Shown: positions 1 through 64,000 of the stretch, one piece after another | Numbering within the stretch: position 1 is the first letter of the stretch | Layout: every line of letters starts with the position of its first letter | DNA from: Escherichia phage slur16 | Sequence record: NC_028248.1 | Length of the DNA stretch: 64,000 bases | Strand: one strand, 5' to 3' | The notes under the pieces: model-generated | Database searches by the model: none | What the model was told of the DNA's origin: nothing | Seen by the model: only the letters and a program-made list of their open reading frames with translations | Program-made: the position numbers and the translations under genes

Positions 1-47
1 ATCCAGTGATAGTATCCACACATCGTTTGGAGAATATGGGATACACA

Positions 48-137
48 ATGAAAACATTGTCAGAGGTTTTGGTGGTGATCCTGATGATCATTACGTCCAT
101 AGTGGCTGTTGCCGGAATACTCACGGGTGGAACATGA
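48..137 (+). CDS. small hydrophobic peptide (29 aa, one predicted TM helix)
   Basis: ATG at 48 with GGAGA upstream; stop overlaps ATG of next ORF (ATGA at 134-137); below the 60-aa track cutoff, found by eye. Confidence 0.25.
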   Translation: MKTLSEVLVVILMIITSIVAVAGILTGGT

Positions 138-346
138 TAAACACACATGCATCTGAAGAGACATCCAAAGGAGTGACTATATGTCCCTTGACTGAGCCAG
201 TGCAAGAGGAAAACTTCGATTCTGAAGATTCTTCATCTTCGCTCCAGGTAGATCCTGAGGCTGATGACCTGACGTGGGAAGACATCGTAGATATCTGGTT
301 CTCTATTATGCCTGAGCACGAAGAGTTCAGGGGTGGTAGACTATGA
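134..346 (+). CDS. hypothetical acidic protein (70 aa)
   Basis: Track ORF; start overlaps the upstream small ORF stop; competes with antisense ORF 121..360. Confidence 0.35.
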   Translation: MINTHASEETSKGVTICPLTEPVQEENFDSEDSSSSLQVDPEADDLTWEDIVDIWFSIMPEHEEFRGGRL

Positions 347-468
347 AGCACCGAGCCCACACCGGTTCCTCATGCTAAAGCATGGCCTGAAGAGGCAAAC
401 GTGCATAATTCCAGCGTATTGGAACGCATAAAACCCTGTTCACACTCTCATTTTCCAGAGGAGATTTC

Positions 469-684
469 ATGAAGATAGAGATATTTGGTGGAGCTGACAA
501 CACTCGTGGCCTGATTTACCTTGAATTCGATGAATCATACCTGCCAGAGGTGTTAAATATAGACTCTGTTGCTGAGGCTTTGGGAGTAAACCCTAAAGAA
601 CTCCACTCTTGTGCTGAGATTGATGGTTGGGAGGAGACCATGAACATTGATTTCAGTGAAGTAGGTGATGAACCACTGGACTGA
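469..684 (+). CDS. hypothetical protein (71 aa)
   Basis: Track ORF; GAGGAG 5 nt upstream of ATG. Confidence 0.45.
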   Translation: MKIEIFGGADNTRGLIYLEFDESYLPEVLNIDSVAEALGVNPKELHSCAEIDGWEETMNIDFSEVGDEPLD

Positions 685-813
685 CACACAATTAGCTGCC
701 CGGTTAAAGTGCTGGAAGCGCACCTATAACACATCTTTCAACTAAATTTCCCACCACCACAATCACTTACCTTCCACACATGACTGTTTGCTTGTTTAGT
801 GAGCAGTCATGCC

Positions 814-841
814 TTGACATTCTTGCCTATCCTGATAAAAT
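814..841 (+). promoter_or_regulatory. sigma70-like promoter (TTGACA-N16-TAAAAT) with no ORF downstream
   Basis: TTGACA at 814-819, TAAAAT at 836-841; followed by hairpin CCGAgtaatTCGG plus T-rich run (~860-885) and a GC-rich ORF-free stretch. Confidence 0.3.
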
Positions 842-1036
842 TAAGTTCTTCTCTTTTCTTTTACCGAGTAATTCGGGTTTTCTGTTCTCTTCGGTTTGAA
901 GGGGTATGGAGATACACCTGAGTGAACAGGGTGAACAACCGAACCATTGGCTATGGCATTAGCATGGCGAAGCGGACGGGTGACGAAAGAGGGGCCGGAG
1001 GACACCAGTCACTGCCATATGATATATGGGTGATAA

Positions 1037-1596
1037 CCTGAAGAGTCTGAATAAGTGTTTAAGTACCAGTCAGAGGAAAAGGTGAATGGTAGCCGAAGGG
1101 GGAGGGGGGTTTCTTGTATCTTTAATTTGTATATTATGTATACACTTGTAAACCAATCTCATCTGAATCTGTTTACCACACAAAGCGGATAGAGACAAAT
1201 ATCACCTATTAAACTTGAATTATTTATAGAAAATACCACAACACCACTTAAGTCTTTGATTTTACACACAAATCCTACAGATATTCAACCTCCATATTTA
1301 ACATACTTGTAACATATTCCATACTCTACCTGTCTGATCAATCTACCCAACCACATCCTTCATATTTTCCCTGTCTGTACCACCCCTGCCCCGCCGGGAG
1401 TCCCGTCATATCTGGCTTTCCAGCAAATATCACACCCACAAATATCATTGCCTGAAGAGGGTTTCATCCCATAATACATGCCTTACCTGAAGAGCGCTTC
1501 ATACACCACGTAAATTTTTTAATTGACCTGCAATTTTCCCGTCATGACCCCCTGCCCCGCCGGAGAGGTTGGCTTTTCCCACACAGACCTGAAGAG
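1037..1596. repeat. dispersed short repeats: cctgaagag x4 and cccctgccccgccgg x2
   Basis: cctgaagag at 1037, 1451, 1486, 1588; cccctgccccgccgg(g)ag at 1383 and 1548. Confidence 0.5.
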
Positions 1597-2165
1597 TCAG
1601 CCAGAAATATCTGAACAGGCCCAATTCTACCACGATTTTGACCTGACCTACAGGAGTGCTGCCAGGCGGACGAAATGGGAATACTTCTCATTCTTATAAC
1701 AATTCTCAAATATCAAGGCAGTGAGGCAAATTAATAGGCTAGGCCGTTCACACAGTGGCACAACATTTGCAACCTATCTTGTGGGGGTGAATGAGAATAC
1801 CTATCATTGTGAGAATAGTTATCATTACGGGCAATTTAACATAATACCCATTATGCGCACCACTGGCGATACATACAGGGATTGATAACATGGGTTACTG
1901 TTTACGCACATAACAATTATATTTCTTATTATTTGTGGGGGATATAGTTAGCAGCCGATAGATTAGATATTAACCTGCAGACTTCTGACCGTCCAGACGT
2001 CTAAACGCCCACACACCAAGGATTATACATACACTCCTGAATGTAAACAGGGCCGCAAAAATGCTACCATACAAGCTTGTAAATTTTTCATGCAGCACTT
2101 GACAAAGAGGAGGAAAACTTGTCTGACACTTTAGACACAATAGTGACACAATATGACATAATTGA

Positions 2166-2310
2166 CATGCATGACTGTTTACGCTCTCATTATTCACGCT
2201 ATTACTATTCACTCCCTTTACTATTCACGCTCTTACTGTTTACATGCTTAATAGTACACATGACCAATAGTTTACATAGCTAACTGTTCACGTATAGACT
2301 ATTTACACAA
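2166..2310. repeat. iteron-like tandem array (~8 copies of ~16-bp unit, consensus ACTRTTYACNC)
   Basis: Tandem units such as attattcacgc, actattcactc, actattcacgc, actgtttacatgc, agtttacatagc, actgttcacg, ctatttacac read directly. Confidence 0.5.
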
Positions 2311-2321
2311 AGATGATAAGA

Positions 2322-2577
2322 CATGCCATTCGTTTGCATGACAATAATTATACATGACAATAATCACACTGATTATAATTAGCATGACATAATATAAAAG
2401 CAGGGCAACTATTAGCAGATCTATAGTTGCCTTGCTTGTTATGTCATGATTAACTAAATACAAGGCAACTATGATCTGATTAATAGTTTGCAGACAAACC
2501 ATCACGGGGGTGATGGTTACTGCTTTTATATTATGTCGCGACTCCGTCGCGCCATGCCATTCGTTTGCATAGTTGCC
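2322..2577. repeat. 18-bp direct repeat pair bracketing three palindromes
   Basis: catgccattcgtttgcat at 2322-2339 and 2553-2570; palindromes ggcaactat/atagttgcc (2404-2431), aaccatca-cggggg-tgatggtt (2497-2518), cgcgac-tcc-gtcgcg (2536-2550). Confidence 0.5.
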
Positions 2578-3231
2578 TTATTGTTACGAATAAAACAATT
2601 GCATTGTTAATGATTTCTTATCTTTCTCTTAGTCATCTAATGATTCCAGTCAGTATAGTAATGTACAGTAAACATTAGACGACTAAAGATTTCTCTGTTT
2701 ATTATAACTCACCGTTATAATTTCGAGCTGTTTACGAAAAATGTTGACATCCTAGCCGATTTATGTTATGCAGTTTACACGAATAATTATTTTATGCAGG
2801 TATTGACTATTCCGTTATTCTATGGTTGGAATAAATACTTAGCAGGCTATAGACTGGTGAGCGTACGTAAATTCTGAGATCTGGCGGCTATAGTTATACT
2901 CGATTTTTCACGTAGAACACGCTTTTGTGGTTATGTAAGTGCATGACTTATAAAGATTTTTAGTTGTTGACAAGATATTGGAGATGTGCATCAGGTTAAA
3001 ATTTGTGCAATAGCGGCATTACGTGCAATTTTGGAAGGGAAAACGGGTAAAAATGGCCTTGCTACCACACAATGAAAAATTATGCAATAGTTATTTTCCA
3101 TGTATATTTGTACAGTGTGCGGGATTGATGGCTCGTCAATTATTCCACTTGCCAGGTAGGGCCGTTTATGGTAGGAAAAGAGAAGACAAAAAGAAAGGGG
3201 CTTTAAGCCCCTGACCGTTCATCTTGTTGTA

Positions 3232-3495
3232 TTATTTGTTGCTCATCCAGTTTTCCCAAGCTGCCTGATAATCTGCCTCACTACGGCGGATCTCTTCTTG
3301 TTCTTCAAGTCGGATCTCTTCTTCCAGGTACCCCAAGATGTCAGCCTTTTTGGTCTGGCGTAGCATCCAGTCATCTTTTTTGCGGGTAAAGATCTTATAA
3401 GCTTTCTCGCAAACCTCTTTTTTGCTACCTTTCTGGACTTCCAGAACACGATAAGCCATATATTGAACTAGTTTGAGCTGGTCAAGACGTTTCAT
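3232..3495 (-). CDS. hypothetical protein (87 aa)
   Basis: Track ORF; last gene of the minus-strand early array. Confidence 0.45.
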   Translation of the reverse strand: MKRLDQLKLVQYMAYRVLEVQKGSKKEVCEKAYKIFTRKKDDWMLRQTKKADILGYLEEEIRLEEQEEIRRSEADYQAAWENWMSNK

Positions 3496-3557
3496 GATGT
3501 TTTTCCTCTTTATGTGGTTTTTGTTTAGTGGGCCTTTTGGCCCGTGTCATTATCTTA

Positions 3558-3830
3558 TTACTTACGGCGGCAGAATTCAAGCGTTTTTAATTGATAATCT
3601 TCCTCAGCCTGGAGTACAACCGCCTCGATCATTTCGTTGGCATTGTTGAAGCCATACCCTTTAGCGAACTCATCCGCACCACCTTCGTGATCATGTTCTG
3701 CGTTCATCGCTTCCACGAAATGGAATTCAAGATTATTGAGATAAGGGCTTGATGTTCCGTCCTCTTTTTCGATGAGATCCCAAATAGCATTAAAACGTGA
3801 TTCGACTTCTTGATTAATCCAGCTTGACAT
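3558..3830 (-). CDS. hypothetical acidic protein (90 aa)
   Basis: Track ORF; preceded on minus strand by promoter, hairpin gggcacttttgcccc and AGAGAGGAAAA before ATG. Confidence 0.5.
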   Translation of the reverse strand: MSSWINQEVESRFNAIWDLIEKEDGTSSPYLNNLEFHFVEAMNAEHDHEGGADEFAKGYGFNNANEMIEAVVLQAEEDYQLKTLEFCRRK

Positions 3831-3883
3831 AATGTTTTCCTCTCTTCTGGTTGTTGTGTGGGCACTTTTGCCCCTTCAAGATA

Positions 3884-3912
3884 AATGTTACCCCACCACC
3901 TGGCAGATGTCA
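3884..3912 (-). promoter_or_regulatory. sigma70-like promoter (TTGACA-N17-TAACAT)
   Basis: Minus strand TTGACAtctgccaggtggtggggTAACAT; -35 = plus 3907-3912, -10 = plus 3884-3889. Confidence 0.4.
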
Positions 3913-3938
3913 ACGGTTTTTATAGTTCTTATATGACA

Positions 3939-3969
3939 GGCAGGCCCGGTGATTGTCTCCCCCCCCCCC
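3939..3969 (-). repeat. E-element copy C (inverted) ending in an 11-nt homopolymer tract
   Basis: Plus 3939-3961 is the exact reverse complement of 13530-13552 (23 nt); C run at 3959-3969. Confidence 0.55.
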
Positions 3970-4039
3970 GTCGCCAGGTGCCTGCCGTGTAATAAGTATA
4001 ACAAAAAACAGGACAAAAGCAAGCCCTGTTTTGTAAAGA

Positions 4040-4243
4040 TTAGATGATCTGCATATCCTCCACGATAATTTCTAATTTCCAAACAAGATGATCTAAGCTC
4101 CCTGATAAAAATGATTCCGATACATAACCGCCATCGGACACCGTAGCAAGGATCTCGCCATTTGCTTGCTCTTTGATTTGAACATCCAGGCGGTTAGCCT
4201 TTGCTTTGTTCAGGACGGCGATCAGGCGGTTAGCTGTAGTCAT
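4040..4243 (-). CDS. hypothetical protein (67 aa)
   Basis: Track ORF; followed on minus strand by hairpin acaggGCTTGCTTTTGTcctgt plus T-run. Confidence 0.45.
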   Translation of the reverse strand: MTTANRLIAVLNKAKANRLDVQIKEQANGEILATVSDGGYVSESFLSGSLDHLVWKLEIIVEDMQII

Positions 4244-4327
4244 GGTGTTTTCCTTTCAGTTGTGAGCGGCACCATTGCCGCCCTACGTGATACATCTTAC
4301 ACTATCAGATACATTGTGCAAGCTATT

Positions 4328-4519
4328 TTAGATCTCGTCACCTATATAATCAGATCTGTTCTTCTCTGTCATACGCTTAAGCAATTCCTGCATATAGCTT
4401 ATGGCTTGCAAGGTGTCTTCCTCCAGGCTTGAATCAACATAATCAGGATCATTCTCAACCTTGCTATAGTTATGATAGCGTAACGCTGCCAATACCTTTC
4501 TAACTTGTTCAACATTCAT
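4328..4519 (-). CDS. hypothetical protein (63 aa)
   Basis: Track ORF in co-directional array. Confidence 0.4.
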   Translation of the reverse strand: MNVEQVRKVLAALRYHNYSKVENDPDYVDSSLEEDTLQAISYMQELLKRMTEKNRSDYIGDEI

Positions 4520-4668
4520 TTTTATCGCTCTTTAAAACAAGGTGCCAACCGTTTCTAGTAGATCACTGACCACCAGGACAATACTGATCAGCACATATCT
4601 AACCATAAGGGGAAAGAGCGCCAGCGATCCCGCCACAATCCCCAAGGTAATGATTATCTTTTTCACGG

Positions 4669-4953
4669 TTAACGGTTAACGTAAGCTTTACCGTTCACGG
4701 TTATGGGTAGATCCTCCAGGTCTGGATCTTCCTTAAGGTCGCGAGCAAGCTCACCGCACCGGATACCCTCGAATCCGTAGTACTCTGTTGTACCGTCATT
4801 AAAAGTTTTAGCGGCAAGGCATAAGCGATAAGTAACCCCGATTTGATTGACGGCATGGATATCCGTTAGATCAACCTCTTTTGCCAGCTCTTTAGCCATT
4901 ACAGGCGCATTAAGTCCAACAACCAGGGCAACTACTGCGATCATCTTTTTCAT
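4669..4953 (-). CDS. hypothetical secreted protein (94 aa, N-terminal signal peptide)
   Basis: N-terminus MKKMIAVVALVVGLNAPVMA looks like a signal peptide. Confidence 0.5.
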   Translation of the reverse strand: MKKMIAVVALVVGLNAPVMAKELAKEVDLTDIHAVNQIGVTYRLCLAAKTFNDGTTEYYGFEGIRCGELARDLKEDPDLEDLPITVNGKAYVNR

Positions 4954-5044
4954 TGTGTCTATCCTCTTTCTGCTACGTTTAAGGCGGCGGTAACCGCCTG
5001 TTTATGATTTATTGGTTAATTTTCAGGTATCGCTATAAATTAAA

Positions 5045-5269
5045 CTATGCTGTACGCTCAACTATAACAACGGTTTGAGGGATCTCACCTTCCACCACTA
5101 TCAAGGCCTTTTTCTGCGTGATGGATATCTTTACCCGTTGCAGCGTGGCGGTGAAGTCTTTCATTTCGTCACGTGGTGTTTTAGTGCAATGCCAGATCTC
5201 AGGCTTACCTATTTGCAAGCCGCGTAAAAATTCTGTTTTACCTGTCTTATTCGTGATCATTTGATTCAC
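5045..5269 (-). CDS. hypothetical protein (74 aa)
   Basis: Track ORF. Confidence 0.4.
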   Translation of the reverse strand: MNQMITNKTGKTEFLRGLQIGKPEIWHCTKTPRDEMKDFTATLQRVKISITQKKALIVVEGEIPQTVVIVERTA

Positions 5270-5270
5270 C

Positions 5271-5375
5271 TTAACCGATACCGTGGGAAGATAGGATCAT
5301 GTTAGCCATAGTTGCAACCACTCCAACCGATAATGCCAGGCCAACTACTACAACCGTGAAAATTTTCTCTAACAT
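5271..5375 (-). CDS. small membrane peptide (34 aa; track version starts at 5474)
   Basis: Internal ATG at 5375 preceded by GAGGGT; the longer track start would overlap the upstream small ORF. Confidence 0.3.
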   Translation of the reverse strand: MLEKIFTVVVVGLALSVGVVATMANMILSSHGIG

Positions 5376-5458
5376 GATTCTACCCTCATTAATGGGCGTT
5401 GCCTTATTGCCCCGCCCTACGAAATACAGTCTATCAAGTAATAAACTATTGTCAAGAT

Positions 5459-5596
5459 TTATTTTACTTCCCAAACGGAAAATTCACTACCTGGCGGAAT
5501 CATCTTTTTAATCTTGTTTGCTGCTGCTACCAGATCCACGGCTTGTACTGTAATAATATAACCAATTGTCGAGGCTGTTGCGTTGAAAGTTTTCAT
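5459..5596 (-). CDS. small hypothetical protein (45 aa)
   Basis: Found by eye: promoter, hairpin gcgggaatacttcccgc, GAGGGT, ATG at 5596, TAA at 5459-5461. Confidence 0.3.
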   Translation of the reverse strand: MKTFNATASTIGYIITVQAVDLVAAANKIKKMIPPGSEFSVWEVK

Positions 5597-5644
5597 TAAA
5601 TTACCCTCATTAATGGCGGGAAGTATTCCCGCGCTATGTAGTAC

Positions 5645-5672
5645 ACTTTACCAGATTGTTGACTGTTGTCAA
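5645..5672 (-). promoter_or_regulatory. sigma70-like promoter (TTGACA-N16-TAAAGT)
   Basis: Minus strand TTGACAacagtcaacaatctggTAAAGT. Confidence 0.35.
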
Positions 5673-5678
5673 ACTATT

Positions 5679-5858
5679 TTAACGATAATCATCATATGCT
5701 TTATTGACCTGGCGAATATAACATTCAAAAGCTAGATCAATAGATTTATATTCACGGATATATTCACCATAGGAAACCACATACATTTCTATAGCTTCCT
5801 CATATGCGAGGAGAATAGAATCTAAGCCTACGATCTCAGTCTTTGCAATAATAGCCAT
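5679..5858 (-). CDS. small hypothetical protein (59 aa)
   Basis: Found by eye, just under track cutoff: ATG at 5858 (MAIIAKTEIVGL...), TAA at 5679-5681. Confidence 0.35.
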   Translation of the reverse strand: MAIIAKTEIVGLDSILLAYEEAIEMYVVSYGEYIREYKSIDLAFECYIRQVNKAYDDYR

Positions 5859-5935
5859 GATTTTTATCCTCTTTGTGGTTGGTGGGGCTTGTTGCCCCCC
5901 CTTTGATTTATATATTACAGTCTTATATGGTCATG

Positions 5936-6169
5936 TCAACTATTTTCAAAAAATTTTTCTGCTGTGATATTTTTCCCGGTCGGATTTGCTACTTTCAAAA
6001 TTCTATCATGAACCGGACGCCCGAAAGAATAAGATCCGTATACAGTAAACCAATAATCGCCGTCAGGTTGTACTATTACCGCCGCATATGGTACGCCTTT
6101 TTCGTTTTTGCTGACAAAATAGATCACATTGCCATTAATAGCCTCAGCGCGTTTAATTTGTTCCATCAT
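5936..6169 (-). CDS. hypothetical protein (77 aa)
   Basis: Track ORF; hairpin ggggccttttcggcccc upstream. Confidence 0.45.
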   Translation of the reverse strand: MMEQIKRAEAINGNVIYFVSKNEKGVPYAAVIVQPDGDYWFTVYGSYSFGRPVHDRILKVANPTGKNITAEKFFENS

Positions 6170-6223
6170 GATGATTTACCTCTCTTTATTTTCATAATTG
6201 GGGCCTTTTCGGCCCCGCCAGGT

Positions 6224-6508
6224 TTATTTATTGATAGCGTGCAGCGGGAAAGGTACTCCAGGTTGATAGATAACTTTTACAACCTCATCAGGGCAAAAGA
6301 AATTGCAGAATTCACCCTGATAAGCCTCATCCTCTTTCAATTCTTCATCAACATACTCAAAAAAGTAGTCGATGCTTGGATAATCCTGGCCGGGATTATA
6401 GTCTACCATCGTTAATAACAATTCTTGATCATTCCGTAGGATATGCATACCCGCTTTTAAGTATTTTGCTTCCATTTCCACTACATCGCCAACGGTGATA
6501 ATAGCCAT
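6224..6508 (-). CDS. hypothetical acidic protein (94 aa)
   Basis: Track ORF. Confidence 0.45.
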   Translation of the reverse strand: MAIITVGDVVEMEAKYLKAGMHILRNDQELLLTMVDYNPGQDYPSIDYFFEYVDEELKEDEAYQGEFCNFFCPDEVVKVIYQPGVPFPLHAINK

Positions 6509-6709
6509 GATTTTAACTCCTATCTATCCGGTTAATGATTGGGGGCCGCCCCCCTGACACGTCCTATTATCCATATTGTAGGACTTGATGCAAGTACTTC
6601 TTTAAAAATTTTTTAAGCGCCTTGGGGCCGCTGTAACGCTAAAATAATAAAGGCCATGCAACCGCATAGCCTTTATGTGATTATATCGCTGCAGGCCCTG
6701 CCTGGGGCC

Positions 6710-7060
6710 TTATTTTGCATTCTTGCCTGTATTGCCGCCACGGTACCAGCGTTTGCGGTGAAAATGGTAATAATCACCCTCGGCATTAAACATCAGATGA
6801 TTTTCAATAACCAGCTTACGAAGGTGGGCCGGATCTTGTTCCATTCTTGCCAGATTCCGGCGGCTGTTACGTAAACGTATAAATTCCATATTCAGGCCGT
6901 TGATTGCAGCATGGATGTCAAAGTAACCCCCTTTGAGACGTTCACGCATGGCGTTAAGCTCAACACAATATGCAGATTTCTCACAAATCAAGGTATTAGC
7001 TAGGGCGCGGACCTGGGCAAGGGGGTTAAGCTCATTAAGGTAGTATAGTTTGACTTTCAT
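6710..7060 (-). CDS. hypothetical protein (116 aa)
   Basis: Track ORF. Confidence 0.45.
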   Translation of the reverse strand: MKVKLYYLNELNPLAQVRALANTLICEKSAYCVELNAMRERLKGGYFDIHAAINGLNMEFIRLRNSRRNLARMEQDPAHLRKLVIENHLMFNAEGDYYHFHRKRWYRGGNTGKNAK

Positions 7061-7077
7061 AAAATCACCTGCTGAAA

Positions 7078-7386
7078 TTAGTTTGAGAAAACATCGTTCA
7101 CAATAGCGATCACAATGCCGCCCACCTTGTCACGGTCAACAATGCACAAATCGCCATGGATCATGCGGTAGTCTGGATGATCTTTCACAGAATAGTCAAT
7201 AAGTGTTTTCTTGTCGTCCAGCTTCGTAACTTCCATTCTCATAACGATATGAGAATCATCAAAGGCATTATTCCGAAAAGTCATAGCCTGACCGCCAGGG
7301 CACCCGGTGATCTCCACTTCCACACCGTCTACGATCTGACCATCAAAGAAATAAAGATTATTAGCCTGGATAAACATGTCTATCAC
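7078..7386 (-). CDS. hypothetical protein (102 aa)
   Basis: Track ORF; 45-bp hairpin element lies ~40 nt upstream of its start. Confidence 0.45.
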   Translation of the reverse strand: MIDMFIQANNLYFFDGQIVDGVEVEITGCPGGQAMTFRNNAFDDSHIVMRMEVTKLDDKKTLIDYSVKDHPDYRMIHGDLCIVDRDKVGGIVIAIVNDVFSN

Positions 7387-7425
7387 TCCTTGTTAACTGC
7401 GTGGTATTTTTAACAGGGTTTAAAT

Positions 7426-7470
7426 TTACTTTATTGATGGCCCTGGAGTCAAGGCCATCTAAAAATAAAT
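7426..7470 (-). repeat. 45-bp intergenic hairpin element, copy 1
   Basis: tttactttattGATGGCCctggagtcaaGGCCATCtaaaaataaa; 7-bp stem GATGGCC/GGCCATC; starts 2 nt after the upstream gene stop. Confidence 0.55.
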
Positions 7471-7471
7471 T

Positions 7472-7672
7472 TTACAGGCCTACAATCTCTTTGATTCGTT
7501 TAACCGCTGCCTCAGCGCCTTGGGGGTAAAAATTATGGTAACCAATCACGCGAGTGATACTAATCGCCGTTTGATGATCTTCATAGTCGCCCTTGAAGAT
7601 TTCTTGACCGTCAATCAGCACGGCAATTTTTTCTTCTTTTTTGAAGTTAATAACGCGGATATTGTTGCTCAT
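7472..7672 (-). CDS. hypothetical protein (66 aa)
   Basis: Track ORF. Confidence 0.45.
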   Translation of the reverse strand: MSNNIRVINFKKEEKIAVLIDGQEIFKGDYEDHQTAISITRVIGYHNFYPQGAEAAVKRIKEIVGL

Positions 7673-7812
7673 TTTGTTTCTCCTTTCTGGTTTTTGTGGT
7701 GGTGGGGATTAGCTCCCCGTTGATTGTTATTATCCACATTCCGGACCGGATTGCAACACCCCGGAAGAATTTTTTTTTTAAAAGATAGGCCCCCATGATC
7801 GGGGGGCCGTTC

Positions 7813-7932
7813 TTAGTTACTTACAGCGATAAAGTACATCCCTACCCCTAACAATATTTCAAGGGCGATGATCTCAAGCCATACCATAACACGGCGCGCC
7901 TTATCGGTGCGGGGCTTATCCTTGGGTGTCAT
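7813..7932 (-). CDS. small membrane peptide (39 aa)
   Basis: Found by eye: ATG at 7932 (MTPKDKPRTDKARRVMVWLEIIALEILLGVGMYFIAVSN), TAA at 7813-7815. Confidence 0.25.
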   Translation of the reverse strand: MTPKDKPRTDKARRVMVWLEIIALEILLGVGMYFIAVSN

Positions 7933-7952
7933 CGTCTCCCCCTTTCCCCCTG

Positions 7953-8174
7953 TTAGTAGTGACGTGGTTTACAATGGCCCCCAGGAGTACCATCACTACG
8001 CACACCACAAGAAAAATTATCTCTGTCGTTGTTCGATCCATTGTTATAAAATTCCTCAAGATCAGGCTTGAAAATAAAGCGTTCGTTATTGAATCCATCA
8101 CGCCAGGCGGCTGGCTTCAAATCTTCACTAAAGGGATTAATTAACGTGGCATTATTTAAACGGTTGGCCCACAT
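7953..8174 (-). CDS. hypothetical protein (73 aa; track start 8192)
   Basis: GAGAGGAA 8 nt upstream of the ATG at 8174. Confidence 0.35.
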   Translation of the reverse strand: MWANRLNNATLINPFSEDLKPAAWRDGFNNERFIFKPDLEEFYNNGSNNDRDNFSCGVRSDGTPGGHCKPRHY

Positions 8175-8556
8175 ATTTTCTATTCCTCTCAAATAGGCGA
8201 TCCGCCTCAGTTAAACATATCTCATGGGCTTGATCTCTGGTTTTAGCCTCATCGAAAACTTGTTGTGCCAGGCTGCAGCGTAGGGAGACTGGAAGATCAC
8301 TATAATAGGCGTTGACAAACGTTTGAGCGTCGTACAGGTCTGAAAATACTTTACCCTTTCTATTATTCCCCTTGTCAACAATTGCAAGGATAACAAGCAC
8401 AATAGTTGCAACCACCCCCAGGAAAATAGATATAATAAACCATAAAAAGGCGGATCTACCCATCTTGCCAGCGATCCAGGCGTTGAACAAGGCAACTACT
8501 ACAGCCAAAATAATAAATTCCATTCTATGTACCTCTTTTGCAGTTCTGTTTAACAA
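8152..8556 (-). CDS. hypothetical membrane protein (134 aa)
   Basis: Two hydrophobic segments near the N-terminus. Confidence 0.45.
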   Translation of the reverse strand: MLNRTAKEVHRMEFIILAVVVALFNAWIAGKMGRSAFLWFIISIFLGVVATIVLVILAIVDKGNNRKGKVFSDLYDAQTFVNAYYSDLPVSLRCSLAQQVFDEAKTRDQAHEICLTEADRLFERNRKYVGQPFK

Positions 8557-8587
8557 TAAGGCGGCAAATATGCCGCCTGTTACCTGA

Positions 8588-8968
8588 TTAAAAATTATCG
8601 CCGTAAATCTTTCCGCTTTCTGCCCACACCACCACGCGGGGCATGTTATCCCATACGTCTTGTTTTAGATTGAGCGCGTGCAATTCTTCGGTGGTGCCCA
8701 TACCGGGCACGGGCTGATTGTATACTGCAAAACGACCACCCGCATAGTCATAGGCCAGGGTTAAATCACACTGGATCATCTTTTTGATCATGGCGTTGAG
8801 CATAGCGTTAGCCGCATACTGGTCACGTTTTAGGGGCAACTCTTTGATTAGTTTGCGATAGTTTTCAATGTGATCGCACACTGTTTCACGTGGAAGATCT
8901 TTCATATCTTCACGGAATGTAACCAGGTTAAACATAACGGTGTCAATAGCCTTGGTAGTGTTTTTCAT
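8588..8968 (-). CDS. hypothetical protein (126 aa)
   Basis: Track ORF. Confidence 0.45.
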   Translation of the reverse strand: MKNTTKAIDTVMFNLVTFREDMKDLPRETVCDHIENYRKLIKELPLKRDQYAANAMLNAMIKKMIQCDLTLAYDYAGGRFAVYNQPVPGMGTTEELHALNLKQDVWDNMPRVVVWAESGKIYGDNF

Positions 8969-9057
8969 AATGTTTTCCTCTTTGTTTTGTGTGGGGCAAA
9001 CGTCTTGCCCCCTTGAGTTTTAATATAGCAGGTTTTTAGGTTATTGCAACACTTTAT

Positions 9058-9681
9058 TTATGAAAAAGTCATCTCGCCATATTCATCCACATCAAACCGC
9101 CAATCATTGGCCTCAATAAGGCCGATCAGGTTTTCGGTAGTAAACTGTTCAAGATAGGCCTCCTCCAGGTCTACGTAAACCTTGCGGGATAGCTCCCGTA
9201 CCGTCTCGGTGATCAGCTCTTCCAGGTCTTCCACTTTGTTTTCTTGTTTGGCGGTCAGATCTAGCCAGGTGGTATCAATGTATCCGCTTACAGTGTTTTC
9301 GTGACTATAGCGGCTATATGGATCACGCTCAACACTGGCTGATAACTCGCCATCGTGCATTGTGCCGAACAAGTGACGAATTGATCGGAACTTGGTCAGG
9401 GCCTTTACTTTACGCAAAAATTTTTCTAAATCCACGTTTTCAGCACTGATTGACGCGCCGTCACCCTGGCACCAAAAGCCTGACCAATGTACTTCGGTAT
9501 CTTCAAGGCCATACTCTGGAAAAACATATTCTTTATAGTATTCAATTACACTTTCTGCAAAAAAGTTATCCCCGCTGTGTTCTTCTCTTTCGCGGACCAT
9601 TTCAACGGCTTTTTCTTTTTGTTCGTCGGTCAGCACGTCGAAAGATAAATTGTAACCTGCGGTAATGTTAACGGTGGTCAT
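9058..9681 (-). CDS. hypothetical acidic protein (207 aa)
   Basis: Strongly Asp/Glu-rich; promoter, hairpin ggcgggaaaaattcccgcc and GGAGA upstream. Confidence 0.5.
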   Translation of the reverse strand: MTTVNITAGYNLSFDVLTDEQKEKAVEMVREREEHSGDNFFAESVIEYYKEYVFPEYGLEDTEVHWSGFWCQGDGASISAENVDLEKFLRKVKALTKFRSIRHLFGTMHDGELSASVERDPYSRYSHENTVSGYIDTTWLDLTAKQENKVEDLEELITETVRELSRKVYVDLEEAYLEQFTTENLIGLIEANDWRFDVDEYGEMTFS

Positions 9682-9738
9682 GATATTTTCTCCTATTTTC
9701 TTTGTTAGTGGCGGGAATTTTTCCCGCCTGTGTGTTTA

Positions 9739-9766
9739 AGTATACTTATTGAGGCTTACTTGTCAA
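9739..9766 (-). promoter_or_regulatory. sigma70-like promoter (TTGACA-N16-TATACT)
   Basis: Minus strand TTGACAagtaagcctcaataagTATACT. Confidence 0.4.
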
Positions 9767-10016
9767 CACTATTTTTTAAATTATTGTGGCGTAAAATGTT
9801 TAGAATCTCTTCAACGTCATCAACACGGCGGCAATTTTTAAACGCTACCAATTGCCCCCGGATCTTAATCACTGGGCGGCCTTGCCAGTGCCCCTGGAGA
9901 AAGCGCGCTTTAACTTTATCGGTGGAACTATCACGCCACCAAACGGCCTTATTATTGCAGTAGTAAAAATTATTCAGGACAACATCGACTTTATCAAAAT
10001 TTTTTAATTTACGCAT
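9756..10016 (-). CDS. hypothetical protein (86 aa)
   Basis: Track ORF; GAAAGGAG before ATG. Confidence 0.4.
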   Translation of the reverse strand: MRKLKNFDKVDVVLNNFYYCNNKAVWWRDSSTDKVKARFLQGHWQGRPVIKIRGQLVAFKNCRRVDDVEEILNILRHNNLKNSVDK

Positions 10017-10051
10017 GGCGTTTACTCCTTTCTTCTTGCTTTGATGTGGTT

Positions 10052-10080
10052 AGTATATCCAGGCGATTCCAAGGTGTCAA
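10052..10080 (-). promoter_or_regulatory. sigma70-like promoter (TTGACA-N17-TATACT)
   Basis: Minus strand TTGACAccttggaatcgcctggaTATACT. Confidence 0.4.
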
Positions 10081-10250
10081 GCTTTAAATAAAAGATATTT
10101 TTAACACCATAAAACGGTCCTGGGTGATGTTTTCAGGCTAAGAAAGGGGATTGCATAGGTAGGGGCTTTTGTGGCGTTTGTGGGGCCAACCAGGGGCGCT
10201 ATTCGTAGGATAGAAATAAAAAGCCCCGCACAATGGCGGGGCGTTGGTTG

Positions 10251-10472
10251 TTATTTGCCTTTGTGGCGGTATCGTTCCGCCTGTCGTTCACGTTCCAAAA
10301 GCAGGCCCGGTAATTTGCGATCATAGTGATTCCTCCAGATCTTCCCGAACCTTTTCGGTTTATTCAGTTTATTGTTACGCTGGCGGCGTTCCGGCAGCTC
10401 TTCGGAATCGTGGGGGCGCTTTACAATTTTTTCGAAATTAATTTTCATAAATTTCCCCTTTACTAATTTCAA
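10251..10472 (-). CDS. hypothetical basic protein (73 aa)
   Basis: Track ORF, Lys/Arg-rich; overlaps upstream gene 3-prime end. Confidence 0.3.
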   Translation of the reverse strand: MKLVKGKFMKINFEKIVKRPHDSEELPERRQRNNKLNKPKRFGKIWRNHYDRKLPGLLLERERQAERYRHKGK

Positions 10473-10791
10473 TATTTGCCTGAATCGCCCGGATACGACG
10501 TTTTATGACCTCCTGATCCTTGCAATCATATCCCCAAAAGTCTACGATCTTTGCGCCTCCGGCCTTTAGGCGGTATAGTGTTTCCTGCATCTTGTAAGCT
10601 GGGATCGGTCGCGGTGTTACCTGGTCGCCTCTCTCATCTTTGTACTTGATTATGTAGTCTTCGTTGTCGTTGAATACCCAAAATGGGTATTCTGTGAGCG
10701 CGTTGCTATCTTTTTCGTTTTTAGATTGGATCTTGTTTACAATTAAAGCCGTAGCAATAGCGCCAATAATAAAACTAGCCCCGCTGATCAT
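10438..10791 (-). CDS. hypothetical membrane-anchored protein (117 aa; track start 10854)
   Basis: AAGGAG 6 nt upstream of the ATG at 10791; N-terminal hydrophobic helix. Confidence 0.4.
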   Translation of the reverse strand: MISGASFIIGAIATALIVNKIQSKNEKDSNALTEYPFWVFNDNEDYIIKYKDERGDQVTPRPIPAYKMQETLYRLKAGGAKIVDFWGYDCKDQEVIKRRIRAIQANIEISKGEIYEN

Positions 10792-10819
10792 GTACTTTCT
10801 CCTTTCATGGTGTTGATAA

Positions 10820-10865
10820 ATTATCTTTATAGATGGCCCTGCAGCCAGGACCACCGAAAAAATAA
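10820..10865 (-). repeat. degenerate copy of the 45-bp intergenic element
   Basis: ttatctttatagatggccctgcagccaggaccaccgaaaaaataa shares the ctttatagatggccctg half; palindrome not preserved. Confidence 0.35.
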
Positions 10866-11111
10866 CTATTTCACAATGCCTACAAAACAGATCCCGCCTT
10901 CACCTATATAAGCAATATCGGTCACTTTATAACTTGTCAAGATCTGCTTATTTAGTTCATTAATAAAATCGGTCATTGCGTTGGTGTAGTTGTCTTCCGT
11001 GTCTAAGGCATAATCCCAGGTGTACACCTTTTTACGTCCGAAGCCTTTTACCATGATACGGGCGCTTTTGGTGTTGGTAGGGGCATAATATTTGGTGATT
11101 AGTGCTGCCAT
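10866..11111 (-). CDS. hypothetical protein (81 aa)
   Basis: Track ORF; AGGAG before ATG. Confidence 0.45.
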   Translation of the reverse strand: MAALITKYYAPTNTKSARIMVKGFGRKKVYTWDYALDTEDNYTNAMTDFINELNKQILTSYKVTDIAYIGEGGICFVGIVK

Positions 11112-11154
11112 GGTTTTAACTCCTATGCATTAGTTCAGTGTTAACAGTATAAAG

Positions 11155-11198
11155 TTTACTTTATAGATGGCCCTGGTGTCAAGGCCATCTAAAAATAA
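11155..11198 (-). repeat. 45-bp intergenic hairpin element, copy 2
   Basis: tttactttataGATGGCCctggtgtcaaGGCCATCtaaaaataa. Confidence 0.55.
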
Positions 11199-11200
11199 GC

Positions 11201-11542
11201 TTACTCGTTTTCTTCCAGCTCCGCAAGCTCTTCTTTTGCTTCTTCTAACTCTGTCTGTAATTCCTGGTATTCTTCATCGTCCTCAATATCCAGGCTGTCG
11301 ATGTAGTCGCTAAATCCGCAGCGGTAAGCGATAGGATCTAGCTCCTTGAGGATACGCGACGGAAGAAAAGAAATGTTTCCGATCATAATTTCGCCGTAGA
11401 TCTCGTCTAACCATTCATCATAGTTTTCGTCGTACTTGTCCTCGTCGATTTCAAAGTTATCGATCTTATTCTCAAGGTCTGCGATCTGTTTTTTCAGTTC
11501 AGCGATCTGCATAGCTTTTTCTGAGGCGGTCATAGTAGTCAT
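11201..11542 (-). CDS. hypothetical acidic coiled-coil protein (113 aa)
   Basis: Heptad-like N-terminus, very acidic C-terminus (…EEAKEELAELEENE); near-consensus promoter upstream. Confidence 0.5.
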   Translation of the reverse strand: MTTMTASEKAMQIAELKKQIADLENKIDNFEIDEDKYDENYDEWLDEIYGEIMIGNISFLPSRILKELDPIAYRCGFSDYIDSLDIEDDEEYQELQTELEEAKEELAELEENE

Positions 11543-11593
11543 GGTGTTTTTCTCCTTTTGTGTGTTCTGGGAAGTTTTCCCGTTTATGTGCTT

Positions 11594-11621
11594 ATTATAT
11601 CGATTTAAGTTAGCTTGTCAA
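11594..11621 (-). promoter_or_regulatory. sigma70 promoter, near consensus (TTGACA-N16-TATAAT)
   Basis: Minus strand TTGACAagctaacttaaatcgaTATAAT, then hairpin gggaaaacttccc and GGAGA. Confidence 0.5.
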
Positions 11622-11741
11622 TTAAAAGTTTAAGAAAAATTTTGCGACACCGTTGGCGCTACCCATCAACATTTGCGCCAGGATGTACCCAATGATGCAA
11701 ACGATGATGGTTACCTTTGTGTGCTGGCGTGTAGTGCTCAT
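11622..11741 (-). CDS. small membrane peptide (39 aa)
   Basis: Found by eye: GGAGG then ATG at 11741 (MSTTRQHTKVTIIVCIIGYILAQMLMGSANGVAKFFLNF). Confidence 0.3.
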   Translation of the reverse strand: MSTTRQHTKVTIIVCIIGYILAQMLMGSANGVAKFFLNF

Positions 11742-11775
11742 CTTTAAGCCTCCTTTTCCGCTCAACTGTGGTTAG

Positions 11776-11820
11776 TTTACTTTATTGATGGCCCTGGTGT
11801 CAAGGCCATCTAAAAATAAA
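11776..11820 (-). repeat. 45-bp intergenic hairpin element, copy 3
   Basis: tttactttattGATGGCCctggtgtcaaGGCCATCtaaaaataaa; ends 2 nt before the upstream gene stop. Confidence 0.55.
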
Positions 11821-11821
11821 C

Positions 11822-12217
11822 TCAATAAGTTTTTAGTACTTTCCCGTCCAATCTGTCAAGCTGGATCTCAATAGCTGCAGAAAATCTATTGTAAACCACA
11901 TCGCCCAGGGAGTCCAGCCAATCTATGACGTTATACACCTGCTCTTTATTCTTGCAAGTCCGGATCCGTTTCATTACGTAAGACGGATCAATATTAGCGC
12001 TCTCGTTGTTGTGGTCCTGCGCCTGGCCTGCTGCGCTAGTTATAGATTTTACAACCACCTGAAAGGGCTTTAAGGTGCCTTTTGCGTTCATCTCACGCGC
12101 TTTTGCGGCGCGGTTGTTATATGTTACACAACGGCGGCAAATGTTGACCAAATGCATATCAATAATTTTTTCATCGTTTGCCAGTTCGTTCATGATGCGG
12201 CGTACGTTCTTATTCAT
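11822..12217 (-). CDS. hypothetical protein (131 aa)
   Basis: Track ORF; promoter, hairpin ggcgggaaacatcccgcc and AGAGGAAA upstream. Confidence 0.5.
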   Translation of the reverse strand: MNKNVRRIMNELANDEKIIDMHLVNICRRCVTYNNRAAKAREMNAKGTLKPFQVVVKSITSAAGQAQDHNNESANIDPSYVMKRIRTCKNKEQVYNVIDWLDSLGDVVYNRFSAAIEIQLDRLDGKVLKTY

Positions 12218-12262
12218 AGCTTTTCCTCTGTGTTGGCGGGATGTTTCCCGCCTTTTGTGCCT

Positions 12263-12290
12263 AGTTTACTTGAATTTTGCAGCGTGTCAA
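12263..12290 (-). promoter_or_regulatory. sigma70-like promoter (TTGACA-N16-TAAACT) with A-tract upstream
   Basis: Minus strand aaaaaaaaaaaaattaTTGACAcgctgcaaaattcaagTAAACT. Confidence 0.45.
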
Positions 12291-12304
12291 TAATTTTTTT
12301 TTTT

Positions 12305-12703
12305 TTATTCGTGGGCGCATGTTACAATGTGCTTTTTATAGCCCAAGTGGTTAGCAAGTGCCGCCAAAAACTCTTCTTCATAGATCCAGCCGTCGGCAGT
12401 GATTCCCATGGCACTTAATGCGCTTTCAAGTGCAGCGTTGGCTTTATCATAACCGTGACCGCTCGCCTTGCCGCCAGTATAACCGTACTTATTGTTCTTG
12501 TTGTCGTGAATCCAAAATACACAGTAATGAGTGTTACCGCTGGCGGCGGCATAATACCGGATCTCAGCTACTTCGTGCAAATTATTGTCATCGTCCAGGC
12601 CCACCAGATTATAGGCCTTGTAGAATCCGCGATCACGGCGGCAGCTTTTAACATCAGAAAAAGAGAAGTCAGCATTATTAAAATTAAAGGTTGTGGTTTT
12701 CAT
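12305..12703 (-). CDS. hypothetical protein (132 aa)
   Basis: Track ORF; AAGAGGA before ATG. Confidence 0.5.
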   Translation of the reverse strand: MKTTTFNFNNADFSFSDVKSCRRDRGFYKAYNLVGLDDDNNLHEVAEIRYYAAASGNTHYCVFWIHDNKNNKYGYTGGKASGHGYDKANAALESALSAMGITADGWIYEEEFLAALANHLGYKKHIVTCAHE

Positions 12704-12735
12704 GATTTTATCCTCTTAGTGTCTTTTGTGCTTTC

Positions 12736-12764
12736 AGTATATTTTGTTTCAGACTGTATGTCAA
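12736..12764 (-). promoter_or_regulatory. sigma70-like promoter (TTGACA-N17-TATACT)
   Basis: Minus strand TTGACAtacagtctgaaacaaaaTATACT. Confidence 0.4.
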
Positions 12765-12767
12765 TAC

Positions 12768-12965
12768 TTATTTTTTATTAAACCAGTGGTTGATCTGACC
12801 TTTTGTCAGGGCGCAACGATTAAGCTGTTGCAGGGTATAGCTATGACCGCGACGAAATTTATAAAGGCCTTGCCCGTTGTTGATGGTTACATCCACCCGG
12901 CAAATCACTTGATTGGTGACCACCTGGCGAGTGTTGCGACGTGCTTTGATTCCGTATGCGTTCAT
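12768..12965 (-). CDS. hypothetical basic protein (65 aa)
   Basis: Track ORF; AGAGAGGATAA before ATG. Confidence 0.35.
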   Translation of the reverse strand: MNAYGIKARRNTRQVVTNQVICRVDVTINNGQGLYKFRRGHSYTLQQLNRCALTKGQINHWFNKK

Positions 12966-13259
12966 GATTTCTTATCCTCTCTGTTAATTAGTGTGGTGTT
13001 GTTCACCTTGCGAGAATAAGAATAACAAGAACTGTCCGAGCTGTCAACCACTATGCAAAATTATTTTTGGGCAAAATTCTCCAGCCGCCGCCCCTGCCAG
13101 GTTAACCACCGTTTTCGTACTCTTCTTTATGTTCCGGTGCTTCCGTTTTAGCCTTCTCGACCAGGGCGATAGCTTCCGTATCATCAATTACTATTTTCCA
13201 GGTGAGTAGCATTACCTTTCATTTTTGTACCTCTTCTGTAGCTGTTCACTTTATAGCGC

Positions 13260-13560
13260 GGACCTGCCAGGTTGGCCCCGCCAGGTCCCGACAGTGGGCG
13301 CACCTGGTTATAATTTTTTTTTTGAAAGGTGTTGACAGCGGCCCCGCCAGGTGGCACAATATACCTATCGAAAGGACGGCAGGCACCGGTGACGGGGGAG
13401 ACAACCACCGGAGATGGGCGCTGCGTAAAATGAGAACGGTTATCATTATCATTTAAAAATTTATGCAAAAAATCCTTGCTTTCTTTGTCCTGTGTGATAC
13501 TATAATAACAAGCCGGGGCAACAGGGGCCGGGAGACAATCACCGGGCCTGCCCGTTATTC
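13260..13560 (+). promoter_or_regulatory. promoter-like cluster with ccaggt boxes and two direct E-element copies
   Basis: ggccccgccaggt exact at 13274-13286 and 13340-13352; TTATAAT at 13308-13314; TTGACA at 13333-13338; TATAAT at 13501-13506; E cores at 13394-13411 and 13530-13552. Confidence 0.4.
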
Positions 13561-13699
13561 TGCAAACGAGAATGATTATCATTCAAAATTCTAAATGAGA
13601 ACTCCTCGCATTTAATAAATTTAATTAGCATGCTAATTACCCTCCGTAACAATTTCCTATAAAACAGTATCCCATAAAATATTCCCATATAGAAATTTT

Positions 13700-13890
13700 A
13701 AAAATCCATTTCTGAAAACGAAAAATCGATTTCGTCCCCAAAAATTTCAGGTCGAGATCCGGAACGATTTCCAGAAAATCCGATTTAGAAAACGAAAAAC
13801 AGATCGAGTACTGAGAAATTTATCGAGAAAAATTTTCAGAAAATCCAAGCCATGAAATGAAAAGTAGATCGAGTACTGGAAAAATTGTAC
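13700..13890. repeat. degenerate tandem repeats (~3 copies, period ~65 bp)
   Basis: agaaaatccgatttagaaaacgaaaaacagatcgagtactgagaaa vs agaaaatccaagccatgaaatgaaaagtagatcgagtactggaaaa; aaaatcc box also at ~14045 and ~14132; inverted repeat atcaggag/ctcctgat at 14124-14158. Confidence 0.5.
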
Positions 13891-14185
13891 CGCAACCCAC
13901 TGATAGTGATGGGTTTTCCGTCATAAATCACTAAGAGTGAGTGGAGAAAGGTATGGTGGAGAGGTGTGTATGTGTGGGAAATCTGTAATGGTGGCCTGAA
14001 ATATGGTGCAAACGGCTAGATAGATTGGCACAATTTTCCGCGCCTGTGTTGAAAAAATCCATTTCAGTTTTCGATCCATTTTCTGATTTTCTAAGAATTT
14101 TAAAATATCTATGTGTTCAAAATATCAGGAGAAAATCCATTTTAGAAATTCTCCTGATTTCTGGCAACTTGGCAATTTAAAAATA

Positions 14186-14518
14186 TCAGGTGCCCAGTTT
14201 GTTCTTTCCTTTATATAAACGCAAGGGTATAGTTTTTGTAACAGTCCACCTTCCTACACCTTCCCAGTTCCAGTTGTAGGCATGGTACCCGGTTACGCAT
14301 GCACTGCTAGAGTGGTCATAGGCATAAGAGAACGCTATACGCACCAGGTGGGGCCAGTCCTTCCATGGTTGTGGTCCGTAAGCTTTTCTCCAACACCGAC
14401 ACAAACTAAATGTCTCAAGAATAGGTAGGATAACAAATCCATACACCGCCACCAGAATAGCCAGCGCAATGATTGTCAGGAATACATACCCTGCAGTTGA
14501 AACGATGATCTCTGTCAT
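14186..14518 (-). CDS. hypothetical membrane protein (110 aa)
   Basis: Long N-terminal hydrophobic segment. Confidence 0.45.
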   Translation of the reverse strand: MTEIIVSTAGYVFLTIIALAILVAVYGFVILPILETFSLCRCWRKAYGPQPWKDWPHLVRIAFSYAYDHSSSACVTGYHAYNWNWEGVGRWTVTKTIPLRLYKGKNKLGT

Positions 14519-14712
14519 TTGTCGTCCCCTTTCTTACGAATATAGATGTGAGAGCCTGCCTGTATATAAATTTCTCGACCATCCTCTGCAAAGATATGAA
14601 ATACACGATCACCTTCGTACTCGATACGAGATATCTTCATAATGGTCTTTCCACCTGGGATACGGATCTCGTCCCCCACAGCGATGTTCCATGCAGATTT
14701 AAGCTTAAACAT
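14515..14712 (-). CDS. hypothetical protein (65 aa; track start 14778)
   Basis: AAGGAAGG 5 nt upstream of the ATG at 14712 gives a short overlap with the upstream gene. Confidence 0.4.
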   Translation of the reverse strand: MFKLKSAWNIAVGDEIRIPGGKTIMKISRIEYEGDRVFHIFAEDGREIYIQAGSHIYIRKKGDDK

Positions 14713-14950
14713 CTGCACCTTCCTTTGGGAGCTCGAACTCTGGCATAGCCATATACGCCACAACAGGGTTGTAATCAAAGTAGAAATGACCGTTAATTAT
14801 CCCAGTTTTGTGAGCATAGTCACCAGATCCTGCAAGAACAACCTCGCAAACTCCGAAATCAACCTTGCCATTCTCATCTGCCATGGCTACAATATACTTT
14901 CCTAGAGGTATGTTTTTAACGCCGTCTACAAATGTCCACCCTTTGTTCAT
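14705..14950 (-). CDS. hypothetical protein (81 aa)
   Basis: Track ORF. Confidence 0.45.
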   Translation of the reverse strand: MNKGWTFVDGVKNIPLGKYIVAMADENGKVDFGVCEVVLAGSGDYAHKTGIINGHFYFDYNPVVAYMAMPEFELPKEGADV

Positions 14951-14971
14951 AACTTTATCTCCTGGACTTTC

Positions 14972-15304
14972 TTAAGGTAACCAGTAAACAATTTCGCCTT
15001 TCAGTTCCATGTCGTTACCGACATAGATTTTCCAGCCATCCATTTTAGCCACTGCAGGAGTGAAGTCCGAAGAACCACTAACCTCTTTCCAAGTCCCGTA
15101 GTCAGGTTGCCAGATATAGAATCCACCTTCCTTGTCCCATGCTCCATATACCACATCGAGCAGGTTGCCCATTGCAACAATAGTAGGCCGTGGGAATAAT
15201 ACATCTACAGATGCACCACAATTTCGGGTAGATTTTAAATTACAATTCCAAAAGATGTCTGCCAGTGTGGCGGCAATAGCTTTACGTCTTTCCAATGTTA
15301 CCAT
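14972..15304 (-). CDS. hypothetical protein (110 aa)
   Basis: Track ORF. Confidence 0.45.
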   Translation of the reverse strand: MVTLERRKAIAATLADIFWNCNLKSTRNCGASVDVLFPRPTIVAMGNLLDVVYGAWDKEGGFYIWQPDYGTWKEVSGSSDFTPAVAKMDGWKIYVGNDMELKGEIVYWLP

Positions 15305-15311
15305 ATCATAC

Positions 15312-15503
15312 TCACTTGTTGTTAATAAGTTCTAAAACTTTCTGTCTTACTTTGTCAAGGTCTGTGGATTCAAAAACTGTACGGTATCCCCAACTTTGCC
15401 CATAGGAGTGACTGCAATCCCCGTAGCACCATTGCTCAATTTGATAGTATTCAAGGAACGGGTGCTGTCTAACTATGATACCATCTCGGTTAAAAATTAC
15501 CAT
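15312..15503 (-). CDS. hypothetical protein (63 aa)
   Basis: Track ORF. Confidence 0.4.
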   Translation of the reverse strand: MVIFNRDGIIVRQHPFLEYYQIEQWCYGDCSHSYGQSWGYRTVFESTDLDKVRQKVLELINNK

Positions 15504-15566
15504 AATACATCGCTCTCTGTTAGTTTATGCGTATATTATACACTGCAGTTTTCAGATGTCAACCTC

Positions 15567-15818
15567 TTACAGATTGCTCCAGTACAATCGGCATTTACAT
15601 TTTGGGCAATGAGGTTCTTTTATATAATAACCATCAGTCTTTGGAACACTTTTTGGTGCAGTTTTAAGATTGTACCTGGTAAAACATCGGAAGCAGGTTA
15701 CCTCTCCCACCTGTTGATCGTTGATCCACTCACCAGAGTAAAGTTCTTTCTTGTTTCTCATAATTCTCTCCCAAATCATCTGCAATCTTATACCAAAATC
15801 TCCAGCCAGAAAGCACAC
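15567..15818 (-). CDS. hypothetical zinc-ribbon protein (83 aa)
   Basis: CxxC…CPKCKC cysteine pattern. Confidence 0.4.
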   Translation of the reverse strand: MCFLAGDFGIRLQMIWERIMRNKKELYSGEWINDQQVGEVTCFRCFTRYNLKTAPKSVPKTDGYYIKEPHCPKCKCRLYWSNL

Positions 15819-16012
15819 GGGAACACTTTGAGGATTGAATCTTTACTTGGCTCGGAAGTTCTTTTTCCGTATGGTAGGTAGAAATACTCTCCTGCAGATT
15901 CGAATATAGCTCCTTCGGTTGTATCTACCACAGCAAGAATTAAGATTTTAGTCTCCACAGTGCTCTCCTCTCTTAGTTGTTGTGGAGACTATATCACCTC
16001 AGAAGATGGTCG

Positions 16013-16471
16013 TCAACACTTTTTGTACTCTACTACAACCACATCAATATCTGTGGTTGCAAGATTAATTACATCTTCCACATGTTCCCACTTTAGACCG
16101 CCAATACCGCATCCGATTTTAGGAATGTAGAACGGCAATGACACACCTTTGAATACCTCGTTGACTCGCTCAAAACCTTTCATGATTGAGAAGTATTCAG
16201 CATTGGGCCCTGGGTAGAACTGGGTATACAGGTTGATTCCATATACGACCCTGTTCTTGGCAAAATGCTCCCAACAAGAAAACATACCCAGCTTGTCTAG
16301 ATTCCCATAAGCAGTCTCTTTGTCGGCTGCCAGTGCTTGAGGGAACTCACGGGCAATATCTTTCGCTATGCCTGCACCCATTGTGTGAAAGCAGTTACAA
16401 CCGTGGATCATGTGGCCTGACCCTTTCTTGAAAATGGAGATTAGATCTCCACCTATAGTATCAATAATCAC
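16013..16471 (-). CDS. macro-domain protein (ADP-ribose binding / ADP-ribosyl hydrolase-like)
   Basis: GDLISIFKKGSGHMIHGCNCFHTMGAGIA resembles the macro N-terminal GDIT…NAAN…GGGV block; later IGCGIGGL glycine loop; likely GTG start at 16471 with GAGGAG upstream (track start 16570). Confidence 0.55.
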   Translation of the reverse strand: MIIDTIGGDLISIFKKGSGHMIHGCNCFHTMGAGIAKDIAREFPQALAADKETAYGNLDKLGMFSCWEHFAKNRVVYGINLYTQFYPGPNAEYFSIMKGFERVNEVFKGVSLPFYIPKIGCGIGGLKWEHVEDVINLATTDIDVVVVEYKKC

Positions 16472-16886
16472 GGTATGCCAGCTCCTCTTCTGCAATTTCA
16501 AAAAACTCAGTCCAGCACTGTGGCATATTGGAGTTACCGAAGTGGCTTTCATAGTAAAGGTTCTCACCACTTGGAAGATAGAAATCTGTTACCTCATAGA
16601 ATCCACAATCGTCGCACTCACCTTCTTCAAACTTGGCCTCAACCTTAATACCGAGGAAGGTGAAAAGTTTATGGATATCTTCAGTTTCGAACTCCCAGTG
16701 AATGTTGTTTTCCGCATCGGTGTAGAACTGGATCAGCAGACCATTGTCCAGTTTACCAAAATACTCTGTGAAGTAACTTCCTTCCCAGAAATCTTTATGA
16801 CAAATAATATCCATGCGTTTGCCCATAATAATGGTGTGAGCGTTTTGGGCATCATCACGAATCAGTTTTGGCATTTCATAGATCAT
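16461..16886 (-). CDS. hypothetical acidic protein (141 aa)
   Basis: Track ORF. Confidence 0.45.
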   Translation of the reverse strand: MIYEMPKLIRDDAQNAHTIIMGKRMDIICHKDFWEGSYFTEYFGKLDNGLLIQFYTDAENNIHWEFETEDIHKLFTFLGIKVEAKFEEGECDDCGFYEVTDFYLPSGENLYYESHFGNSNMPQCWTEFFEIAEEELAYRDY

Positions 16887-16954
16887 CTTAGTTCTCCGGG
16901 TTCAACAGGTGGTGGTGCTACAGGAAGATCATAAAACATGGCTATCACAGTCTC

Positions 16955-17152
16955 TTACACAGGAATTGCTTCAAATAGACCGTTATCTATACCGTCCTTC
17001 AGATAGAGATTATATTCTATATCGGTATCTGTATAAAGGGCAGCATCCAGCATTCTATCTGTGAGTCCATCCATCGGGTGGAGAAACCACCACCCACGCC
17101 AGTCAAAGTAACAGCCTGGTGCATCTTCTCTTACACGGATTCTATAAATCAT
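16955..17152 (-). CDS. hypothetical protein (65 aa)
   Basis: Track ORF. Confidence 0.35.
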   Translation of the reverse strand: MIYRIRVREDAPGCYFDWRGWWFLHPMDGLTDRMLDAALYTDTDIEYNLYLKDGIDNGLFEAIPV

Positions 17153-17248
17153 GGGCAGTGGCCTCCTGTTAGTTATACATCCCAGTTTTCTTCGTTCATC
17201 ACGTCCTCCCGTTCTATGAAGTTATAATTACACACCTTTCAACTTGTG

Positions 17249-17665
17249 TCAACAGAAAACTTCAACAAATTCTTCCACAGTTTTAATGTCGTGGGAAAAA
17301 GGTTTACGGCTATAACGGGCAATAGCACTATCAACCACCGCCCGGTACTCCAAATCTTCAGAATATTTCATGAAGCATTGCAGCGTCTCTGGGCAGATAG
17401 CTAAATAGCTCCACCACCCCTCTTCAGATTGGTAGTCGAATCCCATACTCTCCAACCATGAAGCATATACGCCTGCACCCTCAAGCCAGTGAGTATTTTC
17501 ATCCAGAAACTTGTTAATAGACATGTGAGCTTCTAAGCATTTATCCAGCTCTTTTCCGTTAACCAGCCACGCACTGACCGTGGCGCATCCAAAGTCTACA
17601 GATTGAGTTGACAGGTTGTATTGGTCATAGTTCTCAGGTTTAACAATGATATCTTCTAATGTCAT
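17249..17665 (-). CDS. hypothetical protein (138 aa)
   Basis: Track ORF. Confidence 0.45.
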   Translation of the reverse strand: MTLEDIIVKPENYDQYNLSTQSVDFGCATVSAWLVNGKELDKCLEAHMSINKFLDENTHWLEGAGVYASWLESMGFDYQSEEGWWSYLAICPETLQCFMKYSEDLEYRAVVDSAIARYSRKPFSHDIKTVEEFVEVFC

Positions 17666-17690
17666 TTTTCAGATCTTCTTATACAAAAAT

Positions 17691-17712
17691 GCCCCACCCT
17701 TTCGGGCAGGGC
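17691..17712 (-). terminator. intrinsic terminator-like hairpin
   Basis: Minus strand gccctgcccgaaagggtggggc followed by atttttg; identical 22-mer at 28457-28478. Confidence 0.5.
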
Positions 17713-17727
17713 TATGTTAACTAGATG

Positions 17728-18306
17728 TTAGAAGTATTCATAGAGGTATCCATCGGGAGCTGGAATTTTTTCATGAATGTAGTAATCAACACATATCCCT
17801 GTTTCTCTTCGGCAAGAATTGTGGGATACCCATTCTTTAAGAACGTTGCCATTCATGTCCAGCCTCCTTACATTTTTACACCGTCTACCACTGGTGCTTC
17901 TATGTAACAGAATATCCTCTGTCTGCTTGTCTTTATTTTCTCCCCAAGTCGTTAAACGGATATTATCAAAAGAGTATCCTTTGAAATCATCTATCCTGTC
18001 ACAAGAAGGCTTTTTCCTTTTGTCGTATCCGCTGGCTACCCACTGGTCATACAACTCTTTGTAACCGTTCAGGTATAGCCACTCCTTAAACTCTTTTTTG
18101 GTGTAAGTCGGAGGAGGGTGACCTCTTTGCTTGCTGTTGCACTTTTGAGCCTTGTACAGCACGCGTATTACACCTTTTTCTGAAGAGTTGTGGGAAAACT
18201 GGTCAGCCTCCCTACTGGCCTTCTTGCAACACTCTTTGCACGTTGATTTGTTACTGGTGTAGAAGTCGGAGGCCTCCTTGTCCTCTCCACAACGTTTGCA
18301 TTTCAT
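17728..18306 (-). CDS. HNH / endonuclease VII-like (His-Me finger) protein with N-terminal Cys cluster
   Basis: CDRIDDFKGYSFDNIRLTTWGENKDKQ resembles the HNH core; CKRCG…CKECC zinc-finger-like N-terminus; free-standing next to the SSB-like gene. Confidence 0.4.
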   Translation of the reverse strand: MKCKRCGEDKEASDFYTSNKSTCKECCKKASREADQFSHNSSEKGVIRVLYKAQKCNSKQRGHPPPTYTKKEFKEWLYLNGYKELYDQWVASGYDKRKKPSCDRIDDFKGYSFDNIRLTTWGENKDKQTEDILLHRSTSGRRCKNVRRLDMNGNVLKEWVSHNSCRRETGICVDYYIHEKIPAPDGYLYEYF

Positions 18307-18314
18307 AACTGACC

Positions 18315-19541
18315 TCAGAAAGGGATCGAGTCATCGAACTCATACTGTGCTGGATTCTGATCCATCGGGTCATCTTCCTCATCATTTACAGGAGGAGCGT
18401 CTACAGTGTTTTGCTGTGGAGCGGCTTCCTGTTTGGCAGCCTGAGGTTCTTGATGGTCAGTTGACCCAGCACCGTTCTTGATCCAATCGTACAACGGCTC
18501 AGCCAGATTAGTCAAGACATCTTTTGCTTCTGCAGTAATTGCCGCTGCAAAATCATCAACTTTCGTTTTCTTGTCAATACGGCGACAAGCGTTCAACACC
18601 GCATTACCGACACTGGCACCTACTTCATCCTCAGTTCGGTTGGTGGCTTGAGCATACTCTTTCTTAAGCTCAATGGTGACTACGTGCAGTGTTTTAGCCA
18701 CGCTTAGTGGGTCGTCCACCTTAAACCCGCGATCTAGGATGATTTGCAACGCATTGATGCTATGTCCCGTCTCCACACCAATAGGGTCGTAAGAGGATTT
18801 ACGCTTGCCACCAGAGCCTTGGGTGCCGTTCTCTGCCTTAGGTGGATAGGCTTTGAAACCACTGATAATGTTTCCGGTGTCTTTGTCAACAATGGCTGCA
18901 ACACGACCACCTACCACCAGGTCTTTAAGCTGCTCATCAGTGACAACCATGGCACCTTCGCCAATCTTGTGGTCATTAACAGTAACCACGTTGCCAACAA
19001 TCTGAGTCACATCGCCATAGATGCGTAAAACGTCCTGATTGGCATTCTGCTGAGGTTTCTGCTTCTGGCCTTGTGATTGTGCACCTTGTTGCTGTTTTTG
19101 CTGCTGAGTCGCTGCTGGAGCCTCTCCTGCACCCAGCTTGACCATCTTAGCTAGTGAGCCTTTGTAATAGGTCTTACCGTTATGCTCGTTTGCCTTCAAA
19201 GGGATATTTACGATCCATCCCGGCGTTACGGTTTCCCACTTGTCATCAATTTTAACAGAGACAGAGTCTTGATGACCAGGTTTAAGCAGCTTATCACCCA
19301 TACTGATCCAAACTTCTTCACCACCTTGAAGCAGGTTATCAGAGGAATCCAGTTCAGAAATCAGTAAAGAGATGGTGTGGCTGGATTCAATTTTCTTACC
19401 TTGCCACACAGTGGTTTTAATACCTGTTGTAGGATCAGCACCTTTGATAGGTTTGATGCTGACACGTTTAATCATGCCGTGAGCCAGTAAAACAGTTTCA
19501 CGCGGATTCATCGGGTTAGCGAATTGTTGAATAACGCTCAT
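18315..19541 (-). CDS. single-stranded DNA-binding protein-like, with acidic C-terminal tip
   Basis: C-terminus …YEFDDSIPF closely matches the bacterial SSB tip; Gln/Ala-rich linker; position next to replication genes. Confidence 0.5.
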   Translation of the reverse strand: MSVIQQFANPMNPRETVLLAHGMIKRVSIKPIKGADPTTGIKTTVWQGKKIESSHTISLLISELDSSDNLLQGGEEVWISMGDKLLKPGHQDSVSVKIDDKWETVTPGWIVNIPLKANEHNGKTYYKGSLAKMVKLGAGEAPAATQQQKQQQGAQSQGQKQKPQQNANQDVLRIYGDVTQIVGNVVTVNDHKIGEGAMVVTDEQLKDLVVGGRVAAIVDKDTGNIISGFKAYPPKAENGTQGSGGKRKSSYDPIGVETGHSINALQIILDRGFKVDDPLSVAKTLHVVTIELKKEYAQATNRTEDEVGASVGNAVLNACRRIDKKTKVDDFAAAITAEAKDVLTNLAEPLYDWIKNGAGSTDHQEPQAAKQEAAPQQNTVDAPPVNDEEDDPMDQNPAQYEFDDSIPF

Positions 19542-19906
19542 TATTTGTCTCCTTGTTCTTCGTTAGTGTTTGCTGTGTGTGCAAACCCTGCTTGAATTAA
19601 TTTGTCCTGAACTTGAGCCAACAGGCCCATTGCAAAACTTGTAGTCCCAGAGAGGGCCATTAGCATATCTCGTTGTTGAGCTACCCAACCTAAGGCATAG
19701 TCCAAACGACGATATTTTTCTTCTTCACGCAGAGCCTGAAATAATTGTTCAGCCTCCGGTTGTTGTGTGAGCTCCTGAAGTCTTCCCATGAAAGAAGAAA
19801 GCACTAGCAAAAGAGACACTTGATCTTTACTTAACCCTAAGAAAAATTCTTGAGGTTGTTCTTGCTCGTTCATCGCAACCGACGCTTGATCGTTCATTTG
19901 TTCCAT
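19541..19906 (-). CDS. hypothetical protein (121 aa)
   Basis: Track ORF; start overlaps the SSB-like gene stop. Confidence 0.45.
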   Translation of the reverse strand: MEQMNDQASVAMNEQEQPQEFFLGLSKDQVSLLLVLSSFMGRLQELTQQPEAEQLFQALREEEKYRRLDYALGWVAQQRDMLMALSGTTSFAMGLLAQVQDKLIQAGFAHTANTNEEQGDK

Positions 19907-19989
19907 TATGGAATCTCCGATTTTATTTGAACAACATAGAAGGAGACACTATTTTAGCATCCCCTTCTGTAAATTACAATAGATATTTG

Positions 19990-20235
19990 TTAGCCAATCA
20001 CTTCAAAAGTTCCCCAATTCCCGTCCAGCAGGCAGGTGATCGGATCCCCATCGTCGTCAAAGATTTCAAAGTTTTCAGCATCCAGGATGTGGCCCTCGAA
20101 CACAATACTTTCGTCGCCACCACCAGAAATAACAGCGTATTCCTTACCTTGAGTCAAGTTTTGACACCCTTTGCCACCAAAACCTACTTCAACACAACGT
20201 ACTTTCTGTCCTACGCGAGCAACTACTTCAGTCAT
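19990..20235 (-). CDS. hypothetical protein (81 aa)
   Basis: Track ORF. Confidence 0.4.
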   Translation of the reverse strand: MTEVVARVGQKVRCVEVGFGGKGCQNLTQGKEYAVISGGGDESIVFEGHILDAENFEIFDDDGDPITCLLDGNWGTFEVIG

Positions 20236-20252
20236 CTTAAGGTCTCCTGATA

Positions 20253-20573
20253 TTAATCGTCAAGTTCAAAATAGATTTTAACAGCTTCATCAAAGATTGG
20301 AATCCCGATGTTGTTGATAAGCTGCCAAACTACCATATCTTTACCTGGATCTGGGAGAATGTCAACCTTTCTCCATGCGCTGTATACCCAGTTCGGACCG
20401 CCTTCTGCACTAACTGGCAGATTTTCACCAGCTTCCTGTAGATACTTATACAGCAAAAGATATTCTGGATACTCTAGAACACTGTCCTCTGTAGTATATA
20501 GCAGTTCACGGTATACTTTTAAGAACCCTGCTGGGGTAATGTTTTCAGTCTTCATTTGCCGCTTCTCCTGCAT
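20253..20573 (-). CDS. hypothetical protein (106 aa)
   Basis: Track ORF. Confidence 0.45.
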   Translation of the reverse strand: MQEKRQMKTENITPAGFLKVYRELLYTTEDSVLEYPEYLLLYKYLQEAGENLPVSAEGGPNWVYSAWRKVDILPDPGKDMVVWQLINNIGIPIFDEAVKIYFELDD

Positions 20574-20937
20574 TCATCAGGTCTGCCATAGCGTCACCCA
20601 CGAAGAGAACAACCACATCGTTGACAGCGTCAGCATCATCTTTGTTGACGTTGCTGAATTTAGGACACACAGCAATGATCATATAGACACCGTTACCCAC
20701 CTGAACTGTCCGTGTGGTGCACATCATGGCTGTATTTGTGCCTTCTTTGAAGGCGAAGCCTTGAAGACGCTCCTCTAAAGTGTTACCGGTAGATTTCAGA
20801 AGCGCCAGCTCGTCCAAGGCATAGATGATATCTCCTGAAGTTAGTGTTGCCTTGCCATCAGACACCATAATCACTCCATCAGCACCGTCAAGCTTAGAGG
20901 CTTCAAAGATATCAATATCCCAAATATTTTTCATCAC
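20545..20937 (-). CDS. hypothetical protein (130 aa)
   Basis: Track ORF. Confidence 0.45.
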   Translation of the reverse strand: MMKNIWDIDIFEASKLDGADGVIMVSDGKATLTSGDIIYALDELALLKSTGNTLEERLQGFAFKEGTNTAMMCTTRTVQVGNGVYMIIAVCPKFSNVNKDDADAVNDVVVLFVGDAMADLMNAGEAANED

Positions 20938-21266
20938 GCTTCCTCGTCGTCTAAGTAATCATCAAGAGAGGTGAAGATTTCACCGAAGTATTCTAAGATT
21001 TCTAGCTCACGTGTGGTGCAGAAAACACAGTCACCGTTGTCATCCTCGATAACGGCCTTTTTACCCAGCACATCTACTTCAAGTTTATCGTTCAACAGGA
21101 CAGCTCCTGTGTAAACTTTGTCGGCTGTACAGTCCCGAAAAGCAGAATCCTTCTCCAGATAGTCTGGCTTAACCTTGGCTTTAATTCGTTGATATTGTTT
21201 AGTCATTGCTGTGGTCCCCTTTCGTTTTGATAGGGCCATTATATTAGGCCCCATCACTGTTGTCAA
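20934..21266 (-). CDS. hypothetical protein, paralog of 21270..21524
   Basis: Shares KP…D.AF.DCT…DD.GD.V.CT..E pattern with the adjacent ORF. Confidence 0.45.
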   Translation of the reverse strand: MTTVMGPNIMALSKRKGTTAMTKQYQRIKAKVKPDYLEKDSAFRDCTADKVYTGAVLLNDKLEVDVLGKKAVIEDDNGDCVFCTTRELEILEYFGEIFTSLDDYLDDEEA

Positions 21267-21269
21267 GTA

Positions 21270-21524
21270 TTAATGTTCAGGTTTTACAAAAACTACTTCG
21301 TTAACAGTGCACCAGACAGAATCTCCTTCGTCATCTTTAAAGGTAAGGCACTGGGCTGAGTTTTCCAGCTCATCAATCTCTTCTTGTGATAAAGGAGCCC
21401 CTTCTTCCAAAAGGGCTTTTACTAAAGGGTTCTCACAAAACTCTGCTTCATAAATAGCACCAAGCGTGCAATCTTTAAAAGCTCGGTCATTTGCAACGCA
21501 TGCTGGTTTCAACATGATTTTCAT
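21270..21524 (-). CDS. hypothetical protein, paralog of 20934..21266
   Basis: DRAFKDCTLGAIY / DSAFRDCTADKVY and DSVWCTVNE / DCVFCTTRE alignable by eye. Confidence 0.45.
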   Translation of the reverse strand: MKIMLKPACVANDRAFKDCTLGAIYEAEFCENPLVKALLEEGAPLSQEEIDELENSAQCLTFKDDEGDSVWCTVNEVVFVKPEH

Positions 21525-21600
21525 TTTAGCAGTCTCCTCAATTATTTAAAAATCAACTCTCTGTTTGTGTGAAGCATCTTATATCTAATCTTACTTCTTA

Positions 21601-21999
21601 TCAATGACTATTTTCAATCAGCCACACAGGGTCGAGGTAAATTTGTTGGCGTGTTGCCCAATGACAAACTTCATTGTACGTCTGAACCTCTTTGTCTGTC
21701 AATTCACGAATAGGCTCATCTATACCCTCATTTTTGTGGTAATCCCAGTCGGCATCGATTTCCCACAGCCATGACTTGTTGTCACCACGCTTACGCACAC
21801 AGAAGTCACCAGGACGGCCTGCCAGTGCATTTAAGAACTCGTTCTCTGCTCGCTCCTGAAGAATGCTAAGGAGCAAAACGTTGGAGCATGACCGTAAAAT
21901 ATGCTTCAGCTCGCAGTCATCAATCTCAACTTCAATACGTTGTTTGACTGTGTGGGTACCTTTTACTAACATTCTACCTCCTCTATACAAACTCTGCAA
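21601..21999 (-). CDS. hypothetical protein (132 aa)
   Basis: Track ORF. Confidence 0.45.
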   Translation of the reverse strand: MQSLYRGGRMLVKGTHTVKQRIEVEIDDCELKHILRSCSNVLLLSILQERAENEFLNALAGRPGDFCVRKRGDNKSWLWEIDADWDYHKNEGIDEPIRELTDKEVQTYNEVCHWATRQQIYLDPVWLIENSH

Positions 22000-22177
22000 G
22001 TGTTGTGTTGTTCACTGCACCGCAGTAAATGGAGTATCCCAGCCCATTAGGGTGCAGAAACCACGGCGTGCCGAAATTATCTTTCACGTAGACATCGCCG
22101 TTGCTTGTAAAGGGCCAATATTCTTCACCAAGGGTGAAATACCTACTCATACCCTCAGCCAGATACTTTACTTTCAT
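21983..22177 (-). CDS. hypothetical protein (64 aa)
   Basis: Track ORF. Confidence 0.35.
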   Translation of the reverse strand: MKVKYLAEGMSRYFTLGEEYWPFTSNGDVYVKDNFGTPWFLHPNGLGYSIYCGAVNNTTLAEFV

Positions 22178-22401
22178 AGGTCCTCTTCAACAGCTACAAA
22201 CTTGGCAAGCAGGGTGGTTCCGTAGATATGATACTCACCGTTTGCCAGATGGGAGATAAACCAGGCAATCCCTTCCTCGTCTTTAATCATCTTGTTTGCA
22301 CGAGCTTTATCGTAATAAACCTCGTAGGTCTTTCCTTCTTTAAAGAATGACAGGTCTGTCATCTTTTCTTCTACAAAGGTAGCTTTAACCAAAGTCGTCA
22401 T
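22174..22401 (-). CDS. hypothetical protein (75 aa)
   Basis: Track ORF. Confidence 0.4.
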   Translation of the reverse strand: MTTLVKATFVEEKMTDLSFFKEGKTYEVYYDKARANKMIKDEEGIAWFISHLANGEYHIYGTTLLAKFVAVEEDL

Positions 22402-22805
22402 TGATCAGTCTCCTTCTTGTTAAGTCTGAATACTGCAATAATAGCATTCCCAAGGTGCAGTGTCAAATCATTTCCAAGATACCACAGCATTCCACGGTCA
22501 TCTTTGATGAAAGGGTAGCAATTTGGTGCCTTCTCTTTAATGAAAGGGTGACAATCTGGTGCCTTCCAGACATTGTACACTTTCCCAACCTGAAAGAAAT
22601 CAGGCCCTGTTGGGATTTTAGTGCCTGGCCACACTTGAGATACCTGAACACACTCCACCTGCATAATAACAGGGATAGTCATGGATGTAAATGTTTTTGT
22701 TGGTTCTACTACCATAAAAGTCTCCTCTTTGCTCAACAACACTTCCATGTGTTGATAGTTTACATTAGTGACAATCACCCCAATTACGACCACACAGGTA
22801 TTCAC
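22398..22805 (-). CDS. hypothetical protein (135 aa; start uncertain)
   Basis: Track start overlaps the polymerase 3-prime end by 40 nt; internal Met at 22748 is an alternative. Confidence 0.4.
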   Translation of the reverse strand: MNTCVVVIGVIVTNVNYQHMEVLLSKEETFMVVEPTKTFTSMTIPVIMQVECVQVSQVWPGTKIPTGPDFFQVGKVYNVWKAPDCHPFIKEKAPNCYPFIKDDRGMLWYLGNDLTLHLGNAIIAVFRLNKKETDQ

Positions 22806-25542
22806 CTGTGATCTGGAACGGGACGCCCATCATTTTAGAAGCTTGCCAGAAGCAATGCACCACCATTTCACCCACAGGGCTCCAGATAAGTTCAAGCTTT
22901 CCGTCATCGTTCAGGATAGGATCGTACACCGTGTTTCCGTCTCTGTCAACCACTTCGTTTCCGTCCTCATCCTTGCGTGCCTTTTTGTACTTATGACCGT
23001 CGAACACATGAAGTTTGGCCTCCTGCTCTGCCTTAAATGCTTCCAGTTCTTCGATTGTGTCGAAGGTGTACACAGTCTTATACTTCGGTGTGTCAGGGAC
23101 TTGAAGCTGATATTCGTCATGGTAATAGATAATACGACGAACACCTTCATCGTACCACCCACGCTTCACCATTTGATGGTGCATGAGTATCCCAACTAAG
23201 TCACACAACGATGCGCCGCCATTTTGTTGGTATGCATTAAGTAAAGAGTGTTTAGATCGGGTCCAGATAGCATGACCATCAAAAGAGTAGATAAACTTCT
23301 TACCCGTTGCTTCCCAGAATTTCTCCAGATCTTCTTTACGCCCCTTAAGACCAGGGTTGGCATCCCAGAGTGCATCGATTACCCTTTGTCCCAACTCTGG
23401 AGAGATGTCCAGCATATCTGCAACTTTATCTTTTTGTGCCCCATACATAACCCCATACGTGATAGGTTTACCGTCGTTACGAGACACCTCTCTACCTGCT
23501 ACTTTTGTATATGCCTCAGCATTGTTTTGGTGTGCGTCCCCGTTACTTACAACATCGTAATACAGGCCGTTGTCGAACTCAAAGGCACCCCAAGCCCCGA
23601 TAAGCTGCTCTAAGTTGGACCCGTCAATACCGATCTCAAAGTATCCTGGAGGAACACCCCACAGACTACGCATCTCTTTACCCATAACCACTTTAGGAGA
23701 TGGTTTAGGCATGTTTGCACAAATACTGTGTTTCTGTCGGGAAGTGTTTGTTAATCCAGAACTTTTAGCAGGAAGCTTATGGTCAATCTTCAAACGTGGG
23801 TGATTAAGAAGACCAGTATCAACCTTATCCTCCTTGATTGGATCAAGGACCGATCTGCGGTTTCGCAATGATAACCACAAGACGATATCTTTAGCCATCT
23901 CTCCGTTCAATTTTTCAAGATTCGGGCATAGGTGTCCAAACGTATCTTTCAGTTGCGGAGAAGTAATAAGTGCCCTAGCTTTTCTACGTATTTTCCCGAA
24001 TACTTCCTTTTTAATCCTTTCGGAGTTAGGAAAGCTTCGGAACTTGTGCACGGTTGTCTGGAACTTAGCATCAGTTTTGTTCCAGAAGTTGATAATTAGG
24101 TCACAATACTCTGACTCTAAAAGCTCGTCCATATATGCATACACTCGTGCATCAACATCTGCATCAGGTAGAGCTTTCTTCTTGCTGTCTTTAGTTACAT
24201 CCTTAGTTCTCCACATTGTCGGAAGCCAACCAGCACTGATCAGGTATCGCTTAATATCGTCCTGATTGCTGATTTTCATAGGTATCTTGCAGTCAGGCAT
24301 TCGCTTCTGCTGTAGATCACTTATTGCCTGATCCATTAGCTCTTTAGGTAAAGGTTGTGGTGTGGAGGTGCCCTTGATATAGCCCCTCAAGAAATCCGCC
24401 ATCTTATCAGGGTCTTTACAGCCCATCTCTTCACACCATTTTATCCCCATCTTACTGACATCTCCTGTGGAGGTAAATGCTCGCTTAGGAGGAGCTTTGA
24501 ATTCTAAAGCACTCATGTCCACAGGGTAGCCAAGCTTGTCTTTTAACCATTTCCAACCATTATTGGAGATTGTCCCATCCTGGTTAAACGGCTTTTCAGG
24601 GAACTTAGGCCGCTGAGACATTGATAACTCTTTTAAAGGAAGTTGTGGTTCAACACGATCAGCGATCTCTTTCATCCACGCATCGCAGCGGTCACGTAAA
24701 GCAATAGCCCCATCTATGTCGAAATACACACCCTGTCGAGCCTGCAGCTCCATCAGGAAATGCTGCAGCATGCCTCGGCGTAATGCATTCTTCCAGGTAA
24801 TCTTCTTGAATCCTTTAGGCTTCTCTTTGGCAGGGTCATACATAAAGTTCTGCATGTCAGATTTGCCGTAGAATACACCTTTTGATTCCGCTACCAACTC
24901 TTTCCAGAGCAACTCCTGGATGATAACGTCCTCGAACACACGATCCACATATTTCCACAGCGGAAGATCGCGCCAGTCATCAATTTGAACTTTCTGGTTA
25001 CCAAGGGCGTAGCCCCATGCCATAAGGCCGTGAGGACCAACAGGTTGCATTTTCTTAGTAACCGGGTTGAATACAGCGTCCGGACAACCTTTTGGTAAAG
25101 GGCGATCAGGCCACAAGATTCGGCTCATAGCCAACGTATCAAACAGATTAACCTGGTGGTCGTTGATAGTCCCCATGCATTTAGGATCACGGAACATATC
25201 AAAATGAATACCGGATAATCTTTCCATTAGCATAAAGTCATAACTGTAGCAGTTATGGCAGTTCAAAGCTGTTGGTGACCAGTCAGAATTGCCTGTAAGC
25301 CAACCTTCCAACTCCGAAAAATCTGCTATGCGAACTTCAAAATCTTTATAAAGAGTTTTCTTTGCCAGAATGAAGTTCTTAGCCTTTTCTATATCCTCCT
25401 CGGAGTAGTGTGTGCGGTCATTTAGAGGAAGGAACAGCATAAAACGGTTCTTATTCAGCTCTTTAAACAGACCGCAGTGATAATAAAGATCTGGGTCTTC
25501 CAGCAAACCGGATGACTCAAAATCGAAAGACCACATACTCAT
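22765..25542 (-). CDS. DNA polymerase, family A (Pol I-like) with N-terminal 3-prime-5-prime exonuclease
   Basis: Exo motif FDFESSG; motif A IDGSNLEQ; motif B RNDGKPITYGVMYG; motif C YYHDEYQL; 925 aa. Confidence 0.85.
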   Translation of the reverse strand: MSMWSFDFESSGLLEDPDLYYHCGLFKELNKNRFMLFLPLNDRTHYSEEDIEKAKNFILAKKTLYKDFEVRIADFSELEGWLTGNSDWSPTALNCHNCYSYDFMLMERLSGIHFDMFRDPKCMGTINDHQVNLFDTLAMSRILWPDRPLPKGCPDAVFNPVTKKMQPVGPHGLMAWGYALGNQKVQIDDWRDLPLWKYVDRVFEDVIIQELLWKELVAESKGVFYGKSDMQNFMYDPAKEKPKGFKKITWKNALRRGMLQHFLMELQARQGVYFDIDGAIALRDRCDAWMKEIADRVEPQLPLKELSMSQRPKFPEKPFNQDGTISNNGWKWLKDKLGYPVDMSALEFKAPPKRAFTSTGDVSKMGIKWCEEMGCKDPDKMADFLRGYIKGTSTPQPLPKELMDQAISDLQQKRMPDCKIPMKISNQDDIKRYLISAGWLPTMWRTKDVTKDSKKKALPDADVDARVYAYMDELLESEYCDLIINFWNKTDAKFQTTVHKFRSFPNSERIKKEVFGKIRRKARALITSPQLKDTFGHLCPNLEKLNGEMAKDIVLWLSLRNRRSVLDPIKEDKVDTGLLNHPRLKIDHKLPAKSSGLTNTSRQKHSICANMPKPSPKVVMGKEMRSLWGVPPGYFEIGIDGSNLEQLIGAWGAFEFDNGLYYDVVSNGDAHQNNAEAYTKVAGREVSRNDGKPITYGVMYGAQKDKVADMLDISPELGQRVIDALWDANPGLKGRKEDLEKFWEATGKKFIYSFDGHAIWTRSKHSLLNAYQQNGGASLCDLVGILMHHQMVKRGWYDEGVRRIIYYHDEYQLQVPDTPKYKTVYTFDTIEELEAFKAEQEAKLHVFDGHKYKKARKDEDGNEVVDRDGNTVYDPILNDDGKLELIWSPVGEMVVHCFWQASKMMGVPFQITGEYLCGRNWGDCH

Positions 25543-25600
25543 ATACAGTTCTCCTTAAAGGGGAGGCGGTTGTACTACCCCTCCCACTCTTTGTTAAACA

Positions 25601-27679
25601 TTAAAAAGGCGTTTCATCATCCTCAAAACCAGGGACTGGGTCAGAGGATGGATCATCGTACTGGAGGTCTTCCTGCGTGTCAACAGGCTTAACAGTAGGA
25701 GTTACAACCTTATCAGCCACAACCTTGCCCATAGGTGTTTCTACAACTGCATGCTCCTGATCCTCAAACATAGCCTGAGGTCTCCAAACAACCTCCCCAC
25801 CTTCTCCGTCTGTAAACATTTGCATTTCTTTGTCCCAGTACCAATTACTGGCATCATGGAACTTACCTGTGTGCGGGTCCATAACCAAAGTGTCAGCAAT
25901 ACCTAGAGTTTTTGCTGGACGGTTTTTAAGACCTACCAGACGGACACGTCCACGAGAACGATCCACCATTTCTTCGGCCTCGACACCTATGACTACCCAA
26001 CTCAACTGTTCAAGCCCCGCCGATCCTCGCAAATTCTCTTTTCGCACAGGATACCAGAAAGGTAACGGGTTACCATCCTTGTCCTTAGGAGGCACAATCT
26101 CTGTACGTTTGAGGTGAGCGATCACCAAGATAAACACGTTAAACTGCTTACAAAACGCAGCCAGCTGAGTCATAGCCATGTCCAGTTCTTTTCGCTCATC
26201 CTTAACATTAAGCCCTGAAATTACCATGGACAGGTGATCCAGCACAATATAACGGCAATGGTACAGGCAAACCATTTGCTTAAGCTTGGTAATCAACTCG
26301 TCCACCGGAATAGATCCGAAATGTTTGAACACTTTGATTTTTCCAGCTTTTGCCCATGATTGGTGAATCTCTGCGTGTTCTTGATCAGTTAAAAACTGGC
26401 TAGGATCTTCAACAAACTCTTTAACATCAAACCCTAACTGGTTTGCATACAAGGAGTTAATTGCTTCCTCTGGGTCCTCCTCAAGATGGATCATACATAG
26501 ACGATCATCCTCTTCATAGTCATCAGCCTTCGGGCATGTCGGGTCCATTAGGTATCTTGCAATACAATGTTCCAGTTTTTTAGCTACAGTTGTTTTACCG
26601 CCCCCTGATGGCCCTGTAAGCATTACGAGTGTCCCTTTGTGCAAGCCTTTTAGCATTTTTTGCAGTTTTGGGAACTCTGCGCTGATATCTACCCCGTTGG
26701 AAGTCTTTTTCCGCAAAGACTCGATAGAGAAGTCTTCTAAATCCGACACAGCATCAGGCACATATTTAACAGGGTGCCGGAACATGTTGACAATATCTTC
26801 CAGCTTTTTAGCCTTCAGCATGTCACGGATATCTTTTACCCCGTCAGGGTCATTTACTTCACCAGGGTATTCTACGTGGTAAACGTTATCAGCCATCAAA
26901 AATGCTGCGATATTGTGCGTGGCCTCAACACCTTTAATGACGTGTTTTTGCTTCTCTACCTCGTTAGCTGCATCGTTATCCATTGCCAGCACAACTGTTC
27001 CATAGCTACGGATAAACTTCTCATTGTTTGCAAAAGTATCTACTGCGTTTGCACATCCACAGTTAATTCCAACAAAAGGCAGGCAGGGTTTTCCTGCCAG
27101 ATCACCACCGTTGATAACTGCGTCGATCCCGTCCTGGACCTCTTTAGCCCACTGCTTCACCTTTGCCGGGGCTTTAGCGTTGGTGAGAATCCCTTTTACT
27201 TGTATCTGATATGCAGCCTGCCATGCTGCAATAACATCACCTTCTCCCTCACAAACGTTAATCTGCTTACGGTTGTTGGAAGATGCACACAGCTTTTGAC
27301 CAAACATCTGGGAGTTGGCCTTTACGATGCCAACAACGGAGAAGTGGCCCCTTTGTTCTTTAGGAATAGTCCAGTCACGCTTTTTGAAACCGGACAGATT
27401 TCCGTAGCGGTCGTAATATGGGAAATATGTTGCAGTGACTGTCACACCGTCTTCTTGTGACAATGCTGATCGCACACCAAAATATTGTGCAGCCATCAGA
27501 CCGATATTTTGTTGTGGGACAGGGACAATTTTAGTATTTTCTAAAACAGTCTCTACAGTTTCAACTTCTTTTTCATCACGATAGTCTCGTTTCACACTTC
27601 CCCCACTTTTATACTTAGTTGCTTTCGGGTTTGGCTCACCGAAACGGTTGTATGCAGATGCCATAAATTTACTTCCCAT
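25601..27679 (-). CDS. primase-helicase (TOPRIM primase fused to DnaB-like helicase)
   Basis: TOPRIM-like VCEGEGD and LAMDNDAANE; Walker A GPSGGGKTT; acidic C-terminus …GFEDDETPF. Confidence 0.8.
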   Translation of the reverse strand: MGSKFMASAYNRFGEPNPKATKYKSGGSVKRDYRDEKEVETVETVLENTKIVPVPQQNIGLMAAQYFGVRSALSQEDGVTVTATYFPYYDRYGNLSGFKKRDWTIPKEQRGHFSVVGIVKANSQMFGQKLCASSNNRKQINVCEGEGDVIAAWQAAYQIQVKGILTNAKAPAKVKQWAKEVQDGIDAVINGGDLAGKPCLPFVGINCGCANAVDTFANNEKFIRSYGTVVLAMDNDAANEVEKQKHVIKGVEATHNIAAFLMADNVYHVEYPGEVNDPDGVKDIRDMLKAKKLEDIVNMFRHPVKYVPDAVSDLEDFSIESLRKKTSNGVDISAEFPKLQKMLKGLHKGTLVMLTGPSGGGKTTVAKKLEHCIARYLMDPTCPKADDYEEDDRLCMIHLEEDPEEAINSLYANQLGFDVKEFVEDPSQFLTDQEHAEIHQSWAKAGKIKVFKHFGSIPVDELITKLKQMVCLYHCRYIVLDHLSMVISGLNVKDERKELDMAMTQLAAFCKQFNVFILVIAHLKRTEIVPPKDKDGNPLPFWYPVRKENLRGSAGLEQLSWVVIGVEAEEMVDRSRGRVRLVGLKNRPAKTLGIADTLVMDPHTGKFHDASNWYWDKEMQMFTDGEGGEVVWRPQAMFEDQEHAVVETPMGKVVADKVVTPTVKPVDTQEDLQYDDPSSDPVPGFEDDETPF

Positions 27680-28433
27680 TAATTCTGCTCCTTACTACAG
27701 GCTCGTTTGCTAGGAATACGGCTTTTGCCCAGCCACGTGGTGTGAGGCTTCGAATCATCTTCGTTCTTGCACTCTTTCCACCCAGCTTGGCGTGTTGCAT
27801 GGAATACCCGCTAACCGCGTCAACTATTTGCGGGACAGGTTTTGTGGCTGGGATTATAAATCCATTACCTATCCAGCCGCAAGTTATTTTTGGATAGGCA
27901 TCACGTGGAGCTATAAATTCAGGAAACCATGGGTTTACATCATCTTCCGGTAAATACCCGCCATAATCCGAAGGGTGAAAACGGTAATCAGGTTTGCGCC
28001 ACAGTGTGGACATAACACCCACAGGATTCTCTACATGCCACGGGCAATCGTAAATCTCTCCCAGCTCTTCCGCAACCCGAGCATCCTTTACAGCATTAAT
28101 TTGGATCATGGGGTCCTTAGCCAGTTTTTTCTTAAAATGTGCAGCACCTGATACCGCTAAATGCGTGCACGGAGGAAATGCAAGAATAAAATCTGGAGCC
28201 GGATACATGCAAAAAGTTTCCTGAGGGAACCACGGGTCAATCCAATAGTCCACATAGTGAATGTTGGGATGATCGGTGATCACCTCTGCATAACTGCCGT
28301 GATCAGCGCCTTCTGCATTAAAGCACAGGCACAGGTACCCAGCTTTTGCCCAGTCAATGACTGCACCACCAGACCCGTCAAATAGACTCCACACAACACC
28401 TTTGTGGTAGTGTTCTTTGTAGATAAATTTCAA
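27669..28433 (-). CDS. putative DNA (cytosine-5)-methyltransferase-like protein
   Basis: LFDGSGG (motif I-like), FPPCTHL (PC motif-like), HVENPVG (ENV-like); the track GTG start at 28463 sits inside a terminator hairpin, so TTG at 28433 with GGAGA 7 nt upstream is preferred. Confidence 0.45.
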   Translation of the reverse strand: MKFIYKEHYHKGVVWSLFDGSGGAVIDWAKAGYLCLCFNAEGADHGSYAEVITDHPNIHYVDYWIDPWFPQETFCMYPAPDFILAFPPCTHLAVSGAAHFKKKLAKDPMIQINAVKDARVAEELGEIYDCPWHVENPVGVMSTLWRKPDYRFHPSDYGGYLPEDDVNPWFPEFIAPRDAYPKITCGWIGNGFIIPATKPVPQIVDAVSGYSMQHAKLGGKSARTKMIRSLTPRGWAKAVFLANEPVVRSRINGK

Positions 28434-28456
28434 TTTGCTGTCTCCTAATGCAAAAA

Positions 28457-28478
28457 GCCCCACCCTTTCGGGCAGGGC
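28457..28478 (-). terminator. intrinsic terminator-like hairpin (second copy)
   Basis: Identical to the 17691-17712 hairpin; followed on minus strand by cttttt, then GGAGA and start codon. Confidence 0.5.
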
Positions 28479-28484
28479 CTAGTG

Positions 28485-28967
28485 TTAAACCCGGATACCT
28501 ATTGTATACTCGGTGGATACCAATGTCAAATCTAAATTTAAAATTTCTTGCATCTCATAATATGCGTCCAGGGTTAGATACATTTCCCCATCCTTTTCTG
28601 CATACTTGTCCAAGTGCTTAAGGCATTTCGGATAACTATCGAGTGCAGCTTTCAGACACTCAAATTCTGTGCTGTTAATGAATCCTTCCATCTTAGCTAC
28701 CCGTTCTGGAGTAACGATAGCACTGTAGTGAGATTTAGCTTCCTGAATGCAATGGGTCCAAGCATCAACTTTCTCTTCGAAAAGCCCGAAGAACTTCTTT
28801 TTGGTGAGCTTCAGATTCTTTAAGTGCTTAAGCACTCGGTTGCCGATCACAGCCACATCACGAAACTTAAGGATCACTTTGTCGATATCCTCGCGGCCTA
28901 TTTTCACAAAGCAAGCCTCGCACATTTCAGGAGTGGCATAACCTACTTTCCACATAAAATCTGACAT
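28485..28967 (-). CDS. hypothetical protein (160 aa)
   Basis: Track ORF. Confidence 0.5.
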   Translation of the reverse strand: MSDFMWKVGYATPEMCEACFVKIGREDIDKVILKFRDVAVIGNRVLKHLKNLKLTKKKFFGLFEEKVDAWTHCIQEAKSHYSAIVTPERVAKMEGFINSTEFECLKAALDSYPKCLKHLDKYAEKDGEMYLTLDAYYEMQEILNLDLTLVSTEYTIGIRV

Positions 28968-28979
28968 AACACCCTCTCC

Positions 28980-29375
28980 TTATTCCTGAAAAGCAACGAT
29001 ATCATATGAACTTGCAGATGATCCTGGTGAAGAATGACTCCAGTCTAGGTCATCAGAGTAGTCAGCGTACTGTGCACCACTACGTAGTTTGTATTTTACC
29101 CACTTACCTGGTGCAGGGTTTTCACCACCTTCCCATACTTCCCAGCCTTCTGGCAGGCCGTCCTGGGGGTAGTCATCCACCTCACTAATAATCTTAGGGT
29201 TTGGCACCAAGATCCCTGCAGGCTCTTCCTTCCTGATAAGTGTCCACACAGCGTAGGTGTCTGAGCAGGCGCATGATAGCAAAGTATATCCACTATTCAG
29301 AACTTCTGCAAGCTCTTTCTCAGCATCTTCCAACTTGGTTAAGTGGTATTGGACAATCTTCACATCTGTAATCAT
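28980..29375 (-). CDS. hypothetical protein (131 aa)
   Basis: Track ORF. Confidence 0.5.
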   Translation of the reverse strand: MITDVKIVQYHLTKLEDAEKELAEVLNSGYTLLSCACSDTYAVWTLIRKEEPAGILVPNPKIISEVDDYPQDGLPEGWEVWEGGENPAPGKWVKYKLRSGAQYADYSDDLDWSHSSPGSSASSYDIVAFQE

Positions 29376-29719
29376 CAGAAACCTCCCACTTCTTCGGCAA
29401 ATGCAGCTGCTGTCGTCGCTGCATCAAGATAGGACTCTAGTTCACGGGCTGCACGTTTGTAAATTGAGTGGCGCATATCGTTTGGCAGTTTGTGGAAGTC
29501 CACCTCTTCACCGTTGTGGTAAACATGCACATCAGTGATCTGTCTAAATCCATAATAGTCAACATCAGAATCACGACACTCTGGGTCTGGCAACTGGACA
29601 ACTGCCTGAGCTTCCACAGTGAACATATCGTCAAGTTCAAAATCGATTTCAAAAGTGTATGGTTTATAACGTTTCATCATTTGATTGTACTCTTTATTGA
29701 TCAGACTTATCTTTCGCAA
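29375..29719 (-). CDS. hypothetical protein (114 aa)
   Basis: Track ORF; start overlaps upstream stop. Confidence 0.5.
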   Translation of the reverse strand: MRKISLINKEYNQMMKRYKPYTFEIDFELDDMFTVEAQAVVQLPDPECRDSDVDYYGFRQITDVHVYHNGEEVDFHKLPNDMRHSIYKRAARELESYLDAATTAAAFAEEVGGF

Positions 29720-31019
29720 CTAAGGCCGGGGCAAGTTTGTAATAACGGAAGCCACCACCACCTTGCCAGTTTACAGACTTAGAAATACCACCTTGATCTT
29801 CGCCATCGATCACTTTTTCCAAGCGCGGAATAATATGGGTATGACAATGATCACCTAGCTCGATTGAGATCCAGCGTCTTTTCATCTTATGAGCTACAGC
29901 AGCAGTAGTTCCCGAACCACCGAATGAATCCAATACCAAATCGCCTTCTCGCGTGCACATTTCGAAAATCCGCTTCAAAAGCGCTTCTGGTTTTTTCCCA
30001 TTTTTGAAACTAACGCCGCCTTCATTTGCTATTCCATTCCAACTAATGTCTGTCCAAACATCAGTTATTAGTTCCGCAGGTTGCATCTCACCGTCAATTT
30101 CCAAAAGCCTATTGGAGTAAAAGACCATTTGCCTACCATTTGCGATATAAAATCCTTCAACATCCTCATTTGGATGTACATAAACCTTATCCCTATCTTT
30201 CTTTGACTTCTCGATAGTTTCTTTTCTCTTTATTTTAGCACCACCACCAATTGCAACAGATTGAAATACACGTTCTGCATTATCAATTGCGAATTGTGCT
30301 AATTCATCATCGAATGTATCAGGCAGTTTTTTCTTGGCTTCTTTTGCATCTTTATAGCCATTGGCCTTTGCAAACGCATCGGCAATACCGCACCACGTCC
30401 AATTTTTATAATGGTCATCCGGGTTTAATAGGTATTTGTTATATCCTGTATCATACCCTTTAGGTATATAGATTTTGTTAAGCGGTTTCTGGGTGCGATC
30501 TTTTGCATATACAAGCAAAAAGTTTGCTGTGGAGAAAACTGTGGCTCCTGTTGCCTTAAATCCTGAAGGGGAATTTGTGGTCATCGATATAGTATTTAAC
30601 TGATTTGCACGACCAAAAATCTCGTCCATCAAAACTTTTAAATACGCCATTTCGCAATCATCTAAGTGAACGAATATTACCCCATCATCACTTAGAAGAT
30701 TACGAATTATTTCTAACCTATCCCTCATTAAGCCCAGCCAAATGGAATGCTCCAGGCTATCATCGTAATGCTCAAAAGCCCTCCCGGTATTGAATGGTGG
30801 GTCTATGTAAACACACTTCACTTTGCCTGCATACTCTTGCTCTAGCGCCTTCAATGCTAATAAGTTATCTCCAAAAATCAGTTTATTATCAAAAATATCG
30901 TTTTCGGTCACTTTCTGGCTGTGGTAAGATTTGCTAGAATCTTCTAACAAAATGTGTGGCTCTAACTTTTTGCGCTCGTTTTTACCTATCCAGGTAAGTT
31001 CTAATTTGGTTTTGCTCAT
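29694..31019 (-). CDS. DNA methyltransferase, amino-methyltransferase beta class (N6-adenine or N4-cytosine)
   Basis: VYIDPPF (motif IV) precedes LDSFGGSGTT (motif I); 441 aa. Confidence 0.8.
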   Translation of the reverse strand: MSKTKLELTWIGKNERKKLEPHILLEDSSKSYHSQKVTENDIFDNKLIFGDNLLALKALEQEYAGKVKCVYIDPPFNTGRAFEHYDDSLEHSIWLGLMRDRLEIIRNLLSDDGVIFVHLDDCEMAYLKVLMDEIFGRANQLNTISMTTNSPSGFKATGATVFSTANFLLVYAKDRTQKPLNKIYIPKGYDTGYNKYLLNPDDHYKNWTWCGIADAFAKANGYKDAKEAKKKLPDTFDDELAQFAIDNAERVFQSVAIGGGAKIKRKETIEKSKKDRDKVYVHPNEDVEGFYIANGRQMVFYSNRLLEIDGEMQPAELITDVWTDISWNGIANEGGVSFKNGKKPEALLKRIFEMCTREGDLVLDSFGGSGTTAAVAHKMKRRWISIELGDHCHTHIIPRLEKVIDGEDQGGISKSVNWQGGGGFRYYKLAPALVAKDKSDQ

Positions 31020-31080
31020 CGTTTGGTGCTCTCCTTAGTTTTTTGTGGGGAGGAGGCCTCCCCTTTATACTCACATCTTA

Positions 31081-31422
31081 CTACTCAAGGTCTTCAGAGT
31101 CAAGCTCAAAAAGAATCAAACTGTGCATGCCTGCAGATAGATTAACACACCCTGAAACAATAAGGGTCTGATAGTAAGGTTCAGCACCCTCAATGTCTTC
31201 GTTAAAATCCACAACAAGGTAGTCACCTTTGTTAAAGGTGTATTTGTCCGATGTAAACGCAAAACCTGCCCAGTCCCCTACTGCAGGGTCTTTATCAGTC
31301 ACCTTTGTTAACAGTAGATCTTTTTCACGGGATCTTTTAGTAAAATCGTGAATCACAACATCCTTCTCTTCAGGAGTTGGATTGCCACACACGTAGTTAA
31401 CTATATTTCTCCACAAACTCAT
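31081..31422 (-). CDS. hypothetical protein (113 aa)
   Basis: Track ORF. Confidence 0.5.
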   Translation of the reverse strand: MSLWRNIVNYVCGNPTPEEKDVVIHDFTKRSREKDLLLTKVTDKDPAVGDWAGFAFTSDKYTFNKGDYLVVDFNEDIEGAEPYYQTLIVSGCVNLSAGMHSLILFELDSEDLE

Positions 31423-32789
31423 ACGTCCCCCTCTTCGGCTCTGGTTTCAAAATCTTTCCTGACAATTTTGTCTAAGTCAGGGAATGTTGTATTGTAAAAC
31501 TCTACGACTCGCGGGTCAACAATAATGTCAACTTCTCTTAGTGGACGCAACAAGTTTATTCCTTGTATTGTCTTAACCCGACTCAAAGCAACATACGTCA
31601 TCCCAGGAGAGAAAGCTCCGTTCTTTCCAAGGTCCAGGTTGTAACAATCTAGCGTAAGTCCTTGACTTTTATGAGATGTTACAGCATACCCAGATTTCAG
31701 AGGAAGTTGCCTGTATGACCCAATCACTACCCTCTCTATAAACTTCTCCATCTTCCTTTCTGCAATGTTGTATCTCTGAGATGGCTTATACTCGTTATTC
31801 TCCCACAACCTTTGCTCTATGTCAACCTGTGTTCCATCTTCAAGCTCTACCACCACTGCCTTGTTCTTAAATTTAACAATTGTGGCACGTGTTCCGTTAA
31901 CATAATAAGGTACTTTGTGCGTCGGGTCAACATCGTTGGCGGTTATCATAACTTTCATGCCAATTTTCAACTTCATCTCCTGCTCAACTGGCAGGGTGGA
32001 GGGAAACTTACCCTTCATTTCACCAGTGTATACCTTCTCTGGGGCGTTGATGGCATCATAGAACCTTCTGTTCACTTCCTCTGCTTGTTTGTTGGTGGCG
32101 CAAATTGTGAGAGCATCTGTTGGTACACCACCTTTGTAACAGCGAGCATTAAGTTCTGCTACAACCTCTTTTATGCGACGACCCTCACGAACACAGTTGA
32201 GCATTGTGGCAAATCGAATAGACTCCTGTCGGAACTGATCTATTAGGGCTATGTTGTGGAGGTCAAGCTCTTTCCAAGATTCGGTATAGCAACACAGGTC
32301 CGTATGGTAGAAGTTGAAATAGGCCTCCTTCTCCATAAAAGAGACAACAGGAGGAGCCTGGTAAAAATCGCCAAACAATATGACCTGTATGCCTCCGAAA
32401 GGTTTGTCATTTTTTCGAAGGAAGCGGAGTTTCCTATCCATCTCTATAAACTTATCAGCACGGATCATAGAGATTTCATCGATAATTAGGATGGTAAATG
32501 CCTTGCTTTTCAAAGGCTTTGCTGTTTTTGCCCTTATTGCGGTCCAGTCTGACTCCATGCTCACACCTGCTGCAAGATCGAAGGTTCGGTGTGCTGTTGC
32601 TCCATTAACGTTTAAAGCGGCTACCCCTGTCGGGGCAACCGTTATGCAAGAGTCTCCATACATTGACTGGATCATGTTGATGAGGTACGTCTTCCCACAA
32701 CCTGCGGGTCCTGAAACGAAGACATTCTCACCACTCATGATTGCAACGAGGGCAGCATCTGTGCCTACATCATACTGCCCTTTTTCCAT
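31419..32789 (-). CDS. SF1 helicase, Dda/PIF1/RecD-like
   Basis: Walker A VSGPAGCGKTY; Walker B ILIIDEISMI; 456 aa. Confidence 0.75.
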   Translation of the reverse strand: MEKGQYDVGTDAALVAIMSGENVFVSGPAGCGKTYLINMIQSMYGDSCITVAPTGVAALNVNGATAHRTFDLAAGVSMESDWTAIRAKTAKPLKSKAFTILIIDEISMIRADKFIEMDRKLRFLRKNDKPFGGIQVILFGDFYQAPPVVSFMEKEAYFNFYHTDLCCYTESWKELDLHNIALIDQFRQESIRFATMLNCVREGRRIKEVVAELNARCYKGGVPTDALTICATNKQAEEVNRRFYDAINAPEKVYTGEMKGKFPSTLPVEQEMKLKIGMKVMITANDVDPTHKVPYYVNGTRATIVKFKNKAVVVELEDGTQVDIEQRLWENNEYKPSQRYNIAERKMEKFIERVVIGSYRQLPLKSGYAVTSHKSQGLTLDCYNLDLGKNGAFSPGMTYVALSRVKTIQGINLLRPLREVDIIVDPRVVEFYNTTFPDLDKIVRKDFETRAEEGDV

Positions 32790-34030
32790 TACGCCTCCTC
32801 GTAAAGAATGTCGATAGTGTTACCGTCACGATCAACTACATATTCAATAGGGTCTCCATCTTTGCGTGCTTCCGGAGCTACCACAATCTCATAGCGGCAT
32901 GCACGGCACTTAGCGCTATTGTGTTGGTATGGCACACTAACCACATCTGCAGGGTCAACCATAACAGTCATTACAGTGCCGTAGCTCTTTGCATACTCTT
33001 TGCTGGCGCAGTGTAAGCCATAGGAGCACGCAGCTTCAGGATCATCCTCTACAAAGTTACGAGGCATGGATACAAAAGCACCTTGGTATTGTGGGACTTT
33101 ACCACTGTGCCAATCCACCCACTTGCTGCCGTTAAACTGAACCCCTTTGTAGCAAATGATTCGACCATCTTCTGCAATCTGGATATCGTTGGCCTGCATA
33201 AAGTCGTAGAGCATGTTTACAGATTTTGCAGAAGGATTGCGTAGCAGGCGAACGAGGAATTTCACATAGCGGTCATCCAGTGTTCCGTCTGCATAATCTT
33301 TCTCAATTTTCTTTGCAATGGTGGATCGCATCTCTACACCGTAGTAGTAGAGCTTACCATCTTTCATGATCAGGTTGTCTGCAAGTGTGGTGAACTCATT
33401 CTTGCGTTCCAGCCAGACAAGGATTTCACCAATTGCCTCATCATATTCCTGAACAGAGATATGGTCGAAGACTTTCTGGTAAACTTCCTCACTTTCGCTG
33501 CGGCGAATTTCAAAAATGCCTTCGTTGCAGGTGATCTGGAGGAGTTCCCCGCAAATAACTACCAAAGGTTCGATGCTTCGAGTCTGTTGCTGAGACACAC
33601 TACTCACCACTTCCAGCACCGGATCTTTGACTTCTACTAAAGGTTCTTCTGACTTGATTGCTACTCCAGTGAACCCCACACCGTGAACAACACACAGTGG
33701 GTATACCACGCCCCAACGTTTAACGGAACCTTCGCCTAAATCTAAGATCATGGCGTACTTACCGTTATCTTCCAGACCGTATCGAAATAAACGGGCTTCT
33801 TCGCGGGTTTCAAAATCCTCACGGGTGTAGCAGACGCTGTCACGGTCAGGATCGAACAACTCTGGGGCACCCACTGCCAGTGTCCAGGTTGTGTCGCCTT
33901 TCTCAATAGTACATGTGAAACCCTTCTTCTCAAGTTCTGCACGGCGGTCGCGTGCTTCTTTACGAGTTTTGAAGTGTTCGTAGATGAAAATCATAACTGT
34001 CTCCTTATTTGGTGTTATTCTTTGTATCAA
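32789..34030 (-). CDS. hypothetical protein, possible rIIB-like partner of the upstream GHKL ATPase
   Basis: Positional only: immediately downstream of the rIIA-like gene with overlapping start/stop. Confidence 0.3.
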   Translation of the reverse strand: MIQRITPNKETVMIFIYEHFKTRKEARDRRAELEKKGFTCTIEKGDTTWTLAVGAPELFDPDRDSVCYTREDFETREEARLFRYGLEDNGKYAMILDLGEGSVKRWGVVYPLCVVHGVGFTGVAIKSEEPLVEVKDPVLEVVSSVSQQQTRSIEPLVVICGELLQITCNEGIFEIRRSESEEVYQKVFDHISVQEYDEAIGEILVWLERKNEFTTLADNLIMKDGKLYYYGVEMRSTIAKKIEKDYADGTLDDRYVKFLVRLLRNPSAKSVNMLYDFMQANDIQIAEDGRIICYKGVQFNGSKWVDWHSGKVPQYQGAFVSMPRNFVEDDPEAACSYGLHCASKEYAKSYGTVMTVMVDPADVVSVPYQHNSAKCRACRYEIVVAPEARKDGDPIEYVVDRDGNTIDILYEEA

Positions 34031-35987
34031 TCAGCTCACGGTATTCAATCATAGCAGGGGTGTCCCAATATTTCAAGCCTACATGCTTCAAAAGTGGATA
34101 TTTCTTTTCCAATCTTGCAATATAGGCCTTCCCGCATTTGACTCGGTTGGCGATTAAGATTTTGGCACGATGATTTAGCTCACTATGCTTCCACGCGGTG
34201 TTACCTTCCCACTTGTGGAAATGTGGCCGATAATTTCCAAAATCTTGCATGGGGATAATTTTCCCCAATTGTCTATACAGGCTGTCATATGAAGTTTCAT
34301 TTGCTGCGCGAGTCAGTAAGAATTTCCAAGCATCCTCTTTCAACAAATGTTCCACACTCTTCTCTGTAACATACTGGCAATCAGGATCAGTCCAAAGCAG
34401 ACGAGATTCTGATACCAGGTACAGATCTTCCCCTTCAGGAATCTGAAGTGCCGCACGCACACGGTCATAATTTTGCTGGTAGATGTTACTCAGCTGTCCC
34501 AGCCAACAACTTCCACGTTGGATATCACCCTCATAAGGGATGCAGTGTTTAATCTTCCGGAACTCTGCCTTAGTAATACGCTCACGGCGAAAGTAACCAT
34601 CCTTCTCAAGTTTTTTAACCCAATAACCTGGCTCATAACGAGTTTTTGTTTCACCTTTCTTGACAGGTCGGCGAGGGAGCTCTGATAACAATTTGACCGT
34701 ATCTGCAAAGAACGGGTGGTGTGCCGCTTCTTTAAACTCTTCCACCAGATCCGTGTTACGGCAATAGAAAACGTTGCGTCCGGTGATCTCGCTTAAGTAG
34801 TTACACTTATTTCGGTTATATTTGCCGTCTCCGTCGTTAAATACTAAATAGACTCCCCGCAAAAACTCTGACTTTCCATAACGAGCATAGCCTATGCGGC
34901 CTTTATTTAAGCCGCCAGCGAAAATTTCACAATCGCCTAAGTCTCCAAGTCCTGTTTCTTCCCAACGGTTCCACATAAAGTTTTTGCCGAAGATGTGTCC
35001 GAACACCCCACTATTCTTCATCATTTCACGTGCTTCTGCGGAGGTTTTTGCCGTCTCCAGTTCTGCAACAACTTCTGCCCCGCGAAGACGTATACCTTCT
35101 TTGACAAAGGCCTCCAGGCGATCCTGGAATCCACCGTCGTCATGGCCCTCTATGGTCCATTCACGCCCAGGGTTAATATTGCAATCCCCAATAGGAATTT
35201 CCACGCAGATTGCAGGGTAATCGGTCAATGTCTCCAGGAACTTAGAGCGGTAAGGTTGGTGACCCATCACAACACGGCTCTCATCAGAGCTGGTATAACC
35301 TTTCAGGATAGTCATTTTCCAACCATCTTTCTCGTAGCGATACTGCGCCTCAACCTTGTCACCTTCCAGCATCTTACTGGTCATAGGGTCGGTAACGGTA
35401 AACGGAAACTTTGCATAGCGTAGGCATGACGCAATAGCAGTGCGATATTTCAGAACATGCTCTTTCTTAACATGGAACTGAACTTTTACCCCGTTGTGCT
35501 CTTCAGTCTTCCGCTCGCGGATCTTGGTAACGTTTGGGATACCCTGATCCAAGAACAATAGATATGTGCTTTCAACACCGTTGTGCACACTGATCACATC
35601 GAAAGTGTCCACCATGCTGAACGGGGCCTTTGAACCTACACCTTTATTACCTACCAGAGCGTTGCTGTTGCGCTTGGTTGACTCCCCGAGGTTCATGAAA
35701 GTGTTGCGGACCATCTCTTCTGACATACCCAATCCAACGTCCTGCACAAAGAAGTATGGTTCAAGGTCTGTAGGGGAGTGAATGATGATCGGTACATCAC
35801 CCCGTCCAGACTCAACATGGGAGTCCACAGCATTGAAGATTGGTTCACGGCAGCTTGCCAGCACCTTATCTTCGTAAATCCCTTTAATGATTAGCCCAAA
35901 AGTCTCTTTGTTCAGAGAAATTGAGCCCCTGGTGACCTCCATATTTCCGGTTAGTACTGCTTTAGTTTCATTACTGTTTACAATCAT
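34005..35987 (-). CDS. GHKL-family ATPase, rIIA-like
   Basis: N-box EPIFNAVD; G1 box VQDVGLGM; G2 box GNKGVGSKA; 660 aa. Confidence 0.6.
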   Translation of the reverse strand: MIVNSNETKAVLTGNMEVTRGSISLNKETFGLIIKGIYEDKVLASCREPIFNAVDSHVESGRGDVPIIIHSPTDLEPYFFVQDVGLGMSEEMVRNTFMNLGESTKRNSNALVGNKGVGSKAPFSMVDTFDVISVHNGVESTYLLFLDQGIPNVTKIRERKTEEHNGVKVQFHVKKEHVLKYRTAIASCLRYAKFPFTVTDPMTSKMLEGDKVEAQYRYEKDGWKMTILKGYTSSDESRVVMGHQPYRSKFLETLTDYPAICVEIPIGDCNINPGREWTIEGHDDGGFQDRLEAFVKEGIRLRGAEVVAELETAKTSAEAREMMKNSGVFGHIFGKNFMWNRWEETGLGDLGDCEIFAGGLNKGRIGYARYGKSEFLRGVYLVFNDGDGKYNRNKCNYLSEITGRNVFYCRNTDLVEEFKEAAHHPFFADTVKLLSELPRRPVKKGETKTRYEPGYWVKKLEKDGYFRRERITKAEFRKIKHCIPYEGDIQRGSCWLGQLSNIYQQNYDRVRAALQIPEGEDLYLVSESRLLWTDPDCQYVTEKSVEHLLKEDAWKFLLTRAANETSYDSLYRQLGKIIPMQDFGNYRPHFHKWEGNTAWKHSELNHRAKILIANRVKCGKAYIARLEKKYPLLKHVGLKYWDTPAMIEYRELIDTKNNTK

Positions 35988-36484
35988 TTATTGCGCTCCT
36001 TGTAGTAGATATGACTCCCGAATTGAGCTGTCCTCTGCATCTTTTTTGCCCATTTCGGTCGTACTTTGGTTGTATGGTAGTGTGTTGCTCCACCTGTTAT
36101 GTCCATAGCCATGTATGCAACATGGTTGTTATTATAGACCTTTAGAAGCATCTTTGCAAGACTTTTAGCGTGATCCCATGAATCTTTTTCTGTCACCTTA
36201 AAAGTTTTGCCGTGGTTTGTCCACGAAAACTGGTTAGGTTGGTAGACAATCTTTCTTATAGTGTCTGGGTATTTGGGGTGAGATTTCCTGTTTAGTGTGG
36301 CAAATCCTGATGCCAGCATACCCATCGTGCCATCCCCTCTAGCCTCCCTGTAGATATTGCATGCCAGAATGTTTTCCTTAGTATCTGAGGGCTTGCAAGT
36401 ATGATATACTTTTTGTTTTGGTGCTGCAACAACAGGCAGCGATAAAAATGCGCTCAAAATAATAGCAAAGATCTTAATTTTCAC
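35984..36484 (-). CDS. secreted cell wall hydrolase, SleB / Hydrolase_2-like
   Basis: Signal peptide MKIKIFAIILSAFLSLPVVAAP; NIYREARGDG…LNR…QPNQFSW…ATHYH matches the SleB-type pattern; GTG start with GGAG 5 nt upstream. Confidence 0.5.
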   Translation of the reverse strand: MKIKIFAIILSAFLSLPVVAAPKQKVYHTCKPSDTKENILACNIYREARGDGTMGMLASGFATLNRKSHPKYPDTIRKIVYQPNQFSWTNHGKTFKVTEKDSWDHAKSLAKMLLKVYNNNHVAYMAMDITGGATHYHTTKVRPKWAKKMQRTAQFGSHIYYKERNK

Positions 36485-36504
36485 AATAACTCCAAATAGA
36501 AAAT

Positions 36505-36520
36505 CCCCGCCGAAGCGGGG
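36505..36520 (-). terminator. intrinsic terminator hairpin
   Basis: Minus strand ccccgcttcggcgggg followed by attttctattt; same 16-mer at 62751-62766. Confidence 0.55.
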
Positions 36521-36533
36521 GAGGTCTTAGAAA

Positions 36534-36914
36534 TCAATCGTAGTGTGCCAAAATCTCTCCATCGTTGCAAGTTCCCTCTACAAAGTTATGAAGATTCATG
36601 CACTCATCTTGATAGAAGAATTTACCGCTTTTCAGCCGTAAGCCAAACAACTCCGCATCTCCACGATGGCAAGCCTCTACAAGTTCATAGATTTCATACG
36701 GCAACTCTCCGTCGTCATGGAAGAACCCAGCCTTATCGTTGACATAGATGAAGAAATAATCACTGCTATCGCAAGCGTCCAATATTTCAAACCAGATTTC
36801 ATCTACATCTTTTTCTCGGATATCGATCACGCAAGTGGAGCTGCATTCGTACTCCTTCTCCGGCTCTTCGGTCAATACTACCAGGTAGTTTCCCCGCTTA
36901 CCTACTTTAGCCAT
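36534..36914 (-). CDS. hypothetical acidic protein (126 aa)
   Basis: Track ORF. Confidence 0.5.
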   Translation of the reverse strand: MAKVGKRGNYLVVLTEEPEKEYECSSTCVIDIREKDVDEIWFEILDACDSSDYFFIYVNDKAGFFHDDGELPYEIYELVEACHRGDAELFGLRLKSGKFFYQDECMNLHNFVEGTCNDGEILAHYD

Positions 36915-36923
36915 ACAACCTCC

Positions 36924-38108
36924 TCAAGCTTTAGCCAAAATGGCGCTAAACTCTTCACCAAACTCTTTTACAATCTTCATCAGGTTTGGGTATGCTTTAA
37001 TCAGCTGAGCAACAATCTTGTCACGCCCTTTACCGATAAGCAAGGCATTTCCTAAGGCATTAGGTTTCATCATCGCCATAAAGACTGAGAATACAAAATC
37101 TCGGTTCTCGTCCTTGAAATTTTCCCAAAGGAAATCGAGGAAGTTTGCCACACAGCTAACAAGATCTTCGTCGGAGATACTTGCATTTTCCATCATATTA
37201 CGAATAGCGATACAACCTTCAGACCCAAGAATCCACAAGATGTCTGGCTGTTTAGGACCTATGTATTCTTTGCAACCCCCTGCCATAATCCGACCGATTT
37301 CCGGTAAGTTGCGTTTCTTGGTGTGGTAGGTCCAGATCTCTACCGCTGCAGTGTGACCAATAGCACCTTGCAGAAGAACACGGGCCATAGCGTCAGAAAT
37401 AATACCGCTGTCAAAATCGTGCAAGATGTCAGATGCAGCAACCCAAGATCGCGGTGTGGCAAAAGATGGACAATTAATCTCAGCCATAGCCTCATAATTA
37501 TCGATAGCTGATGGAACTCTTTTCAGATACCCAATTACAGAGGAGTGCACCCCATTGAGGAATGCGTAGTCCTCAATAAACACCTCTGCATTGCTTGTAA
37601 CCTCTACAATGATAAAGCGGTTAGCCAGAGGAGCTTCGAGCGCCGAAAGAACAGCACCATCTGTAGAACGGTTACCCGCAGCCACAAAAACAGAGCCTTT
37701 AGGGAATGCATAGGTGCCGCACTTGTGGTCGAGCATAATCTGCATTGCAACCTTTTGCAGATAGTTATCTGCATGAGTAAGCTCATCCAGAAAGATAATT
37801 CCACCCCAGTTCGGATCTGCAGGCCAAAATTCTGGAATTGCAAACACTGTACGTGTAGTTCCATCAGCTTCTACAGGGATAGGTAGCCCAGATAAGTCGG
37901 CAGGATCTTTATCTGACAGCCGCACGTCAACCAGGTTGTCATCTCGCTCACCGAACATATTATCGGCGATCTGCTTCATCACCTGGCTCTTTCCCACGCC
38001 CATTGGTCCTAAAATCAGGACAGATCGGTTATGACGCTGGGCAAACTGAATGATAGCTGGCAACTCACGGACAGTGATTTGACCACTTTCAAATACGTTT
38101 CTTGACAT
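36924..38108 (-). CDS. AAA+ ATPase, MoxR / CobS-like
   Basis: Walker A LILGPMGVGKSQ; Walker B GIIFLDELTHA; 394 aa. Confidence 0.7.
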   Translation of the reverse strand: MSRNVFESGQITVRELPAIIQFAQRHNRSVLILGPMGVGKSQVMKQIADNMFGERDDNLVDVRLSDKDPADLSGLPIPVEADGTTRTVFAIPEFWPADPNWGGIIFLDELTHADNYLQKVAMQIMLDHKCGTYAFPKGSVFVAAGNRSTDGAVLSALEAPLANRFIIVEVTSNAEVFIEDYAFLNGVHSSVIGYLKRVPSAIDNYEAMAEINCPSFATPRSWVAASDILHDFDSGIISDAMARVLLQGAIGHTAAVEIWTYHTKKRNLPEIGRIMAGGCKEYIGPKQPDILWILGSEGCIAIRNMMENASISDEDLVSCVANFLDFLWENFKDENRDFVFSVFMAMMKPNALGNALLIGKGRDKIVAQLIKAYPNLMKIVKEFGEEFSAILAKA

Positions 38109-38416
38109 TAGTAAAAGTCCTCTACTTGTGTGTAAGTGTTTTCAAAGTTTTCCAAAACAGATGCCACATCGGATCTGTCAATATCGTACACAACTTCCCA
38201 GTTGTATGCAACCCTTTCTGCTGTTGCTTCTTCAGGACTTAGCCGTCTACTGGGGTGAAAGAATGTTGGGGTACACCTTCTTAGTTGTCTTCCGGTTTTC
38301 CCATAACAATATCTGTGGATAACTTTGTCAAAATTTAACTCTTTTTCTGCACAAAGTTCGTGTTTCTGGTATAACATGTTTATTACTCTTCTAAGCGGCA
38401 TCCCTGCCACCACCAC
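38108..38416 (-). CDS. hypothetical protein (102 aa)
   Basis: Track ORF; stop overlaps the MoxR start. Confidence 0.45.
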   Translation of the reverse strand: MVVAGMPLRRVINMLYQKHELCAEKELNFDKVIHRYCYGKTGRQLRRCTPTFFHPSRRLSPEEATAERVAYNWEVVYDIDRSDVASVLENFENTYTQVEDFY

Positions 38417-38419
38417 CTG

Positions 38420-38800
38420 CTAGAATGCAGTTCGAATCCAGACAAGGTTCTTATCTGCCCAATCATAGAGGCAAGTCATTGCGCTATTGAATTGCTCACA
38501 CGGAGGATAATCTTCTTCCATCTGGCGCATAGCAGAGCCTTGTGGGTAAAGCTCCCGTGCTGCAAGCCACGCATCGTAGTCATCCACGGTATCGAAGTAG
38601 TATACAACATCCTCCAACTCAGGATCGAACTTTGAATTATCAGGATCCAGTTGTTCAGGGAACTTGGAGCGTAACTTGCCAGCCACAATGCTTGCCAACT
38701 CGCTAACATGCTTATTGTCCCACTCTACTAGTTTCCCGTCTTCAGCGATGCGTCCTAACCACTGATCATGAAGGTCAACTGTTGTCTTCCACCGGGCCAT
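38420..38800 (-). CDS. hypothetical protein (126 aa)
   Basis: Track ORF. Confidence 0.45.
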   Translation of the reverse strand: MARWKTTVDLHDQWLGRIAEDGKLVEWDNKHVSELASIVAGKLRSKFPEQLDPDNSKFDPELEDVVYYFDTVDDYDAWLAARELYPQGSAMRQMEEDYPPCEQFNSAMTCLYDWADKNLVWIRTAF

Positions 38801-38802
38801 TA

Positions 38803-39060
38803 TCAGTCCACCTCTTCTTCTCGTTGCAGTTCAAGATACCCGTAGGTCTGGATATCTTCAAGGGTGTGGAAATCCCCATCTGCCGCTAAGGCACGAACAA
38901 CTTGGCACAAAACTTTATGAGGAACTTCATCCAGACCCAGATTCAGTGCAGGGAACACCTTATCTAAGTCAACAAAATAAACGAACTGTAGCTCACCAGC
39001 TTCAAAAGGTGTATCTTCAATAAACATCTTCTCGGCATTAGTCAAGATCTGCACTTTCAT
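38803..39060 (-). CDS. hypothetical acidic protein (85 aa)
   Basis: Track ORF. Confidence 0.45.
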   Translation of the reverse strand: MKVQILTNAEKMFIEDTPFEAGELQFVYFVDLDKVFPALNLGLDEVPHKVLCQVVRALAADGDFHTLEDIQTYGYLELQREEEVD

Positions 39061-39437
39061 TATTCTGCCTCCTCTTCTTTTTCTTCGGCGTTAGTTTCAG
39101 TGCTACCCCACTCTGGAGTTTCCACCTCGATAGTAAACTCACGCACTACACGGTAATTGCCCATGAAGCGCTCCACCTCGTCAAGGCTTATGGCGAGGCC
39201 ATTGGAAACCAGGTCTGCAGCACCCTCTTCTACCAGATAGTCCAGATTGGCTTCCAAAGCTTCAGGCTCGAACCCTGTCAATGCAATCAGATAACCTTTC
39301 CCTTCATCAGGTAGGACAATACAGCCCAACTGATTTTCTTTAAAAAGGCAGTGACCATCATTATTGATGGGGTGTTCATTGCAGTAAATAGCTGCACGAT
39401 AAGTAGCTTTAGACATCGGTAAGGCCTCCTTAGGCAA
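39060..39437 (-). CDS. hypothetical protein (125 aa)
   Basis: Track ORF. Confidence 0.45.
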   Translation of the reverse strand: MPKEALPMSKATYRAAIYCNEHPINNDGHCLFKENQLGCIVLPDEGKGYLIALTGFEPEALEANLDYLVEEGAADLVSNGLAISLDEVERFMGNYRVVREFTIEVETPEWGSTETNAEEKEEEAE

Positions 39438-39708
39438 TTGTCATTTTACATTCTTGAAATTTTAACACAAGACGGTGATTGTGTCTAGTGTCTAAAAAGA
39501 TTTTTTCAACCATCAGGCACACGGTATAACCGTCCATCTTGTTAACAACAAAATCTCCAGGGTGAGGGAGGATGTCCCCTGGATTGGGGAAACATAACCC
39601 GCTCAAGAAGGCATCATCGGTGGTGGACTTAATGGATTTCCACACATTGTCTGCCTGAACATTTTCACCCACATAGTATACACTACCACATGCCTTCATC
39701 ATAGTCAA
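39430..39708 (-). CDS. hypothetical protein (92 aa)
   Basis: Track ORF. Confidence 0.4.
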   Translation of the reverse strand: MTMMKACGSVYYVGENVQADNVWKSIKSTTDDAFLSGLCFPNPGDILPHPGDFVVNKMDGYTVCLMVEKIFLDTRHNHRLVLKFQECKMTIA

Positions 39709-40604
39709 ATCTCCGCGTAAATTAAACTGGAATCAGTATACTTCTTTAACGGGTAAATATCCTGTCCATAGATGCCGTCATTAAACACCTCATCTACCCA
39801 AAGGCTACACTTATATCCCATCATTTCTAAAACGCCCATCTCTTCTTCGGTGAACTTATCACCGCTCTTGCAAGATGTCAATACCTCATTCTGTACTCTT
39901 GCTACCTCGAAGCGGTTATTGGCAATATCACTATTGGCAATCAAATACTCACCTAAAGGGTGTGCAGCATTAAAGATGCACAGTGGACGGTTGACGTAAT
40001 AGTCTCCCGGTGTATAAAAATTGTTGAGATCCTTCACCAGAACATTCTTATCAGTCACTTCATTTATAACATCATGCATATCACACATCTTTATATGTTT
40101 GAGGATTCCATCCCCCATCACAAAATAAAAACTTGCTGAGACACTCTCGGCATAGATCTTACTAGATCCGTTGTAGTTGTATTTTACGCGAATGCTTACA
40201 GGGGTTTTGCCTGTCGCGTTAGCCATCATCCAAAGGAACGGAAGTTCAAACCTCTCCTCTGAGGAAACAAAAGGTGAAGTTGCCAGAGATCGGAAACCTC
40301 CAGAAAAGTTGAAAGTTACAGAGCCGCTCCGGCGGTATGATACCGCGTATTCTACTTTTATATCGACGTACCCATTGGAATAGGTGTGTCCTTCATTATC
40401 TAAATATGTCCACTTATCAGACCCAGATACCAATCTACGCTCAATAACCTTCATCACTACAGGAATTAGTGGGTTGGTACAAACCGCTTTTGAAGTAGCT
40501 TTATCATCTAAAGCCTCGTAAATTGCAGAAAGGATGTCCCCAGCTGAAAGATTGGTTGTTATGTCCTGTTTCCACCGCGTACTAAAACTGTTAAGATTTG
40601 CCAT
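39705..40604 (-). CDS. hypothetical protein (299 aa), first gene of the leftward unit
   Basis: Track ORF; start faces the divergent intergenic region 40605-40680. Confidence 0.5.
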   Translation of the reverse strand: MANLNSFSTRWKQDITTNLSAGDILSAIYEALDDKATSKAVCTNPLIPVVMKVIERRLVSGSDKWTYLDNEGHTYSNGYVDIKVEYAVSYRRSGSVTFNFSGGFRSLATSPFVSSEERFELPFLWMMANATGKTPVSIRVKYNYNGSSKIYAESVSASFYFVMGDGILKHIKMCDMHDVINEVTDKNVLVKDLNNFYTPGDYYVNRPLCIFNAAHPLGEYLIANSDIANNRFEVARVQNEVLTSCKSGDKFTEEEMGVLEMMGYKCSLWVDEVFNDGIYGQDIYPLKKYTDSSLIYAEI

Positions 40605-40683
40605 AAGTAAGTGCTCCTATGTTAGTTTTCTTTCGAATGGGTGCACTATATTGTGGAGTTAGAGTAAAGTCAACACGTTTTTG

Positions 40684-41724
40684 ATGTTGACATCTGTTGA
40701 GACAATTGATACGATTTCTTCACTTACAGAGCACGAGAGACGACTCATGAATCTTGAAAAATATTATACACCAGAAGAGTTAGAGCGCTTGCTCAAAAAA
40801 TATAGACGCAAACAGAATAACGCACGGAAACGAGATATAGAGTTCGACCTGTCATGGGAAGAATACCTCCTATTTGGTAAAAAACTTTTAGGGGAGGGGG
40901 TATGCGACTACACCCTTATACCTTTCGACATGCACACAGATGAAAACGGACTGGGAAATCCTTTCTACCCATCTCTGGAGCGGATAGATGATGAAGGTCC
41001 TTACGCAATTGATAATTGTTGTGTGGTAGGGTTGAGGTGCAATGCTCTGAAAGACTGTCTGGTAGATAAAAAGACTGCAATCCTGATTAAAGACAAAACT
41101 GATCGAAAAATTGTCCAGCAGATGATGCTCCACCTGAGCGAAGAGCGTATGGAGAAATTGAAAGGTGATTATACTTTTGAAGATTTCATCTTGCAATACG
41201 GGACAGAAGAAGATAAACTAGCACTATTTGACGAAGAGGAGGAAGATATGTCACCAATGCAGGACTTTAAAAATTTCATGGCTGATCGTGCAGCCAACAA
41301 ACACATTTCAGACATCGTAAACGAGACTGTGGCAGAAGAAATTGAAGAACAGAACTCTGAAGAGGAAAAAGATCCTCAGGAGGTCGAAGAGGAGATTGCA
41401 GAAGAAGTTCCTGCACTGCCTGATGATGTTGAGATTGCTAAGGCTTACACTTTCTATTGTCAAACGTTCTACGATGCAGGTATGAAAGTTGATCTGTCGT
41501 TCAGCCAATTTAAGAGTTCGTATATTCGCAAATGCTGTGCTTTAACTGGTGAACGTCTCGGAGCTGGACTTAAACCACTGTTGGTGACCGACTGGAATAA
41601 AGGTTTCACTAAAGGAAACTTTATGGTAGTATCTCCAATTATGGAGAAAGCTATGACAGATCTTATGAAGACCACCCGCATGACAATGACCGAGTTGGCA
41701 GGTATTTTCAAACACGTTAAATAA
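40684..41724 (+). CDS. protein with two degenerate HNH / endonuclease VII-like repeats and an acidic linker
   Basis: Repeat 1 DLSWEEY…CDYT…SLERIDDEGPYAIDNCCVVGLRCNALK; repeat 2 DLSFSQF…CALTGERL…LLVTDWNKGFTKGNFMVVSPIMEKAM; track TTG start 40681, no clear RBS. Confidence 0.4.
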   Translation: MLTSVETIDTISSLTEHERRLMNLEKYYTPEELERLLKKYRRKQNNARKRDIEFDLSWEEYLLFGKKLLGEGVCDYTLIPFDMHTDENGLGNPFYPSLERIDDEGPYAIDNCCVVGLRCNALKDCLVDKKTAILIKDKTDRKIVQQMMLHLSEERMEKLKGDYTFEDFILQYGTEEDKLALFDEEEEDMSPMQDFKNFMADRAANKHISDIVNETVAEEIEEQNSEEEKDPQEVEEEIAEEVPALPDDVEIAKAYTFYCQTFYDAGMKVDLSFSQFKSSYIRKCCALTGERLGAGLKPLLVTDWNKGFTKGNFMVVSPIMEKAMTDLMKTTRMTMTELAGIFKHVK

Positions 41725-41736
41725 TGACAGGGGCCA

Positions 41737-43218
41737 ATGGCCCCTTCTGGAGTTTTAATGGATAGCAGAAGTTCAGAAATCATTGCCTCACAGAAAGATG
41801 ATGCCCTGAGAATGTTGCAGGCTGCACGTATGTATCTCCTTGAAAAGCTGCCGTTTTATGGCACACTGCTGTCAGGGTTGCAGTTCGTAGAAAACCACAC
41901 ATGGTGCTCCACCATGGCAACCGACCATAAACGCATTTATTACAGCCCTGAGTTCATTATGGGATTGGCTGATGAACGCAAGGCTATTCTTAAGGCTTCT
42001 CTAACTGACGAGCAGTTTGAGATGGCTGAAGTTTTCTATTCCCCAAAATCTGTGAAAGAGGTGGCCTTCCTTCTGTCACATGAGGTGGGGCATATTATCT
42101 GTGATCACCTGGTCCGTGGTAAAAGCTTTGAGCCGGAACTGTTCAATATTGCTTGTGATCACGTTATCAACACAGGTCTTGTGGTTGACTTTAGCAAGCC
42201 TCCTTGTGTTTTCTTCCCGAAGGGGAAAAGCACTACGTTCGTGAAAGGCAAGCCTTTTGGCTTCTTAGCTAACTGCTACTGCGACATGAAGTTTCATGGA
42301 TGGATTGCTGAGAACGTCTATGCAGTTCTTGATAAGCAAAGAGATCAGAATAACGGTAAAAGTAAGAGCGGTAAAGGTGAGAACTCTCAAGGAGATAAGC
42401 GACAAACCGATGATCACATGAGTGGGAACGGTGGCACCAGTGATGATCTTGGAAAGGCTATGGGGTATGATCAGCCACAACCTGTAATCAGCCAATCTGA
42501 TAAAGATCAGGCCATGCAGGACTCTGGCGATATGCTGGAGGCAGCAATGCAAGCGTCCGGAGGTCGTTGCCCTGAGGCGGTTCGTGAGTTTGTCAAGAAT
42601 AGAGGTAAGCCTGTAATCAATTATATAGACATCATCAAGCAGCGTATGTTGTCTAAAAGAAAGGCCGAACTGACCTACAGAAAACCTGGTCGCCGATCTG
42701 GGTCTTTGACCAGCACAATGCGAAAAGTCGGAGCTATAAACAAGAACCAGCACGTTATTGTTCCTGGTCGTAATCCGGAAAACACTATAGATATTGTGGT
42801 GGCTTTAGACGTTTCTGGCTCGATCTCTCAAAGAACTTTAAAGAAAATGTTCAATGAAATCACCGGATTGTGCAATCTGTATAAAGAATTTAAGGTTACA
42901 ATGTTCTGTTGGTCAACTGAGGTTGGAGAGGTTAAAGTATACACTCGCGGCAACATAGACGAAATGATCAACTATGAGGTCCACTCAACATGGGGAACAA
43001 CAGCTGCTTGCGTGTTCGAGTATCTGGATGCCAACATACCAAATGCAAAAGATGTCATCGTCCTGACCGACCTATACTTTGAGCATAACTTTGAACAAAA
43101 GGCTGTTGACAACAAGTGGAAAAAGTACGATACTTTATGGGTTCTAACCGAAGGGTATAATAAAAATTATATCCCTAGCTTTGGTAAAACTGTGGAATTA
43201 ATCGAGTACGCTAAGTAA
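41737..43218 (+). CDS. VWA-domain protein with N-terminal HExxH metallopeptidase-like domain
   Basis: HExxH at SHEVGHIICDH; MIDAS-like VVALDVSGSIS; 493 aa. Confidence 0.65.
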   Translation: MAPSGVLMDSRSSEIIASQKDDALRMLQAARMYLLEKLPFYGTLLSGLQFVENHTWCSTMATDHKRIYYSPEFIMGLADERKAILKASLTDEQFEMAEVFYSPKSVKEVAFLLSHEVGHIICDHLVRGKSFEPELFNIACDHVINTGLVVDFSKPPCVFFPKGKSTTFVKGKPFGFLANCYCDMKFHGWIAENVYAVLDKQRDQNNGKSKSGKGENSQGDKRQTDDHMSGNGGTSDDLGKAMGYDQPQPVISQSDKDQAMQDSGDMLEAAMQASGGRCPEAVREFVKNRGKPVINYIDIIKQRMLSKRKAELTYRKPGRRSGSLTSTMRKVGAINKNQHVIVPGRNPENTIDIVVALDVSGSISQRTLKKMFNEITGLCNLYKEFKVTMFCWSTEVGEVKVYTRGNIDEMINYEVHSTWGTTAACVFEYLDANIPNAKDVIVLTDLYFEHNFEQKAVDNKWKKYDTLWVLTEGYNKNYIPSFGKTVELIEYAK

Positions 43219-43224
43219 GAGAGG

Positions 43225-43491
43225 ATGTTATTTATGGCAACAGAGGTAGTAATTAAAGCTGAACGCCCAGTTAAAAAAGCTATCAACACGTTCCCTGTGG
43301 GAACCATTGTGAGCATGATCACAGAGTCAGGTCGTGTATCTACGCTGCTGATTGTGAAATCTGCATGTTCTTCTTGTGTGTGGGCTTACGATCTGGACGA
43401 GAAAGAACTAAAAGATTTTGTTGGGGAGCTGAAAGCAACCGAGCTCGATGCTCGTATCGAAGTATTTGGTGAAACTATGGAGGAAGAGTAA
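43225..43491 (+). CDS. hypothetical protein (88 aa)
   Basis: Track ORF; GAGAGGA before ATG. Confidence 0.45.
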   Translation: MLFMATEVVIKAERPVKKAINTFPVGTIVSMITESGRVSTLLIVKSACSSCVWAYDLDEKELKDFVGELKATELDARIEVFGETMEEE

Positions 43492-43754
43492 TGACCACGA
43501 AAATCACTATTGCAGAACCGAAAGCTAACACTCAACCCATCGAAAAGTTTAAATGCGGTGAGGTGGTAACATTTACGCCAGATAATGAAGATGCTAAGAT
43601 TTTCGCCATGGTCACAGCTGAGTGGATGTGTGACAACACCACACAGGTTCTGCGTTTTGACACCTACCTTACAGATGAAATCAGGAACGATAAGATCGTG
43701 ACTGGTGTAGATACTGAAATTATTTTCTACAAGAGCTTTTTAGAGGGTTTCTAA
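43491..43754 (+). CDS. hypothetical protein (87 aa)
   Basis: Track ORF; ATG overlaps upstream stop. Confidence 0.45.
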   Translation: MTTKITIAEPKANTQPIEKFKCGEVVTFTPDNEDAKIFAMVTAEWMCDNTTQVLRFDTYLTDEIRNDKIVTGVDTEIIFYKSFLEGF

Positions 43755-43755
43755 T

Positions 43756-43992
43756 ATGGCGAAAATTCGTAAATTATCCAACAATCAGGTTGTTAAAGAT
43801 TTTGAACCCGGGGAGATTCTGTATGTTCGTGATGCAGATGACGAAGGAGAAGATCTTGTTATGCTGCTAGGACACGCTGCTGAGGACGGATGCATCCAGG
43901 CTGTTTTTCTTGAAACAGCTATGGTGCACTGGATAGAGCTGGACATGAAAGCACGAAAACCTAAAGCAGAAATCCTGATTTACGAAGATTAA
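43756..43992 (+). CDS. hypothetical protein (78 aa)
   Basis: Track ORF. Confidence 0.45.
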   Translation: MAKIRKLSNNQVVKDFEPGEILYVRDADDEGEDLVMLLGHAAEDGCIQAVFLETAMVHWIELDMKARKPKAEILIYED

Positions 43993-44008
43993 CAAAAAGG
44001 AGAGAGCC

Positions 44009-44458
44009 GTGTTGAGCAAACGTGAATGCGACAGCATTAGCCTGAATTCTTATAAGAAACAATGGTTTGGGGTAGAAGTTTGCCGACTGCGGCTAGGCTC
44101 CTACCTGAACTTCGTTTATTACGAGAGCGACAGTCGTATCGTTTCTTATGAAGTGTTCTACACTAAGAACACATTCGAACTGCGCCGTAAAGTAGAGGGA
44201 GGGAGAACTACCACCCAGAATAATTGGGAAACTATTCTGCCTCCAGATGTTATAGGAAGTCCCCTGAATGTATCTGAAGATGAAAATCTTATGGTTCATG
44301 CTATGATGGGACTTGACAGCTTAGAGCTGGCGATCTATGATATGTCCATCGAAGCAGTTAAGCTGGACTACATCGAAAACACTTTAGAGGAAGGTATCAA
44401 GAAGTTTCTCAGTGAGAAATTAAAAGATCACTTTCATAAGGAGCTATACCTGTTATGA
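44009..44458 (+). CDS. hypothetical protein (149 aa)
   Basis: Track ORF; AAAGGAGAGAG upstream. Confidence 0.45.
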   Translation: MLSKRECDSISLNSYKKQWFGVEVCRLRLGSYLNFVYYESDSRIVSYEVFYTKNTFELRRKVEGGRTTTQNNWETILPPDVIGSPLNVSEDENLMVHAMMGLDSLELAIYDMSIEAVKLDYIENTLEEGIKKFLSEKLKDHFHKELYLL

Positions 44459-44700
44459 AGACCCGTAAAGAACGTAACAAAATTTTACCTGGGGCTCTCG
44501 AACACCTGATGAAGTGCAGATCTATTTGGCACTCTGCCAAGGAAGGGCAGAAGGTGGTTGTGGTTAGTGACAATACCAACCCGTTTGGAGATTATACCAC
44601 CATGATGGCCCCATATGTCCGTGATGGCGTTGTGGAAGTGGTCCCTTACAACGGTCTGCATGAACGTCACTTTGAAAGCACTTTGCTAGTGGAGCTATAG
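44455..44700 (+). CDS. hypothetical protein (81 aa)
   Basis: Track ORF; overlapping start/stop. Confidence 0.45.
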   Translation: MKTRKERNKILPGALEHLMKCRSIWHSAKEGQKVVVVSDNTNPFGDYTTMMAPYVRDGVVEVVPYNGLHERHFESTLLVEL

Positions 44701-44702
44701 TC

Positions 44703-45269
44703 ATGGCGGTCAATGTGGCTTACAACACAGGAAAGCTTGACAGAGACATTGGGTGTCTTGTCCTTTCAGATACAGAAGAGTATTGGGGTCATGGGTTGCT
44801 GTCAGACCCACACCCGAGCAACCTTGTATCAACAGTGCTATACCGCTACGACCCTGTGCCAACGGTACACGACAAAGACATTCACGACCTTCGGATCAAG
44901 TGTCTGGAAGATCTGCTGAACAATGGTTGCAACGATCTGCGGGTAGCCAAAGAGAAGCTTACAAACATTCACAAAGAGGAAGTGATGAGCACCATCAGTA
45001 AGAGATCAGTGCACAAAAAGATGATGCTGAACTTTGCAATGGGTATCTACATGGACGGGTATAAGGGGGGTGATCCGATTCTCAAGCTTCGCTGCCCAAC
45101 ACTGTGGGAAAGAGTGGTTGACAGTAAGGACGGCACTGCCCTGCTCGAACTCCACACCGCAGGTTGGATTTGGCGGTATGTAGACGGATACCCTCTGTGG
45201 GCATGTGGACCTGGGGAATTTGTTGACAGACCTAGCGCGGTAGTGGACTTGCTATTACAGTTTGAATAA
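44703..45269 (+). CDS. hypothetical protein (188 aa)
   Basis: Track ORF. Confidence 0.45.
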   Translation: MAVNVAYNTGKLDRDIGCLVLSDTEEYWGHGLLSDPHPSNLVSTVLYRYDPVPTVHDKDIHDLRIKCLEDLLNNGCNDLRVAKEKLTNIHKEEVMSTISKRSVHKKMMLNFAMGIYMDGYKGGDPILKLRCPTLWERVVDSKDGTALLELHTAGWIWRYVDGYPLWACGPGEFVDRPSAVVDLLLQFE

Positions 45270-45328
45270 AAGGTGAGTTATAAGGTATTCATGCACCTAC
45301 CAACAACAATACAACAGGAGAGACTGAG

Positions 45329-45604
45329 ATGACGAAAGAAGAGGCCGACGTATTAGATTTTGCACTAGAGGCTACGCAGGAGGCTTTGGTGTTAGCTTGG
45401 AAAATGAACCAGCGTGCTGCAGAATGCAACCGCCGCATCAATGAGATTCTGGGCATGTCTATGTATGATTTTACCATGCATGCCGGAGAGATTCCTGAAT
45501 TAACTGCAGAGATGAATGATCTTGACAATAAAATTAATATCATTCTGAAGACAGCAGAAACAACTCACCAAACCGCCCGTAAATTTATCAACGAGAAGGT
45601 GTGA
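45329..45604 (+). CDS. hypothetical protein (91 aa)
   Basis: Track ORF; AGGAGAGA upstream. Confidence 0.45.
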   Translation: MTKEEADVLDFALEATQEALVLAWKMNQRAAECNRRINEILGMSMYDFTMHAGEIPELTAEMNDLDNKINIILKTAETTHQTARKFINEKV

Positions 45605-46071
45605 ATATGGACTACAGCTACTGCGGGGAAGAAGTTCCTTTTAACTACAGCAATCTTACCACGAGCAATCCATATGAGACTCGCCACGGCACGCACATCA
45701 TCGCCATTGACTTTGATGGAACGTTTAATGCGAGCCCTTTCATCTTCTCCCGCCTGATCAGGGATCTGAAGAAAGAGGGGTGGACAGTCTACCTTGTGAC
45801 TTTCCGATTCATTACTCAAGACAATGTAGACATCGAGTATTGGCGCAAGGAGCTCAATGTTGGTGTGTTTTATACTGGTGGTGTTCAGAAGGCAGCCTAT
45901 CTGGCGCAGTTTGATATCTACCCAGATATCTGGATTGATGATTCTCCGGCATGTATTCCGGCTAAGAATCAGTTAGAGTTTGCAATGAAGGAGATCGAGT
46001 ATAAGTCTGAGGCTAAGCGGAACGGATGGCCCTTTATTATTGAAGATTACCCAGATCCTGAACCGGAGTAA
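45601..46071 (+). CDS. HAD-superfamily phosphatase-like protein
   Basis: IIAIDFDGTF (DxDxT motif I), LVTFR, WIDDS. Confidence 0.5.
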   Translation: MNMDYSYCGEEVPFNYSNLTTSNPYETRHGTHIIAIDFDGTFNASPFIFSRLIRDLKKEGWTVYLVTFRFITQDNVDIEYWRKELNVGVFYTGGVQKAAYLAQFDIYPDIWIDDSPACIPAKNQLEFAMKEIEYKSEAKRNGWPFIIEDYPDPEPE

Positions 46072-46076
46072 GAGCC

Positions 46077-46247
46077 ATGAGGCGAAGATATCATTACCTG
46101 ATGTGGAAGTTATATCAAAATGCTGCCAAAGCCTATCATACCATGTTTGGCAATGACGATCACTACATCATGCTACATCTCACCGCTATTGAGCATCACA
46201 ATGAGTGGATTCATGCAATCGTGGCAGGTGATAAAGACTTTAAGTAA
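46077..46247 (+). CDS. small hypothetical protein (56 aa)
   Basis: Found by eye: ATG at 46077 (MRRRYHYLMWKLYQNAAKAY…), TAA at 46245-46247. Confidence 0.3.
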   Translation: MRRRYHYLMWKLYQNAAKAYHTMFGNDDHYIMLHLTAIEHHNEWIHAIVAGDKDFK

Positions 46248-46374
46248 GATATGACTTAAAACGCAACAGGAGCCCCTGCAGCGCACTTAACTCACCGCAG
46301 GTATAAGATTGCATTGCTAGGTAGTTTTGTGCGTCATTTTTAGTTACATAGCTTTCTAGACGGAGACTGATTAA

Positions 46375-46755
46375 ATGTGCAAGTGTAAATCCTATAATTG
46401 GAAAGTGAAAGGTGCCAAGCATCCAAATGTTATCGTTGATGTGCCTAAAAAGCTCCGTGACGGCAAAAAACGTGTGTGCCTTGATAAGTGCATGGTTAAG
46501 CCTATTATGAGTCTATGGGCAGCAGGATTGAAAACTCTAAACTGCTGCTGTGGTCACAACAAAGATGTTCCAAGCATCATTATCCCAGAAGATGCAGACC
46601 CTAAAGCTTATGCCAAAATACTGACCCGCTACCCAAGCACCTTTCTGATCGGAAAATGGTGTCACGATGAACTTCAATGGTGGATAGCGTACGGTAGTGT
46701 AGGTGCTGCTTTTGGCTTCCCAGCTTTGTCAGAGCGCTACGTCAAAGCGTCATAA
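46375..46755 (+). CDS. hypothetical Cys-rich protein (126 aa)
   Basis: MCKCKSY…CLDKC…CCCGHN cysteine clusters. Confidence 0.45.
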   Translation: MCKCKSYNWKVKGAKHPNVIVDVPKKLRDGKKRVCLDKCMVKPIMSLWAAGLKTLNCCCGHNKDVPSIIIPEDADPKAYAKILTRYPSTFLIGKWCHDELQWWIAYGSVGAAFGFPALSERYVKAS

Positions 46756-46880
46756 TCTGTTTTAAGGCCTCAAACGAGGCCTGTGCCTTCATAAATTGCC
46801 CTACCTTATGTGATTACCCTCCTGAACAAAATACCTCCCCAAAATCGTTTAAAATTAAGCTTGACCCCAACATCAGATCT

Positions 46881-47327
46881 ATGTATGATTATCTCACCAA
46901 CCAAACAGGGGAGATCGTCATGGATAATCTTGCAAATGTGAACGTCGAAATTGTTAAACTAAAGTTTTTGGGATTTCGAGACCCTAATTCTTTAACAGCC
47001 ATACTAATGGATACCCACTTCACGCCAGGGAAAGAGTACACTGCCTTCCGTTATATTTGCGGAGATCACGAATCAGCTTACAGTGTGAATACAAACCTCG
47101 GCGAGGGATATTTCATCAGAGATATCACAGATCACTTGTGGGGTATGTGGGAGTTGGTGGAGGAAGAGAATAAATCCCTTCCTAAAGAGATTTGGGTGCA
47201 CACCTTCCACACAGGTAAGTTTGGAGGTACGGAACATAAGTCTATCCACTATGATGAAGAAAGTGCCATCAAACAACAAGCTGTGCTTGGTGGATCTATA
47301 GAAAAATTTGTTAAATGCGAGGACTGA
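46881..47327 (+). CDS. hypothetical protein (148 aa)
   Basis: Track ORF. Confidence 0.45.
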   Translation: MYDYLTNQTGEIVMDNLANVNVEIVKLKFLGFRDPNSLTAILMDTHFTPGKEYTAFRYICGDHESAYSVNTNLGEGYFIRDITDHLWGMWELVEEENKSLPKEIWVHTFHTGKFGGTEHKSIHYDEESAIKQQAVLGGSIEKFVKCED

Positions 47328-47330
47328 GAA

Positions 47331-47531
47331 ATGGCTGATTTTTGTAAAGATTGCTCTGAAGAGTTGTTTGGCTTTGACTGCAAAGATTTGGAAGGTCTGA
47401 TCACTGAGGATCAGTGGAAGGAAGGCTATGCAGCACCTGTTATTTGTGAAGGTTGTGGCTATACCTATGTTGACCATAAAGGTAAGCGCGTCAAGCCGTC
47501 TGAAGATGGGGCATGTTGGGAGTATTACTAA
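47331..47531 (+). CDS. hypothetical zinc-ribbon protein (66 aa)
   Basis: CKDCS…CEGCG cysteine pairs. Confidence 0.45.
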   Translation: MADFCKDCSEELFGFDCKDLEGLITEDQWKEGYAAPVICEGCGYTYVDHKGKRVKPSEDGACWEYY

Positions 47532-47540
47532 CTATAAAAA

Positions 47541-47566
47541 GAAAGGGGCCGTTTGGCCCCTTTTTA
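47541..47566. terminator. bidirectional intrinsic terminator between convergent units
   Basis: aaaGGGGCCgtttGGCCCCttttt, A-run and T-run on either side. Confidence 0.6.
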
Positions 47567-47578
47567 TTTACCCCCTTG

Positions 47579-50500
47579 TTAACGAGAAAAGGTTGCGTAG
47601 GCTTCTAGACGATACTGCTGGTCACCAGGGAACATAACACCTATAGAGGCTGTCCCTAGAATCCTGCCTTCCTTTCCAGACTCCATTCTGAACCCTACCC
47701 ATCCTGAACTCCTTGCAGCCTCGATGTTGTCGCTATACCCGAAAGTGGCAAGATCGTCAACACCAGCCCCAAACAGCAACTGAAGCTGACTTCTCGGAAG
47801 CCCTATAATTTCAGGAATATACGCACCAAAGTACACCATCTGCCCTACCTTAGGACCGCTGCCGTACTCCATCGGTTTGCTTGTAGAGAAAGTCTTCATA
47901 CCAGAAGTACCTGCCGGATTAGGGTATGCCCCGTTTGTTGCTGTACCTATCCACATTCTCCACTGTGGTGCCATCTGTTTGACAGTAAAAGATGTTGAAG
48001 ACGTTTTGCGCCCTGCATCATCTGTAACTACAAACTTTATGGTGACATTCCCAGTAGCTTTAAATGTTACCAGTCCTGTGGTGGCATCCACTGTTGCAAT
48101 GTTGGTATTACTACTTTCCCAAGTCTTTCTAATCCCGGATACGTTGGAAGGGGTAATAGAAGGTTCCTGCATCTGCAGTTTACCACCCACAATCCCTATG
48201 CCGTTGCCCGGATTATACAGCACACCAACCTCGTCTATAATGTTCCCTGCTTTGAGACTATACTTCCTTGAGAAGTTGTAGGTTCCGTTATAAGTGTGTG
48301 TCCCTGAGAAGGTGACATCTGCCTTCCCGTAAGAGATGCAAACCAAAGCATACTTCCTGTCAGGCAACGTTTCTCCAGTCTCTGGGTGAGTTTTACCTAC
48401 CTGGAACACACTCGGGTCAGTAGAGTCGTGACTATCACTAACGGAGCTTGGACCGCCCATCAACTGTGACAAACAATTCCTTACCCATGTCCAGTTATTA
48501 TCGCTGGAGAAGTCCACAGTCAAATCAAACACAACCCACTCATTTGGCTTCCACACAGGTGTTGTAATGGACTTGCCTACACCACCTCCTTGGAGTGTTG
48601 CCGACTGTTCAGTGATCAGGGCCGCATAGGCCAGAGTTCCTAAACTCAAAGTCTGGCTTGCTGTCCTCACTACCTTAGAATCAGCATCTGTGAAGTTGTT
48701 GATGATCTGGAATGTGCCATAAGTGTTTTTACAGGTAATTCTGGCGTTCAGCGTGTCAATCTTCCTCACATCTGCCATAGCAGTGTTAGACACAGAGAAG
48801 TCAGAAGCTTTAGCTGAGTTTGCCGCAACAGCAGGATCAACGTTAAGAGTTGCGTTGAACTGACAGGCAGGGGTAACCAGCAGCTTGTTATCACCTATTT
48901 GCTTCCATGAAATACTTTGGACAGGTAGATTCCATTTAATGCCTGAGAAAACTTTAGCAACCCGTGGCCCCAAAGCTCCAGTCCTGTTGTCTTTACAGCA
49001 CATAGACATGGTGATCGTTGACGGAGTTGCCTGACCAAATAATTGCTGTGCTTTTGCAGAGGACATAGTGTAGAAATTGTCCTTAACAAACTCATCAGCA
49101 GCTAAAGATCCATCAGCTCTCCACCACTGAACCTGGTACCCTGTTTTGTCCCAACCACCGACCTGCTTCAAGTCCTCCCAGGAGATTTCTAGATCCCCAG
49201 TGGTAGGGTTGATTGCAGCAGTTCCCGGTGTTCCGGGTGACCACAATGGAATATCGAACCACGCTGGTTTAACCGACTGCACTGCGCTGGGACCTATTGC
49301 GGCAGCAAGTTGCTGGCCCATCAATACGCGAGCATCTTTCACCAGACCCCACTCGATCATAGACCCAGAGTAACCTTCTTTCTTGTAGGCTGAGGATCCG
49401 TTCAAATGGATGAGTCGGCTTGTGCCAAAGTTATGTGCTCCACCACCGTTGTCGTCTGCAAAATTGGTTATGATTCTATCCCTGATATTTTTCCATGCCC
49501 TGCCCCCAATCTCATAGTCATGGTCATAACATCTTTGCAGTGTTGTCCAGCAAATGATCGCCATCCTTCTACCATCGCTGAATCCAAAGGCCTGATCGTT
49601 AAGCTCTCTCCACAAGTAGCAGTTAGTGGTCCACATGGCCCTATGAATGTTAAACCAGTTTATAGATTTGGCTGAGTTGTCCCACTGAGTCCCAGGTAAT
49701 TCAGGCCATACTGCATTAACCAGCATGTCTTCTGTTCCTGCATCAACCAAGAACCCTCTTACCTTCTTACCCATGCCTACCCTATCTTTTGCAATCCAAC
49801 TGCCAAACAATCTCAGTTTTGGACCATAGACAACATCTTCCGGATGCTCAAAAGAAATATATTTTAGGTATATTGTAGGGTCACCATAGGTGCCATCACA
49901 AACAGCTTTGTGCATGTTCTCGCCAAGGTCTAGACGAAGTCCTGTTACAACTTTAGATGTGTCGGTGAATTTGTCTGTTAAATCAAACTCATACCACCAC
50001 CAACCTGCACCCAACAATACTTTCTTACAACGCTGTGCATCTGTATCAGATATTCTCTTATCACCTGCAAAAGGCGAGTCAGCAAACTGATAGTGCAGAG
50101 CAATCTCAAAAGGATGTGTGGATGTCCCGTTTTCTGCAAGAACTTGTTTACCTATTAAGTCGCACTTAATGATCATCACAACACGTTTGTACCCGTTTGT
50201 TACCGGAATTTGCATAGACATGGATGTCCCGTCCATGTTTGATCTCAGTGCAGTCATGATGATATAAGGGTCAACGGCATTGCCCAGAGTCTCAGGACCG
50301 GGGATTATCTTATACTTCTTGACCTGCCCCATGATGTAGTCACTGGCGTAAGTTGCCTCATTCAAGCAAGATCCTCCACCAGGTAACTCACCAGGTCCCC
50401 AGAAAAATGCGCCGTAACAGTTGTAGAACCACTTGTTAGGATCGTATTTATTCTTGAAGGTCTGAACCTCGTTGGCCTGTTTTGTCAAGAAAACCTGCGT

Positions 50501-53215
50501 ATCTGTGAAGATTGCAGGGTTTACTCTCGCCTGACGTGGAGGGTATCCTGTTGATTGGTTAAACCACTGATTACAAGAGTAATCCCTCATATAGTCATAA
50601 TCAGAGTATTTGTTTGCATCCTCGTTCCAACACATGTTCAGGTTGGTACCACCCATGCATACAATATATTCTGCGACATACTTATCACTTCTGGTAGGAA
50701 TACCTATGAACCATCTGTTAACAGGTTCATCCCAAGCTGTGCGCTCATCTTTAACGCAGATAGCAATCCAGTCATGTGTTCCTGTTTTCTTGCACACATC
50801 TCGCTTCATACCATAGTAGAACTCTTTAGTATTCGGCTCAGGTGCATTTATCAGGTAACTCCATGCCTGATTTGCATAAGTTCCATTGGTGCGTGGATCA
50901 TGATCAAAGGCATACATGATGATCCTTTCCCCACCAAGATGTTCGCCAAGAGTAACTTTGACATTCACATCGCCGTAACCATTGCGAACAACATCCATAT
51001 TATCAATAGAGATACCTCTGGGCGTGTAGGCAATTTTCAGCGAGTTATCTTCACTAGTGCCGCCAAGTGTAATCCCTATGTTGTTTGTTGTCCCGTCGAC
51101 ATATCTTACTGTAGCTTCCCAACGTATTCCGAAATATCCTGCATCATGGCTGACAATTTTCAGTGTACGAGCCCCAGAGTTAGGTTTTCCAGGATCAGGC
51201 CAAGGATCTGGATGTTCATGGACAGTCAACGATGTTCCGTTTTGCTCGTTGACCTGCAACATTTTACCGCCTCTGCCGTTAGGGTTGAACTCCCACAAGG
51301 CTTGTGTTTTCACAACATTGTCATACGTGGTACGTCTCTGATCGTAGATCTCTTGAGTCACATCGTAGGTTACAGACCCGGCATCCATTCTATGGAGTCG
51401 TACCATATACGATGTATCGCCTTCTACAACAGGTTGAGCTGCGTTAAGCCCGAAGTATACAGTATCGTTGACATGGAACTGTTTGTTTCTACCGACAGTA
51501 TGCCACTTGCCGTTGGACGGATACGCAGGAACTATGGTGTTCCAGTTCAAAGTTCTTGTCGTATGGGTTCTGCCTGTGCCATGCTTGTCATGATAGGTTA
51601 TTTTTACAGAGTACAGGCCACGTCTGTTAACATTTCTGTTATACTGGGTAACAACAACTTCGTTGGCCCCACCGTGGTTCCAGTTGGTGGAGAATTGGTA
51701 ATTTGCATCTGTAACAACCGTACCTGCAGCATTTACCAACTCAATCTTGTCAATAATGAACGTAGCCCCCTCTGGCTGAGGCTTCAATTTCATCTTGACC
51801 GTGTCACCAATGTAGATATTGCTAACACTACTAACACCATTAACGTCGAAAATATCATCAACGCCCCAACTGTCTACTGGGACATTTTTATACCAATTCT
51901 CAGGAACCTCTGTGAACCCCTGACTATTAAGTCTGCCGCCAAACAGGTTATTAGAGCCTGCAAAACTTCCCCTTGGGATGCCTGACCACCAAAGTTTGCC
52001 ATTAACAACAGTAAAGGTCCCTAAGAAACCTTCTCTGTGGATACCCTGGAAATAAACACTTTCTGTCCAGCTTACTGGCATCCGTTGCTCGACGTATTTA
52101 GCCGTAGCCAGAGCCTGATAGTGAATAAAATTAGCCCTAGGACTGTTGTTTGCAGATTGTGCACCAATATCATTGCACAGATTGCGAGAGAAGCCACGAT
52201 ACTGTTTGGTGCCATTATTGAAGAAAATGCCACTTGTGCCGTATCCACGAGCCATTATCACCTCATGGGTGTAGGTGATATTTAAGGAACGCCATGTGTC
52301 ATCTCCCCAGACGTCTTGCCCGTAGAATACGTTAACAAGCTGTTGGTCATCAGGTTTGTGCATCCTTTCTGTGGCTATAATTGCACCATTAGGTCCACAC
52401 ATAAACCCTTTCCACTCCTCATCTGCAGGAATGCCCCTCAAATCGTTACGAGTAATCTGCACAGGAGGCCAAACAAGGTCGTTTCTACTGTTATTTCTCA
52501 GAAAGTCGTATCCAGCAATCCAGAAACCTCTAGGACCACCGAAAATAACAGAGTTGTCATGCACCTCGCAGTTGATGCTTGGGTTTTTCCAAGGACCTGT
52601 TTCAGGATTTTCCGATGTCTCACCAATCTTTACAGGGGTTGCATGCTGATTTTTGTCAACATGAAGAGAGCCGTAAGTATTATTGCCAGAGCCGTACAGG
52701 TGAAGCATACCATCAGCCTCTGGTGCAGCAATTACCCACACTGTATTGTTTACGCCACCCATTACTTCAACAAGTCTCTCAGGATGGGTGTCCAAATGCA
52801 ACCCTGTTACGATCTGTTCCGGCAAAGGTGTCCACTCTCTGACACAAACATCGTTTCCACCTGCTGCCTCCGATCCGATAAGACCAGCTGTGCAACCAAT
52901 ATAGAAAAATTTATTATCGAATGTGCGGATTACAAATGCACGGTCAGCTCTCCAAACATGGTCTACGTTCCAAGCTGCCTCATTAGGATAGTTTATTGTA
53001 TCAAGATCTCCAGTCCGACACTCTCCGAACCTATTATAGCCAGTAATATTAAGCTGACCATCATCAAAAAGTATAGCTAAGCTATTTACATAGGATACTG
53101 TGTTGCTTGTACCATCACTGTTGTCTATTGGGTATGACAGAACAGCAAGTTCCTTAATTCCACCCCTCTTATCGAGGAAATGACGACCAAGTTTTAGCAA
53201 AGGGATTGGAAGCAT
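47579..53215 (-). CDS. large tail fibre protein (1878 aa) with Ig-like segment
   Basis: Size and position at the end of the structural unit; segment TWESSNTNIATVDATTGLVTFKATGNVTIKFVVTDDAG resembles a bacterial Ig-like (BIG2) domain. Confidence 0.65.
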   Translation of the reverse strand: MLPIPLLKLGRHFLDKRGGIKELAVLSYPIDNSDGTSNTVSYVNSLAILFDDGQLNITGYNRFGECRTGDLDTINYPNEAAWNVDHVWRADRAFVIRTFDNKFFYIGCTAGLIGSEAAGGNDVCVREWTPLPEQIVTGLHLDTHPERLVEVMGGVNNTVWVIAAPEADGMLHLYGSGNNTYGSLHVDKNQHATPVKIGETSENPETGPWKNPSINCEVHDNSVIFGGPRGFWIAGYDFLRNNSRNDLVWPPVQITRNDLRGIPADEEWKGFMCGPNGAIIATERMHKPDDQQLVNVFYGQDVWGDDTWRSLNITYTHEVIMARGYGTSGIFFNNGTKQYRGFSRNLCNDIGAQSANNSPRANFIHYQALATAKYVEQRMPVSWTESVYFQGIHREGFLGTFTVVNGKLWWSGIPRGSFAGSNNLFGGRLNSQGFTEVPENWYKNVPVDSWGVDDIFDVNGVSSVSNIYIGDTVKMKLKPQPEGATFIIDKIELVNAAGTVVTDANYQFSTNWNHGGANEVVVTQYNRNVNRRGLYSVKITYHDKHGTGRTHTTRTLNWNTIVPAYPSNGKWHTVGRNKQFHVNDTVYFGLNAAQPVVEGDTSYMVRLHRMDAGSVTYDVTQEIYDQRRTTYDNVVKTQALWEFNPNGRGGKMLQVNEQNGTSLTVHEHPDPWPDPGKPNSGARTLKIVSHDAGYFGIRWEATVRYVDGTTNNIGITLGGTSEDNSLKIAYTPRGISIDNMDVVRNGYGDVNVKVTLGEHLGGERIIMYAFDHDPRTNGTYANQAWSYLINAPEPNTKEFYYGMKRDVCKKTGTHDWIAICVKDERTAWDEPVNRWFIGIPTRSDKYVAEYIVCMGGTNLNMCWNEDANKYSDYDYMRDYSCNQWFNQSTGYPPRQARVNPAIFTDTQVFLTKQANEVQTFKNKYDPNKWFYNCYGAFFWGPGELPGGGSCLNEATYASDYIMGQVKKYKIIPGPETLGNAVDPYIIMTALRSNMDGTSMSMQIPVTNGYKRVVMIIKCDLIGKQVLAENGTSTHPFEIALHYQFADSPFAGDKRISDTDAQRCKKVLLGAGWWWYEFDLTDKFTDTSKVVTGLRLDLGENMHKAVCDGTYGDPTIYLKYISFEHPEDVVYGPKLRLFGSWIAKDRVGMGKKVRGFLVDAGTEDMLVNAVWPELPGTQWDNSAKSINWFNIHRAMWTTNCYLWRELNDQAFGFSDGRRMAIICWTTLQRCYDHDYEIGGRAWKNIRDRIITNFADDNGGGAHNFGTSRLIHLNGSSAYKKEGYSGSMIEWGLVKDARVLMGQQLAAAIGPSAVQSVKPAWFDIPLWSPGTPGTAAINPTTGDLEISWEDLKQVGGWDKTGYQVQWWRADGSLAADEFVKDNFYTMSSAKAQQLFGQATPSTITMSMCCKDNRTGALGPRVAKVFSGIKWNLPVQSISWKQIGDNKLLVTPACQFNATLNVDPAVAANSAKASDFSVSNTAMADVRKIDTLNARITCKNTYGTFQIINNFTDADSKVVRTASQTLSLGTLAYAALITEQSATLQGGGVGKSITTPVWKPNEWVVFDLTVDFSSDNNWTWVRNCLSQLMGGPSSVSDSHDSTDPSVFQVGKTHPETGETLPDRKYALVCISYGKADVTFSGTHTYNGTYNFSRKYSLKAGNIIDEVGVLYNPGNGIGIVGGKLQMQEPSITPSNVSGIRKTWESSNTNIATVDATTGLVTFKATGNVTIKFVVTDDAGRKTSSTSFTVKQMAPQWRMWIGTATNGAYPNPAGTSGMKTFSTSKPMEYGSGPKVGQMVYFGAYIPEIIGLPRSQLQLLFGAGVDDLATFGYSDNIEAARSSGWVGFRMESGKEGRILGTASIGVMFPGDQQYRLEAYATFSR

Positions 53216-53265
53216 TGTGTTCTCCAGATAAGAAAACCGCCCCGTCAGGAGCGGTTAGATATATA

Positions 53266-55011
53266 TTAACGTTGTGCAATTACTACGTCTACGATATCAC
53301 CAACACCACAATATGTTAATTGCAGCAAGGTAACACTATTAGCCTTGTTATTAATAACAGGCGTTGCCGACAGGATAGCATACTTATCGTGCAAAGTCAC
53401 GTTGTGACCTACAGCATCCTGAATGACATAGATAACCGCAGTGAATGGATAAGGTTTATCTTCCGCTGATGTACCAGGCCATTGTCCTATTGTAAAATCC
53501 CCTTTCGCGTGGACAACATACATACTGGCCTGCCCGTTAGGTGTCCATGTCCCACTGGACGCGTCAACCTCCTCTAAATCAAAATCTACCTTTCCTGCGT
53601 GGAAAGTAGGGGCAGTAATGGTTTTACCCGCCTCAATTTCTTGAGAGGTGGTTATCTTGCCACTGGAGTTAATGCCATTACAAACAAAGTTGACATTAGA
53701 GAAGTCTGGCAGCCACCCAGTCACTGTGCCGGATATTTCAAGGTTGTGAAGGTAGGTGGTGCCCGTCCCTGCTGCGTTTAAACTAACATCTCCATTTACC
53801 TGCAAGTTTCTGGTAACGTTGCAGTTTTCAGAGTTTGCAGTTGTTGCAGTTAAAGTAGTGGTTGTCAGCTCGGTAATTACACCTTTGTTGGCTGTAAGCC
53901 CTTCCCCTTCAAAAGTTGCACGCTCATTGACTCTTAGGGTATTCAGAGCTATGTTTTGGATAGAGGCTGTACCTCGAACAACTACAGATCCGCCAACTTC
54001 TAAATCACCATTTATTAATGCGTCCCCCGTGCTTTCAATATAGCTAGGGTAAATCATGGTGCCATCGACAGAGTAGGTTATCCCTGTAACAGTGCCTGTC
54101 ACCTCAAGGTTCTTAACCCTGGTGGTTCCATCTACCTGCAATGTCGGTTCGGTTGCTGCCTTCATGGCATTACCACGAATGTACACGTAGTCAAAAAAGT
54201 TATTACCTAGACCATCAAAATGCACATCGTTATTATTAGCCACTGGTTTCCCAGAAGTTATAGTGTCAGCTATAACCCTGTGGGTGGACACTTCATGAGG
54301 TTGCAGCTCTGTGCTTCTCCAGTCTGCATGCTTAGGATCACTCCACGCAAAAGTAAGTGTAGAAGTATTTGCCGTGAGGATTAGGTTCCTGAAGCGTGCA
54401 GTAGAATCTGCTCCATTAACAGGCCCATGTAAGGTGAGTGTGCCACCAACTATAGTGTTAGCAAGTTCTGTAAGACCTTTTACCACCAAAGACCCTACAG
54501 TAACTTTCATTCCCTCCATGGCTTCAAATATGCTATCCACATAGTCAACAACAAACTCTGTGTTTGCTATAGACTCGGATTTGTCGTCCATTGGAGGCGT
54601 AGGTACTCGCGGGTCACCTTCGAACCTCGGACTGTTAAGTTTTGCGTAGTATTTTGCCATTACTGCAGAGTCGGTATATAATCTCCAGTTTGGAGATTGT
54701 GAAGGATCTGCTGGCATTCTAACCGGGTTAGATTTTGATGCTGCGGGAGCGTACCACCACTGAGGGCCTGTGTCCCCTTTAAACTCGTACAGCTGGTTAA
54801 AAACTGTTGTGGATGCACCATACGCCCAAGGGATCGGTGGCGTTTTAAAATAAAGGTTGTCAAGCATGGCTTTTCGTACCGTAGGGATGGTGGTCCCATC
54901 CTCTACGACAACTTCATCCACAGCGTTACCGTTGACAACCAAGTGCAAACGTTCAGAATCAACAATTACTTGATCTACCGCCTGCTCAAAGCTTGTCATG
55001 TCTTGCGCCAT
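53266..55011 (-). CDS. tail fibre / tailspike-like protein (581 aa)
   Basis: Gly/Thr/Asn-rich beta-type repeats; located between fibre genes. Confidence 0.5.
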   Translation of the reverse strand: MAQDMTSFEQAVDQVIVDSERLHLVVNGNAVDEVVVEDGTTIPTVRKAMLDNLYFKTPPIPWAYGASTTVFNQLYEFKGDTGPQWWYAPAASKSNPVRMPADPSQSPNWRLYTDSAVMAKYYAKLNSPRFEGDPRVPTPPMDDKSESIANTEFVVDYVDSIFEAMEGMKVTVGSLVVKGLTELANTIVGGTLTLHGPVNGADSTARFRNLILTANTSTLTFAWSDPKHADWRSTELQPHEVSTHRVIADTITSGKPVANNNDVHFDGLGNNFFDYVYIRGNAMKAATEPTLQVDGTTRVKNLEVTGTVTGITYSVDGTMIYPSYIESTGDALINGDLEVGGSVVVRGTASIQNIALNTLRVNERATFEGEGLTANKGVITELTTTTLTATTANSENCNVTRNLQVNGDVSLNAAGTGTTYLHNLEISGTVTGWLPDFSNVNFVCNGINSSGKITTSQEIEAGKTITAPTFHAGKVDFDLEEVDASSGTWTPNGQASMYVVHAKGDFTIGQWPGTSAEDKPYPFTAVIYVIQDAVGHNVTLHDKYAILSATPVINNKANSVTLLQLTYCGVGDIVDVVIAQR

Positions 55012-55020
55012 GATTTCTCC

Positions 55021-55287
55021 TTAAGCTTTTTGCTCTTCGTTTTTAACGTGGTCAGGGTGCTGGCAACCCCACCGGAGCGAGATGAATTTGCTAATAAGCT
55101 GGGGGCAAGCTACTGAAGGCGCGTATATCCACGCATACCATTCAGGAAGCGTATCATTATACCCCATATGAATAAACACCCCAGTCATCACCGCCATGCC
55201 TATGTTTGACCATAGCTTAGATTGGGACACTTTCGTAGGGTCATCAGATGCCGCAACCAGTCCCCATAAAAACTGAGTTAGTTTCAT
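55021..55287 (-). CDS. small membrane protein (88 aa), holin-like candidate
   Basis: Two or three hydrophobic segments and a charged C-terminus; embedded in the fibre cluster. Confidence 0.35.
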   Translation of the reverse strand: MKLTQFLWGLVAASDDPTKVSQSKLWSNIGMAVMTGVFIHMGYNDTLPEWYAWIYAPSVACPQLISKFISLRWGCQHPDHVKNEEQKA

Positions 55288-55298
55288 TTACCCTCTTT

Positions 55299-56345
55299 TT
55301 AAGCATAAGATATAGTGATCCATTGACCATTTACAAGTTTTTGGATAGCACCTGTCCAGTAATCACCTTGATAAGGGTGTTTATAAGCGTAGTTACCAGA
55401 GCACATCACATGTCCAGGGTAGACTCTTGACTCTCTGTAGGTGGTTTTAAAACGGTTTGCTATCCTTACATCATCAACCCCTCTGCTAGGCATAGGGATA
55501 GTAAGGTTACCGCTACTGTCTGCGCCGTTACCATTTACCCTGCGGACCACGTTTCTTCCACCAACTGTTGCATATTGGCCCCTGACGGTTTCATCGTTAC
55601 AATCAACTCTTCCACCTATTTGAGCGCTTCCGCAGGATTGTTGTCCATTAACAGTGGCTCTTGGTATCGTGACCGCATTGGCATTTGCAGAGGAACTTTT
55701 TGCATCGTTGCATTCAAGATTTCCTTGGATAGCCAGTCTTGCACGGTTGGCAGTTATAGCATTGAGCTTCATAGCTGAAAACACAGGCTGCCCACCAGAA
55801 GGTTGAAATCTCCAACGGAACCCATCTATTTGGTGAGAAGGATCATCAAGGTCTGTGCCGTCAGCACCACCGATGTTGTCCATAATCCAGAAATCCATCG
55901 TCGTCTTGTCTGGAGTTATGGTGGTATATATTGCCGCACTGTCTGTTGACGCAGATGCAAACTCGATTCTTTGAAGACCTAAAGTTTGAGTCTGAGTCAT
56001 TATGTCTCCAGACTTGTCAACATATAGATCGTCCATTTCTTCAGGTGAGTATACATTGAGAACTTGACGTGCAGCAGCTTTGTCTGGAACGTCTGCTAGA
56101 TTATTAGTGACCCTTAAGAATCTATTATCCCATCCTGGGACAACATCTTCTGTTAAATGCTTCAACCACGCAGAAAGCATGTGAAGTTCAAAGTTAACAA
56201 CTTCACATGCCATTCTTTGTGTCATATCCCAACCTTTCAATCTCTCTTCTTTTTTTGGTTGAGATTTATTCAACTCTCCCGTATTTTCAAGCACAACATC
56301 CTGATTGGCCCAAATATCAAGAGGGATAACTGGTTTAGTCATCAC
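55299..56345 (-). CDS. tail fibre protein, paralog B
   Basis: Alignable along its length with 57357..58397; shared termini PLDIWANQD and QKLVNGQWITISYA. Confidence 0.6.
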   Translation of the reverse strand: MMTKPVIPLDIWANQDVVLENTGELNKSQPKKEERLKGWDMTQRMACEVVNFELHMLSAWLKHLTEDVVPGWDNRFLRVTNNLADVPDKAAARQVLNVYSPEEMDDLYVDKSGDIMTQTQTLGLQRIEFASASTDSAAIYTTITPDKTTMDFWIMDNIGGADGTDLDDPSHQIDGFRWRFQPSGGQPVFSAMKLNAITANRARLAIQGNLECNDAKSSSANANAVTIPRATVNGQQSCGSAQIGGRVDCNDETVRGQYATVGGRNVVRRVNGNGADSSGNLTIPMPSRGVDDVRIANRFKTTYRESRVYPGHVMCSGNYAYKHPYQGDYWTGAIQKLVNGQWITISYA

Positions 56346-56431
56346 GTTCTCCTGAGAAAATTCCTTAGGACTATTTTAACACTTTAGAGAACAAAATGCA
56401 AGAACGGAGTCCTTTCCGTTCTGACCTTTGT

Positions 56432-56746
56432 TTACCTTTTACTATGCTCTACGAGCATGTGCAAAATCTTTTGTACATCAGCTCGGATGCCGGAGACATC
56501 TGTCCTGACATCCTGCTTAAGGTCGTTAATATCGGCCTCTAGCTTGCTTAACCGAGTCTCGATAACGGAATCAAGTCTATCTTTTGTAACCATACTGTTT
56601 TTCACTAAGATGAGGTCTTTCTCCAGCTCATCCAACCTCTTGGAAATGCCTTTCCATTTGGTGTGCCACTGGTTGAAAGCCCATACACAGATCGGGACAA
56701 CGGTACCCATGCAGATACCGTACAATGCCGCCAAATCCAACTCCAC
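56432..56746 (-). CDS. membrane-anchored coiled-coil protein (104 aa)
   Basis: N-terminal hydrophobic helix then heptad-like sequence. Confidence 0.4.
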   Translation of the reverse strand: MELDLAALYGICMGTVVPICVWAFNQWHTKWKGISKRLDELEKDLILVKNSMVTKDRLDSVIETRLSKLEADINDLKQDVRTDVSGIRADVQKILHMLVEHSKR

Positions 56747-56757
56747 AACACCTCCTC

Positions 56758-57342
56758 TTAGAGGGTAGGTCGCTCCGGGAAGAAAATGTCAGGGGCTTTA
56801 GATGTATCTATTTCAAGAAGTTTTACCCTGTACATTTTCAAATCTCTGATGTTACGTTTCTGGTCATCAGTAAGATCATATTCAAGGTCAATCATGTCTT
56901 GATAGGCACCAATTCTAGCAGTAGCCCAAGCAAGTTCTGTCTCTATGACACCCTCTGCCTGTTGAACAAAGAATTCATTGTCTGTGACAAATCCATCACC
57001 AACTAAACGCAAAGCGTCGTGGTGAAGCATAATGTTTTCTGGTACCTCTTCTTTTTTGGCGATAACCACACGAAGACCTGGAGCAGGCCATAAGGCATCA
57101 GGTTCTTCTGTAGATGTCTTAAGAATTCCCTTCTCGTCAACAAGCAGGAAGATACAACCTGGATTTTCTTGTCGTAATGTTCGTGACTGCACATACCAAT
57201 CGCCATCATCATTACGTAAAAAATACCCGGTGTATGCGGTGTAATCCTCAACCTCTTGAGGGGTCAGCTCTTTGGTTTCCTTGTTGGCGTGGTATTCGCC
57301 AGATCCCGGTTGGTAAAGTTTAAACTCTTGAAGTATTTTCAT
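56758..57342 (-). CDS. tail fibre assembly (chaperone) protein-like
   Basis: Directly downstream of fibre paralog A; C-terminus …KLLEIDTSKAPDIFFPERP resembles the tail fibre assembly protein C-terminal signature. Confidence 0.5.
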   Translation of the reverse strand: MKILQEFKLYQPGSGEYHANKETKELTPQEVEDYTAYTGYFLRNDDGDWYVQSRTLRQENPGCIFLLVDEKGILKTSTEEPDALWPAPGLRVVIAKKEEVPENIMLHHDALRLVGDGFVTDNEFFVQQAEGVIETELAWATARIGAYQDMIDLEYDLTDDQKRNIRDLKMYRVKLLEIDTSKAPDIFFPERPTL

Positions 57343-57356
57343 GCTAGTCCTCCGAT

Positions 57357-58397
57357 CTATGCATAATTAACAGTGATCCATTGACCATTTACAAGTTTTT
57401 GTAAAGGTCCTGCCCAGTAGGTTGAACCACGCATCTCTTTTTTGTCACCGAAATGCCAGCCTGTGACAACGTAGCCGTTGCGGATTGGAGATTCAGAAAC
57501 GCCGTCCACAAGTCTTGCACCGATTCTGATGTCTTGCACACCTGTCTGCGGGATAGTGATCGTTACATCACCGTTACCGTTAGCCGTCACTCCGTTCACA
57601 GAGCGAACCACATTTCTGTTACCTACAACACAGTGCTGGCTTCTTACAACCATACTGTCACAACTTGCACCACCATTAACATATACTGACCCAGCCGTCA
57701 ACTGACTGGCCACATTACAGTTGGTGAATGTTGCGGTATTGCTGATAGTAAGGTTATTGCACCTCATGTTATCGACAACTTCAACATTGCCTACCACTTT
57801 CAACAGCGCACGGTTAGCCGTGATCGCGTTAAGGTACATCAAAGTGAACTCCGGATTAATATCCGGCTGAGTTGGCTGGAATCTCCAACGAAACGCATCT
57901 ATTGTAGATGTGCCACCATCATCAAACGCCCCAGTATTATCACTTAACCCAAAGTCGAGAGTTGTCTTATCTGGGCCAATAGTTGTCTCTATCCAAGCCT
58001 TATCTGTCTCGGCAGCTTTAAAGTTGATACGTTGCAAACCCAATGGGCCTGTCATTGTATCACCTGTAACTTTTACATACCTGGCGTCTGCCTCTTCCTT
58101 AGTAATAATCCCAAGGTTTCTACGGGCAACAGGAATGTTCAAAAGATCACTCAAGTTATTATCACGTACCAGATAACGGCCTTCTTGAGCGGGGATCTGC
58201 TCGTCAGCAATGTATTTTGCCCAAGTTCCGAGCATATTGAAAATATAGTTAAGTTCTTCACATGAGGGCTTTTGACCAAGATCCCAACCTTTTCTCCACA
58301 AATCATCAATCGGGCGTAGCCTGTTCTGTCTGTGGGTGTTAGGCAGAACCTGATCCTCCTCTGCCCAAATCTCTAATGGAAAACTAGGTTTTGACAT
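57357..58397 (-). CDS. tail fibre protein, paralog A
   Basis: Paralog of 55299..56345; termini PLEIWAEEDQ and QKLVNGQWITVNYA. Confidence 0.6.
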   Translation of the reverse strand: MSKPSFPLEIWAEEDQVLPNTHRQNRLRPIDDLWRKGWDLGQKPSCEELNYIFNMLGTWAKYIADEQIPAQEGRYLVRDNNLSDLLNIPVARRNLGIITKEEADARYVKVTGDTMTGPLGLQRINFKAAETDKAWIETTIGPDKTTLDFGLSDNTGAFDDGGTSTIDAFRWRFQPTQPDINPEFTLMYLNAITANRALLKVVGNVEVVDNMRCNNLTISNTATFTNCNVASQLTAGSVYVNGGASCDSMVVRSQHCVVGNRNVVRSVNGVTANGNGDVTITIPQTGVQDIRIGARLVDGVSESPIRNGYVVTGWHFGDKKEMRGSTYWAGPLQKLVNGQWITVNYA

Positions 58398-58409
58398 TTT
58401 ATCTCCTGA

Positions 58410-60482
58410 TTATGAGAAGTCTGGCGGGACAACATCTTCTACATACCCTTTCAGAGCAACCTGCCCCATATGAAGCACGGTAGAATCTCTAGCGGTAACA
58501 GTGATGCTGTCAGACATTACTTGCGGATATGCCCATACATACTGTTTTACCTCAGGGTATCTATACTCTATAGTTGCCATGTTTCCGCAAATACATCTCC
58601 ATAAAAATTCTTGGTAATTCCTAGTTGGGTCGTAGCCATATACCGGAGCAAGCTCTTTACTAGGAACGAACCCTGCAAGGTATTGTATTTCAGACGGTTG
58701 CCAACCTAACTTAACGATAGGTATGTTTACAGACTCTTTTGCCTTTTCAATACCTCCCTGCATCACCCAATCGTAGCACTCAGTACAGAAGAAATCAAGA
58801 GCACCTGCTTCCTTTTTATATTGGTCAGCAAGGTTCAGCTTTTGCGTAAGCTCGGTTTCCATAATGGTTGGGAAAAACAGCAAAGCTGTCATCTGAGCTG
58901 ATGCAGCGTGTGCCTTTACTGCCTTTGAAATAGCCGCAATACGAGCGCCAAGCTTACCACGACAAAATGCTACATACTTGTCGTAAACACCGCCAGTTTT
59001 AGGATCGTCAATAGTCCCAATATCTAATGCATACTCACCTGTCTCATCATAAAACGCCTGCTTTGTAGGGTAATCATAAATACAAGGTCTACGAGTATCG
59101 GTATTGTACCACCACCACGGTTCACCAACCTGCATAATCACTGGCAGGTTGTTTCTCATAGCGGCTGATGCAAAATTCTTAAATACTGCAGTAAGGAAAT
59201 TCATACCCTCTTCAATGGTTGGAGACAGGAGGTAGCTACAAGGTGTATACCCTGTTTTAGCGTAGTTATCGTTCCAGTCTCTTTGGGTCCATTCCAACGG
59301 GCAGGCATCGCTGAAAAGCTCAAAACTTACAGATTGCATAACGTCGAAGTTATGTCGTTTGGCATTGTACATAAAATCATCATGCCATTTATAAGCTGCA
59401 GCGTTTAGCGCTCCTGTTCTGTTTATAGACCATTGAGTTCCTGACCATGTGTAGTCATAATAATGACTCATACCAACATAATGGTTTATGGTTCCGGTAT
59501 AGCCCAGACGCTTGATATTGTTCAACACCCTTAAAGGAGACACGTTCCACATATCGTCATATGCTGTGCAGATCCCAACGTCGTGTTCTTTCACCTGAAT
59601 ATTGTTAAGTTGCATCATTTTCCAGCCTGTGTCTGGCTGAAGCAGATCTAGGCGCAACTCACACTCTACATTTTCCGTTCTTGGGTTTGTGCTATTGCTT
59701 ACCCAATCTTTAGGCATAAGCGGTATTAAAATCCTTCTCACCTGTCGAGGATCAACACCCATCATATTGTTGTTCTGGTCCATCCCGACGCAGTCCTCGA
59801 AATCAATATGAATTTCTGCAACATTCTTATCCTCTGAGATGCTGACAGCATATTGAGCTAAAGGAACATAGATGATTGTGCCATCAACAAGGTCTACAGT
59901 CATAATCATCTTTTCAGGAGTGGAGAAGTTGCTGGCGTTGGTTATTGACATTCTGAACCAAAGCTTGGTATTTCTCATCTCATAATGATCATCAAACCCA
60001 ATACCGAAATGGTCATACTTGTCAACTGTTTCCCAAATGCACCCAGCCATACCTCCATATGTTCTTGACACTAAACGGTTAATACAACAGTTATTATCTG
60101 CAACAATACAGGTGCTTTCAGTCTGCTGGGTAGTTGTAACCCAATATCTTGGGTGAAACATTCTCTCCTCGACAGTATCCCAAGATATCCTGTCAAGATT
60201 CTCATCTGAAACTATTGTACATTTCGCCCTTTGTGTTCCAATCATCACCCCTTGAGATTTTGATGAAAACTCCATAAAGAAGCTTCTTGGCAACCTGTTG
60301 GGTAATTTGTCAACAATTTCCACTGGGATCTCAATACTGGTTGCCCCAATTGGGATAGTTACATCACCCTCAACATGATTATAATCCCTACCAGGAACGG
60401 CAGTATCCTGAACTGTGCGGTAATGAAACCGTGCAGCCATTGTAGAGTAATCACGGTAAGGTTTAAAAATAGCTGTTGCCAT
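58410..60482 (-). CDS. tail / baseplate structural protein (690 aa)
   Basis: Size, aromatic-rich composition, position between baseplate-like and fibre genes. Confidence 0.45.
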   Translation of the reverse strand: MATAIFKPYRDYSTMAARFHYRTVQDTAVPGRDYNHVEGDVTIPIGATSIEIPVEIVDKLPNRLPRSFFMEFSSKSQGVMIGTQRAKCTIVSDENLDRISWDTVEERMFHPRYWVTTTQQTESTCIVADNNCCINRLVSRTYGGMAGCIWETVDKYDHFGIGFDDHYEMRNTKLWFRMSITNASNFSTPEKMIMTVDLVDGTIIYVPLAQYAVSISEDKNVAEIHIDFEDCVGMDQNNNMMGVDPRQVRRILIPLMPKDWVSNSTNPRTENVECELRLDLLQPDTGWKMMQLNNIQVKEHDVGICTAYDDMWNVSPLRVLNNIKRLGYTGTINHYVGMSHYYDYTWSGTQWSINRTGALNAAAYKWHDDFMYNAKRHNFDVMQSVSFELFSDACPLEWTQRDWNDNYAKTGYTPCSYLLSPTIEEGMNFLTAVFKNFASAAMRNNLPVIMQVGEPWWWYNTDTRRPCIYDYPTKQAFYDETGEYALDIGTIDDPKTGGVYDKYVAFCRGKLGARIAAISKAVKAHAASAQMTALLFFPTIMETELTQKLNLADQYKKEAGALDFFCTECYDWVMQGGIEKAKESVNIPIVKLGWQPSEIQYLAGFVPSKELAPVYGYDPTRNYQEFLWRCICGNMATIEYRYPEVKQYVWAYPQVMSDSITVTARDSTVLHMGQVALKGYVEDVVPPDFS

Positions 60483-61168
60483 TAACCCTCCTGTCTAGTT
60501 GCGTTTACTGTAATACTTTCACAATAAATGGTTGTGGTGTCCCAATCAGGTCTTACGTCAGGAACATACAGCAAAGTAGCCAGCCCACCAACTCCGAATT
60601 GGTTTTCTTCCCACACTGATCCGAAGCCAAGAGCTGTATGGTCCCCTTCAAAACCAAAAGCTTGCCCTTGCGATTCTGTAAGACGCAAATGACAAGGCAA
60701 TGGTAGCATATCTAAGATCTGATCGATAGACTGCAATATGTCAAAGCAAGTTTTTCTAATATTTATGTCAAACCTGAAGTTGTCTCCTTTCCACGTATCG
60801 AAATTGTTTCTTCCGAACAATTGTCGCAAGGTGGAGATGACATCTTCGCGAGTCCCGCCCCTTGATGCTGCGGCCTGCTGAATAATTAGTGTGGCACGAA
60901 AATCAGCATCTGAAAGTCCATTCCTAAGAATACCAAGTTGATTACCAACTTCGTCAAGGTATCTTCCGCTGGCATTGTTAAGCAATCTTCCTTCAGCCAA
61001 ACCTACCAGCATCTTATCAACATCCTCCAACCTTTTAAGGTACACGGTTAAGAATGTGACCAAATTAACCTTCTCAGCCAGAAAATCTCCAGGCAGGTAG
61101 TCAAGACCTCCCTGAACAAAATCTGGCAGAGTGTGGATGTGGTTAACATCCGACTTAATCTCTGCCAT
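60482..61168 (-). CDS. putative baseplate protein (228 aa)
   Basis: Positional; start overlaps upstream stop. Confidence 0.3.
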   Translation of the reverse strand: MAEIKSDVNHIHTLPDFVQGGLDYLPGDFLAEKVNLVTFLTVYLKRLEDVDKMLVGLAEGRLLNNASGRYLDEVGNQLGILRNGLSDADFRATLIIQQAAASRGGTREDVISTLRQLFGRNNFDTWKGDNFRFDINIRKTCFDILQSIDQILDMLPLPCHLRLTESQGQAFGFEGDHTALGFGSVWEENQFGVGGLATLLYVPDVRPDWDTTTIYCESITVNATRQEG

Positions 61169-61179
61169 ATCTCGCCGCC

Positions 61180-62670
61180 TTAAATAGTTTGTTGGAAAGT
61201 TATATTACTTTCGTCGAGGTCAAACACCTCGGTCATGTTCGCAACAATATCGTTTGTAGTGTAAGCTTCATCAGAAGCTCCTACTGGTTTAACTTGAATT
61301 ACCAGTCTATTAAATCTGCCTATTGATACAGCAGCAGATGCAGCGCCGACCAATTGGATATTATACAACGTATCTGCAACATCCAGTCCGTTAACAACCT
61401 GCAAAAGAGCCTCTACAATGGCATCTTTTTCGGTTGTGGAAAGTGCGGCACCGGAGTAGGTAATTCTTACATCTAGGCGGTAGGTATTTGCCTTGGAGTA
61501 ATAAATTCTTTCAGTTTGACCATCAGATGTAGTGACATCGTAGAAAATATTACCATAAGTCCTGTTAGTACAGGCTATAGTTTGGTAAAGTGCTTGGCAA
61601 ATGTCCTCCGTTGCACCACCAAACACAACCACTTGGAACTTGTAAGGAGGTATACCTTTAGCATCAGTTTTATCGGTGTTGTTGGAGAACACCCTCACTT
61701 TCTCAACACCTTTCACCTCGCTTACAGCGCTAAGGATTGCAGGACGGGTAGCCTTAGATGTTAACTGTTTTGTGCTGGAAGCTCTTAAGCGATACTCTGA
61801 GTCTTTCTCAACATCCCTGCCCTCATTGAATCTTTCTCGGTTGGTAAGCTTGATAAATCCACTGGGAGTAGGTGACATTGTTGTCACGGTTTCTGCCTCT
61901 CTTGACAGCTCACCAGCCTCGTTAGCGATAACATCCAGGGTGATAGTTCTTTCCCCTACAATCGGGGATACTCTGAAATCTACTCTACTATTAAGTCCAA
62001 CTTGATCAAGATTCGAATTGTACCCTATCCACAACGTTCCTGTCAACATATCGACCTGAATCAAATCGTCGTTCAACAGGGTTGTATTATCGACAATGAA
62101 TTGCTTAATCTCTCCGTAAAAGCTTGGCAAATCAGAAGAGTCCAGAGACTTATCTGTTAAAACCAGACTTTTTGTTTTGATACTTCCATCTGTCTGGTTG
62201 GTAATTTGAAAGTTGTATTTACCAATCCTTAGGTCTGGAGCATTTATTCTGTGAGCAATAAGATTCCCTGCTACTTGCACATCGTTGCTAAGAACAAAGT
62301 TGCCACTGTCCAGCGTATAAGTTTTGGAATCATAAATCATATTGTACGGCACAGTTGTGTTGATTGTCAACTGGCAGGTACCTGATGATTTAGAACGGCC
62401 TCTTCGGTAAATACCCTGTCTTCCAAGAAGCTCATCCAGGTAAATACCTTCTGCCCCATACAGCGTCTGTGATGCGTATACAGATGCTGCCATAAGAATA
62501 AGTTGATACTCTCGCTCGTTGAAGATAGTGGTCAGCTTATCTGCAACGGAGTTACTCTGTACGTTGAAGTTTTCGCCAAAAGCACGGATCAGGCTTTGCT
62601 TAGTTTCAACGATTAGGTCATTTAGGGTTGGTATAACGAAACCAGCCTCTGTCAATCCATACTTAGCCAC
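61180..62670 (-). CDS. putative baseplate wedge protein (gpJ-like)
   Basis: Positional and size only; not verified by motif. Confidence 0.35.
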   Translation of the reverse strand: MAKYGLTEAGFVIPTLNDLIVETKQSLIRAFGENFNVQSNSVADKLTTIFNEREYQLILMAASVYASQTLYGAEGIYLDELLGRQGIYRRGRSKSSGTCQLTINTTVPYNMIYDSKTYTLDSGNFVLSNDVQVAGNLIAHRINAPDLRIGKYNFQITNQTDGSIKTKSLVLTDKSLDSSDLPSFYGEIKQFIVDNTTLLNDDLIQVDMLTGTLWIGYNSNLDQVGLNSRVDFRVSPIVGERTITLDVIANEAGELSREAETVTTMSPTPSGFIKLTNRERFNEGRDVEKDSEYRLRASSTKQLTSKATRPAILSAVSEVKGVEKVRVFSNNTDKTDAKGIPPYKFQVVVFGGATEDICQALYQTIACTNRTYGNIFYDVTTSDGQTERIYYSKANTYRLDVRITYSGAALSTTEKDAIVEALLQVVNGLDVADTLYNIQLVGAASAAVSIGRFNRLVIQVKPVGASDEAYTTNDIVANMTEVFDLDESNITFQQTI

Positions 62671-62750
62671 GTCACTCCTCCGGTATGAAAATCTCTACAA
62701 GGTATTTTACCAAATTTTGTAACAATAGTCAATCTGAGCATAAAAATAAA

Positions 62751-62766
62751 CCCCGCCGAAGCGGGG
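62751..62766 (-). terminator. intrinsic terminator hairpin
   Basis: Minus strand ccccgcttcggcgggg followed by tttattttt. Confidence 0.6.
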
Positions 62767-62775
62767 CTTTAAAGG

Positions 62776-64000
62776 TTAGTCGTGAGACTCGTTCCAAGGT
62801 CCTTGGAAACTAGAGTTAGAACGGCTTACCACAACAGTAGGACAGGATATTGCGACCCCTGTTACAGAAGACGTTGACCATGGTGTGTAGATTTCAACAA
62901 CAATATCTATGGTTTGTTCACCAAGACCCGTTATCCCTACCGCACACATGCCGTTGTTGTCGTTTCCGTACTTCTTACCTGCAAGGATTTGATGTCCGGC
63001 TATCCAAACGTTAAGCTGGGAGCTGGCAAGAGTACCATTCAGTTTAAAGAAGAATGTTACGTTCTTACCCTGACCTGAAACGTTATCTACGTATCTCCAC
63101 CTCCAACGGCAAACCCTTTGCTGGGAGTTATATACTGGAGCACAATCTCCGTAAGTCCTGTGTGCAACAATTGCACCTTCGAACTGGTTAGCGCGGATAA
63201 CAGAAGCTTCTACACGACCACGGAAGGTACCTCCGGTTGCATCTATGGTGCCTCTAAAGCTACCATTATTGGCATAAACATCCCCACGGAAGGTACCACT
63301 AGTGGCGTTAACTGCCCCTGTGAAGTTACCAGAACTGGCGTTGATGTTGCCTTTCACCCACACATCCATAAATTGGGCGTGCCCGTTCTTGTTAATATAC
63401 CAACCGTATTTATGGTACCCGTTGCCATCGTAGTTGTTTGACGAAATTTCTTGTGCAATCTTGGCAGAGGAGATCGTGCCATTCTCTATAAAAGCGTCTT
63501 TCAAGAACGCTTGGTTGTTCTTGATTGCGAAAGCAAGGGTTGCTGTTCCATTGCCAGGGTTGTATACCGCAAAATTGTTTGCGCTAACCATGAAGTAGGA
63601 TTGAACTTGGCCTCCAGACCCTTCCATCCCCAACTGAATACCTGCAACATATTTATTCCCTGCGGAGTCTACCTGTATTTTTGTGCCCCATTGAGCATTT
63701 ACTTTACCCTCTAAGTCGGTTACAGCCTTAGATGTTGTAGCTACTGCAGCCCTGATCTCAGACACATCCCCAACATCATCAATGATCTCCTGCTTAGCAA
63801 CAGCAAGTTCTTGACGAATAGCTGACGCTGTGCCGTTGATAAGGTCCACAGTGGCTTTATTGGTATCGGAAATTGTAGCATCCAGCGCTGTTTTTGTGGA
63901 GGTCAGTTTTCCATCCAAAGCATCAATCGCTTGCTTGTTGGTAGAAATCTCCCCACGTGCAGAAGTTATCTGCTCTGACAGTGCAGATGTTTTCTGATTC
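62776..64000 (-). CDS. tail fibre-like protein, 5-prime partial (runs off the window edge)
   Basis: Reading frame stays open from 63918 to position 64000; track start is a TTG; coiled-coil N-terminal region then beta-rich C-terminus. Confidence 0.5.
   Translation of the reverse strand, partial: NQKTSALSEQITSARGEISTNKQAIDALDGKLTSTKTALDATISDTNKATVDLINGTASAIRQELAVAKQEIIDDVGDVSEIRAAVATTSKAVTDLEGKVNAQWGTKIQVDSAGNKYVAGIQLGMEGSGGQVQSYFMVSANNFAVYNPGNGTATLAFAIKNNQAFLKDAFIENGTISSAKIAQEISSNNYDGNGYHKYGWYINKNGHAQFMDVWVKGNINASSGNFTGAVNATSGTFRGDVYANNGSFRGTIDATGGTFRGRVEASVIRANQFEGAIVAHRTYGDCAPVYNSQQRVCRWRWRYVDNVSGQGKNVTFFFKLNGTLASSQLNVWIAGHQILAGKKYGNDNNGMCAVGITGLGEQTIDIVVEIYTPWSTSSVTGVAISCPTVVVSRSNSSFQGPWNESHD

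Follow-up and report, generated by a model that had tools for sequence, protein, structure and literature searches.

A gene-free region in an rV5-like phage

The window analysed here, 64 kb of Escherichia phage slur12 (genus Vequintavirus, rV5-like), carries at positions 12966-14185 a stretch of 1.2 kb without genes, which we call the hub. The initial annotation had regarded this stretch as non-coding, and this view holds: no ORF of the hub gave a Pfam match, gene calling by PGAP assigned nothing across about 1.35 kb of the hub region, and the small ORFs annotated there differ between records and lie on either strand. A conserved start, looked for in every frame across the conserved element, was not found in other genera. 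Two individual frames were considered as genes and rejected. For a 92-aa minus-strand ORF, the PHROG match merely mirrors annotated copies of ultra-conserved DNA, no ribosome-binding site lies at the usual distance, and the frame is not kept in other genera. A plus-strand frame (RETxTxPARYSANEND) is open in most genera and lacks a conserved start; a 1-nt indel breaks it in phage anhysbys, and it stops early in the relative L016. Judging from these sequence properties, we assign the hub as non-coding. The published map of rV5 carries a box labelled "non-coding", which is not discussed in the text (PMC3606486). In the literature we found no description of the hub or of Fur boxes in rV5-like or phAPEC8-like phages, and no report on a transcriptome, an origin or Fur for these phages. 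The features are listed below by their positions in the window, with the strand where one applies; the last two lie outside the hub.

13019-13047, minus strand: sigma-70 promoter, TTGACA-17-TATTCT with TG, 10/12 matches
13088-13352, plus strand: cluster of the G/C-rich motif CCyGCCAGGT (13088, 13258, 13272, 13338), the last copy filling the P_A spacer
13280-13323, plus strand: G/C hairpin and ten-T run, terminator-like in the computed fold, directly upstream of P_A
13332-13360, plus strand: promoter P_A, TTGACA-17-CACAAT with upstream TG, conserved in 8/9 relatives
13379-13424, plus strand: G/C-rich hairpin E_A, core GAGACAACCACC at 13398-13409
13429-13453: Fur box O_A, AATGAGAACGGTTATCATT, with a second, overlapping register; the top-scoring site of the window at 27.9 bits
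13476-13506, plus strand: promoter P_B, -35 TTGCTT (13476-13481), 16 nt, TG-a-TACTAT (13498-13503)
13516-13553, plus strand: hairpin E_B, core GGGAGACAATCACCGG at 13530-13545, fold z = -3.0
13565-13583 and 13594-13612: Fur boxes O1 and O2, spaced 29 bp
13622-13654, plus strand: 18-bp palindrome TAATTAGCATGCTAATTA and an overlapping weak promoter candidate, TTAGCA-17-AACAAT, unchanged in nine relatives
13683-13886, plus strand: three direct A/T-rich iterons, AGAAAATCC .. GAAAAC .. GATCGAGTAC, 96% identity in relatives
13887-14044: variable G/T-rich spacer, 74% identity, with an alternating purine-pyrimidine run and a weak hairpin (13894-13918)
14045-14123: block with iteron-like boxes in both orientations (families D5 and D10; inverted pairs I3, I8 and I22)
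14124-14158: strong 10-bp hairpin ATCAGGAGAA/TTCTCCTGAT
3890-4025, minus strand: cassette E_C, E core at 3946-3961
1674-1826: three further Fur-type boxes (1674, 1790, 1808) in a second non-coding region

Conservation in related phages

In the alignment of nine Vequintavirus genomes, the core of the hub (13330-13886) keeps 95-98% identity, and the flanks and neighbouring coding sequence keep 65-80%; purifying selection acts on the hub core at the DNA level. Farther to the right, positions 14045-14110 are almost unchanged, within a block (14045-14123) that averages 84% identity. In distant genera, blastn finds only the segment of E_B and the Fur boxes, nearly always in unannotated DNA, and the layout of the hub was found in six Vequintavirinae genera and in Phapecoctavirus. 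This shared layout consists of tandem plus-strand sigma-70 promoters, a G/C-rich hairpin with the invariant loop GAGACAAnCACC, one to four palindromes phased by 29 bp, and A/T-rich iterons. The iterons are exactly three per hub, of about 65-75 bp, in the six Vequintavirinae genera; different repeats lie at this place in Phapecoctavirus, and on the plus strand the repeats are rich in A in Vequintavirinae but in T in Phapecoctavirus. Other genera also have a second ultra-conserved RNA-like element (X) of about 90 nt with its own promoter.

The initial annotation had proposed a hub at which regulators bind and had asked for a check of the repeats in related genomes. The repeats are kept there, so that the loss named in advance as evidence against the proposal was not seen, and the sequence comparison favours the proposal. 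The hub, previously undescribed, reads as a cis-acting control region that is shared by rV5-like and phAPEC8-like phages. We also searched for a source outside these phages. A bacterial host is not indicated: blastn against E. coli genomes gave nothing useful, and the only match in a scan of 185,579 bacterial genomes was a Phapecoctavirus fragment binned in a MAG. A plasmid source was likewise rejected, as the sole match is a Vequintavirus genome that was entered as a plasmid and lacks a replicon type. The pseudo-ToxI anti-abortive-infection locus of phiTE (Certrevirus) was considered as a counterpart and set aside; it sits in the tRNA/terminase region, outside the hub.

Promoters and terminators

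The plus-strand promoter boxes noticed earlier appear to be of genuine sigma-70 type, with positions conserved across genera. TTGACA (13332-13337) is the -35 of P_A, a good promoter, and TATAAT (13501-13506) is present as an alternative -10 of P_B. The box TTATAAT (13308-13314) is not a promoter box. It starts the T-run (13314-13323) behind the G/C hairpin (13280-13308), and most relatives have TTATGAT instead. All genera carry three plus-strand sigma-70 promoters, at -201 to -230 (P_up, the relative position of P_A), -54 to -60 and +67 to +135, and the sequence between their hexamers diverges across genera; P_B, for example, keeps its -10 and the first three letters (TTG) of its -35, and its spacer varies. 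P_B and the promoter that precedes E_C are paralogues. The candidate TTAGCA-17-AACAAT of slur12 matches at 8/12 positions and is located where other genera have the promoter P2. On the minus strand, the promoter at 13047-13019 is the equivalent of rV5 P195B and is predicted to drive the downstream early genes; the records of rV5 and ECML-10 list it as a promoter.

A hairpin with a T-run at 13894-13918 had been suggested to end a plus-strand transcript; its fold is weak (z = -0.97) and it lies in a variable stretch. A far stronger fold is that at 14124-14158 (minus strand, -20.1 kcal/mol, z = -5.05; plus strand, -13.4 kcal/mol, z = -3.1), whose stem is partly kept in relatives by a paired A-to-G and T-to-C change. 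This hairpin is the probable terminator of the minus-strand gene upstream, and plus-strand transcripts of the hub may stop at it as well. The hub had further been described as antisense to the early genes, which the sequence does not support. The plus-strand unit is bounded by the hairpins at 13280-13323 and 14124-14158, and overlap with any gene is not required.

The E hairpins

The initial annotation had listed two direct copies of the E-element GGGAGACAAYCACCGG; both are present, at 13396 and 13530, but a third exact copy, at 3946-3961 on the minus strand outside the hub, had been overlooked. The three matches compare with 0.05 expected in the window, and no further copy was found in an additional 45 kb of the genome, so that three are present in about 110 kb scanned. 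E_B is the copy conserved in every genus. In the E_C cassette, a terminator hairpin overlapping the promoter TTGCTT-16-TATACT is followed by the E hairpin, by a second promoter (TTGACA..CTGCCAGGTGG..TAACAT) and by a gene; the terminator hairpin (ACAGGGC..GTCCTGT with T6) encloses the -35 of the first promoter. This cassette is conserved in Vequintavirus, and inverted second copies occur in Phapecoctavirus and Certrevirus. Together with its promoter, the E hairpin forms a dispersed cassette, one copy of which lies outside the hub. Since that copy stands in gene orientation, we regard E as a general promoter-proximal module and not as an origin-specific part.

Several searches at the RNA level gave negative results. 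No intrinsic terminator (hairpin and U-run) was found 3' of E_A, E_B or E_C, the hub matched no Rfam family at gathering or permissive thresholds, and a tRNA search of the hub found none. Alignments of the closing stem show some G-U pairs and exchanges of A-U for G-C. RNAalifold did not recover the stems from the E orthologues, and in terms of duplex energy the matched 5' and 3' flanks paired no better than mismatched ones (772/5000 permutations); compensatory change is thus not demonstrated.

Host-type Fur boxes

The palindromes of the hub agree with the Fur consensus GATAATGATWATCATTATC at 15-16 of 19 positions, against a chance expectation of 0.015-0.28 per window. As 19-bp inverted repeats close to GATAATGATAATCATTATC, they match at 16/19 positions at 13432 (expected 0.015) and at 15/19 at 13568 (expected 0.28), and the 19-mer at 13432, in O_A, likewise agrees with the classical Fur consensus at 16/19. 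We built a matrix solely from 19 phage sites and applied it to host DNA. In 50 kb of E. coli, its six best matches all fell in the promoter regions of fepA-fes, fepD-entS and fepB-entC, and in another 50 kb the top match was the ryhB promoter box, at 26.6 bits against 11.2 for the next; column-permuted palindromic matrices reproduced these rankings in 1/1000 and 23/1000 trials. All four of these promoter regions are Fur-regulated. The site AATGAGAATGATTATCATT of phages anhysbys and KpS8 is one position off the ryhB promoter box. On the basis of these comparisons, we identify the hub palindromes as predicted host Fur boxes.

The boxes keep a fixed 29-bp phase (-3, +26, +55 and +84/93), with one to four per hub, and slur12 has six Fur-type sites when the second non-coding region is included. 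A single hub box is found in PVP-SE1, Hena1 and the IMG/VR relatives L016 and L020, and other repeats stand in place of the Fur boxes in the lineage of L048 and L051. Because the palindromes vary on one side without compensation, they fit DNA sites rather than RNA stems. The slur12 boxes do not overlap a scored promoter; in Phapecoctavirus and PBES02, promoter-like pairs arise from the halves of the boxes (TTCTCA and TATCAT or AATAAT). A Fur-repressed minus-strand promoter across O1 (TTGAAT-18-CAGAAT) was considered and dropped, as its -35 is not conserved in Phapecoctavirus.

The hub boxes resemble those of ryhB, fepA-fes, fepD-entS, fepB-entC and iucA in being 19-bp palindromes of the same sequence type, and resemble strongly Fur-regulated host promoters in their arrangement in arrays. 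They differ from host promoters in their occurrence in a virulent phage, in their strict 29-bp phase and in the absence of an evident -35/-10 beneath the slur12 boxes, which lie between one promoter and the next. The hub consensus TGAGAAT-N-ATTCTCA is a symmetric departure from TGATAAT-N-ATTATCA.

Iterons

The tandem array of about three units of some 65 bp in the initial annotation is confirmed: the units lie at 13683-13747, 13757-13821 and 13822-13886, are spaced by 74 and 65 bp, and are 62-74% identical to each other. A+T content is 60-76% across 13550-13900, and within the window exact GATCGAGTAC occurs in the hub only. Exactly three direct iterons with 63-78 bp spacing are found in slur12, PVP-SE1, PBES02, KpS8, Hena1 and Kashira, and the sub-motifs AAAAATTTTTTC and GAAAAAC are common to these six phages, with GATCGAG in all but Hena1. 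Five AAAATCC boxes had also been reported; the boxes are real, but their number is six, all on the plus strand (13469, 13701, 13775, 13840, 14054 and 14132). The motif occurs 16 times in the window, which is not above chance, and 6/16 occurrences are inside the 1.2 kb hub.

A possible transcription-activated origin

The hub is the most strongly conserved non-coding DNA of the region and is common to two subfamilies, and for these reasons it is the obvious candidate for an origin or a master cis-regulatory site. The reading we favour, tentatively and with somewhat less than even confidence, is that of an origin of replication activated by transcription and gated by Fur; transcription, Fur binding and origin activity are steps that we infer from the arrangement of the features. 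Host RNA polymerase would start at P_A and P_B, and at a weak third candidate at the P2 position, all of them firing against the direction of the surrounding genes, and would produce a short G/C-rich hairpin RNA (E_A, E_B). It would then cross the array of predicted high-affinity Fur sites and enter the A/T-rich stretch with its exactly three iterons of about 65-75 bp, where transcription would melt or prime the DNA in the manner of the T7 primary origin, T4 oriF/oriG and lambda ori. A phage protein would recognise the iterons. Fur placed between promoter and iterons, or over P2, would tie read-through to iron, and the boxes would soak up Fur as genome copies multiply.

Origins that need transcription from an adjacent promoter into A/T-rich DNA include the T7 primary origin (1.1A, 1.1B), T4 oriF/oriG, lambda ori and ColE1. 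Like those of T7, T4 and lambda, the hub has tandem intergenic promoters that would fire into an A/T-rich stretch, with repeats, taken as protein-binding, beside A/T-rich DNA at one site per genome; lambda ori has four dyad iterons, an A/T-rich region and activation from pR, and T4 oriF/oriG a promoter and an unwinding element. Direct repeats do lie beside an A/T-rich region at one place of the genome, P_up, P_B and P2 are, as sequence features, aimed into them, and the unit is limited by the hairpin with T10 on the left and the strong hairpin on the right. The hub differs in that its promoters are of host sigma-70 type, not of phage-polymerase or MotA type, its iterons are long (65-75 bp) and exactly three, host Fur sites stand between promoter and repeats, and no initiator-like gene lies beside it. 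The plus-strand small genes beside the hub in other genera encode DUF7170 or PHROGs of unknown function and are absent from Vequintavirus. No DnaA or IHF consensus site was found in the hub, and GATC is not enriched.

Strand composition gives this reading no support, as GC skew is about -0.07 to the left and -0.13 to the right of the hub, opposite to the expectation for an origin; gene strand is the same on both sides. In rV5, skew analysis found no origin, and skew changes only where the direction of transcription changes (PMC3606486). In favour of the reading, the same paper reports a T7-gp4-like primase-helicase domain for this phage group, together with a DNA polymerase of family A. slur12 encodes the iron-dependent ribonucleotide reductases NrdAB and NrdDG, and because these enzymes need iron, read-through at low iron, with iron-loaded Fur repressing, would bring no obvious benefit. 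The replacement of the Fur boxes in the lineage of L048 and L051 was also counted against an origin of this kind.

Alternative explanations

The product of the hub may instead be RNA, which we consider rather unlikely. The E hairpins would then be a promoter-proximal RNA family of three copies with a shared 12-nt loop, acting in trans as a regulatory RNA or protein decoy, or in cis as a nut/put-like antitermination or stabilising signal; a longer transcript spanning the iterons may also function, with Fur setting the amount or length of RNA. Every E copy lies directly downstream of a conserved sigma-70 promoter, and a predicted promoter of its own is what a small regulatory RNA gene should have. 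No variation is seen in the loop core GAGACAAnCACC-N5-TGC, the differing flanks still fold at -15 to -25 kcal/mol, the closing stem tolerates the exchanges described above, and fold z is about -3 for slur12 E_B, PBES02 and anhysbys, but only -1.1 to -1.4 for several other orthologues. In two subfamilies, copies some 10 kb from one another occur in either orientation, which recalls nutL/nutR, and element X offers a parallel in other genera. As with lambda nutL/nutR boxB and HK022 putL/putR, a short hairpin RNA with conserved loop and variable stems would arise just downstream of early promoters, from oppositely pointing copies; unlike them, E comes without a known N-like protein or boxA, and its hub copies lead into no genes. 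The lack of an Rfam match and of a terminator after E, the RNAalifold and flank-permutation results, the one-sided palindrome changes that suit DNA sites and the switch from A-rich to T-rich repeats between Vequintavirinae and Phapecoctavirus all speak against an RNA product, which would also leave the fixed three iterons with their conserved sub-motifs unexplained. Quite unlikely, in our judgement, is that the phased boxes serve as a sponge, titrating Fur at hundreds of genome copies so that iron uptake, suf, nrdHIEF and RyhB are derepressed to the benefit of the phage; the iterons could sequester another protein, of host or phage. Titration of Fur by multicopy Fur boxes is well established in the laboratory as the FURTA assay, the hub boxes equal that of ryhB in quality, one to four of them stand at fixed phase in each hub with more in the second non-coding region, most of those in slur12 overlap no recognisable promoter, and the phage-encoded reductases depend on iron. 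However, the cellular Fur pool is several thousand molecules, beside which the phage sites per cell may be few. Some hubs have a single box and those of one lineage none, and titration would account neither for the promoters and iterons nor for the constant placement of the first box behind E_B.

Some other cis-acting site, namely pac, a signal for DNA injection or partition, or a functionless pile-up of PeSL-type cassettes, is very unlikely. The pac sites of SPP1 and P1 are resembled by repeats with A-tracts at a single place, terminator-promoter composites flank E_C and P_A, and the left edge of the hub shows indels and one deletion between repeats. A physical genome end or terminal repeat was nevertheless rejected, since the terminal repeats of the related Klebsiella phage KPP-1, 514 bp in length, are 8.3 kb from the element. 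In the slur12 record the terminase genes are at about 48-50 kb and the hub at about 128 kb, which also counts against this alternative. Against junk speak the 550 bp of near-invariant sequence and a layout kept across subfamilies. PeSLs number dozens per genome, whereas E has three copies in the approximately 110 kb scanned. The PeSLs of T4-like phages (PMC2839356, PMC4122927) combine a stem-loop terminator with a near-consensus sigma-70 promoter, a composite also found in E_C and P_A, and like the E cassettes they are paralogous, lie amid small early ORFs and are tied to indels between close relatives. Their stem-loops lack the 12-nt loop that is invariant across subfamilies in the downstream hairpin of E, they belong to a different phage family, and the many dispersed copies bordering variable ORFs that typify them were not seen, the window holding three copies of E.

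Implications for phage biology

That Vequintavirinae and Phapecoctavirus wired host Fur into an ultra-conserved non-coding hub, whether as an iron-gated origin or hub RNA or as a Fur sponge, is a possibility that we place on the doubtful side. If true, lytic phages would have a hitherto unrecognised means of sensing or manipulating the metal homeostasis of the host via DNA sites alone. That a virulent phage carries predicted host Fur boxes of top quality suggests that infection is coupled to iron, which is a key variable in the gut and at infection sites, and such coupling could affect phage performance in iron-limited hosts. The rV5-like and phAPEC8-like groups consist of coliphages with a broad host range, which are frequent in the infant gut and find wide use in phage therapy and biocontrol collections, and for their engineering the hub is an element that must be kept or can safely be avoided.

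Repeats at the left edge of the hub

The left 250 bp of the hub hold the minus-strand promoter and the remnant of a small ORF that is annotated in other records. The CCyGCCAGGT motif clustered at this side also fills the spacer of a minus-strand promoter at 3898-3913. The 13-mer GGCCCCGCCAGGT, reported earlier at 13274, 13340 and 6211, has exact copies at all three positions; their strand also carries copies with two mismatches at 13090 and 13260, and the minus strand carries one at 14343. These six matches compare with 0.6 expected, and 0/100 shuffles reach six. Among relatives, indels and one repeat-mediated deletion are seen at this edge. In phage JLBYU08 the DNA between the two hub 13-mers is exactly deleted, and we regard these two exact copies as a putative recombination substrate.

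Organization and conservation of the hub

The hub (12966-14185) is flanked on both sides by genes whose coding strand is the minus strand. Over 12700-14500, the sequence agrees at 100% identity with that of Escherichia phage slur12 (LN881735.1, an rV5-like Vequintavirus), and more than 100 related records match it at 80-94% identity. The genome map of rV5 bears a box labelled "non-coding", which is not discussed in the text, and the skew analysis of that phage failed to place an origin (PMC3606486). The Pfam search of the hub ORFs gave zero matches, small-ORF annotation differs between records, on either strand, and the PGAP annotation of one related record leaves about 1.35 kb empty at the hub. 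No start codon in any frame is kept in other genera across the conserved element; small-peptide coding was rejected as a candidate on this basis, and the hub is non-coding, as the initial annotation proposed. Strong support exists for its being a selected unit, for its regulator-binding character, which had also been suggested, and for the view that it has predicted + strand promoters and boundaries of its own.

The repeats first noticed in the hub (the 13-mer, two E-elements and three tandem units of about 65 bp) are all in place and, like its other noted motifs except the short boxes taken singly, exceed chance. TTGACA and TATAAT boxes were located as described, and the AAAATCC boxes are present where reported but number six, not five. 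TTATAAT (13308-13314), read initially as promoter-like, is not conserved and opens the T-run after a G/C hairpin; this hairpin and T-run form a + strand terminator-like site directly upstream of P_A, the first hub promoter. The hairpin at 13894-13918, proposed as a + strand terminator, is weak (z = -0.97) and lies within a variable stretch; a strong hairpin is found instead at 14124-14158, with -20.1 kcal/mol and z = -5.05 on the minus strand and z = -3.1 on the plus strand.

Across ten aligned Vequintavirus hubs, 13330-13886 keeps 95-98% identity to slur12; the left hub part, a variable G/T-rich spacer and the neighbouring gene ends show 65-80% identity with indels. Distant-mode blastn detected the segment of E_B (the second hub E copy) and the palindromes, at 72-88% identity, in Phapecoctavirus, which belongs to another subfamily than the slur12 group, and in Mydovirus, Seunavirus, Certrevirus, Henunavirus and a Serratia phage; nearly all of these hits lie in unannotated DNA. 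These genera share the following anatomy.

Features shared across genera, running against the gene flow (positions relative to the E core)
-201 to -230, + strand: upstream sigma-70 promoter, in all these genera
-54 to -60, + strand: promoter P_B, with TTG and often an extended -10 conserved, the spacer not
Downstream of P_B, + strand: E_B hairpin, invariant core GAGACAAnCACC-N5-TGC
Fixed at -3, +26, +55 and +84/93: between one and four palindromes of 19 bp, with the consensus AATGAGAAT-N-ATTCTCATT
After the palindromes, + strand: third promoter P2, in most genera
Unit end, spaced 63-78 bp: exactly three direct A/T-rich iterons

The palindromes follow a 29-bp phase. At the P2 position, slur12 has a palindrome of 18 bp that is invariant and overlaps a weak candidate promoter. 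The iterons have AAAAATTTTTTC, GAAAAAC and GATCGAG in common; the GATC is missing from those of Hena1, and in Phapecoctavirus different repeats occupy this position. Alternating purine-pyrimidine runs, which are prone to Z-DNA, adjoin the iterons or P2 (window 13965-13980, GTGTGTATGTGTG; PVP-SE1 locus L007 1592-1608, CGCGTGTGCGTGTGTG).

The upstream promoter is directed at the other hub E copy (E_A) in slur12 and, in most other genera, at element X, an ultra-conserved RNA-like element of about 90 nt, whose positions in three loci from relatives are as follows.

Element X
L007 1348-1428
L009 1330-1415
L004 2390-2470

A 29-mer within X, CCACCCCACGGCGnAAAGGCGGGGCTAAC, is identical in 16 loci of two subfamilies. 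A long stem is predicted for X, Rfam gave no match to it, and it was not found in the slur12 window or in the Hena1 loci fetched.

JLBYU08 has a clean deletion, equivalent to window 13285-13340, that runs exactly from one to the other of the two exact copies of the 13-mer GGCCCCGCCAGGT; these repeats therefore do recombine. The deletion takes out the T-run and the -35 of P_A, so that P_A is dispensable, at least in this phage. At 6200-6223, between two minus-strand ORFs, the third exact 13-mer shares sequence with a G/C hairpin, GGGGCC-ttttc-GGCCCC, and is probably a terminator part, not a hub-type site.

Host Fur sites

The palindromes match the published Fur consensus GATAATGATAATCATTATC at 15-16 of 19 positions, and, as judged from sequence, they are Fur boxes. 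To test this identity independently, a weight matrix was built from 19 distinct phage sites only, and E. coli K-12 DNA was scanned with it. At 590-640 kb, its top six sites all fall in three divergent promoter regions, fepA-fes, fepD-entS and fepB-entC, which belong to the enterobactin cluster; at 3555-3605 kb, the ryhB promoter box, a single position away from AATGAGAATGATTATCATT of anhysbys and KpS8, ranks first by 15 bits. All these promoters are Fur-regulated. Palindromic matrices with permuted columns equalled these results in 1 of 1000 trials (enterobactin regions) and 23 of 1000 (ryhB). Within the window, the only sites retrieved by the phage matrix were three in the hub and, at 1674, 1790 and 1808, three in a second non-coding region, and an operator-consensus mismatch scan of a further 45 kb of the genome gave no Fur-type site. 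There is strong support for these putative host Fur sites as an integral component of the hub. Fur boxes in phages of this kind did not come up in our literature search, in which the sole related mention was of the sitABCD genes of temperate lambdoid phages.

At 4646-4664, GGTAATGATTATCTTTTTC shares 16 of 19 positions with the classical Fur consensus, yet it is outside the best-scoring sites of the phage matrix. In two IMG/VR contigs of a Vequintavirus-like lineage (L048 and L051; 136-139 kb), P_B, E_B and the iterons are kept, and the Fur-box slot between E_B and the iterons holds repeats of another kind, namely ACTATAAATAA and sites of the AGTTACTnACGGTnATT type; the hub input module therefore looks exchangeable.

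E-element cassette

The E-element is a dispersed cassette. Its third exact copy (E_C; 3946-3961, minus strand) stands in the order promoter TTGCTT-16-TATACT, E hairpin, second promoter and gene. A terminator hairpin with T-run encloses the -35 of the first promoter, of which P_B is a paralogue, and the spacer of the second bears CTGCCAGGTGG, as does P_A. In Phapecoctavirus and Certrevirus, a second E copy lies inverted at a distance of about 10 kb from the hub, and in Certrevirus a Fur box follows this copy too. As terminator-promoter composites these cassettes resemble the PeSL cassettes of T4-like phages (PMC4122927), but the hub phage has only three copies, with an invariant loop.

Possible roles of the hub

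We tentatively favour a transcription-activated origin of replication, because several tandem promoters aim at a unique A/T-rich iteron array, DNA-level conservation is extreme, the phage group has a T7-like replisome, and no rival candidate for the origin is known. Against this, the GC-skew step at the hub runs the wrong way, DnaA or IHF sites are absent from the hub, no initiator gene adjoins it, and E is also present outside it. An RNA locus, acting in trans or, in the manner of nut and put sites, in cis, appears rather unlikely. Every E copy folds well (-15 to -25 kcal/mol), but z-scores are about -3 for three copies and only -1.1 to -1.4 for others. G-U pairs occur in the closing stem, and lineages differ there by an A-U to G-C exchange; RNAalifold did not recover the stems, and matched 5'/3' flanks paired no better than mismatched ones, so that compensatory evolution of E is not demonstrated. 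In the palindromes, one side varies and the other does not compensate, as would fit DNA bound by protein. The + strand of the repeats, A-rich in Vequintavirinae and T-rich in Phapecoctavirus, also points to a DNA-level function.

A sponge for Fur or another host factor is improbable in our estimation. The iron-dependent ribonucleotide reductases of the phage offer a rationale for an iron link, the sign of regulation being not obvious. Still more doubtful is another cis site or cassette debris. The origin and these other readings are not mutually exclusive. Failed leads were Rfam and tRNA searches of the hub, host or plasmid homology, the phiTE pseudo-ToxI locus as a counterpart, and a terminal-repeat location.

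Related records and a second non-coding region

CP057073.1, a record filed as a plasmid from an E. coli isolate of cattle, is a complete circular Vequintavirus genome of 137.6 kb, which suggests phage carriage in culture or contamination. In the slur12 record, E_C is at position 1043 and the hub (with E_B at 13530-13545 of the window) at about 128 kb; the window therefore runs past the ends of the linear record as deposited, in keeping with circular permutation of the genome.

Window 735-1970 is a second large gene-free region, with the repeats CCTGAAGAG (four copies), AAATATCAC (three) and CCCTGCCCCGCCGG (two). One of its three Fur-type boxes overlaps a minus-strand promoter-like pair, TTAAAT-16-TATTCT, and the region coincides with a skew change and with a transcription-unit boundary of the rV5 paper.

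Follow-up and report, generated by a model that had tools for sequence, protein, structure and literature searches.

A stand-alone macrodomain protein of the T4 Tk.4/AdfM family in Escherichia phage slur16 and its probable role in reversing DarT2-made DNA ADP-ribosylation

The macrodomain gene and its neighbourhood

The DNA analysed here (the window) is a stretch of 64,000 nucleotides from Escherichia phage slur16 (NC_028248.1), which is 100% identical, across the 3 kb compared, to the genome of the rV5-like Vequintavirus slur12 (GenBank LN881735.1). On its minus strand, positions 16013..16471 translate into an open reading frame (ORF) of 152 codons followed by a TGA stop, and these coordinates coincide with those of the annotated minus-strand CDS CUL03238.1, 'Macro domain protein', of slur12. 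The gene occurs as a single copy in the slur12 record, as does its homologue in that of T4. The motifs from which the initial annotation had proposed a macrodomain (an N-terminal block and a glycine loop) are found in the minus-strand translation exactly as it had quoted them, with GDLISIF at amino acids 8-14, HGCNCFHTMGAGIA at 23-36, and IGCGIGGL at 119-126. The locus holds the following features:

16013..16471, minus strand: macrodomain gene, homologue of T4 tk.4/adfM; 152 aa plus TGA, GTG start
16482..16487, minus strand: Shine-Dalgarno motif GAGGAG, read from the sequence, 10 nt upstream of the GTG and within the 3' end of the upstream ORF
16461..16886, minus strand: upstream ORF of 141 aa (ORF141), whose stop overlaps the start of the macrodomain gene by 11 nt
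16955..17152, minus strand: ORF of 65 aa (ORF65), the first of a putative three-gene transcription unit (ORF scan and neighbour searches)
17224..17252, minus strand: candidate sigma70-like promoter, TTGACA-N17-AATTAT with a TG, that would drive ORF65, ORF141, and the macrodomain gene; identified by consensus match alone
17691..17712, minus strand: intrinsic-terminator-like hairpin of 9 pairs (7 G-C) followed by a T run, closing the preceding unit, as read from the sequence
15988..16016, minus strand: candidate sigma70-like promoter, TTGACG-N17-TATAGT with a TG, read at the 3' end of the macrodomain gene and suited to the downstream small genes

The maximal ORF is longer than the annotated gene, reaching a GTG at 16570 (185 aa). 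The initial annotation had favoured an internal GTG, and the one at 16471-16469 is supported by the annotated start of CUL03238.1 in LN881735.1, by a codon-for-codon alignment with the ATG start of the homologues in Krischvirus G2494 and in T4 (GTGATTATTGAT versus ATGATTATTGAT), by the GAGGAG motif upstream, and by the typical length of the homologues (150-155 aa). The longer starts, either the GTG at 16570 or the TTG of PMBT16 (165 aa), were rejected because the homologues begin at the position of GTG 16471. The 30 nt preceding this codon are kept in rV5 and PMBT16. Among three Vequintaviruses the gene shows a dN/dS of 0.11-0.36, an estimate of low power since each pair differs at merely 10-12 nucleotides.

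Small genes on the minus strand surround the macrodomain gene, which is found downstream of those for rIIA/rIIB, helicases, primase, and DNA polymerase and in their orientation. The rV5 paper regards this region as a single large transcription unit of non-structural genes, with promoters of the host type. Between 12 and 22 kb of the window, 42 sigma70-like sites were counted versus 18.3 ± 4.5 in shuffled sequences, an enrichment that fits transcription of this interval by the host RNA polymerase. On the minus strand of 12000..22000, two perfect TTGACA/TATAAT sites are also found between small ORFs (e.g., 21266..21238 and 15562..15535). Given the sigma70-like promoters and the co-orientation with the replication genes, early expression of the macrodomain gene from host-type promoters is plausible, while the 11-nt overlap suggests that its translation may be coupled to that of ORF141.

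The protein encoded by ORF141 was considered as a partner of the macrodomain protein and rejected. It has no match in Pfam or the PDB and no PHROG function, its homologues form only 4 clusters among 5.8 billion proteins, all of them Vequintavirus-like, and the homologue that the rV5 annotation recognizes in RB49 is encoded far from RB49 tk.4, with no conserved linkage found. In one relative, a 121-aa gene call (P0015) matches both ORF141 (100% identity over 39% of ORF141) and the macrodomain protein (65% identity, 73%), which indicates a fused or rearranged junction in that genome. Just upstream of the macrodomain operon, an endonuclease VII/HNH-like gene is located (17728..18306, minus strand; PHROG 1035, 4.5e-34), annotated in several relatives as a putative homing endonuclease, and rV5 covers the 3-kb region around the macrodomain gene in two pieces, which suggests a nearby indel. 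Searches against Pfam and PHROGs revealed no DarT, ADP-ribosyltransferase (ART), or other ADP-ribose-related domain in ten neighbouring genes, and an ARAGORN run over the window (1..64000) gave no tRNA genes.

Fold and active site

The protein is a macrodomain, as profile searches, a predicted structure, and a fold search all confirm. Pfam Macro (PF01661) matches it with 25.9 bits (E 1e-5), above the gathering cut-off of 22, and most of its homologues, 267 of which were found at E<=1e-3, carry a precomputed PF01661 flag. It also matches PHROG 335 ('phosphatase') at 4e-59. The AlphaFold2 model, built with 65 homologues, is very confident (pLDDT 96.1, pTM 0.91) and shows the three-layer alpha/beta/alpha fold of macrodomains with two glycine-rich ADP-ribose-binding loops. 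Both checks that the initial annotation had proposed at this level, a profile HMM search and a structure prediction, have therefore come out in its favour. The nearest neighbours by structure and by profile belong to the ALC1-like/Poa1p-like class (TARG1, DarG, SCO6735, and Poa1p) and not to the MacroD, PARG, or viral X-domain classes, and a profile of the family matches Bt_1257, SCO6735, TARG1, and DarG at 5e-15 to 8e-12. The window protein is thus a macrodomain of the ALC1-like/Poa1p-like class.

When the model was searched against BFVD, a protein of 302 aa from Marseillevirus ranked first among the viral structures, with 39% identity and a TM of 0.93 across the query. Its record name, 'SNF2 subfamily protein', recalls ALC1, which combines a SNF2 ATPase with a Gln-type macrodomain in one chain. 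With lengths of 180-260 aa, several of the phage homologues carry sequence beyond the macrodomain.

The active site comprises the following elements:

16364..16405, minus strand: ADP-ribose-binding/catalytic loop, aa 23-36 (HGCNCFHTMGAGIA), defined by alignments and including the invariant N26
16220..16222, minus strand: codon of Q84, in the motif N-L-Y-T-Q; invariant in 119/119 and in the column of DarG K80, TARG1 K84, and SCO6735 Q85
16094..16117, minus strand: second glycine-rich (diphosphate-binding) loop, aa 119-126 (IGCGIGGL), with P117, G120, and G122 invariant and TARG1 D125 replaced by Gly

Invariance was counted over the 119 members of the Tk.4 family with at least 130 aa. Thirteen columns are identical in all of them (G24, N26, C27, G34, A36, D50, N80, Y82, T83, Q84, P117, G120, and G122), and the window protein holds every one of these residues. 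The codon of N26 (16394-16396) aligns with N27 of SCO6735 and with N23 of the PhiKZ AdfM, and at the column of the catalytic Lys of DarG and TARG1 all 119 members have a Gln. Among the residues outside these known positions, D50 (in a motif A-D-K) and C27 are invariant (119/119) and H23 and H29 nearly so. For D50, C27, and H29, no equivalent exists in DarG, TARG1, or SCO6735, and H23 is common to the window protein, TARG1, SCO6735, Bt_1257, and Poa1p.

A Gln at the Lys column together with an Asn in the catalytic loop defines the Gln-type macrodomains, and both are found in the window protein, in which NLYTQ aligns with NMIGQ of SCO6735 and N26 with N27. SCO6735 from S. coelicolor has been shown to cleave ADP-ribose linked to thymidine on DNA and to rescue E. 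coli from DarT; its Q85A variant is inactive as an enzyme but still inhibits DarT2, the N27S variant is almost inactive, and a water-mediated mechanism has been proposed by its authors. Like the window protein, SCO6735 and Bt_1257 are orphan Gln-type ALC1-like macrodomains. Unlike in SCO6735, however, the loop that follows the Gln is 5-6 residues shorter in the window protein and lacks K89/K94, and Gly24 occupies the column of Val25, so that the traits regarded by the SCO6735 authors as specific to that enzyme (Val/Ile25 and an extended, Lys-bearing mobile loop) are both absent. The family also has invariant residues that set it apart from SCO6735 and Bt_1257, namely C27, D50, Y82, and T83.

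The DarG2 antitoxins, known from the macrodomains of Mtb and T. aquaticus (PDB 5M3I/5M31), differ from the window protein in several respects. They carry a C-terminal DarT-binding domain, which the 152-aa window protein lacks, and their catalytic Lys80 corresponds to Gln84. The NCBIfam DarG model NF048014 matches with 1.7e-11 and 44 bits versus a cut-off of 250, covering positions 9-144 of 338, and the PADLOC DarG model matches with 1.8e-12 over positions 9-143 of 329; in both cases only the macro part is aligned. With a whole-protein score under the cut-off, K80 replaced by Q84, and no darT among the ten neighbouring genes searched, the window protein does not qualify as a DarG2 antitoxin. 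In human TARG1/OARD1, the catalytic dyad K84/D125 corresponds to Q84/G124.

From these alignments, catalysis in the window protein is most likely SCO6735-like, with Gln84 held by Asn26, while the lysine mechanism of DarG and TARG1 appears unlikely. As judged by residue comparison, no characterised mechanism maps completely onto the window protein, because it has neither the DarG catalytic lysine nor the longer Lys-bearing mobile loop and Val25 of SCO6735.

Relationship to phage Tk.4 and AdfM proteins

The window protein and T4 Tk.4 are 39% identical over 153 columns, that is, over their full length (E 2e-43), and the annotation of rV5 already names the orthologous gene 'tk.4'. Both are single stand-alone macrodomains of similar size (152 versus 155 aa), with the common motifs HGCNCFHTMG...NLYTQF...P(K/R)IGxG and a Gln at the column of the DarG Lys, and both genes lie within non-structural clusters of small genes. 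They differ in that the window gene comes from the Vequintavirinae instead of the Straboviridae, is not located beside vs/tk, and starts with GTG where T4 tk.4 has ATG.

Homologues of the macrodomain gene were found by tblastn in 2738 of 50,697 phage records, which include T4-like phages and Krischviruses as well as phages of Acinetobacter, Vibrio, Klebsiella, Salmonella, and Pseudomonas; a published survey reports macrodomains in 41% of myoviruses. A copy with 97% identity is carried by Bas59, a Vequintavirus of the BASEL collection. Outside the Vequintaviruses, the nearest homologue is the Tk.4 of Krischviruses (RB49-like), e.g., G2494, with 67% identity, which is encoded at the canonical regB-vs...tk locus. 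The window also encodes a 64-aa Phage_zn_bind_2 protein (15567..15761, minus strand; Pfam 8e-23) that is 78% identical to the product of the gene directly following the tk.4-type macrodomain gene in G2494. The two genes adjoin in G2494, whereas in the window they are separated by an additional ORF of 56 aa. The presence of this macrodomain and Zn-ribbon pair in both RB49-like and rV5-like phages suggests that a small block has been exchanged or that the two are functionally linked. A link with T4 Tk.3 was discarded, as the Zn-binding protein has no similarity to it. Bacterial homologues were also considered as DarG-like antitoxins and rejected, the copy of Pelagimonas being a lone chromosomal gene without darT; an 'Acinetobacter baumannii' copy is located on a T4-like phage contig.

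A second phage protein bears the name AdfM. In vitro, the chimallivirus protein gp104 of PhiKZ frees a TNTC oligonucleotide from the ADP-ribose added by DarT2; the protein also rescues DarT2 toxicity, and its N23A mutation lowers activity (Morgan et al., Cell Rep 2026, PMC13309987). Like the window protein, it is a stand-alone phage macrodomain with an Asn in the catalytic loop (N23, in the N26 column). However, the two share 22% identity, and PhiKZ AdfM is of the Lys type (FPTKDNW, similar to FPTKKHW of DarG) while the window protein is of the Gln type. In addition, gp104 is imported into a phage nucleus. Against the Tk.4-family profile, PhiKZ AdfM scores 39 bits, versus 58 for Bt_1257 and SCO6735, 53 for TARG1, and 51 for Mtb DarG. 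These scores and the motifs, used here in place of a phylogeny, point to separate lineages for the Tk.4-type and the PhiKZ-type AdfM, and the latter has probably been recruited independently.

A more far-reaching view of this lineage is possible, although we consider it rather doubtful. The Tk.4-type macrodomains might represent a separate Gln-type lineage akin to the 'genome-guardian' enzymes SCO6735, Bt_1257, and ALC1, and not a domesticated DarG, with a lysine-independent, water-mediated chemistry and family-specific residues (D50, C27, and Y82-T83-Q84). Their substrates might then be wider, covering ADP-ribose on DNA and on protein or RNA, so that they would protect against several ADP-ribosylating defences, and phages would have recruited macrodomains independently at least twice, as the Tk.4 type and as the PhiKZ gp104 type.

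Probable role against DarTG2 and alternative explanations

The function of this family has been approached in T4. In the HIDEN-SEQ preprint of November 2025 (Humolli et al., bioRxiv 10.1101/2025.11.20.689424), tk.4 was the one T4 gene significantly depleted on a host with DarTG2, and a clean tk.4 knockout sensitised T4 to DarTG2; the gene was named adfM (anti-DarT factor Macrodomain). The evidence presented there is genetic, and the hydrolase mechanism was deduced by the authors from the similarity to DarG. Other anti-DarT factors use different routes. DarT itself is bound by AdfA and AdfB, while the guanosine adducts of DarT1 are the specific target of the NADAR enzyme AdfN. Within the Tk.4 family, the anti-DarTG2 phenotype is known from T4 alone. 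Our literature search found no experiment on the window protein or on any Vequintavirus homologue; HIDEN-SEQ included Bas54 (Vequintavirinae), and the accessible part of the preprint reports no DarTG2 test for this phage.

By analogy with these systems, the window protein is probably a stand-alone, antitoxin-like ADP-ribosyl-DNA (thymidine) glycohydrolase of the T4 Tk.4/AdfM family that reverses the modification made by DarT2. In the proposed pathway, the host toxin DarT2 of DarTG2 systems attaches ADP-ribose to the thymidine of TNTC motifs in single-stranded phage DNA, blocking replication. The phage enzyme would hold the ADP-ribose in its cleft, where Gln84, positioned by Asn26, would orient the distal ribose together with an activated water molecule, and would cut the bond between ribose and thymine. 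Release of the ADP-ribose would restore replicable DNA, and the protein would in effect be an orphan antitoxin devoid of the DarT-binding C-terminal domain of DarG. The proposal of the initial annotation that this protein counters an ADP-ribosylating defence is thus supported by analogy with the genetics of T4 Tk.4/AdfM and the biochemistry of PhiKZ AdfM and SCO6735. Its further suggestion of a role against NAD+ depletion finds no support, as a macrodomain hydrolase would not reverse such depletion. Moreover, at 39% identity the substrate specificity of the window protein could differ from that of T4 Tk.4.

The strongest alternative is that the protein is a broader or different eraser, acting mainly on ADP-ribose attached to proteins or RNA (e.g., by other host ADP-ribosyltransferase defences or toxins), with DNA thymidine as a minor substrate or one of several. 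Both SCO6735, the closest Gln-type enzyme, and TARG1 hydrolyse protein-linked as well as DNA-linked ADP-ribose, and the very wide spread of the family over 2738 phage records, together with the reported share of myoviruses that have macrodomains, arguably exceeds what one defence system would account for. Nevertheless, tk.4 stood alone under DarTG2 selection, its loss sensitised the phage, and no other phenotype has been reported; the extended loop of SCO6735 is, in addition, missing from the window protein. We therefore regard this alternative as unlikely, albeit worth keeping in mind.

Less probable still is a housekeeping enzyme acting on small molecules, either an ADP-ribose-1''-phosphate phosphatase or an O-acetyl-ADP-ribose deacetylase, as the label 'phosphatase / Poa1p-like' on many records would imply. 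The substrate of yeast Poa1p, Appr1p, is a small molecule, and of the Poa1p residues mutated in PDB 6LFS/6LFT, H23 aligns with H23 and S30 with T30 of the window protein, while F152 has no confident alignment; H23 and T30 are the sole aligned Poa1p residues. But these labels were inherited from domain-level annotation and not from assays in phages, the scan of neighbouring genes gave no sign of a tRNA-splicing-type origin of Appr1p (KptA/2H), and the defence-specific phenotype of the T4 homologue would be left unexplained.

It is very improbable that the protein is a binder or scavenger of ADP-ribose-derived immune signals (e.g., Thoeris-type) or a direct, stoichiometric inhibitor of DarT. The invariance across the Tk.4 family of the Asn and Gln that are catalytic in SCO6735 argues for an enzyme, and the ThsA macrodomain resembles the model far less closely in structure than the DarG/TARG1 class does. 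The least credible explanation is a regulator of the phage's own ADP-ribosyltransferases that would reverse Alt/Mod-type modifications: T4 does have both ARTs and Tk.4, and ARTs and macrodomains are both enriched in myoviruses, but no ART that could serve as a partner is annotated in the about 95 kb of rV5 inspected (outside 45-88 kb) or in 1-50 kb of PMBT16, weak evidence in view of this coverage and of the sparse annotations, and supplying T4 Alt in trans rescued Bas54 on Mokosh, as if this phage had no Alt function of its own.

The anti-DarTG2 role of the family, published for T4, and the annotation of the gene as a macrodomain protein are already known. New in this work are the recognition of a Gln-type active site, shared with SCO6735 and Bt_1257, and the evidence for distinct Tk.4-type and gp104-type AdfM lineages. 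If the window protein acts like T4 AdfM, rV5-like phages would carry a ready counter to DarTG2; apart from this, the annotation is correct but unsurprising, since macrodomains are the commonest ADP-ribose-processing domains in large myoviruses. Such a counter, if real, would bear on the prediction of host range for E. coli strains with DarTG systems, a relevant matter for phages that serve to type O157 and attract interest as agents of biocontrol and therapy. Finally, the replacement of Lys by Gln across the Tk.4 family suggests a difference in mechanism, open to experimental test, between the two phage proteins that are both named AdfM.

Follow-up and report, generated by a model that had tools for sequence, protein, structure and literature searches.

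Why two different replisome proteins of Escherichia phage slur16 should end in nearly the same few residues, and what those ends might hold on to, is the question raised by a 64,000-nucleotide stretch of its genome (NC_028248.1; hereafter the window). The original prediction, made from this DNA, was that a single-stranded-DNA-binding (SSB)-like protein and a primase-helicase carry the same acidic tip ending in Pro-Phe, that such tips recruit partner proteins and that both may use one docking site, perhaps on the neighbouring family A DNA polymerase (PolA). Besides a novel OB-fold SSB, the predicted replisome of the window has a primase-helicase related to gp4 and a family A polymerase related to gp5 (Table 1).

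A conserved acidic tip on two replisome proteins

The shared tip stands as predicted, with the 408-aa SSB-like protein ending in EFDDSIPF and the 692-aa primase-helicase in FEDDETPF. The anatomy expected of recruitment hooks is also present, both tails being about 50 residues long and disordered in the AF2 models, with a net charge of -12 and a conserved PF tip; both tips are probably flexible hooks resembling the bacterial SSB-Ct type, in which acidic residues are followed by x-Pro-Phe. Conservation in related phages bears this out: all 55 SSB-like homologues and 114 of the 120 primase-helicase homologues carry PF. Tip conservation reaches far past that of the gene bodies, and the rest of both tails is variable. 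The residue before Pro (position -2) separates the two families; it is I, V or L in the SSB-like proteins and E, T, S or C, never I, V or L, in the primase-helicases.

A scan of the 137-kb genome found the motif in 2 of 1,340 ORFs, both encoding replisome proteins, with no acidic Pro-Phe tip on any further real gene; within the window, too, these two are its only occurrences. Short motifs may recur randomly, but chance convergence of two unrelated C-termini would have had to single out two replisome genes and then keep PF unchanged while each family diverged deeply. We regard it as vanishingly improbable and, as far as homologous sequences can tell, effectively refuted by the conservation data.

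Table 1 Features of the slur16 window that bear on the two tips (AF2 models; positions in the window).
Feature	Position	Strand	Evidence or remark
HNH/EndoVII-like homing-endonuclease gene, 192 aa	17728..18306	-	phrog_1035, E 4.5e-34
SSB-like gene, 408 aa	18315..19541	-	phrog_4477 'unknown function'; OB domain, small beta domain, four-helix bundle, disordered tail, tip
SSB-Ct-type tip EFDDSIPF	18318..18341	-	compare E. coli SSB DFDDDIPF
Disordered acidic/Pro/Gln tail, residues 359-408	18318..18467	-	AF2 pLDDT < 50; 13 D/E, 1 K/R, net -12
Four-helix bundle, residues 250-358	18468..18794	-	AF2 pLDDT 83-95
Small beta domain (middle), residues 170-236	18834..19034	-	AF2; alignment gap in P0052-P0056
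N-terminal OB-fold domain, residues 1-139	19125..19541	-	presumed ssDNA-binding module
121-aa ORF, stop overlapping the SSB-like start codon (shared coordinate 19541)	19541..19906	-	phrog_7310 unknown
T7 gp5-like family A DNA polymerase (PolA), 925 aa	22765..25542	-	weak Pfam DNA_pol_A match; PHROG DNA polymerase
Bifunctional T7 gp4-like primase-helicase, 692 aa	25601..27679	-	Pfam DnaB_C + AAA_25; phrog_239 'DNA primase/helicase', E 6e-160
Primase-helicase tip FEDDETPF	25604..25627	-	PF in 114/120 homologues
Primase-helicase disordered acidic tail, residues 639-692	25604..25765	-	AF2 pLDDT < 50; 15 D/E, 3 K/R, net -12

An SSB-like protein with a host-like tip

No Pfam family, SSB PF00436 included, matched the SSB-like protein at E ≤ 0.01, and Foldseek comparison of its model with the PDB returned nothing significant (best E 0.025). 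Searched against solved chains, its profile gave a single sequence match, to the tail of E. coli SSB, and none to gp2.5. At the level of fold the OB domain is nearest to SSB/RPA-type OB folds and is predicted to bind ssDNA. Its fold, its tip and its place among the replication genes lead us to infer that the 408-aa protein binds ssDNA and is an SSB with a novel OB-fold body. Its most conserved body motifs, GxETGHxINA and VGASVGNAVLNACRR, are located in the four-helix bundle, and in the alignment the short family members (275-308 aa) lack the small beta domain in the middle. Equivalents of the 121-aa ORF stand upstream of the SSB-like gene in JLBYU08, L002, L004 and GAP31, and its product is possibly a partner of the SSB-like protein.

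SSB-like homologues end in DDDIPF, EDVPF or DESIPF. The C-terminus of E. coli SSB in PDB 1eqq/4mz9 is SNEPPMDFDDDIPF, and distant members of the SSB-like family end in EPPMDFDDDIPF, exactly its last 12 residues; the slur16 tip EFDDSIPF is unlike the host's DFDDDIPF at two positions. In the window's gene the TTC codon of the terminal Phe is followed directly by TGA, leaving a free alpha-carboxylate on that residue. Being a copy of the tip of host SSB, that of the SSB-like protein can probably engage host SSB-interacting proteins as well.

A further step would be to make such mimicry the main function, with the tips of the phage SSB on phage ssDNA and of the helicase at the fork recruiting host SSB-interacting proteins and not the phage polymerase, a reading we consider rather unlikely and one compatible with docking on the polymerase. 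Candidate partners in the E. coli SSB interactome would be RNase HI, PriA, topoisomerase III, RecQ, Exo I and chi. The exact host ending in distant members and the profile's match to solved proteins solely through the E. coli SSB tail both speak for it. The SSB-like tip is, moreover, invariant among clades whose polymerases and helicase tails differ widely, and it recurs on an unrelated family, phrog_2544, whose gene occupies the same place in the genome (considered as a possible SSB itself, the phrog_2544 protein of distant phages matched SSB families by its tail only); invariance across clades together with a second family is what a constraint from host proteins predicts. Bacterial SSB engages many partners via DDDIPF (PMC5872125), a motif for which DnaG competes with chi (PMC3632105). 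Against this reading, the phage has its own polymerase, primase-helicase, ligase and an extra helicase, the two substitutions set the slur16 tip apart from that of its host, the polar -2 residue of the helicase tip is off the host consensus, and tips of this kind are known to serve phage-encoded partners (PMC5928155).

The tails might also dock closer to home. If the shared site were the basic ssDNA groove of the SSB-like protein itself, that protein's own tail would lie in it, as in E. coli SSB and T7 gp2.5, and the helicase tail would use it to displace SSB when loading or advancing. The disorder and negative charge of both tails fit such a role, the E. coli SSB tail weakly binds its own DNA-binding site (cited in PMC5928155), and in an AlphaFold model of gp2.5 (PMC12339929) the basic binding groove is occupied by the tail. 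In the slur16 model, however, residues 359-408 lie almost all below pLDDT 50 with the tip undocked on the OB domain, and electrostatic self-binding gives no account of strict Pro-Phe invariance; we think this groove a quite improbable receptor, albeit one compatible with the other models.

The polymerase as candidate receptor

Kinship to T7 is clear in both remaining replisome proteins. The primase-helicase profile matches T7 gp4 (best E 7.5e-39; chains 5ikn, 6n7i and 1q57 at E 1e-36 to 1e-39, profile positions 190-606), residues 40-305 form a folded N-terminal domain in the AF2 model, and Pfam Toprim_2 is present in one distant homologue, in keeping with an SF4 DnaB-like helicase and an N-terminal primase domain on one polypeptide. 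Among representatives of the wider primase-helicase family, 73 of 147 (50%) end in F, Y or W, usually after acidic residues, compared with about 9% of arbitrary ORFs, which argues that the hook is an old gp4-family trait. PolA has T7 gp5 chains as its only solved relatives by sequence, at E about 1e-15 (best 9e-16).

By analogy with these relatives, a T7-type replisome in which both tails compete for the same site or sites on PolA appears the most likely arrangement, and we favour it tentatively, at somewhat less than an even chance. The terminal Phe would enter a hydrophobic pocket of the partner while the acidic residues settle onto its basic rim, and one or more basic/hydrophobic sites on the phage polymerase would be contested between the six tails of the helicase hexamer and those of SSB bound to DNA. 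The polymerase would thereby be tethered at the fork and aided in displacing SSB. We infer every one of these binding events, and the identity of the receptor.

In favour of this arrangement, T7 R590/R591, in the front basic patch, align with the conserved K748/K749 of PolA, and K748 is invariant in 19 polymerases. Of the six T7 patch residues (K587, K589, R590, R591, K594 and R599), slur16 PolA retains two; a deletion removes the counterparts of K587 and K589, while Y stands opposite K594 and H opposite R599. The equivalents of R599/K600 are lost in slur16 PolA (GHA), whereas relatives keep G-R-K. That so few patch residues are conserved complicates the idea of a shared PolA site, as do extensions that bury the terminal Phe in viable relatives (see below). 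A single pocket for both tips seems further complicated by the systematic difference at position -2 and by the occurrence of a host-identical SSB tip in clades whose helicase tail lacks Pro-Phe. Even with a PolA of only about 25% identity and a primase-helicase ending in ..GSY, ..SQY, ..DMKF or ..GDDE, such clades still have DDDIPF as the SSB tip, which suggests that the constraint on it is independent of the helicase tail and probably of the polymerase too.

An endonuclease gene and a 15-aa extension at the tip

The junction with the SSB-like gene, compared with that of the endonuclease-free relative JLBYU08, places the insertion of the endonuclease gene exactly between the last Phe codon and the ancestral TAA. 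In L002 and L055 a related endonuclease gene comes after the tip of the SSB-like gene, and in L023, L073 and GAP31 after that of the primase-helicase gene. Some alleles of both genes continue after Pro-Phe into a conserved 15-aa extension, APIGLQY... (consensus A-P-[IV]-G-L-Q-Y-x-[KR]-x-x-I-x-x-[LIF]), often accompanied by an HNH/EndoVII gene. Of the 55 SSB-like homologues 11, and of the 114 primase-helicase homologues 2, have the terminal Phe buried and hence no free carboxylate on it. The extension is also present in ordinary prophage SSBs; its bearers fall into three unrelated protein families, and at least 169 complete E. coli genomes contain it. The protein search for the tail motif was run with a 44-aa tail profile.

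Several simpler accounts were ruled out. Readthrough of the stop codon is not the source of the extension, as the window's TGA is followed by GGT CAG TTA TGA, and the lack of any Rfam match in the window and of a sensible splice junction by eye speaks against a group I intron as carrier of the endonuclease gene, an idea that we reject. Nor is the extension merely the 5' end of the endonuclease gene: it occurs with no downstream endonuclease in L060, L063, L012 and the prophage SSBs, and many synonymous changes in the frame of the host gene also oppose this origin. Redundancy of the two tips, such that at most one is ever extended, fails on GAP31, in which the SSB-like protein and the primase-helicase both carry the extension.

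Related endonuclease DNA behind both genes raises a different possibility, namely that a homing-endonuclease cassette targeting the tip passed between the 3' ends of the two genes and co-converted the helicase tail to an SSB-type tip, and that the likeness is a by-product with no common partner behind it. The endonuclease DNA behind the L073 primase-helicase gene shares 68% ungapped identity over 120 nt (background about 25%) with that behind the L002 SSB-like gene, and extension subtypes cross gene contexts, both in keeping with such traffic. We nevertheless consider this origin very unlikely. Throughout a deep clade, which includes Vibrio phages at 42-46% identity and mostly lacks any cassette, the primase-helicase retains its PF tip, and the tip has a stable signature of its own in the polar -2 residue; together these argue for long-term selection, not a recent conversion scar.

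The two C-termini behave as equivalent modules, in that either can bear the optional extension and be joined by this endonuclease family, a point in favour of the T7-like arrangement. A bolder proposal, which we offer as speculative and improbable, is that the Pro-Phe tip with its optional extension forms a portable module, moved by a tip-targeting HNH/EndoVII homing-endonuclease family among bacterial-type prophage SSBs, phrog_4477 and gp4-like primase-helicases and serving as a functional switch; transfer of the module may be how the helicase gained an SSB-type tip. The extension could mask the Phe carboxylate, blocking recruitment of host SSB partners or sensing by phage-SSB-responsive defence systems, or could redirect the tail to another partner. 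No description of a tip-targeted endonuclease with an in-frame 15-aa protein extension was found in the literature searched.

Implications

If one receptor serves both tails, rV5-like phages would represent a second, independent use of the T7 strategy, with helicase and SSB alternately holding the polymerase. These phages are common in E. coli biocontrol and therapy collections. The hook here is the host's own SSB tip, which makes it testable whether a lytic phage replisome joins the host SSB interactome or stays out of it. The extension behind the tip is an uncharacterised feature of SSB tails, relevant to SSB-partner interactions, to recombineering compatibility and to defence systems triggered by phage SSBs.

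Comparison with known systems

Like bacterial SSB-Ct (DFDDDIPF), the slur16 SSB-like protein combines an OB fold and a disordered linker with an acidic I-P-F tip. Its body departs from bacterial SSB in lying outside Pfam PF00436 and in having two extra domains and, unlike in the bacterial system, a non-SSB protein, the primase-helicase, bears a related tip (DDETPF) that is polar at -2. In phage T4 the SSB is gp32, whose acidic C-terminal region recruits several replisome and recombination proteins but is not known to end in Pro-Phe; nor is the T4 helicase reported to share this tail.

The endonuclease behaves like the free-standing HNH/EndoVII homing endonucleases of large lytic phages, which insert precisely at conserved coding sequence and vary in presence among close relatives. 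The slur16-type target differs in being the last codons of SSB-tip genes, in at least three unrelated gene families, and in coming with an in-frame 15-aa extension of the host protein that is conserved at the protein level.

HK620 offers a precedent for a phage SSB ending in ..P-F that is needed to recruit a phage-encoded partner: its tip, NDYPPF, brings the phage annealase Sak4 onto SSB-coated ssDNA (PMC5928155). The HK620 case differs in that the partner is of the recombinase class and the SSB of bacterial type, and in that the tip is not reported on any second protein.

In T7, the tails of gp4 and gp2.5 share basic patches on gp5 (PMC8472574, PMC12339929). Removal of the gp4 tail lowers processivity threefold (PMC8472574), and the gp2.5 tail is anchored on the front basic patch, which in PDB 6P7E is the site of a DTDF peptide that mimics the tail of gp4 (PMC12339929). 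The slur16 trio has the same make-up of gp4-like primase-helicase, gp5-like PolA and SSB, with a disordered acidic tail and terminal Phe on both non-polymerase proteins. Unlike the T7 ends (..D-x-D-F), the slur16 tips resemble the bacterial type ..D-x-P-F, the SSB body has no sequence kinship to gp2.5 or any solved SSB, and the front basic patch is conserved at only two of six residues, docking of the tails on PolA being proposed by analogy. On that analogy, the two slur16 tails would extend the T7 principle of tailed replisome proteins to an rV5-like coliphage (Vequintavirus).

A shared Pro-Phe tip at two replication proteins

The region 18315-27679 is 100% identical in slur12 (LN881735, an rV5-like Vequintavirus) and 97–99% identical in more than 100 rV5-like phages, where the 408-aa gene is nearly always annotated 'hypothetical protein', and putative SSB in one record (JLBYU08). 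The SSB-like protein and the primase-helicase encoded on either side of the polymerase gene end as originally described, in acidic Pro-Phe tips. The window as a whole is not an exact substring of LN881735, in either orientation or with the record taken as circular, and thus differs from it at some point outside 18315-27679. Separately, GC skew and AT skew flip sign at approximately 40–48 kb of the window, which would fit a gene block on the opposite strand.

Among 450 six-frame ORFs of the window, only these two end in PF or in an acidic tip with terminal F. In the whole 136,898-bp slur12 genome, reassembled from three pieces, PF closes 5 of 1,340 ORFs; besides these two there are three that are short, non-acidic and not annotated as genes. 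Pro407 and Phe408 are two of only ten invariant columns in a 30-sequence SSB-like alignment reaching down to 29% identity, and in the conservation check proposed with the original observation PF was kept in 55/55 full-length SSB-like homologues and 114/120 primase-helicase homologues. This invariance and retention settle the question of a chance origin: the shared tip is real and non-random.

The genome's sole further acidic tip ending in F belongs to an NrdB homologue (...NDAEEEIWEF) outside the region; the NrdB tail binds NrdA. One metagenomic relative has a 270-aa SSB-like ORF that ends ...STPSTRS without the tip, probably through a frameshift or assembly error.

Positions of the genes, domains and C-terminal variants discussed in the text (window coordinates unless a locus of a relative, L, is named)
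Feature	Position	Strand	Remarks
SSB-like protein, 408 aa	18315-19541	-	C-terminus ...NPAQYEFDDSIPF
Beta-rich N-terminal domain	residues 1-139		AF2
Small beta domain	residues 170-236		AF2; missing from short family members
Four-helix bundle	residues 250-358		AF2
Disordered tail	residues 359-408		AF2
Family A polymerase	22765-25542	-	between SSB-like and primase-helicase genes
Primase-helicase, 692 aa	25601-27679	-	C-terminus ...DPVPGFEDDETPF
HNH/EndoVII-like ORF, 192 aa	17728-18306	-	phrog_1035
Insert junction	18307-18317	-	new TGA stop and SD-like GAGG brought by insert
121-aa ORF	19541-19906	-	phrog_7310 (unknown function)
NrdB homologue	L006 23268-24356		slur12 genome
Tipless SSB-like ORF	L040 13770-14582 = L062 9863-10675
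Split polymerase genes	L001 10391-13497; L002 2655-5708; L010, L016, L017, L020, L021, L024
Long primase-helicases	L024 3885-6851		also proteins P0062-P0064, P0103-P0151
phrog_2544 proteins	L005 17866-19074; L025, L026, L029, L030, L043
218-aa protein	L004 8878-9534		C-terminus ...KKSLDDAWDDKF
Extension sites	L002 11225-11272; L055; L060; L063; L012; L020; L023; L070; L071 2160-2666		L070 is GAP31, both genes

Identity of the proteins

The primase-helicase matches Pfam DnaB_C and AAA_25 as well as phrog_239, and a profile of 33 homologues matches T7 gp4 chains (E 1e-36 to 1e-39), then Twinkle; its AF2 model comprises a folded N-terminal domain (residues 40–305), a RecA-type helicase domain and a disordered tail (639–692). 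For the polymerase, T7 gp5 chains are the only sequence relatives among solved structures (E about 1e-15). A Pfam search found no family for the 408-aa protein, which belongs to phrog_4477, labelled 'unknown function', and by sequence lies outside the bacterial SSB family. Its name 'SSB-like' is justified by the fold and architecture of the AF2 model (30-sequence alignment, mean pLDDT 73.8) and by gene position; from fold, position and tip we infer binding to single-stranded DNA. Pro, Gln, Asp and Glu abound in the SSB-like and primase-helicase tails, each of which carries a net charge of -12.

The stop of a 121-aa ORF overlaps the SSB-like start codon, a pairing kept in GAP31, L002 and L004; its equivalent in JLBYU08 is annotated as a second 'putative SSB', and its product could be a partner subunit of the SSB-like protein. 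The polymerase gene, continuous in the window (925 aa), is split into two or three ORFs in many relatives (for example, 809 + 118 aa) by insertions of 270–870 bp, some annotated as HNH homing endonucleases. Many primase-helicase homologues measure 975–1,025 aa rather than approximately 690 aa, the query aligning as two stretches that flank a ~300-aa insertion, which could be an intein; their ends are still ..SPF or ..CPF.

Tip sequences across phages

E. coli SSB ends in SNEPPMDFDDDIPF. The SSB-like family has the consensus end D-[FW]-D-[DE]-[DS]-[IV]-P-F, and several members at 30–37% identity end EPPMDFDDDIPF, exactly the last 12 residues of the host protein. Because of this identity, mimicry that recruits host SSB partners is a serious alternative, or addition, to a phage-encoded receptor; the case is strong for the SSB-like tip and compatible with binding to the polymerase. 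The primase-helicase consensus is [DE]-x-[DE]-[DN]-D-[ETSC]-P-F. Both tips share an acidic run and the invariant Pro-Phe. What separates them throughout is position -2, where the SSB-like protein has a hydrophobic residue and the primase-helicase a polar one.

Both genes were located in each of 42 polymerase-anchored and 16 SSB-like-anchored loci. In phages with polymerase identity of 46% or more (Vequintavirinae and the Vibrio phage at L005), the helicase ends x-P-F and the SSB-type protein DDDIPF. At approximately 25% polymerase identity the SSB-type protein still ends DDDIPF, including in phrog_2544, an unrelated family that occupies the corresponding position and whose SSB-family match is confined to the tail, while the helicases of the same clades end ..EGSY, ..ESQY, ..DSNY, ..DMKF or ..AGDDE. 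A profile search that covered 1.84 billion representatives exhaustively found F, Y or W ends, usually after acidic residues, in 73 of the 147 top primase-helicase family members (50%), nine of them PF; approximately 9% of arbitrary ORFs have an aromatic C-terminal residue. From the paired loci and these counts, we read the C-terminal aromatic hook as an old trait of gp4-like proteins (compare T7 ...DTDF), and D-D-x-T-P-F as its clade-specific, SSB-like version. The SSB tip, as we read it, is kept constant by a factor independent of helicase tail and polymerase clade.

The phrog_2544 proteins (333–402 aa, no Pfam family) lie downstream of the polymerase in phages with distant polymerases and end ..DFDDDIPF. 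In a distant relative, a 218-aa protein encoded between the polymerase and SSB-like genes also has an acidic end with terminal F.

A probably mobile extension beyond the tip

In the window, the SSB-like gene has a TGA stop directly behind its Phe codon, and the HNH/EndoVII-like homing-endonuclease ORF begins 8 bases past this stop. Comparison with the endonuclease-free relative JLBYU08 places the insert precisely at the boundary of Phe codon and ancestral TAA; L002 carries a related 207-aa version. Other alleles lack the stop and continue for 15–16 residues, A-P-[IV]-G-L-Q-Y-[GA]-[KR]-x-x-I-x-x-[LIF]. This extension occurs on 11 of the 55 SSB-like homologues, on primase-helicase genes (P0069, P0078, L012, L020, L023) and on ordinary SSBs of the bacterial type from lambdoid, P22-like and Vibrio phages, among them an intact prophage SSB of 168 aa that ends ...EPPMDFDDDIPF-APVTLPFPRHAIHAI. 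Tip plus extension is present in 160 GenBank phage records, and its prophage-SSB variant in at least 169 of 5,426 complete E. coli genomes.

Synonymous codon differences are numerous, so selection acts on the extension peptide as read in the frame of the host gene. Often (L002, L055, L023, GAP31) the start of an endonuclease gene lies within the extension, but several extended alleles have no endonuclease gene downstream. Since the endonuclease DNA behind both gene contexts is related (68% ungapped identity versus a background of approximately 25%) and extension subtypes do not follow gene-family boundaries, the module seems to have moved between unrelated genes ending in the tip. Cronobacter phage GAP31 bears the extension on its SSB-like and primase-helicase genes alike, so that either these phages do not depend strictly on a free carboxylate at Phe, or the added residues are removed or serve another function. 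For the originally suggested shared docking site, the extension counts in both directions: the two C-termini are handled as interchangeable modules, which favours functional equivalence, but a buried carboxylate is hard to reconcile with the classical SSB-Ct pocket. No description of the extension was found in the literature searched. Several defence systems are triggered by phage SSBs (PMC13381803), which suggests masking as one possible role.

The tails as proposed recruitment hooks

Basic patches on T7 gp5 bind the acidic tails of gp4, and processivity falls threefold when these tails are removed (PMC8472574). The front basic patch (K587, K589, R590, R591) serves as anchor for the gp2.5 tail, and in PDB 6P7E it is occupied by the peptide DTDF, a mimic of the gp4 tail (PMC12339929). 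In E. coli, the SSB-Ct hexapeptide DDDIPF is the site of essential contacts with many partner proteins (PMC5872125), with DnaG and chi as competitors for it (PMC3632105), and the HK620 SSB tip NDYPPF is required for recruiting the phage annealase Sak4 (PMC5928155). Given these precedents, the SSB-like and primase-helicase tails are best explained as recruitment hooks that would have at least one receptor in common, the most likely phage-encoded candidate being the gp5-like polymerase. T7 R590/R591 align with K748/K749 of the window polymerase, K748 being invariant in 19 polymerases; the equivalents of K587/K589 fall within a deletion, and those of R599/K600, kept in relatives, are lost. Direct support from such alignments for the polymerase as receptor is thin. 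Of all the results, the post-tip extension with its endonuclease module was the least to be expected. To read the two tails as hooks for a common receptor would be a sensible extension of the T7 paradigm.

Follow-up and report, generated by a model that had tools for sequence, protein, structure and literature searches.

Type III DNA methyltransferases (Mod) of known structure, such as EcoP15I Mod (4ZCF), H. pylori Mod (6K0W) and Mbo45V Mod (7DSU), have their motifs in beta-class order and are built from an N-terminal domain, a methyltransferase core and an inserted target-recognition domain. Enzymes of this type hemi-methylate asymmetric sites of 4-6 bp, with m6A as the product, or m4C in one subgroup. 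In EcoP15I the dimer is formed by the N-terminal and methyltransferase domains, while the C-terminal domain (residues 539-644) contacts Res and lies outside both the dimer interface and the catalytic core; Mod2 is a stand-alone methyltransferase (PMC4490356). Type III Mods that produce m4C also carry DPPY/F (PMC8259958). Nuclease-free orphan methyltransferases related to host restriction-modification (R-M) systems are found on phages and have been described as 'Trojan horse' self-methylation (Murphy et al. 2013, as cited in PMC12707154); they are mostly type II (PMC12707154). A compact Dcm-like cytosine-5 (C5) enzyme, the trigger of retron Ec86/Eco1, is known from phage K42: the 711-bp gene encodes a protein with catalytic C82 and E128 that gives 5mC by LC-MS at the site CCWGG (bioRxiv 10.1101/2023.08.16.553469).

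The window analysed here is a stretch of 64,000 nucleotides from Escherichia phage slur16 (NC_028248.1), an rV5-like E. coli phage (Vequintavirus); it matches phage slur12 at 100% identity and contains two DNA methyltransferase genes, both on the minus strand (Table 1). The first-pass annotation had described two enzymes of different classes, a C5-type cytosine and a beta-class amino methyltransferase, located 1.2 kb apart beside a primase-helicase and a Dda-like helicase. The positions and motifs are as claimed, the gap between the two reading frames is 1231-1261 nt depending on the choice of C5 start, and both helicase neighbours are recovered by their PHROG matches. Dozens of GenBank records already carry annotations for both methyltransferase genes, and their presence itself is not new. 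The C5 and primase/helicase genes share 11 nt, and the translation of the two is therefore probably coupled. Co-transcription of the module, as also proposed earlier, is suggested by strand and spacing. A hairpin with a T-run and a promoter-like match, the latter inside the 3' end of the upstream reading frame, separate the C5 gene from the genes upstream of it.

Table 1. Features of the methyltransferase locus, with positions in the window.
Feature	Position	Strand	Evidence and remarks
Primase/helicase	25601-27679		flanks C5 gene; PHROG 239, 6e-160
Compact Dcm-like C5-cytosine DNA methyltransferase, 254 aa from TTG	27669..28433	-	PHROG 757 'DNA methyltransferase', 3.4e-87
Spurious 10-codon N-terminal extension from upstream GTG	28434..28463	-	GTG within hairpin; TTG or its equivalent is the start in GenBank annotations and in a divergent relative
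Terminator-like hairpin and T-run	28455..28480	-	directly upstream of RBS (AGGAG) and TTG of C5 gene
Candidate sigma-70-like promoter, TTGACA-17-TACAAT	28501..28529	-	consensus match only, 11/12
Conserved phage gene, 100 aa, no known function	29375..29677	-	PHROG 4240; Mod cassette inserted at its start codon
Remnant of Mod codons about 445-452 (INKEYN), out of frame after 11-nt deletion	29669..29693	-	DNA alignments; protein ISLINKEYNQMM vs LEVINKEYNPEM
Type III Mod methyltransferase without C-terminal domain, 441 aa	29694..31019	-	Pfam N6_N4_Mtase, 4e-42
Intergenic hairpin (GGGGAGGCCTCCTCCCC) and RBS	31020..31080	-	alignment with Bas59 EduardKellenberger
Dda/PIF1-like helicase	31419-32789		flanks other side; PHROG 325, 3e-111

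The beta-class gene encodes a type III Mod that has lost one domain. The motif YIDPPF (residues 71-76, with DPPF at 73-76) stands ahead of FGGSGTT (366-372), which is the beta-class order, and the best PDB sequence and fold matches are three solved type III Mods; the sequence matches include 6k0w (1e-28) and EcoP15I Mod (2e-24), and EcoP15I Mod (4zcf) is the top Foldseek match (8e-20). The N-terminal domain, the methyltransferase core and the target-recognition domain are all kept. The match to the PADLOC MTase_III profile PDLC03636 (1.5e-205) covers positions 2-444 of 575, compared with 2-572 for the host E. coli Mod, and stops before the C-terminal domain; the phage protein is therefore a truncated derivative and not a complete Mod. 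The alignment to EcoP15I Mod ends near residue 522, and by both comparisons the domain that contacts Res is absent. Across 89 phage records, coverage of the host protein never exceeds 78%. There is no res gene adjoining the phage Mod, the neighbours being phage hypothetical genes and the Dda-like helicase. The phage copy thus differs from the described type III Mods in the missing C-terminal domain, whose function is known from EcoP15I, in the missing Res gene and in its place within the replication module of a lytic phage, on the ribosome binding site of another gene. It shares with the phage orphan methyltransferases the relation to a host R-M system, the mobile element and the lack of a nuclease, but is a type III Mod with a defined domain deletion. 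Because type III m4C Mods also have DPPY/F, the DPPF motif does not fix m6A or m4C as the product. The analysis also corrects the common annotation assumption that the phage Mod enzyme is adenine-specific or BamHI-like.

The closest known Mod is a protein of 567 amino acids (P0123; WP_213054361) from E. coli strains LS45 and APEC E16002. The phage protein is 96% identical to its residues 1-439, with about 95% identity at the DNA level. In the recognition-domain region, identity to this allele is 95-100%, whereas a second E. coli allele from the same island gives 25-35%. In E. coli the gene sits directly upstream of Res (PADLOC REase_III, 8.8e-191), and the full-length form is present in 24 of 5426 complete genomes. 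The GC content of the phage gene is 0.397, compared with 0.438 for the window. Judged by these sequence comparisons, the phage Mod is an accessory gene captured from a type III R-M system of its E. coli host. Eco86II, an m4C type III system recognizing GAGCC, was rejected as the host system since a DNA comparison with E. coli NCTC86 gave no match to Mod. EcoB4103II of strain B4103-1, published as GAGCC, was also rejected; its Mod has 1040 amino acids, shows no more than 26% identity and falls under another PADLOC model. The GAGCC/m4C assignment is therefore not transferable to the phage Mod. A DrmD-like SNF2 helicase upstream is common to the EcoB4103II system and the host system of this Mod, with 70% DNA identity. 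The NCBI label 'mads1' on the HTH gene of the island was the reason for considering a MADS system, which was rejected: PADLOC matched mad1 alone and found no other MADS component among the island genes; MAD1 has been described as resembling widespread regulators. A short Mod form (P0169) has a non-phage-like context.

The insertion site is delimited by comparison with Bas59 EduardKellenberger, one of the phages without Mod, where the hairpin and RBS are found directly before ATGAAACGTTAT. In Mod-less phages they are a property of the conserved 100 amino acid gene, and here they drive Mod. At the other end the E. coli homology stops within the out-of-frame remnant, at the ATGATG that opens this next phage gene. 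The downstream reading frame was considered as the missing Mod C-terminus and rejected, since only about 12 residues (INKEYN) match and the rest is the conserved phage gene, which is present also without Mod.

The C5 protein contains the motifs LFDGSGG, FPPC and VENP in canonical order: motif I FDGSG at residues 18-22, IV PPC at 87-89 (Cys89) and VI ENP at 135-137 (Glu135). Cys89 and Glu135-Asn-Pro are invariant across 30 homologs. Pfam (E <= 0.01) and NCBIfam searches gave no match, PF00145 (DNA_methylase) included, and a precomputed PF00145 match is present in a few of the homologs. In a profile search against PDB all matches were C5 methyltransferases, but at an E of 0.13. The AF2 model (pLDDT 87, pTM 0.88) has as its best Foldseek PDB matches the catalytic domains of DNMT3A/3B (E 3e-6, probability 1.0), and the top 50 PDB matches are DNMT3A/3B/3C and a prophage DNA methyltransferase with probability 0.98-1.0 and TM about 0.5. 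The predicted fold of the protein is that of a C5 methyltransferase, DNMT3-like. Motifs I, IV and VI follow the same order as in the canonical C5 enzymes (PF00145; M.HhaI, M.HaeIII, E. coli Dcm), but the nearest fold is the DNMT3A/3B catalytic domain, and the protein is about 70-220 residues shorter than M.HaeIII or Dcm and has no large target-recognition domain.

This protein is part of a large family of compact phage C5 methyltransferases of the Dcm-like type, with 1504 phage records. It occurs in 115 phage records at a protein identity of at least 90%, and the gene was found in both Vequintavirus genomes checked at the locus (slur12 and Bas59). The Dcm-like gene of phage KarlJaspers, which is 711 bp and matches phage K42 Dcm, encodes a protein 54% identical over the full length (E 2e-86). 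The PPC cysteine and ENP glutamate are kept and the sizes are similarly compact, 236 and 254 amino acids. Differences are seen in the loop between motif VI and the C-terminal helices, which is GYSMQH here and DNPGW in the K42/KarlJaspers enzyme, and in the second of two lysines mutated in K42 Dcm, which is an isoleucine here. Because of the differing loop (GYSxQH vs DNPGW) a CCWGG target is not to be assumed. Depletion of CCWGG was considered as a clue to the target and gave none, with 130 sites observed in the window and 111 +/- 9 expected, a result that is uninformative either way. Most likely, the C5 enzyme introduces 5mC into phage DNA as it replicates.

The start of the C5 gene had been called ambiguous, with a GTG inside a terminator hairpin and a TTG with a good RBS as the two candidates. 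The reading frame comprises 27669-28463 from the GTG and 27669-28433 from the TTG. The GTG at 28463 falls in the 3' arm of the hairpin (28480-28455), which has 11 pairs, 7 of them G-C, is followed by TTTTT and has an MFE of -24.5 kcal/mol but a z-score of only -1.6; AGGAG and then the TTG at 28433 lie downstream of it. The TTG is the correct start by GenBank usage, the records of slur12 and Bas51 already beginning there, and by the start in a relative with 80% protein identity, where a GTG preceded by its own AGGAGG is located at the equivalent codon and a stop codon just upstream.

Mod is present in 84 of the 112 Vequintavirus records, while about 28 match the flank only, among them Bas59 with its clean empty site. 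These phages appear to do without Mod, about 125 C-terminal residues are gone, and the frameshifting 11-nt deletion is followed by a few out-of-frame Mod codons, all of which would fit a decaying fragment of host DNA, an inactive pseudogene. Such decay is nevertheless very improbable. The dN/dS among phage copies is 0.06-0.10 at dS 0.14-0.37, with up to 76 synonymous and 21 non-synonymous changes. All copies compared are free of internal stops and retain both DPPF and FGGSGTT, and the gene has a good RBS. Two different 3' junction types among the phage Mods, and an unrelated metagenomic phage with a 444 amino acid form that is 85% identical, end at the same domain boundary, and the domain lost is, in EcoP15I, part of neither the dimer interface nor the catalytic core. 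By these substitution patterns Mod is under purifying selection within the phages. The truncation may also be neutral and simply reflect the point at which recombination took place. A rather unlikely proposal is that type III Mods have been captured repeatedly by coliphages without the Res-binding domain because the truncation is adaptive, giving host-specific methylation without arming Res and maybe also poisoning Mod2Res; if true, these phages would have an anti-restriction strategy that works by domain deletion and is directed at type III systems in particular. Poisoning as the main function, with the truncated Mod occupying sites or forming mixed dimers with the host Mod and so blocking Mod2Res, and with methylation secondary, is quite improbable. 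In its favour, the N-terminal and methyltransferase regions, through which EcoP15I Mod dimerises, share 93-100% identity with the host protein and the Res-contacting domain is missing in every phage copy, but a pure decoy has no need of the catalytic motifs that selection has preserved, a mixed dimer would retain one C-terminal domain, and no experimental precedent was found in the literature searched.

That the methyltransferases serve the DNA metabolism of the phage itself, for instance by labelling replicated DNA or by a part in packaging or in the control of gene expression or repair, with restriction evasion not the selected function, is possible although somewhat unlikely. Both genes are within the replication module, where the C5 gene overlaps the primase/helicase gene, and the C5 family, spread over many phage lineages and kept in the Mod-less Bas59, fits a housekeeping function. 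According to an EcoSal review, regulation of the viral replication cycle may be the function of many orphan methyltransferases of phages. In the BASEL phenotyping, methyltransferase genes were not linked in any simple way to restriction resistance in Drexlerviridae, and the Vequintavirinae proved sensitive to R-M systems. Mod, on the other hand, fits such a role poorly, since it is absent from about a quarter of close relatives, originates from host restriction and has a recognition domain that is almost unchanged.

The explanation considered likely for the locus as a whole is that the phage has two functional methyltransferases of different origin, a C5 enzyme of a phage family and a host-captured Mod without its C-terminal domain, used for self-methylation. 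An E. coli Mod gene would have been captured by illegitimate recombination and placed precisely at the first codon of the conserved 100 amino acid gene, taking over the hairpin and RBS of that gene. The phage protein would form a stand-alone Mod2 methyltransferase and methylate one strand of the recognition site of the host system on the phage DNA, without recruiting the host Res nuclease, and progeny would become immune to that type III enzyme in E. coli strains carrying the system. The gene identities, folds, host origin, domain loss, variable presence and purifying selection are shown by the analysis; we infer that the enzymes are active in this phage, and likewise their recognition sites, the base that is methylated and the protection gained. 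The literature searched contains no methylation data for this phage or its relatives, including a methylome of any rV5-like phage, and the rV5 genome paper does not mention methylation.

The first-pass annotation had concluded that the phage modifies its own DNA as an anti-restriction strategy. For Mod this is favoured by the near identity of the recognition domain to one Res-adjoining E. coli allele together with purifying selection, but general protection is not, because the Vequintavirinae were exceptionally sensitive to six R-M systems in the BASEL phenotyping, two of them type III and the cognate system not among them. Any protection must therefore be system-specific, and as Mod is a copy of one host type III methylase without the domain for the nuclease partner, it probably protects against that one host system only. 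An anti-restriction role is plausible but narrow.

What is new here is that the source of Mod is named, an E. coli restriction system, and that the recognition domain is kept while the nuclease-binding domain is lost. Natural phages with Mod (Bas51) and without it (Bas59) are available in the public BASEL collection. The presence of Mod could explain part of the strain-level differences in host range among rV5-like phages, which are in use for phage therapy and O157 typing.

The methyltransferase region (27000-31500) matches Escherichia phage slur12 (LN881735, Vequintavirus, rV5 group) with 100% identity and dozens of relatives with 97-99.9%, and all of its genes are on the minus strand. Both methyltransferases are present where the first-pass annotation placed them, each motif listed there is found in the reading frames, and the distance claimed, about 1.2 kb, corresponds to a gap of 1231-1261 nt. 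The C5-like gene overlaps the primase/helicase gene by 11 nt, and the whole block may be co-transcribed; a T-run hairpin and a sigma-70 promoter match are found just upstream of the C5-like gene. The finding of two methyltransferases is ordinary in kind and has been annotated before. In Bas51 (WalterGehring, BASEL collection) the pair is labelled 'Dcm-like C5 cytosine methyltransferase' and 'putative N6 adenine methyltransferase', and other records give the beta-class gene as 'type III restriction-modification system methylation subunit' or, wrongly, as 'Modification methylase BamHI'. The rV5 genome paper does not mention the two genes.

Features of the methyltransferase region and its surroundings, in window order
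Feature	Position	Strand	Remark
Family A DNA polymerase	22765-25542	-	first in order
Primase/helicase	25601-27679	-	
C5-like methyltransferase	27669-28433	-	from TTG
T-run hairpin	28455-28480	-	terminator-like
Sigma-70 promoter match	28501-28529	-	TTGACA-17-TACAAT, 11/12
Small hypothetical genes (three)	include 28980-29375 and 29375-29677	-	between the methyltransferases
Beta-class methyltransferase (Mod)	29694-31019	-	
Hypothetical gene	31081-31422	-	between Mod and helicase
Dda/PIF1-like helicase	31419-32789	-	
rIIB and rIIA homologs		-	after the helicase

The three hypothetical genes with coordinates in the table have weak PHROG matches only, to a 'DNA methyltransferase' family (1e-5) and to 'DNA ligase' families (8e-7 and 7e-5), and these labels may be annotation carry-over. 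In slur12 the polymerase gene is uninterrupted and encodes 925 aa. In Bas51 (L001 1-1543) it is annotated as two joined pieces, with an adjoining putative homing endonuclease gene, and EmilHeitz and Phage 203 also have a homing endonuclease in the polymerase region. Between 16 and 39 unannotated GenBank 'Campylobacter phage' records (MG0656xx, e.g. MG065672 and MG065661; host given as Campylobacter jejuni) are 97-98% identical to E. coli rV5-like phages or contain the coliphage C5 methyltransferase family; in all likelihood these are coliphages with a wrong label or present as contaminants.

The beta-class enzyme is a captured and truncated Mod, the methyltransferase subunit of a type III restriction-modification system. 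In the PDB it is closest to the three type III Mods of solved structure, in sequence as well as in predicted fold, and bacterial homologs of 560-600 aa from the database search align over the whole phage protein with 60-96% identity. Nearest of these is an E. coli protein of 567 aa, which shares 96% identity with the phage protein over residues 1-439. The DNA identity of the two genes is about 95%; the homology is clear from the ATG on, with the few bases 5' of it only patchily matched. The E. coli mod gene is followed directly by a 910-aa gene with a PADLOC REase_III match (9e-191), and this Mod-Res pair is part of a defence island (L003 3919-14464 / L007), downstream of a DrmD-like SNF2 helicase and with AbiD and AIPR/AbiU genes between. 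Of 5426 complete E. coli genomes, 24 contain the full-length Mod gene, among them avian pathogenic O1:K1:H7 strains and isolates from cattle. Classification of the island as a MADS system was rejected: NCBI has the label 'mads1' on a small HTH gene, and PADLOC matched no other MADS components among the island genes. In about 228 other E. coli genomes an SNF2 gene with 70% identity occurs together with a type III Mod of another kind, 1040 aa long. The published E. coli m4C system (GAGCC) was also rejected as host source; its Mod is only 26% identical, though the SNF2 partner gene is common to both.

After codon 439 the phage gene has an 11-nt deletion, which shifts the frame to KSDQ and a stop; about 25 more homologous bases follow out of frame before the homology ends. 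The PADLOC Mod profile has 575 positions; the phage protein matches 2-444 of them, the host protein 2-572. In EcoP15I Mod the NTD spans residues 14-60, the MTase core 62-262 and 390-516, the TRD 263-384 and the CTD 539-644. Its NTD and MTase domains form the dimer, Mod2 acts as a methyltransferase on its own, and Res is contacted extensively by the CTD of ModA (PMC4490356). The alignment of the phage protein to EcoP15I Mod stops at about residue 522, and the missing part is thus the Res-contacting domain.

The Mod gene is found in 84 of 112 Vequintavirus records, while for about 28 the match is confined to the final 43 bases of the query. Bas59 (EduardKellenberger) has an empty site, and the hairpin and RBS that precede Mod in slur12 are there directly before the ATG of a 100-aa gene, so the cassette has been placed exactly on the start codon of that gene. 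It is bounded by short A-rich microhomologies ending in ATG. The GC content of the gene is 0.397 (GC3 0.362), lower than that of the window (0.438).

A truncated gene of this kind could be a decaying fragment of host DNA, but several observations argue against this. The dN/dS between phage Mod copies is 0.06-0.10 (at dS 0.14-0.37), and the copies compared have no internal stops and intact DPPF and FGGSGTT motifs. In all 89 matches from phage records the coverage of the host Mod is at most 78%. The cassette has two 3' junctions, a 441-aa slur12/rV5 type ending in KDKSDQ and a 447-aa FV3/B9-1 type ending in DSEEDLE, the latter with another hairpin and RBS before the gene that follows (L012 and L013 compared with window 29669-29700). 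Finally, an unrelated metagenomic phage (L017 8001-9335, a Logan SRR16894903 contig) has a 444-aa CTD-less Mod with 85% identity and the same end boundary. Together these comparisons argue that the truncated Mod gene is functional, and suggest that a Mod without the CTD is tolerated at the least and may be favoured.

Each junction type has 94-95% DNA identity to the E. coli gene, compared with 92-93% between the types, which suggests more than one acquisition, or recombination with hosts. The metagenomic form seems to represent an independent capture of this truncated Mod. The flanks of its contig gave no megablast match in the phage collection; the neighbouring genes are PhoH, ClpP and Dam-like, with an NrdD gene split by homing endonucleases.

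The island also has a second E. coli Mod allele, which agrees with the first at both ends (95-100% identity) but has only 25-35% identity to it over residues ~160-320, the pattern of a typical recognition-domain swap. Through these residues the phage Mod follows the first allele (95-100% identity), and should therefore recognise the same site. The methylated base is not fixed by DPPF, because characterised type III m4C Mods carry DPPY/F as well (PMC8259958).

The C5-like protein has no match in Pfam or NCBIfam and nothing significant among PDB sequences. It matches PHROG 757 (3e-87) and belongs to a family with 3555 database relatives of 220-260 aa, found in 1504 phage records including Drexlerviridae, Dhillonvirus, phAPEC8-like, RB49-like and Klebsiella siphoviruses. 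The PPC cysteine and the Glu-Asn-Pro motif are invariant in 30 of 30 homologs, and a profile of these homologs found only C5 methyltransferases in the PDB, yet with E 0.13. The AlphaFold model is confident (pLDDT 87, pTM 0.88), and in the PDB it comes closest to the catalytic domains of DNMT3A/3B (E 3e-6, probability 1.0), which like the C5-like protein have no large recognition domain. The closest relatives outside rV5, the proteins P0002 and P0004 (L018 2501-3262; 79-80% identity), keep PPC and ENP and have FDGSE or FNGSD where the SAM-binding loop FDGSG is expected; SAM binding may have been lost or altered in these lineages.

The ambiguity noted earlier for the C5 start can be settled. The GTG at 28463 is in the 3' arm of the hairpin, which is followed by TTTTT, while the TTG at 28433 is past the hairpin, preceded by AGGAG, and is the GenBank start. 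A relative with 80% protein identity starts with GTG at the equivalent codon, with its own AGGAGG before it and a stop codon directly upstream. The 10 extra codons are therefore not real. The promoter match is about 14 nt upstream of the hairpin. For a promoter that leads directly into a terminator three readings are conceivable: an attenuator, a stem that stabilises the 5' end, or a match by chance.

One member of the family has been characterised, the Dcm of phage K42. Its gene has 711 bp and its catalytic residues are C82 and E128; 5mC was seen by LC-MS and the site CCWGG implicated (bioRxiv 10.1101/2023.08.16.553469). K42 is a close relative of KarlJaspers (Bas06), whose Dcm-like gene is also 711 bp and whose protein is 54% identical to that of slur12 over the full length. 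One loop differs, GYSMQH in slur12 and DNPGW in KarlJaspers, and splits the family in two groups, so the CCWGG specificity is not transferred to the slur12 enzyme. No CCWGG avoidance was seen in the window.

It is textbook knowledge that mobile elements use orphan methyltransferases for self-methylation (PMC12707154). The anti-restriction role first proposed for both enzymes is partly supported: it is well grounded for Mod, in a narrow scope. It does not hold as a general shield, since Vequintavirinae were 'exceptionally susceptible' to RM systems in the BASEL phenotyping, with a panel that did not include the cognate type III system (PMC8594841). The C5 enzyme could protect from a 5mC-sensitive nuclease or have a phage-internal function. 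In its characterised relative methylation also has a cost, as the K42 Dcm can trigger the retron Ec86 defence (bioRxiv 10.1101/2023.08.16.553469). The useful contribution here is to show that the second enzyme came from a host and which domain it has lost; the Mod gene would shield the phage against a single type III allele, which about 0.4% of sequenced E. coli carry.
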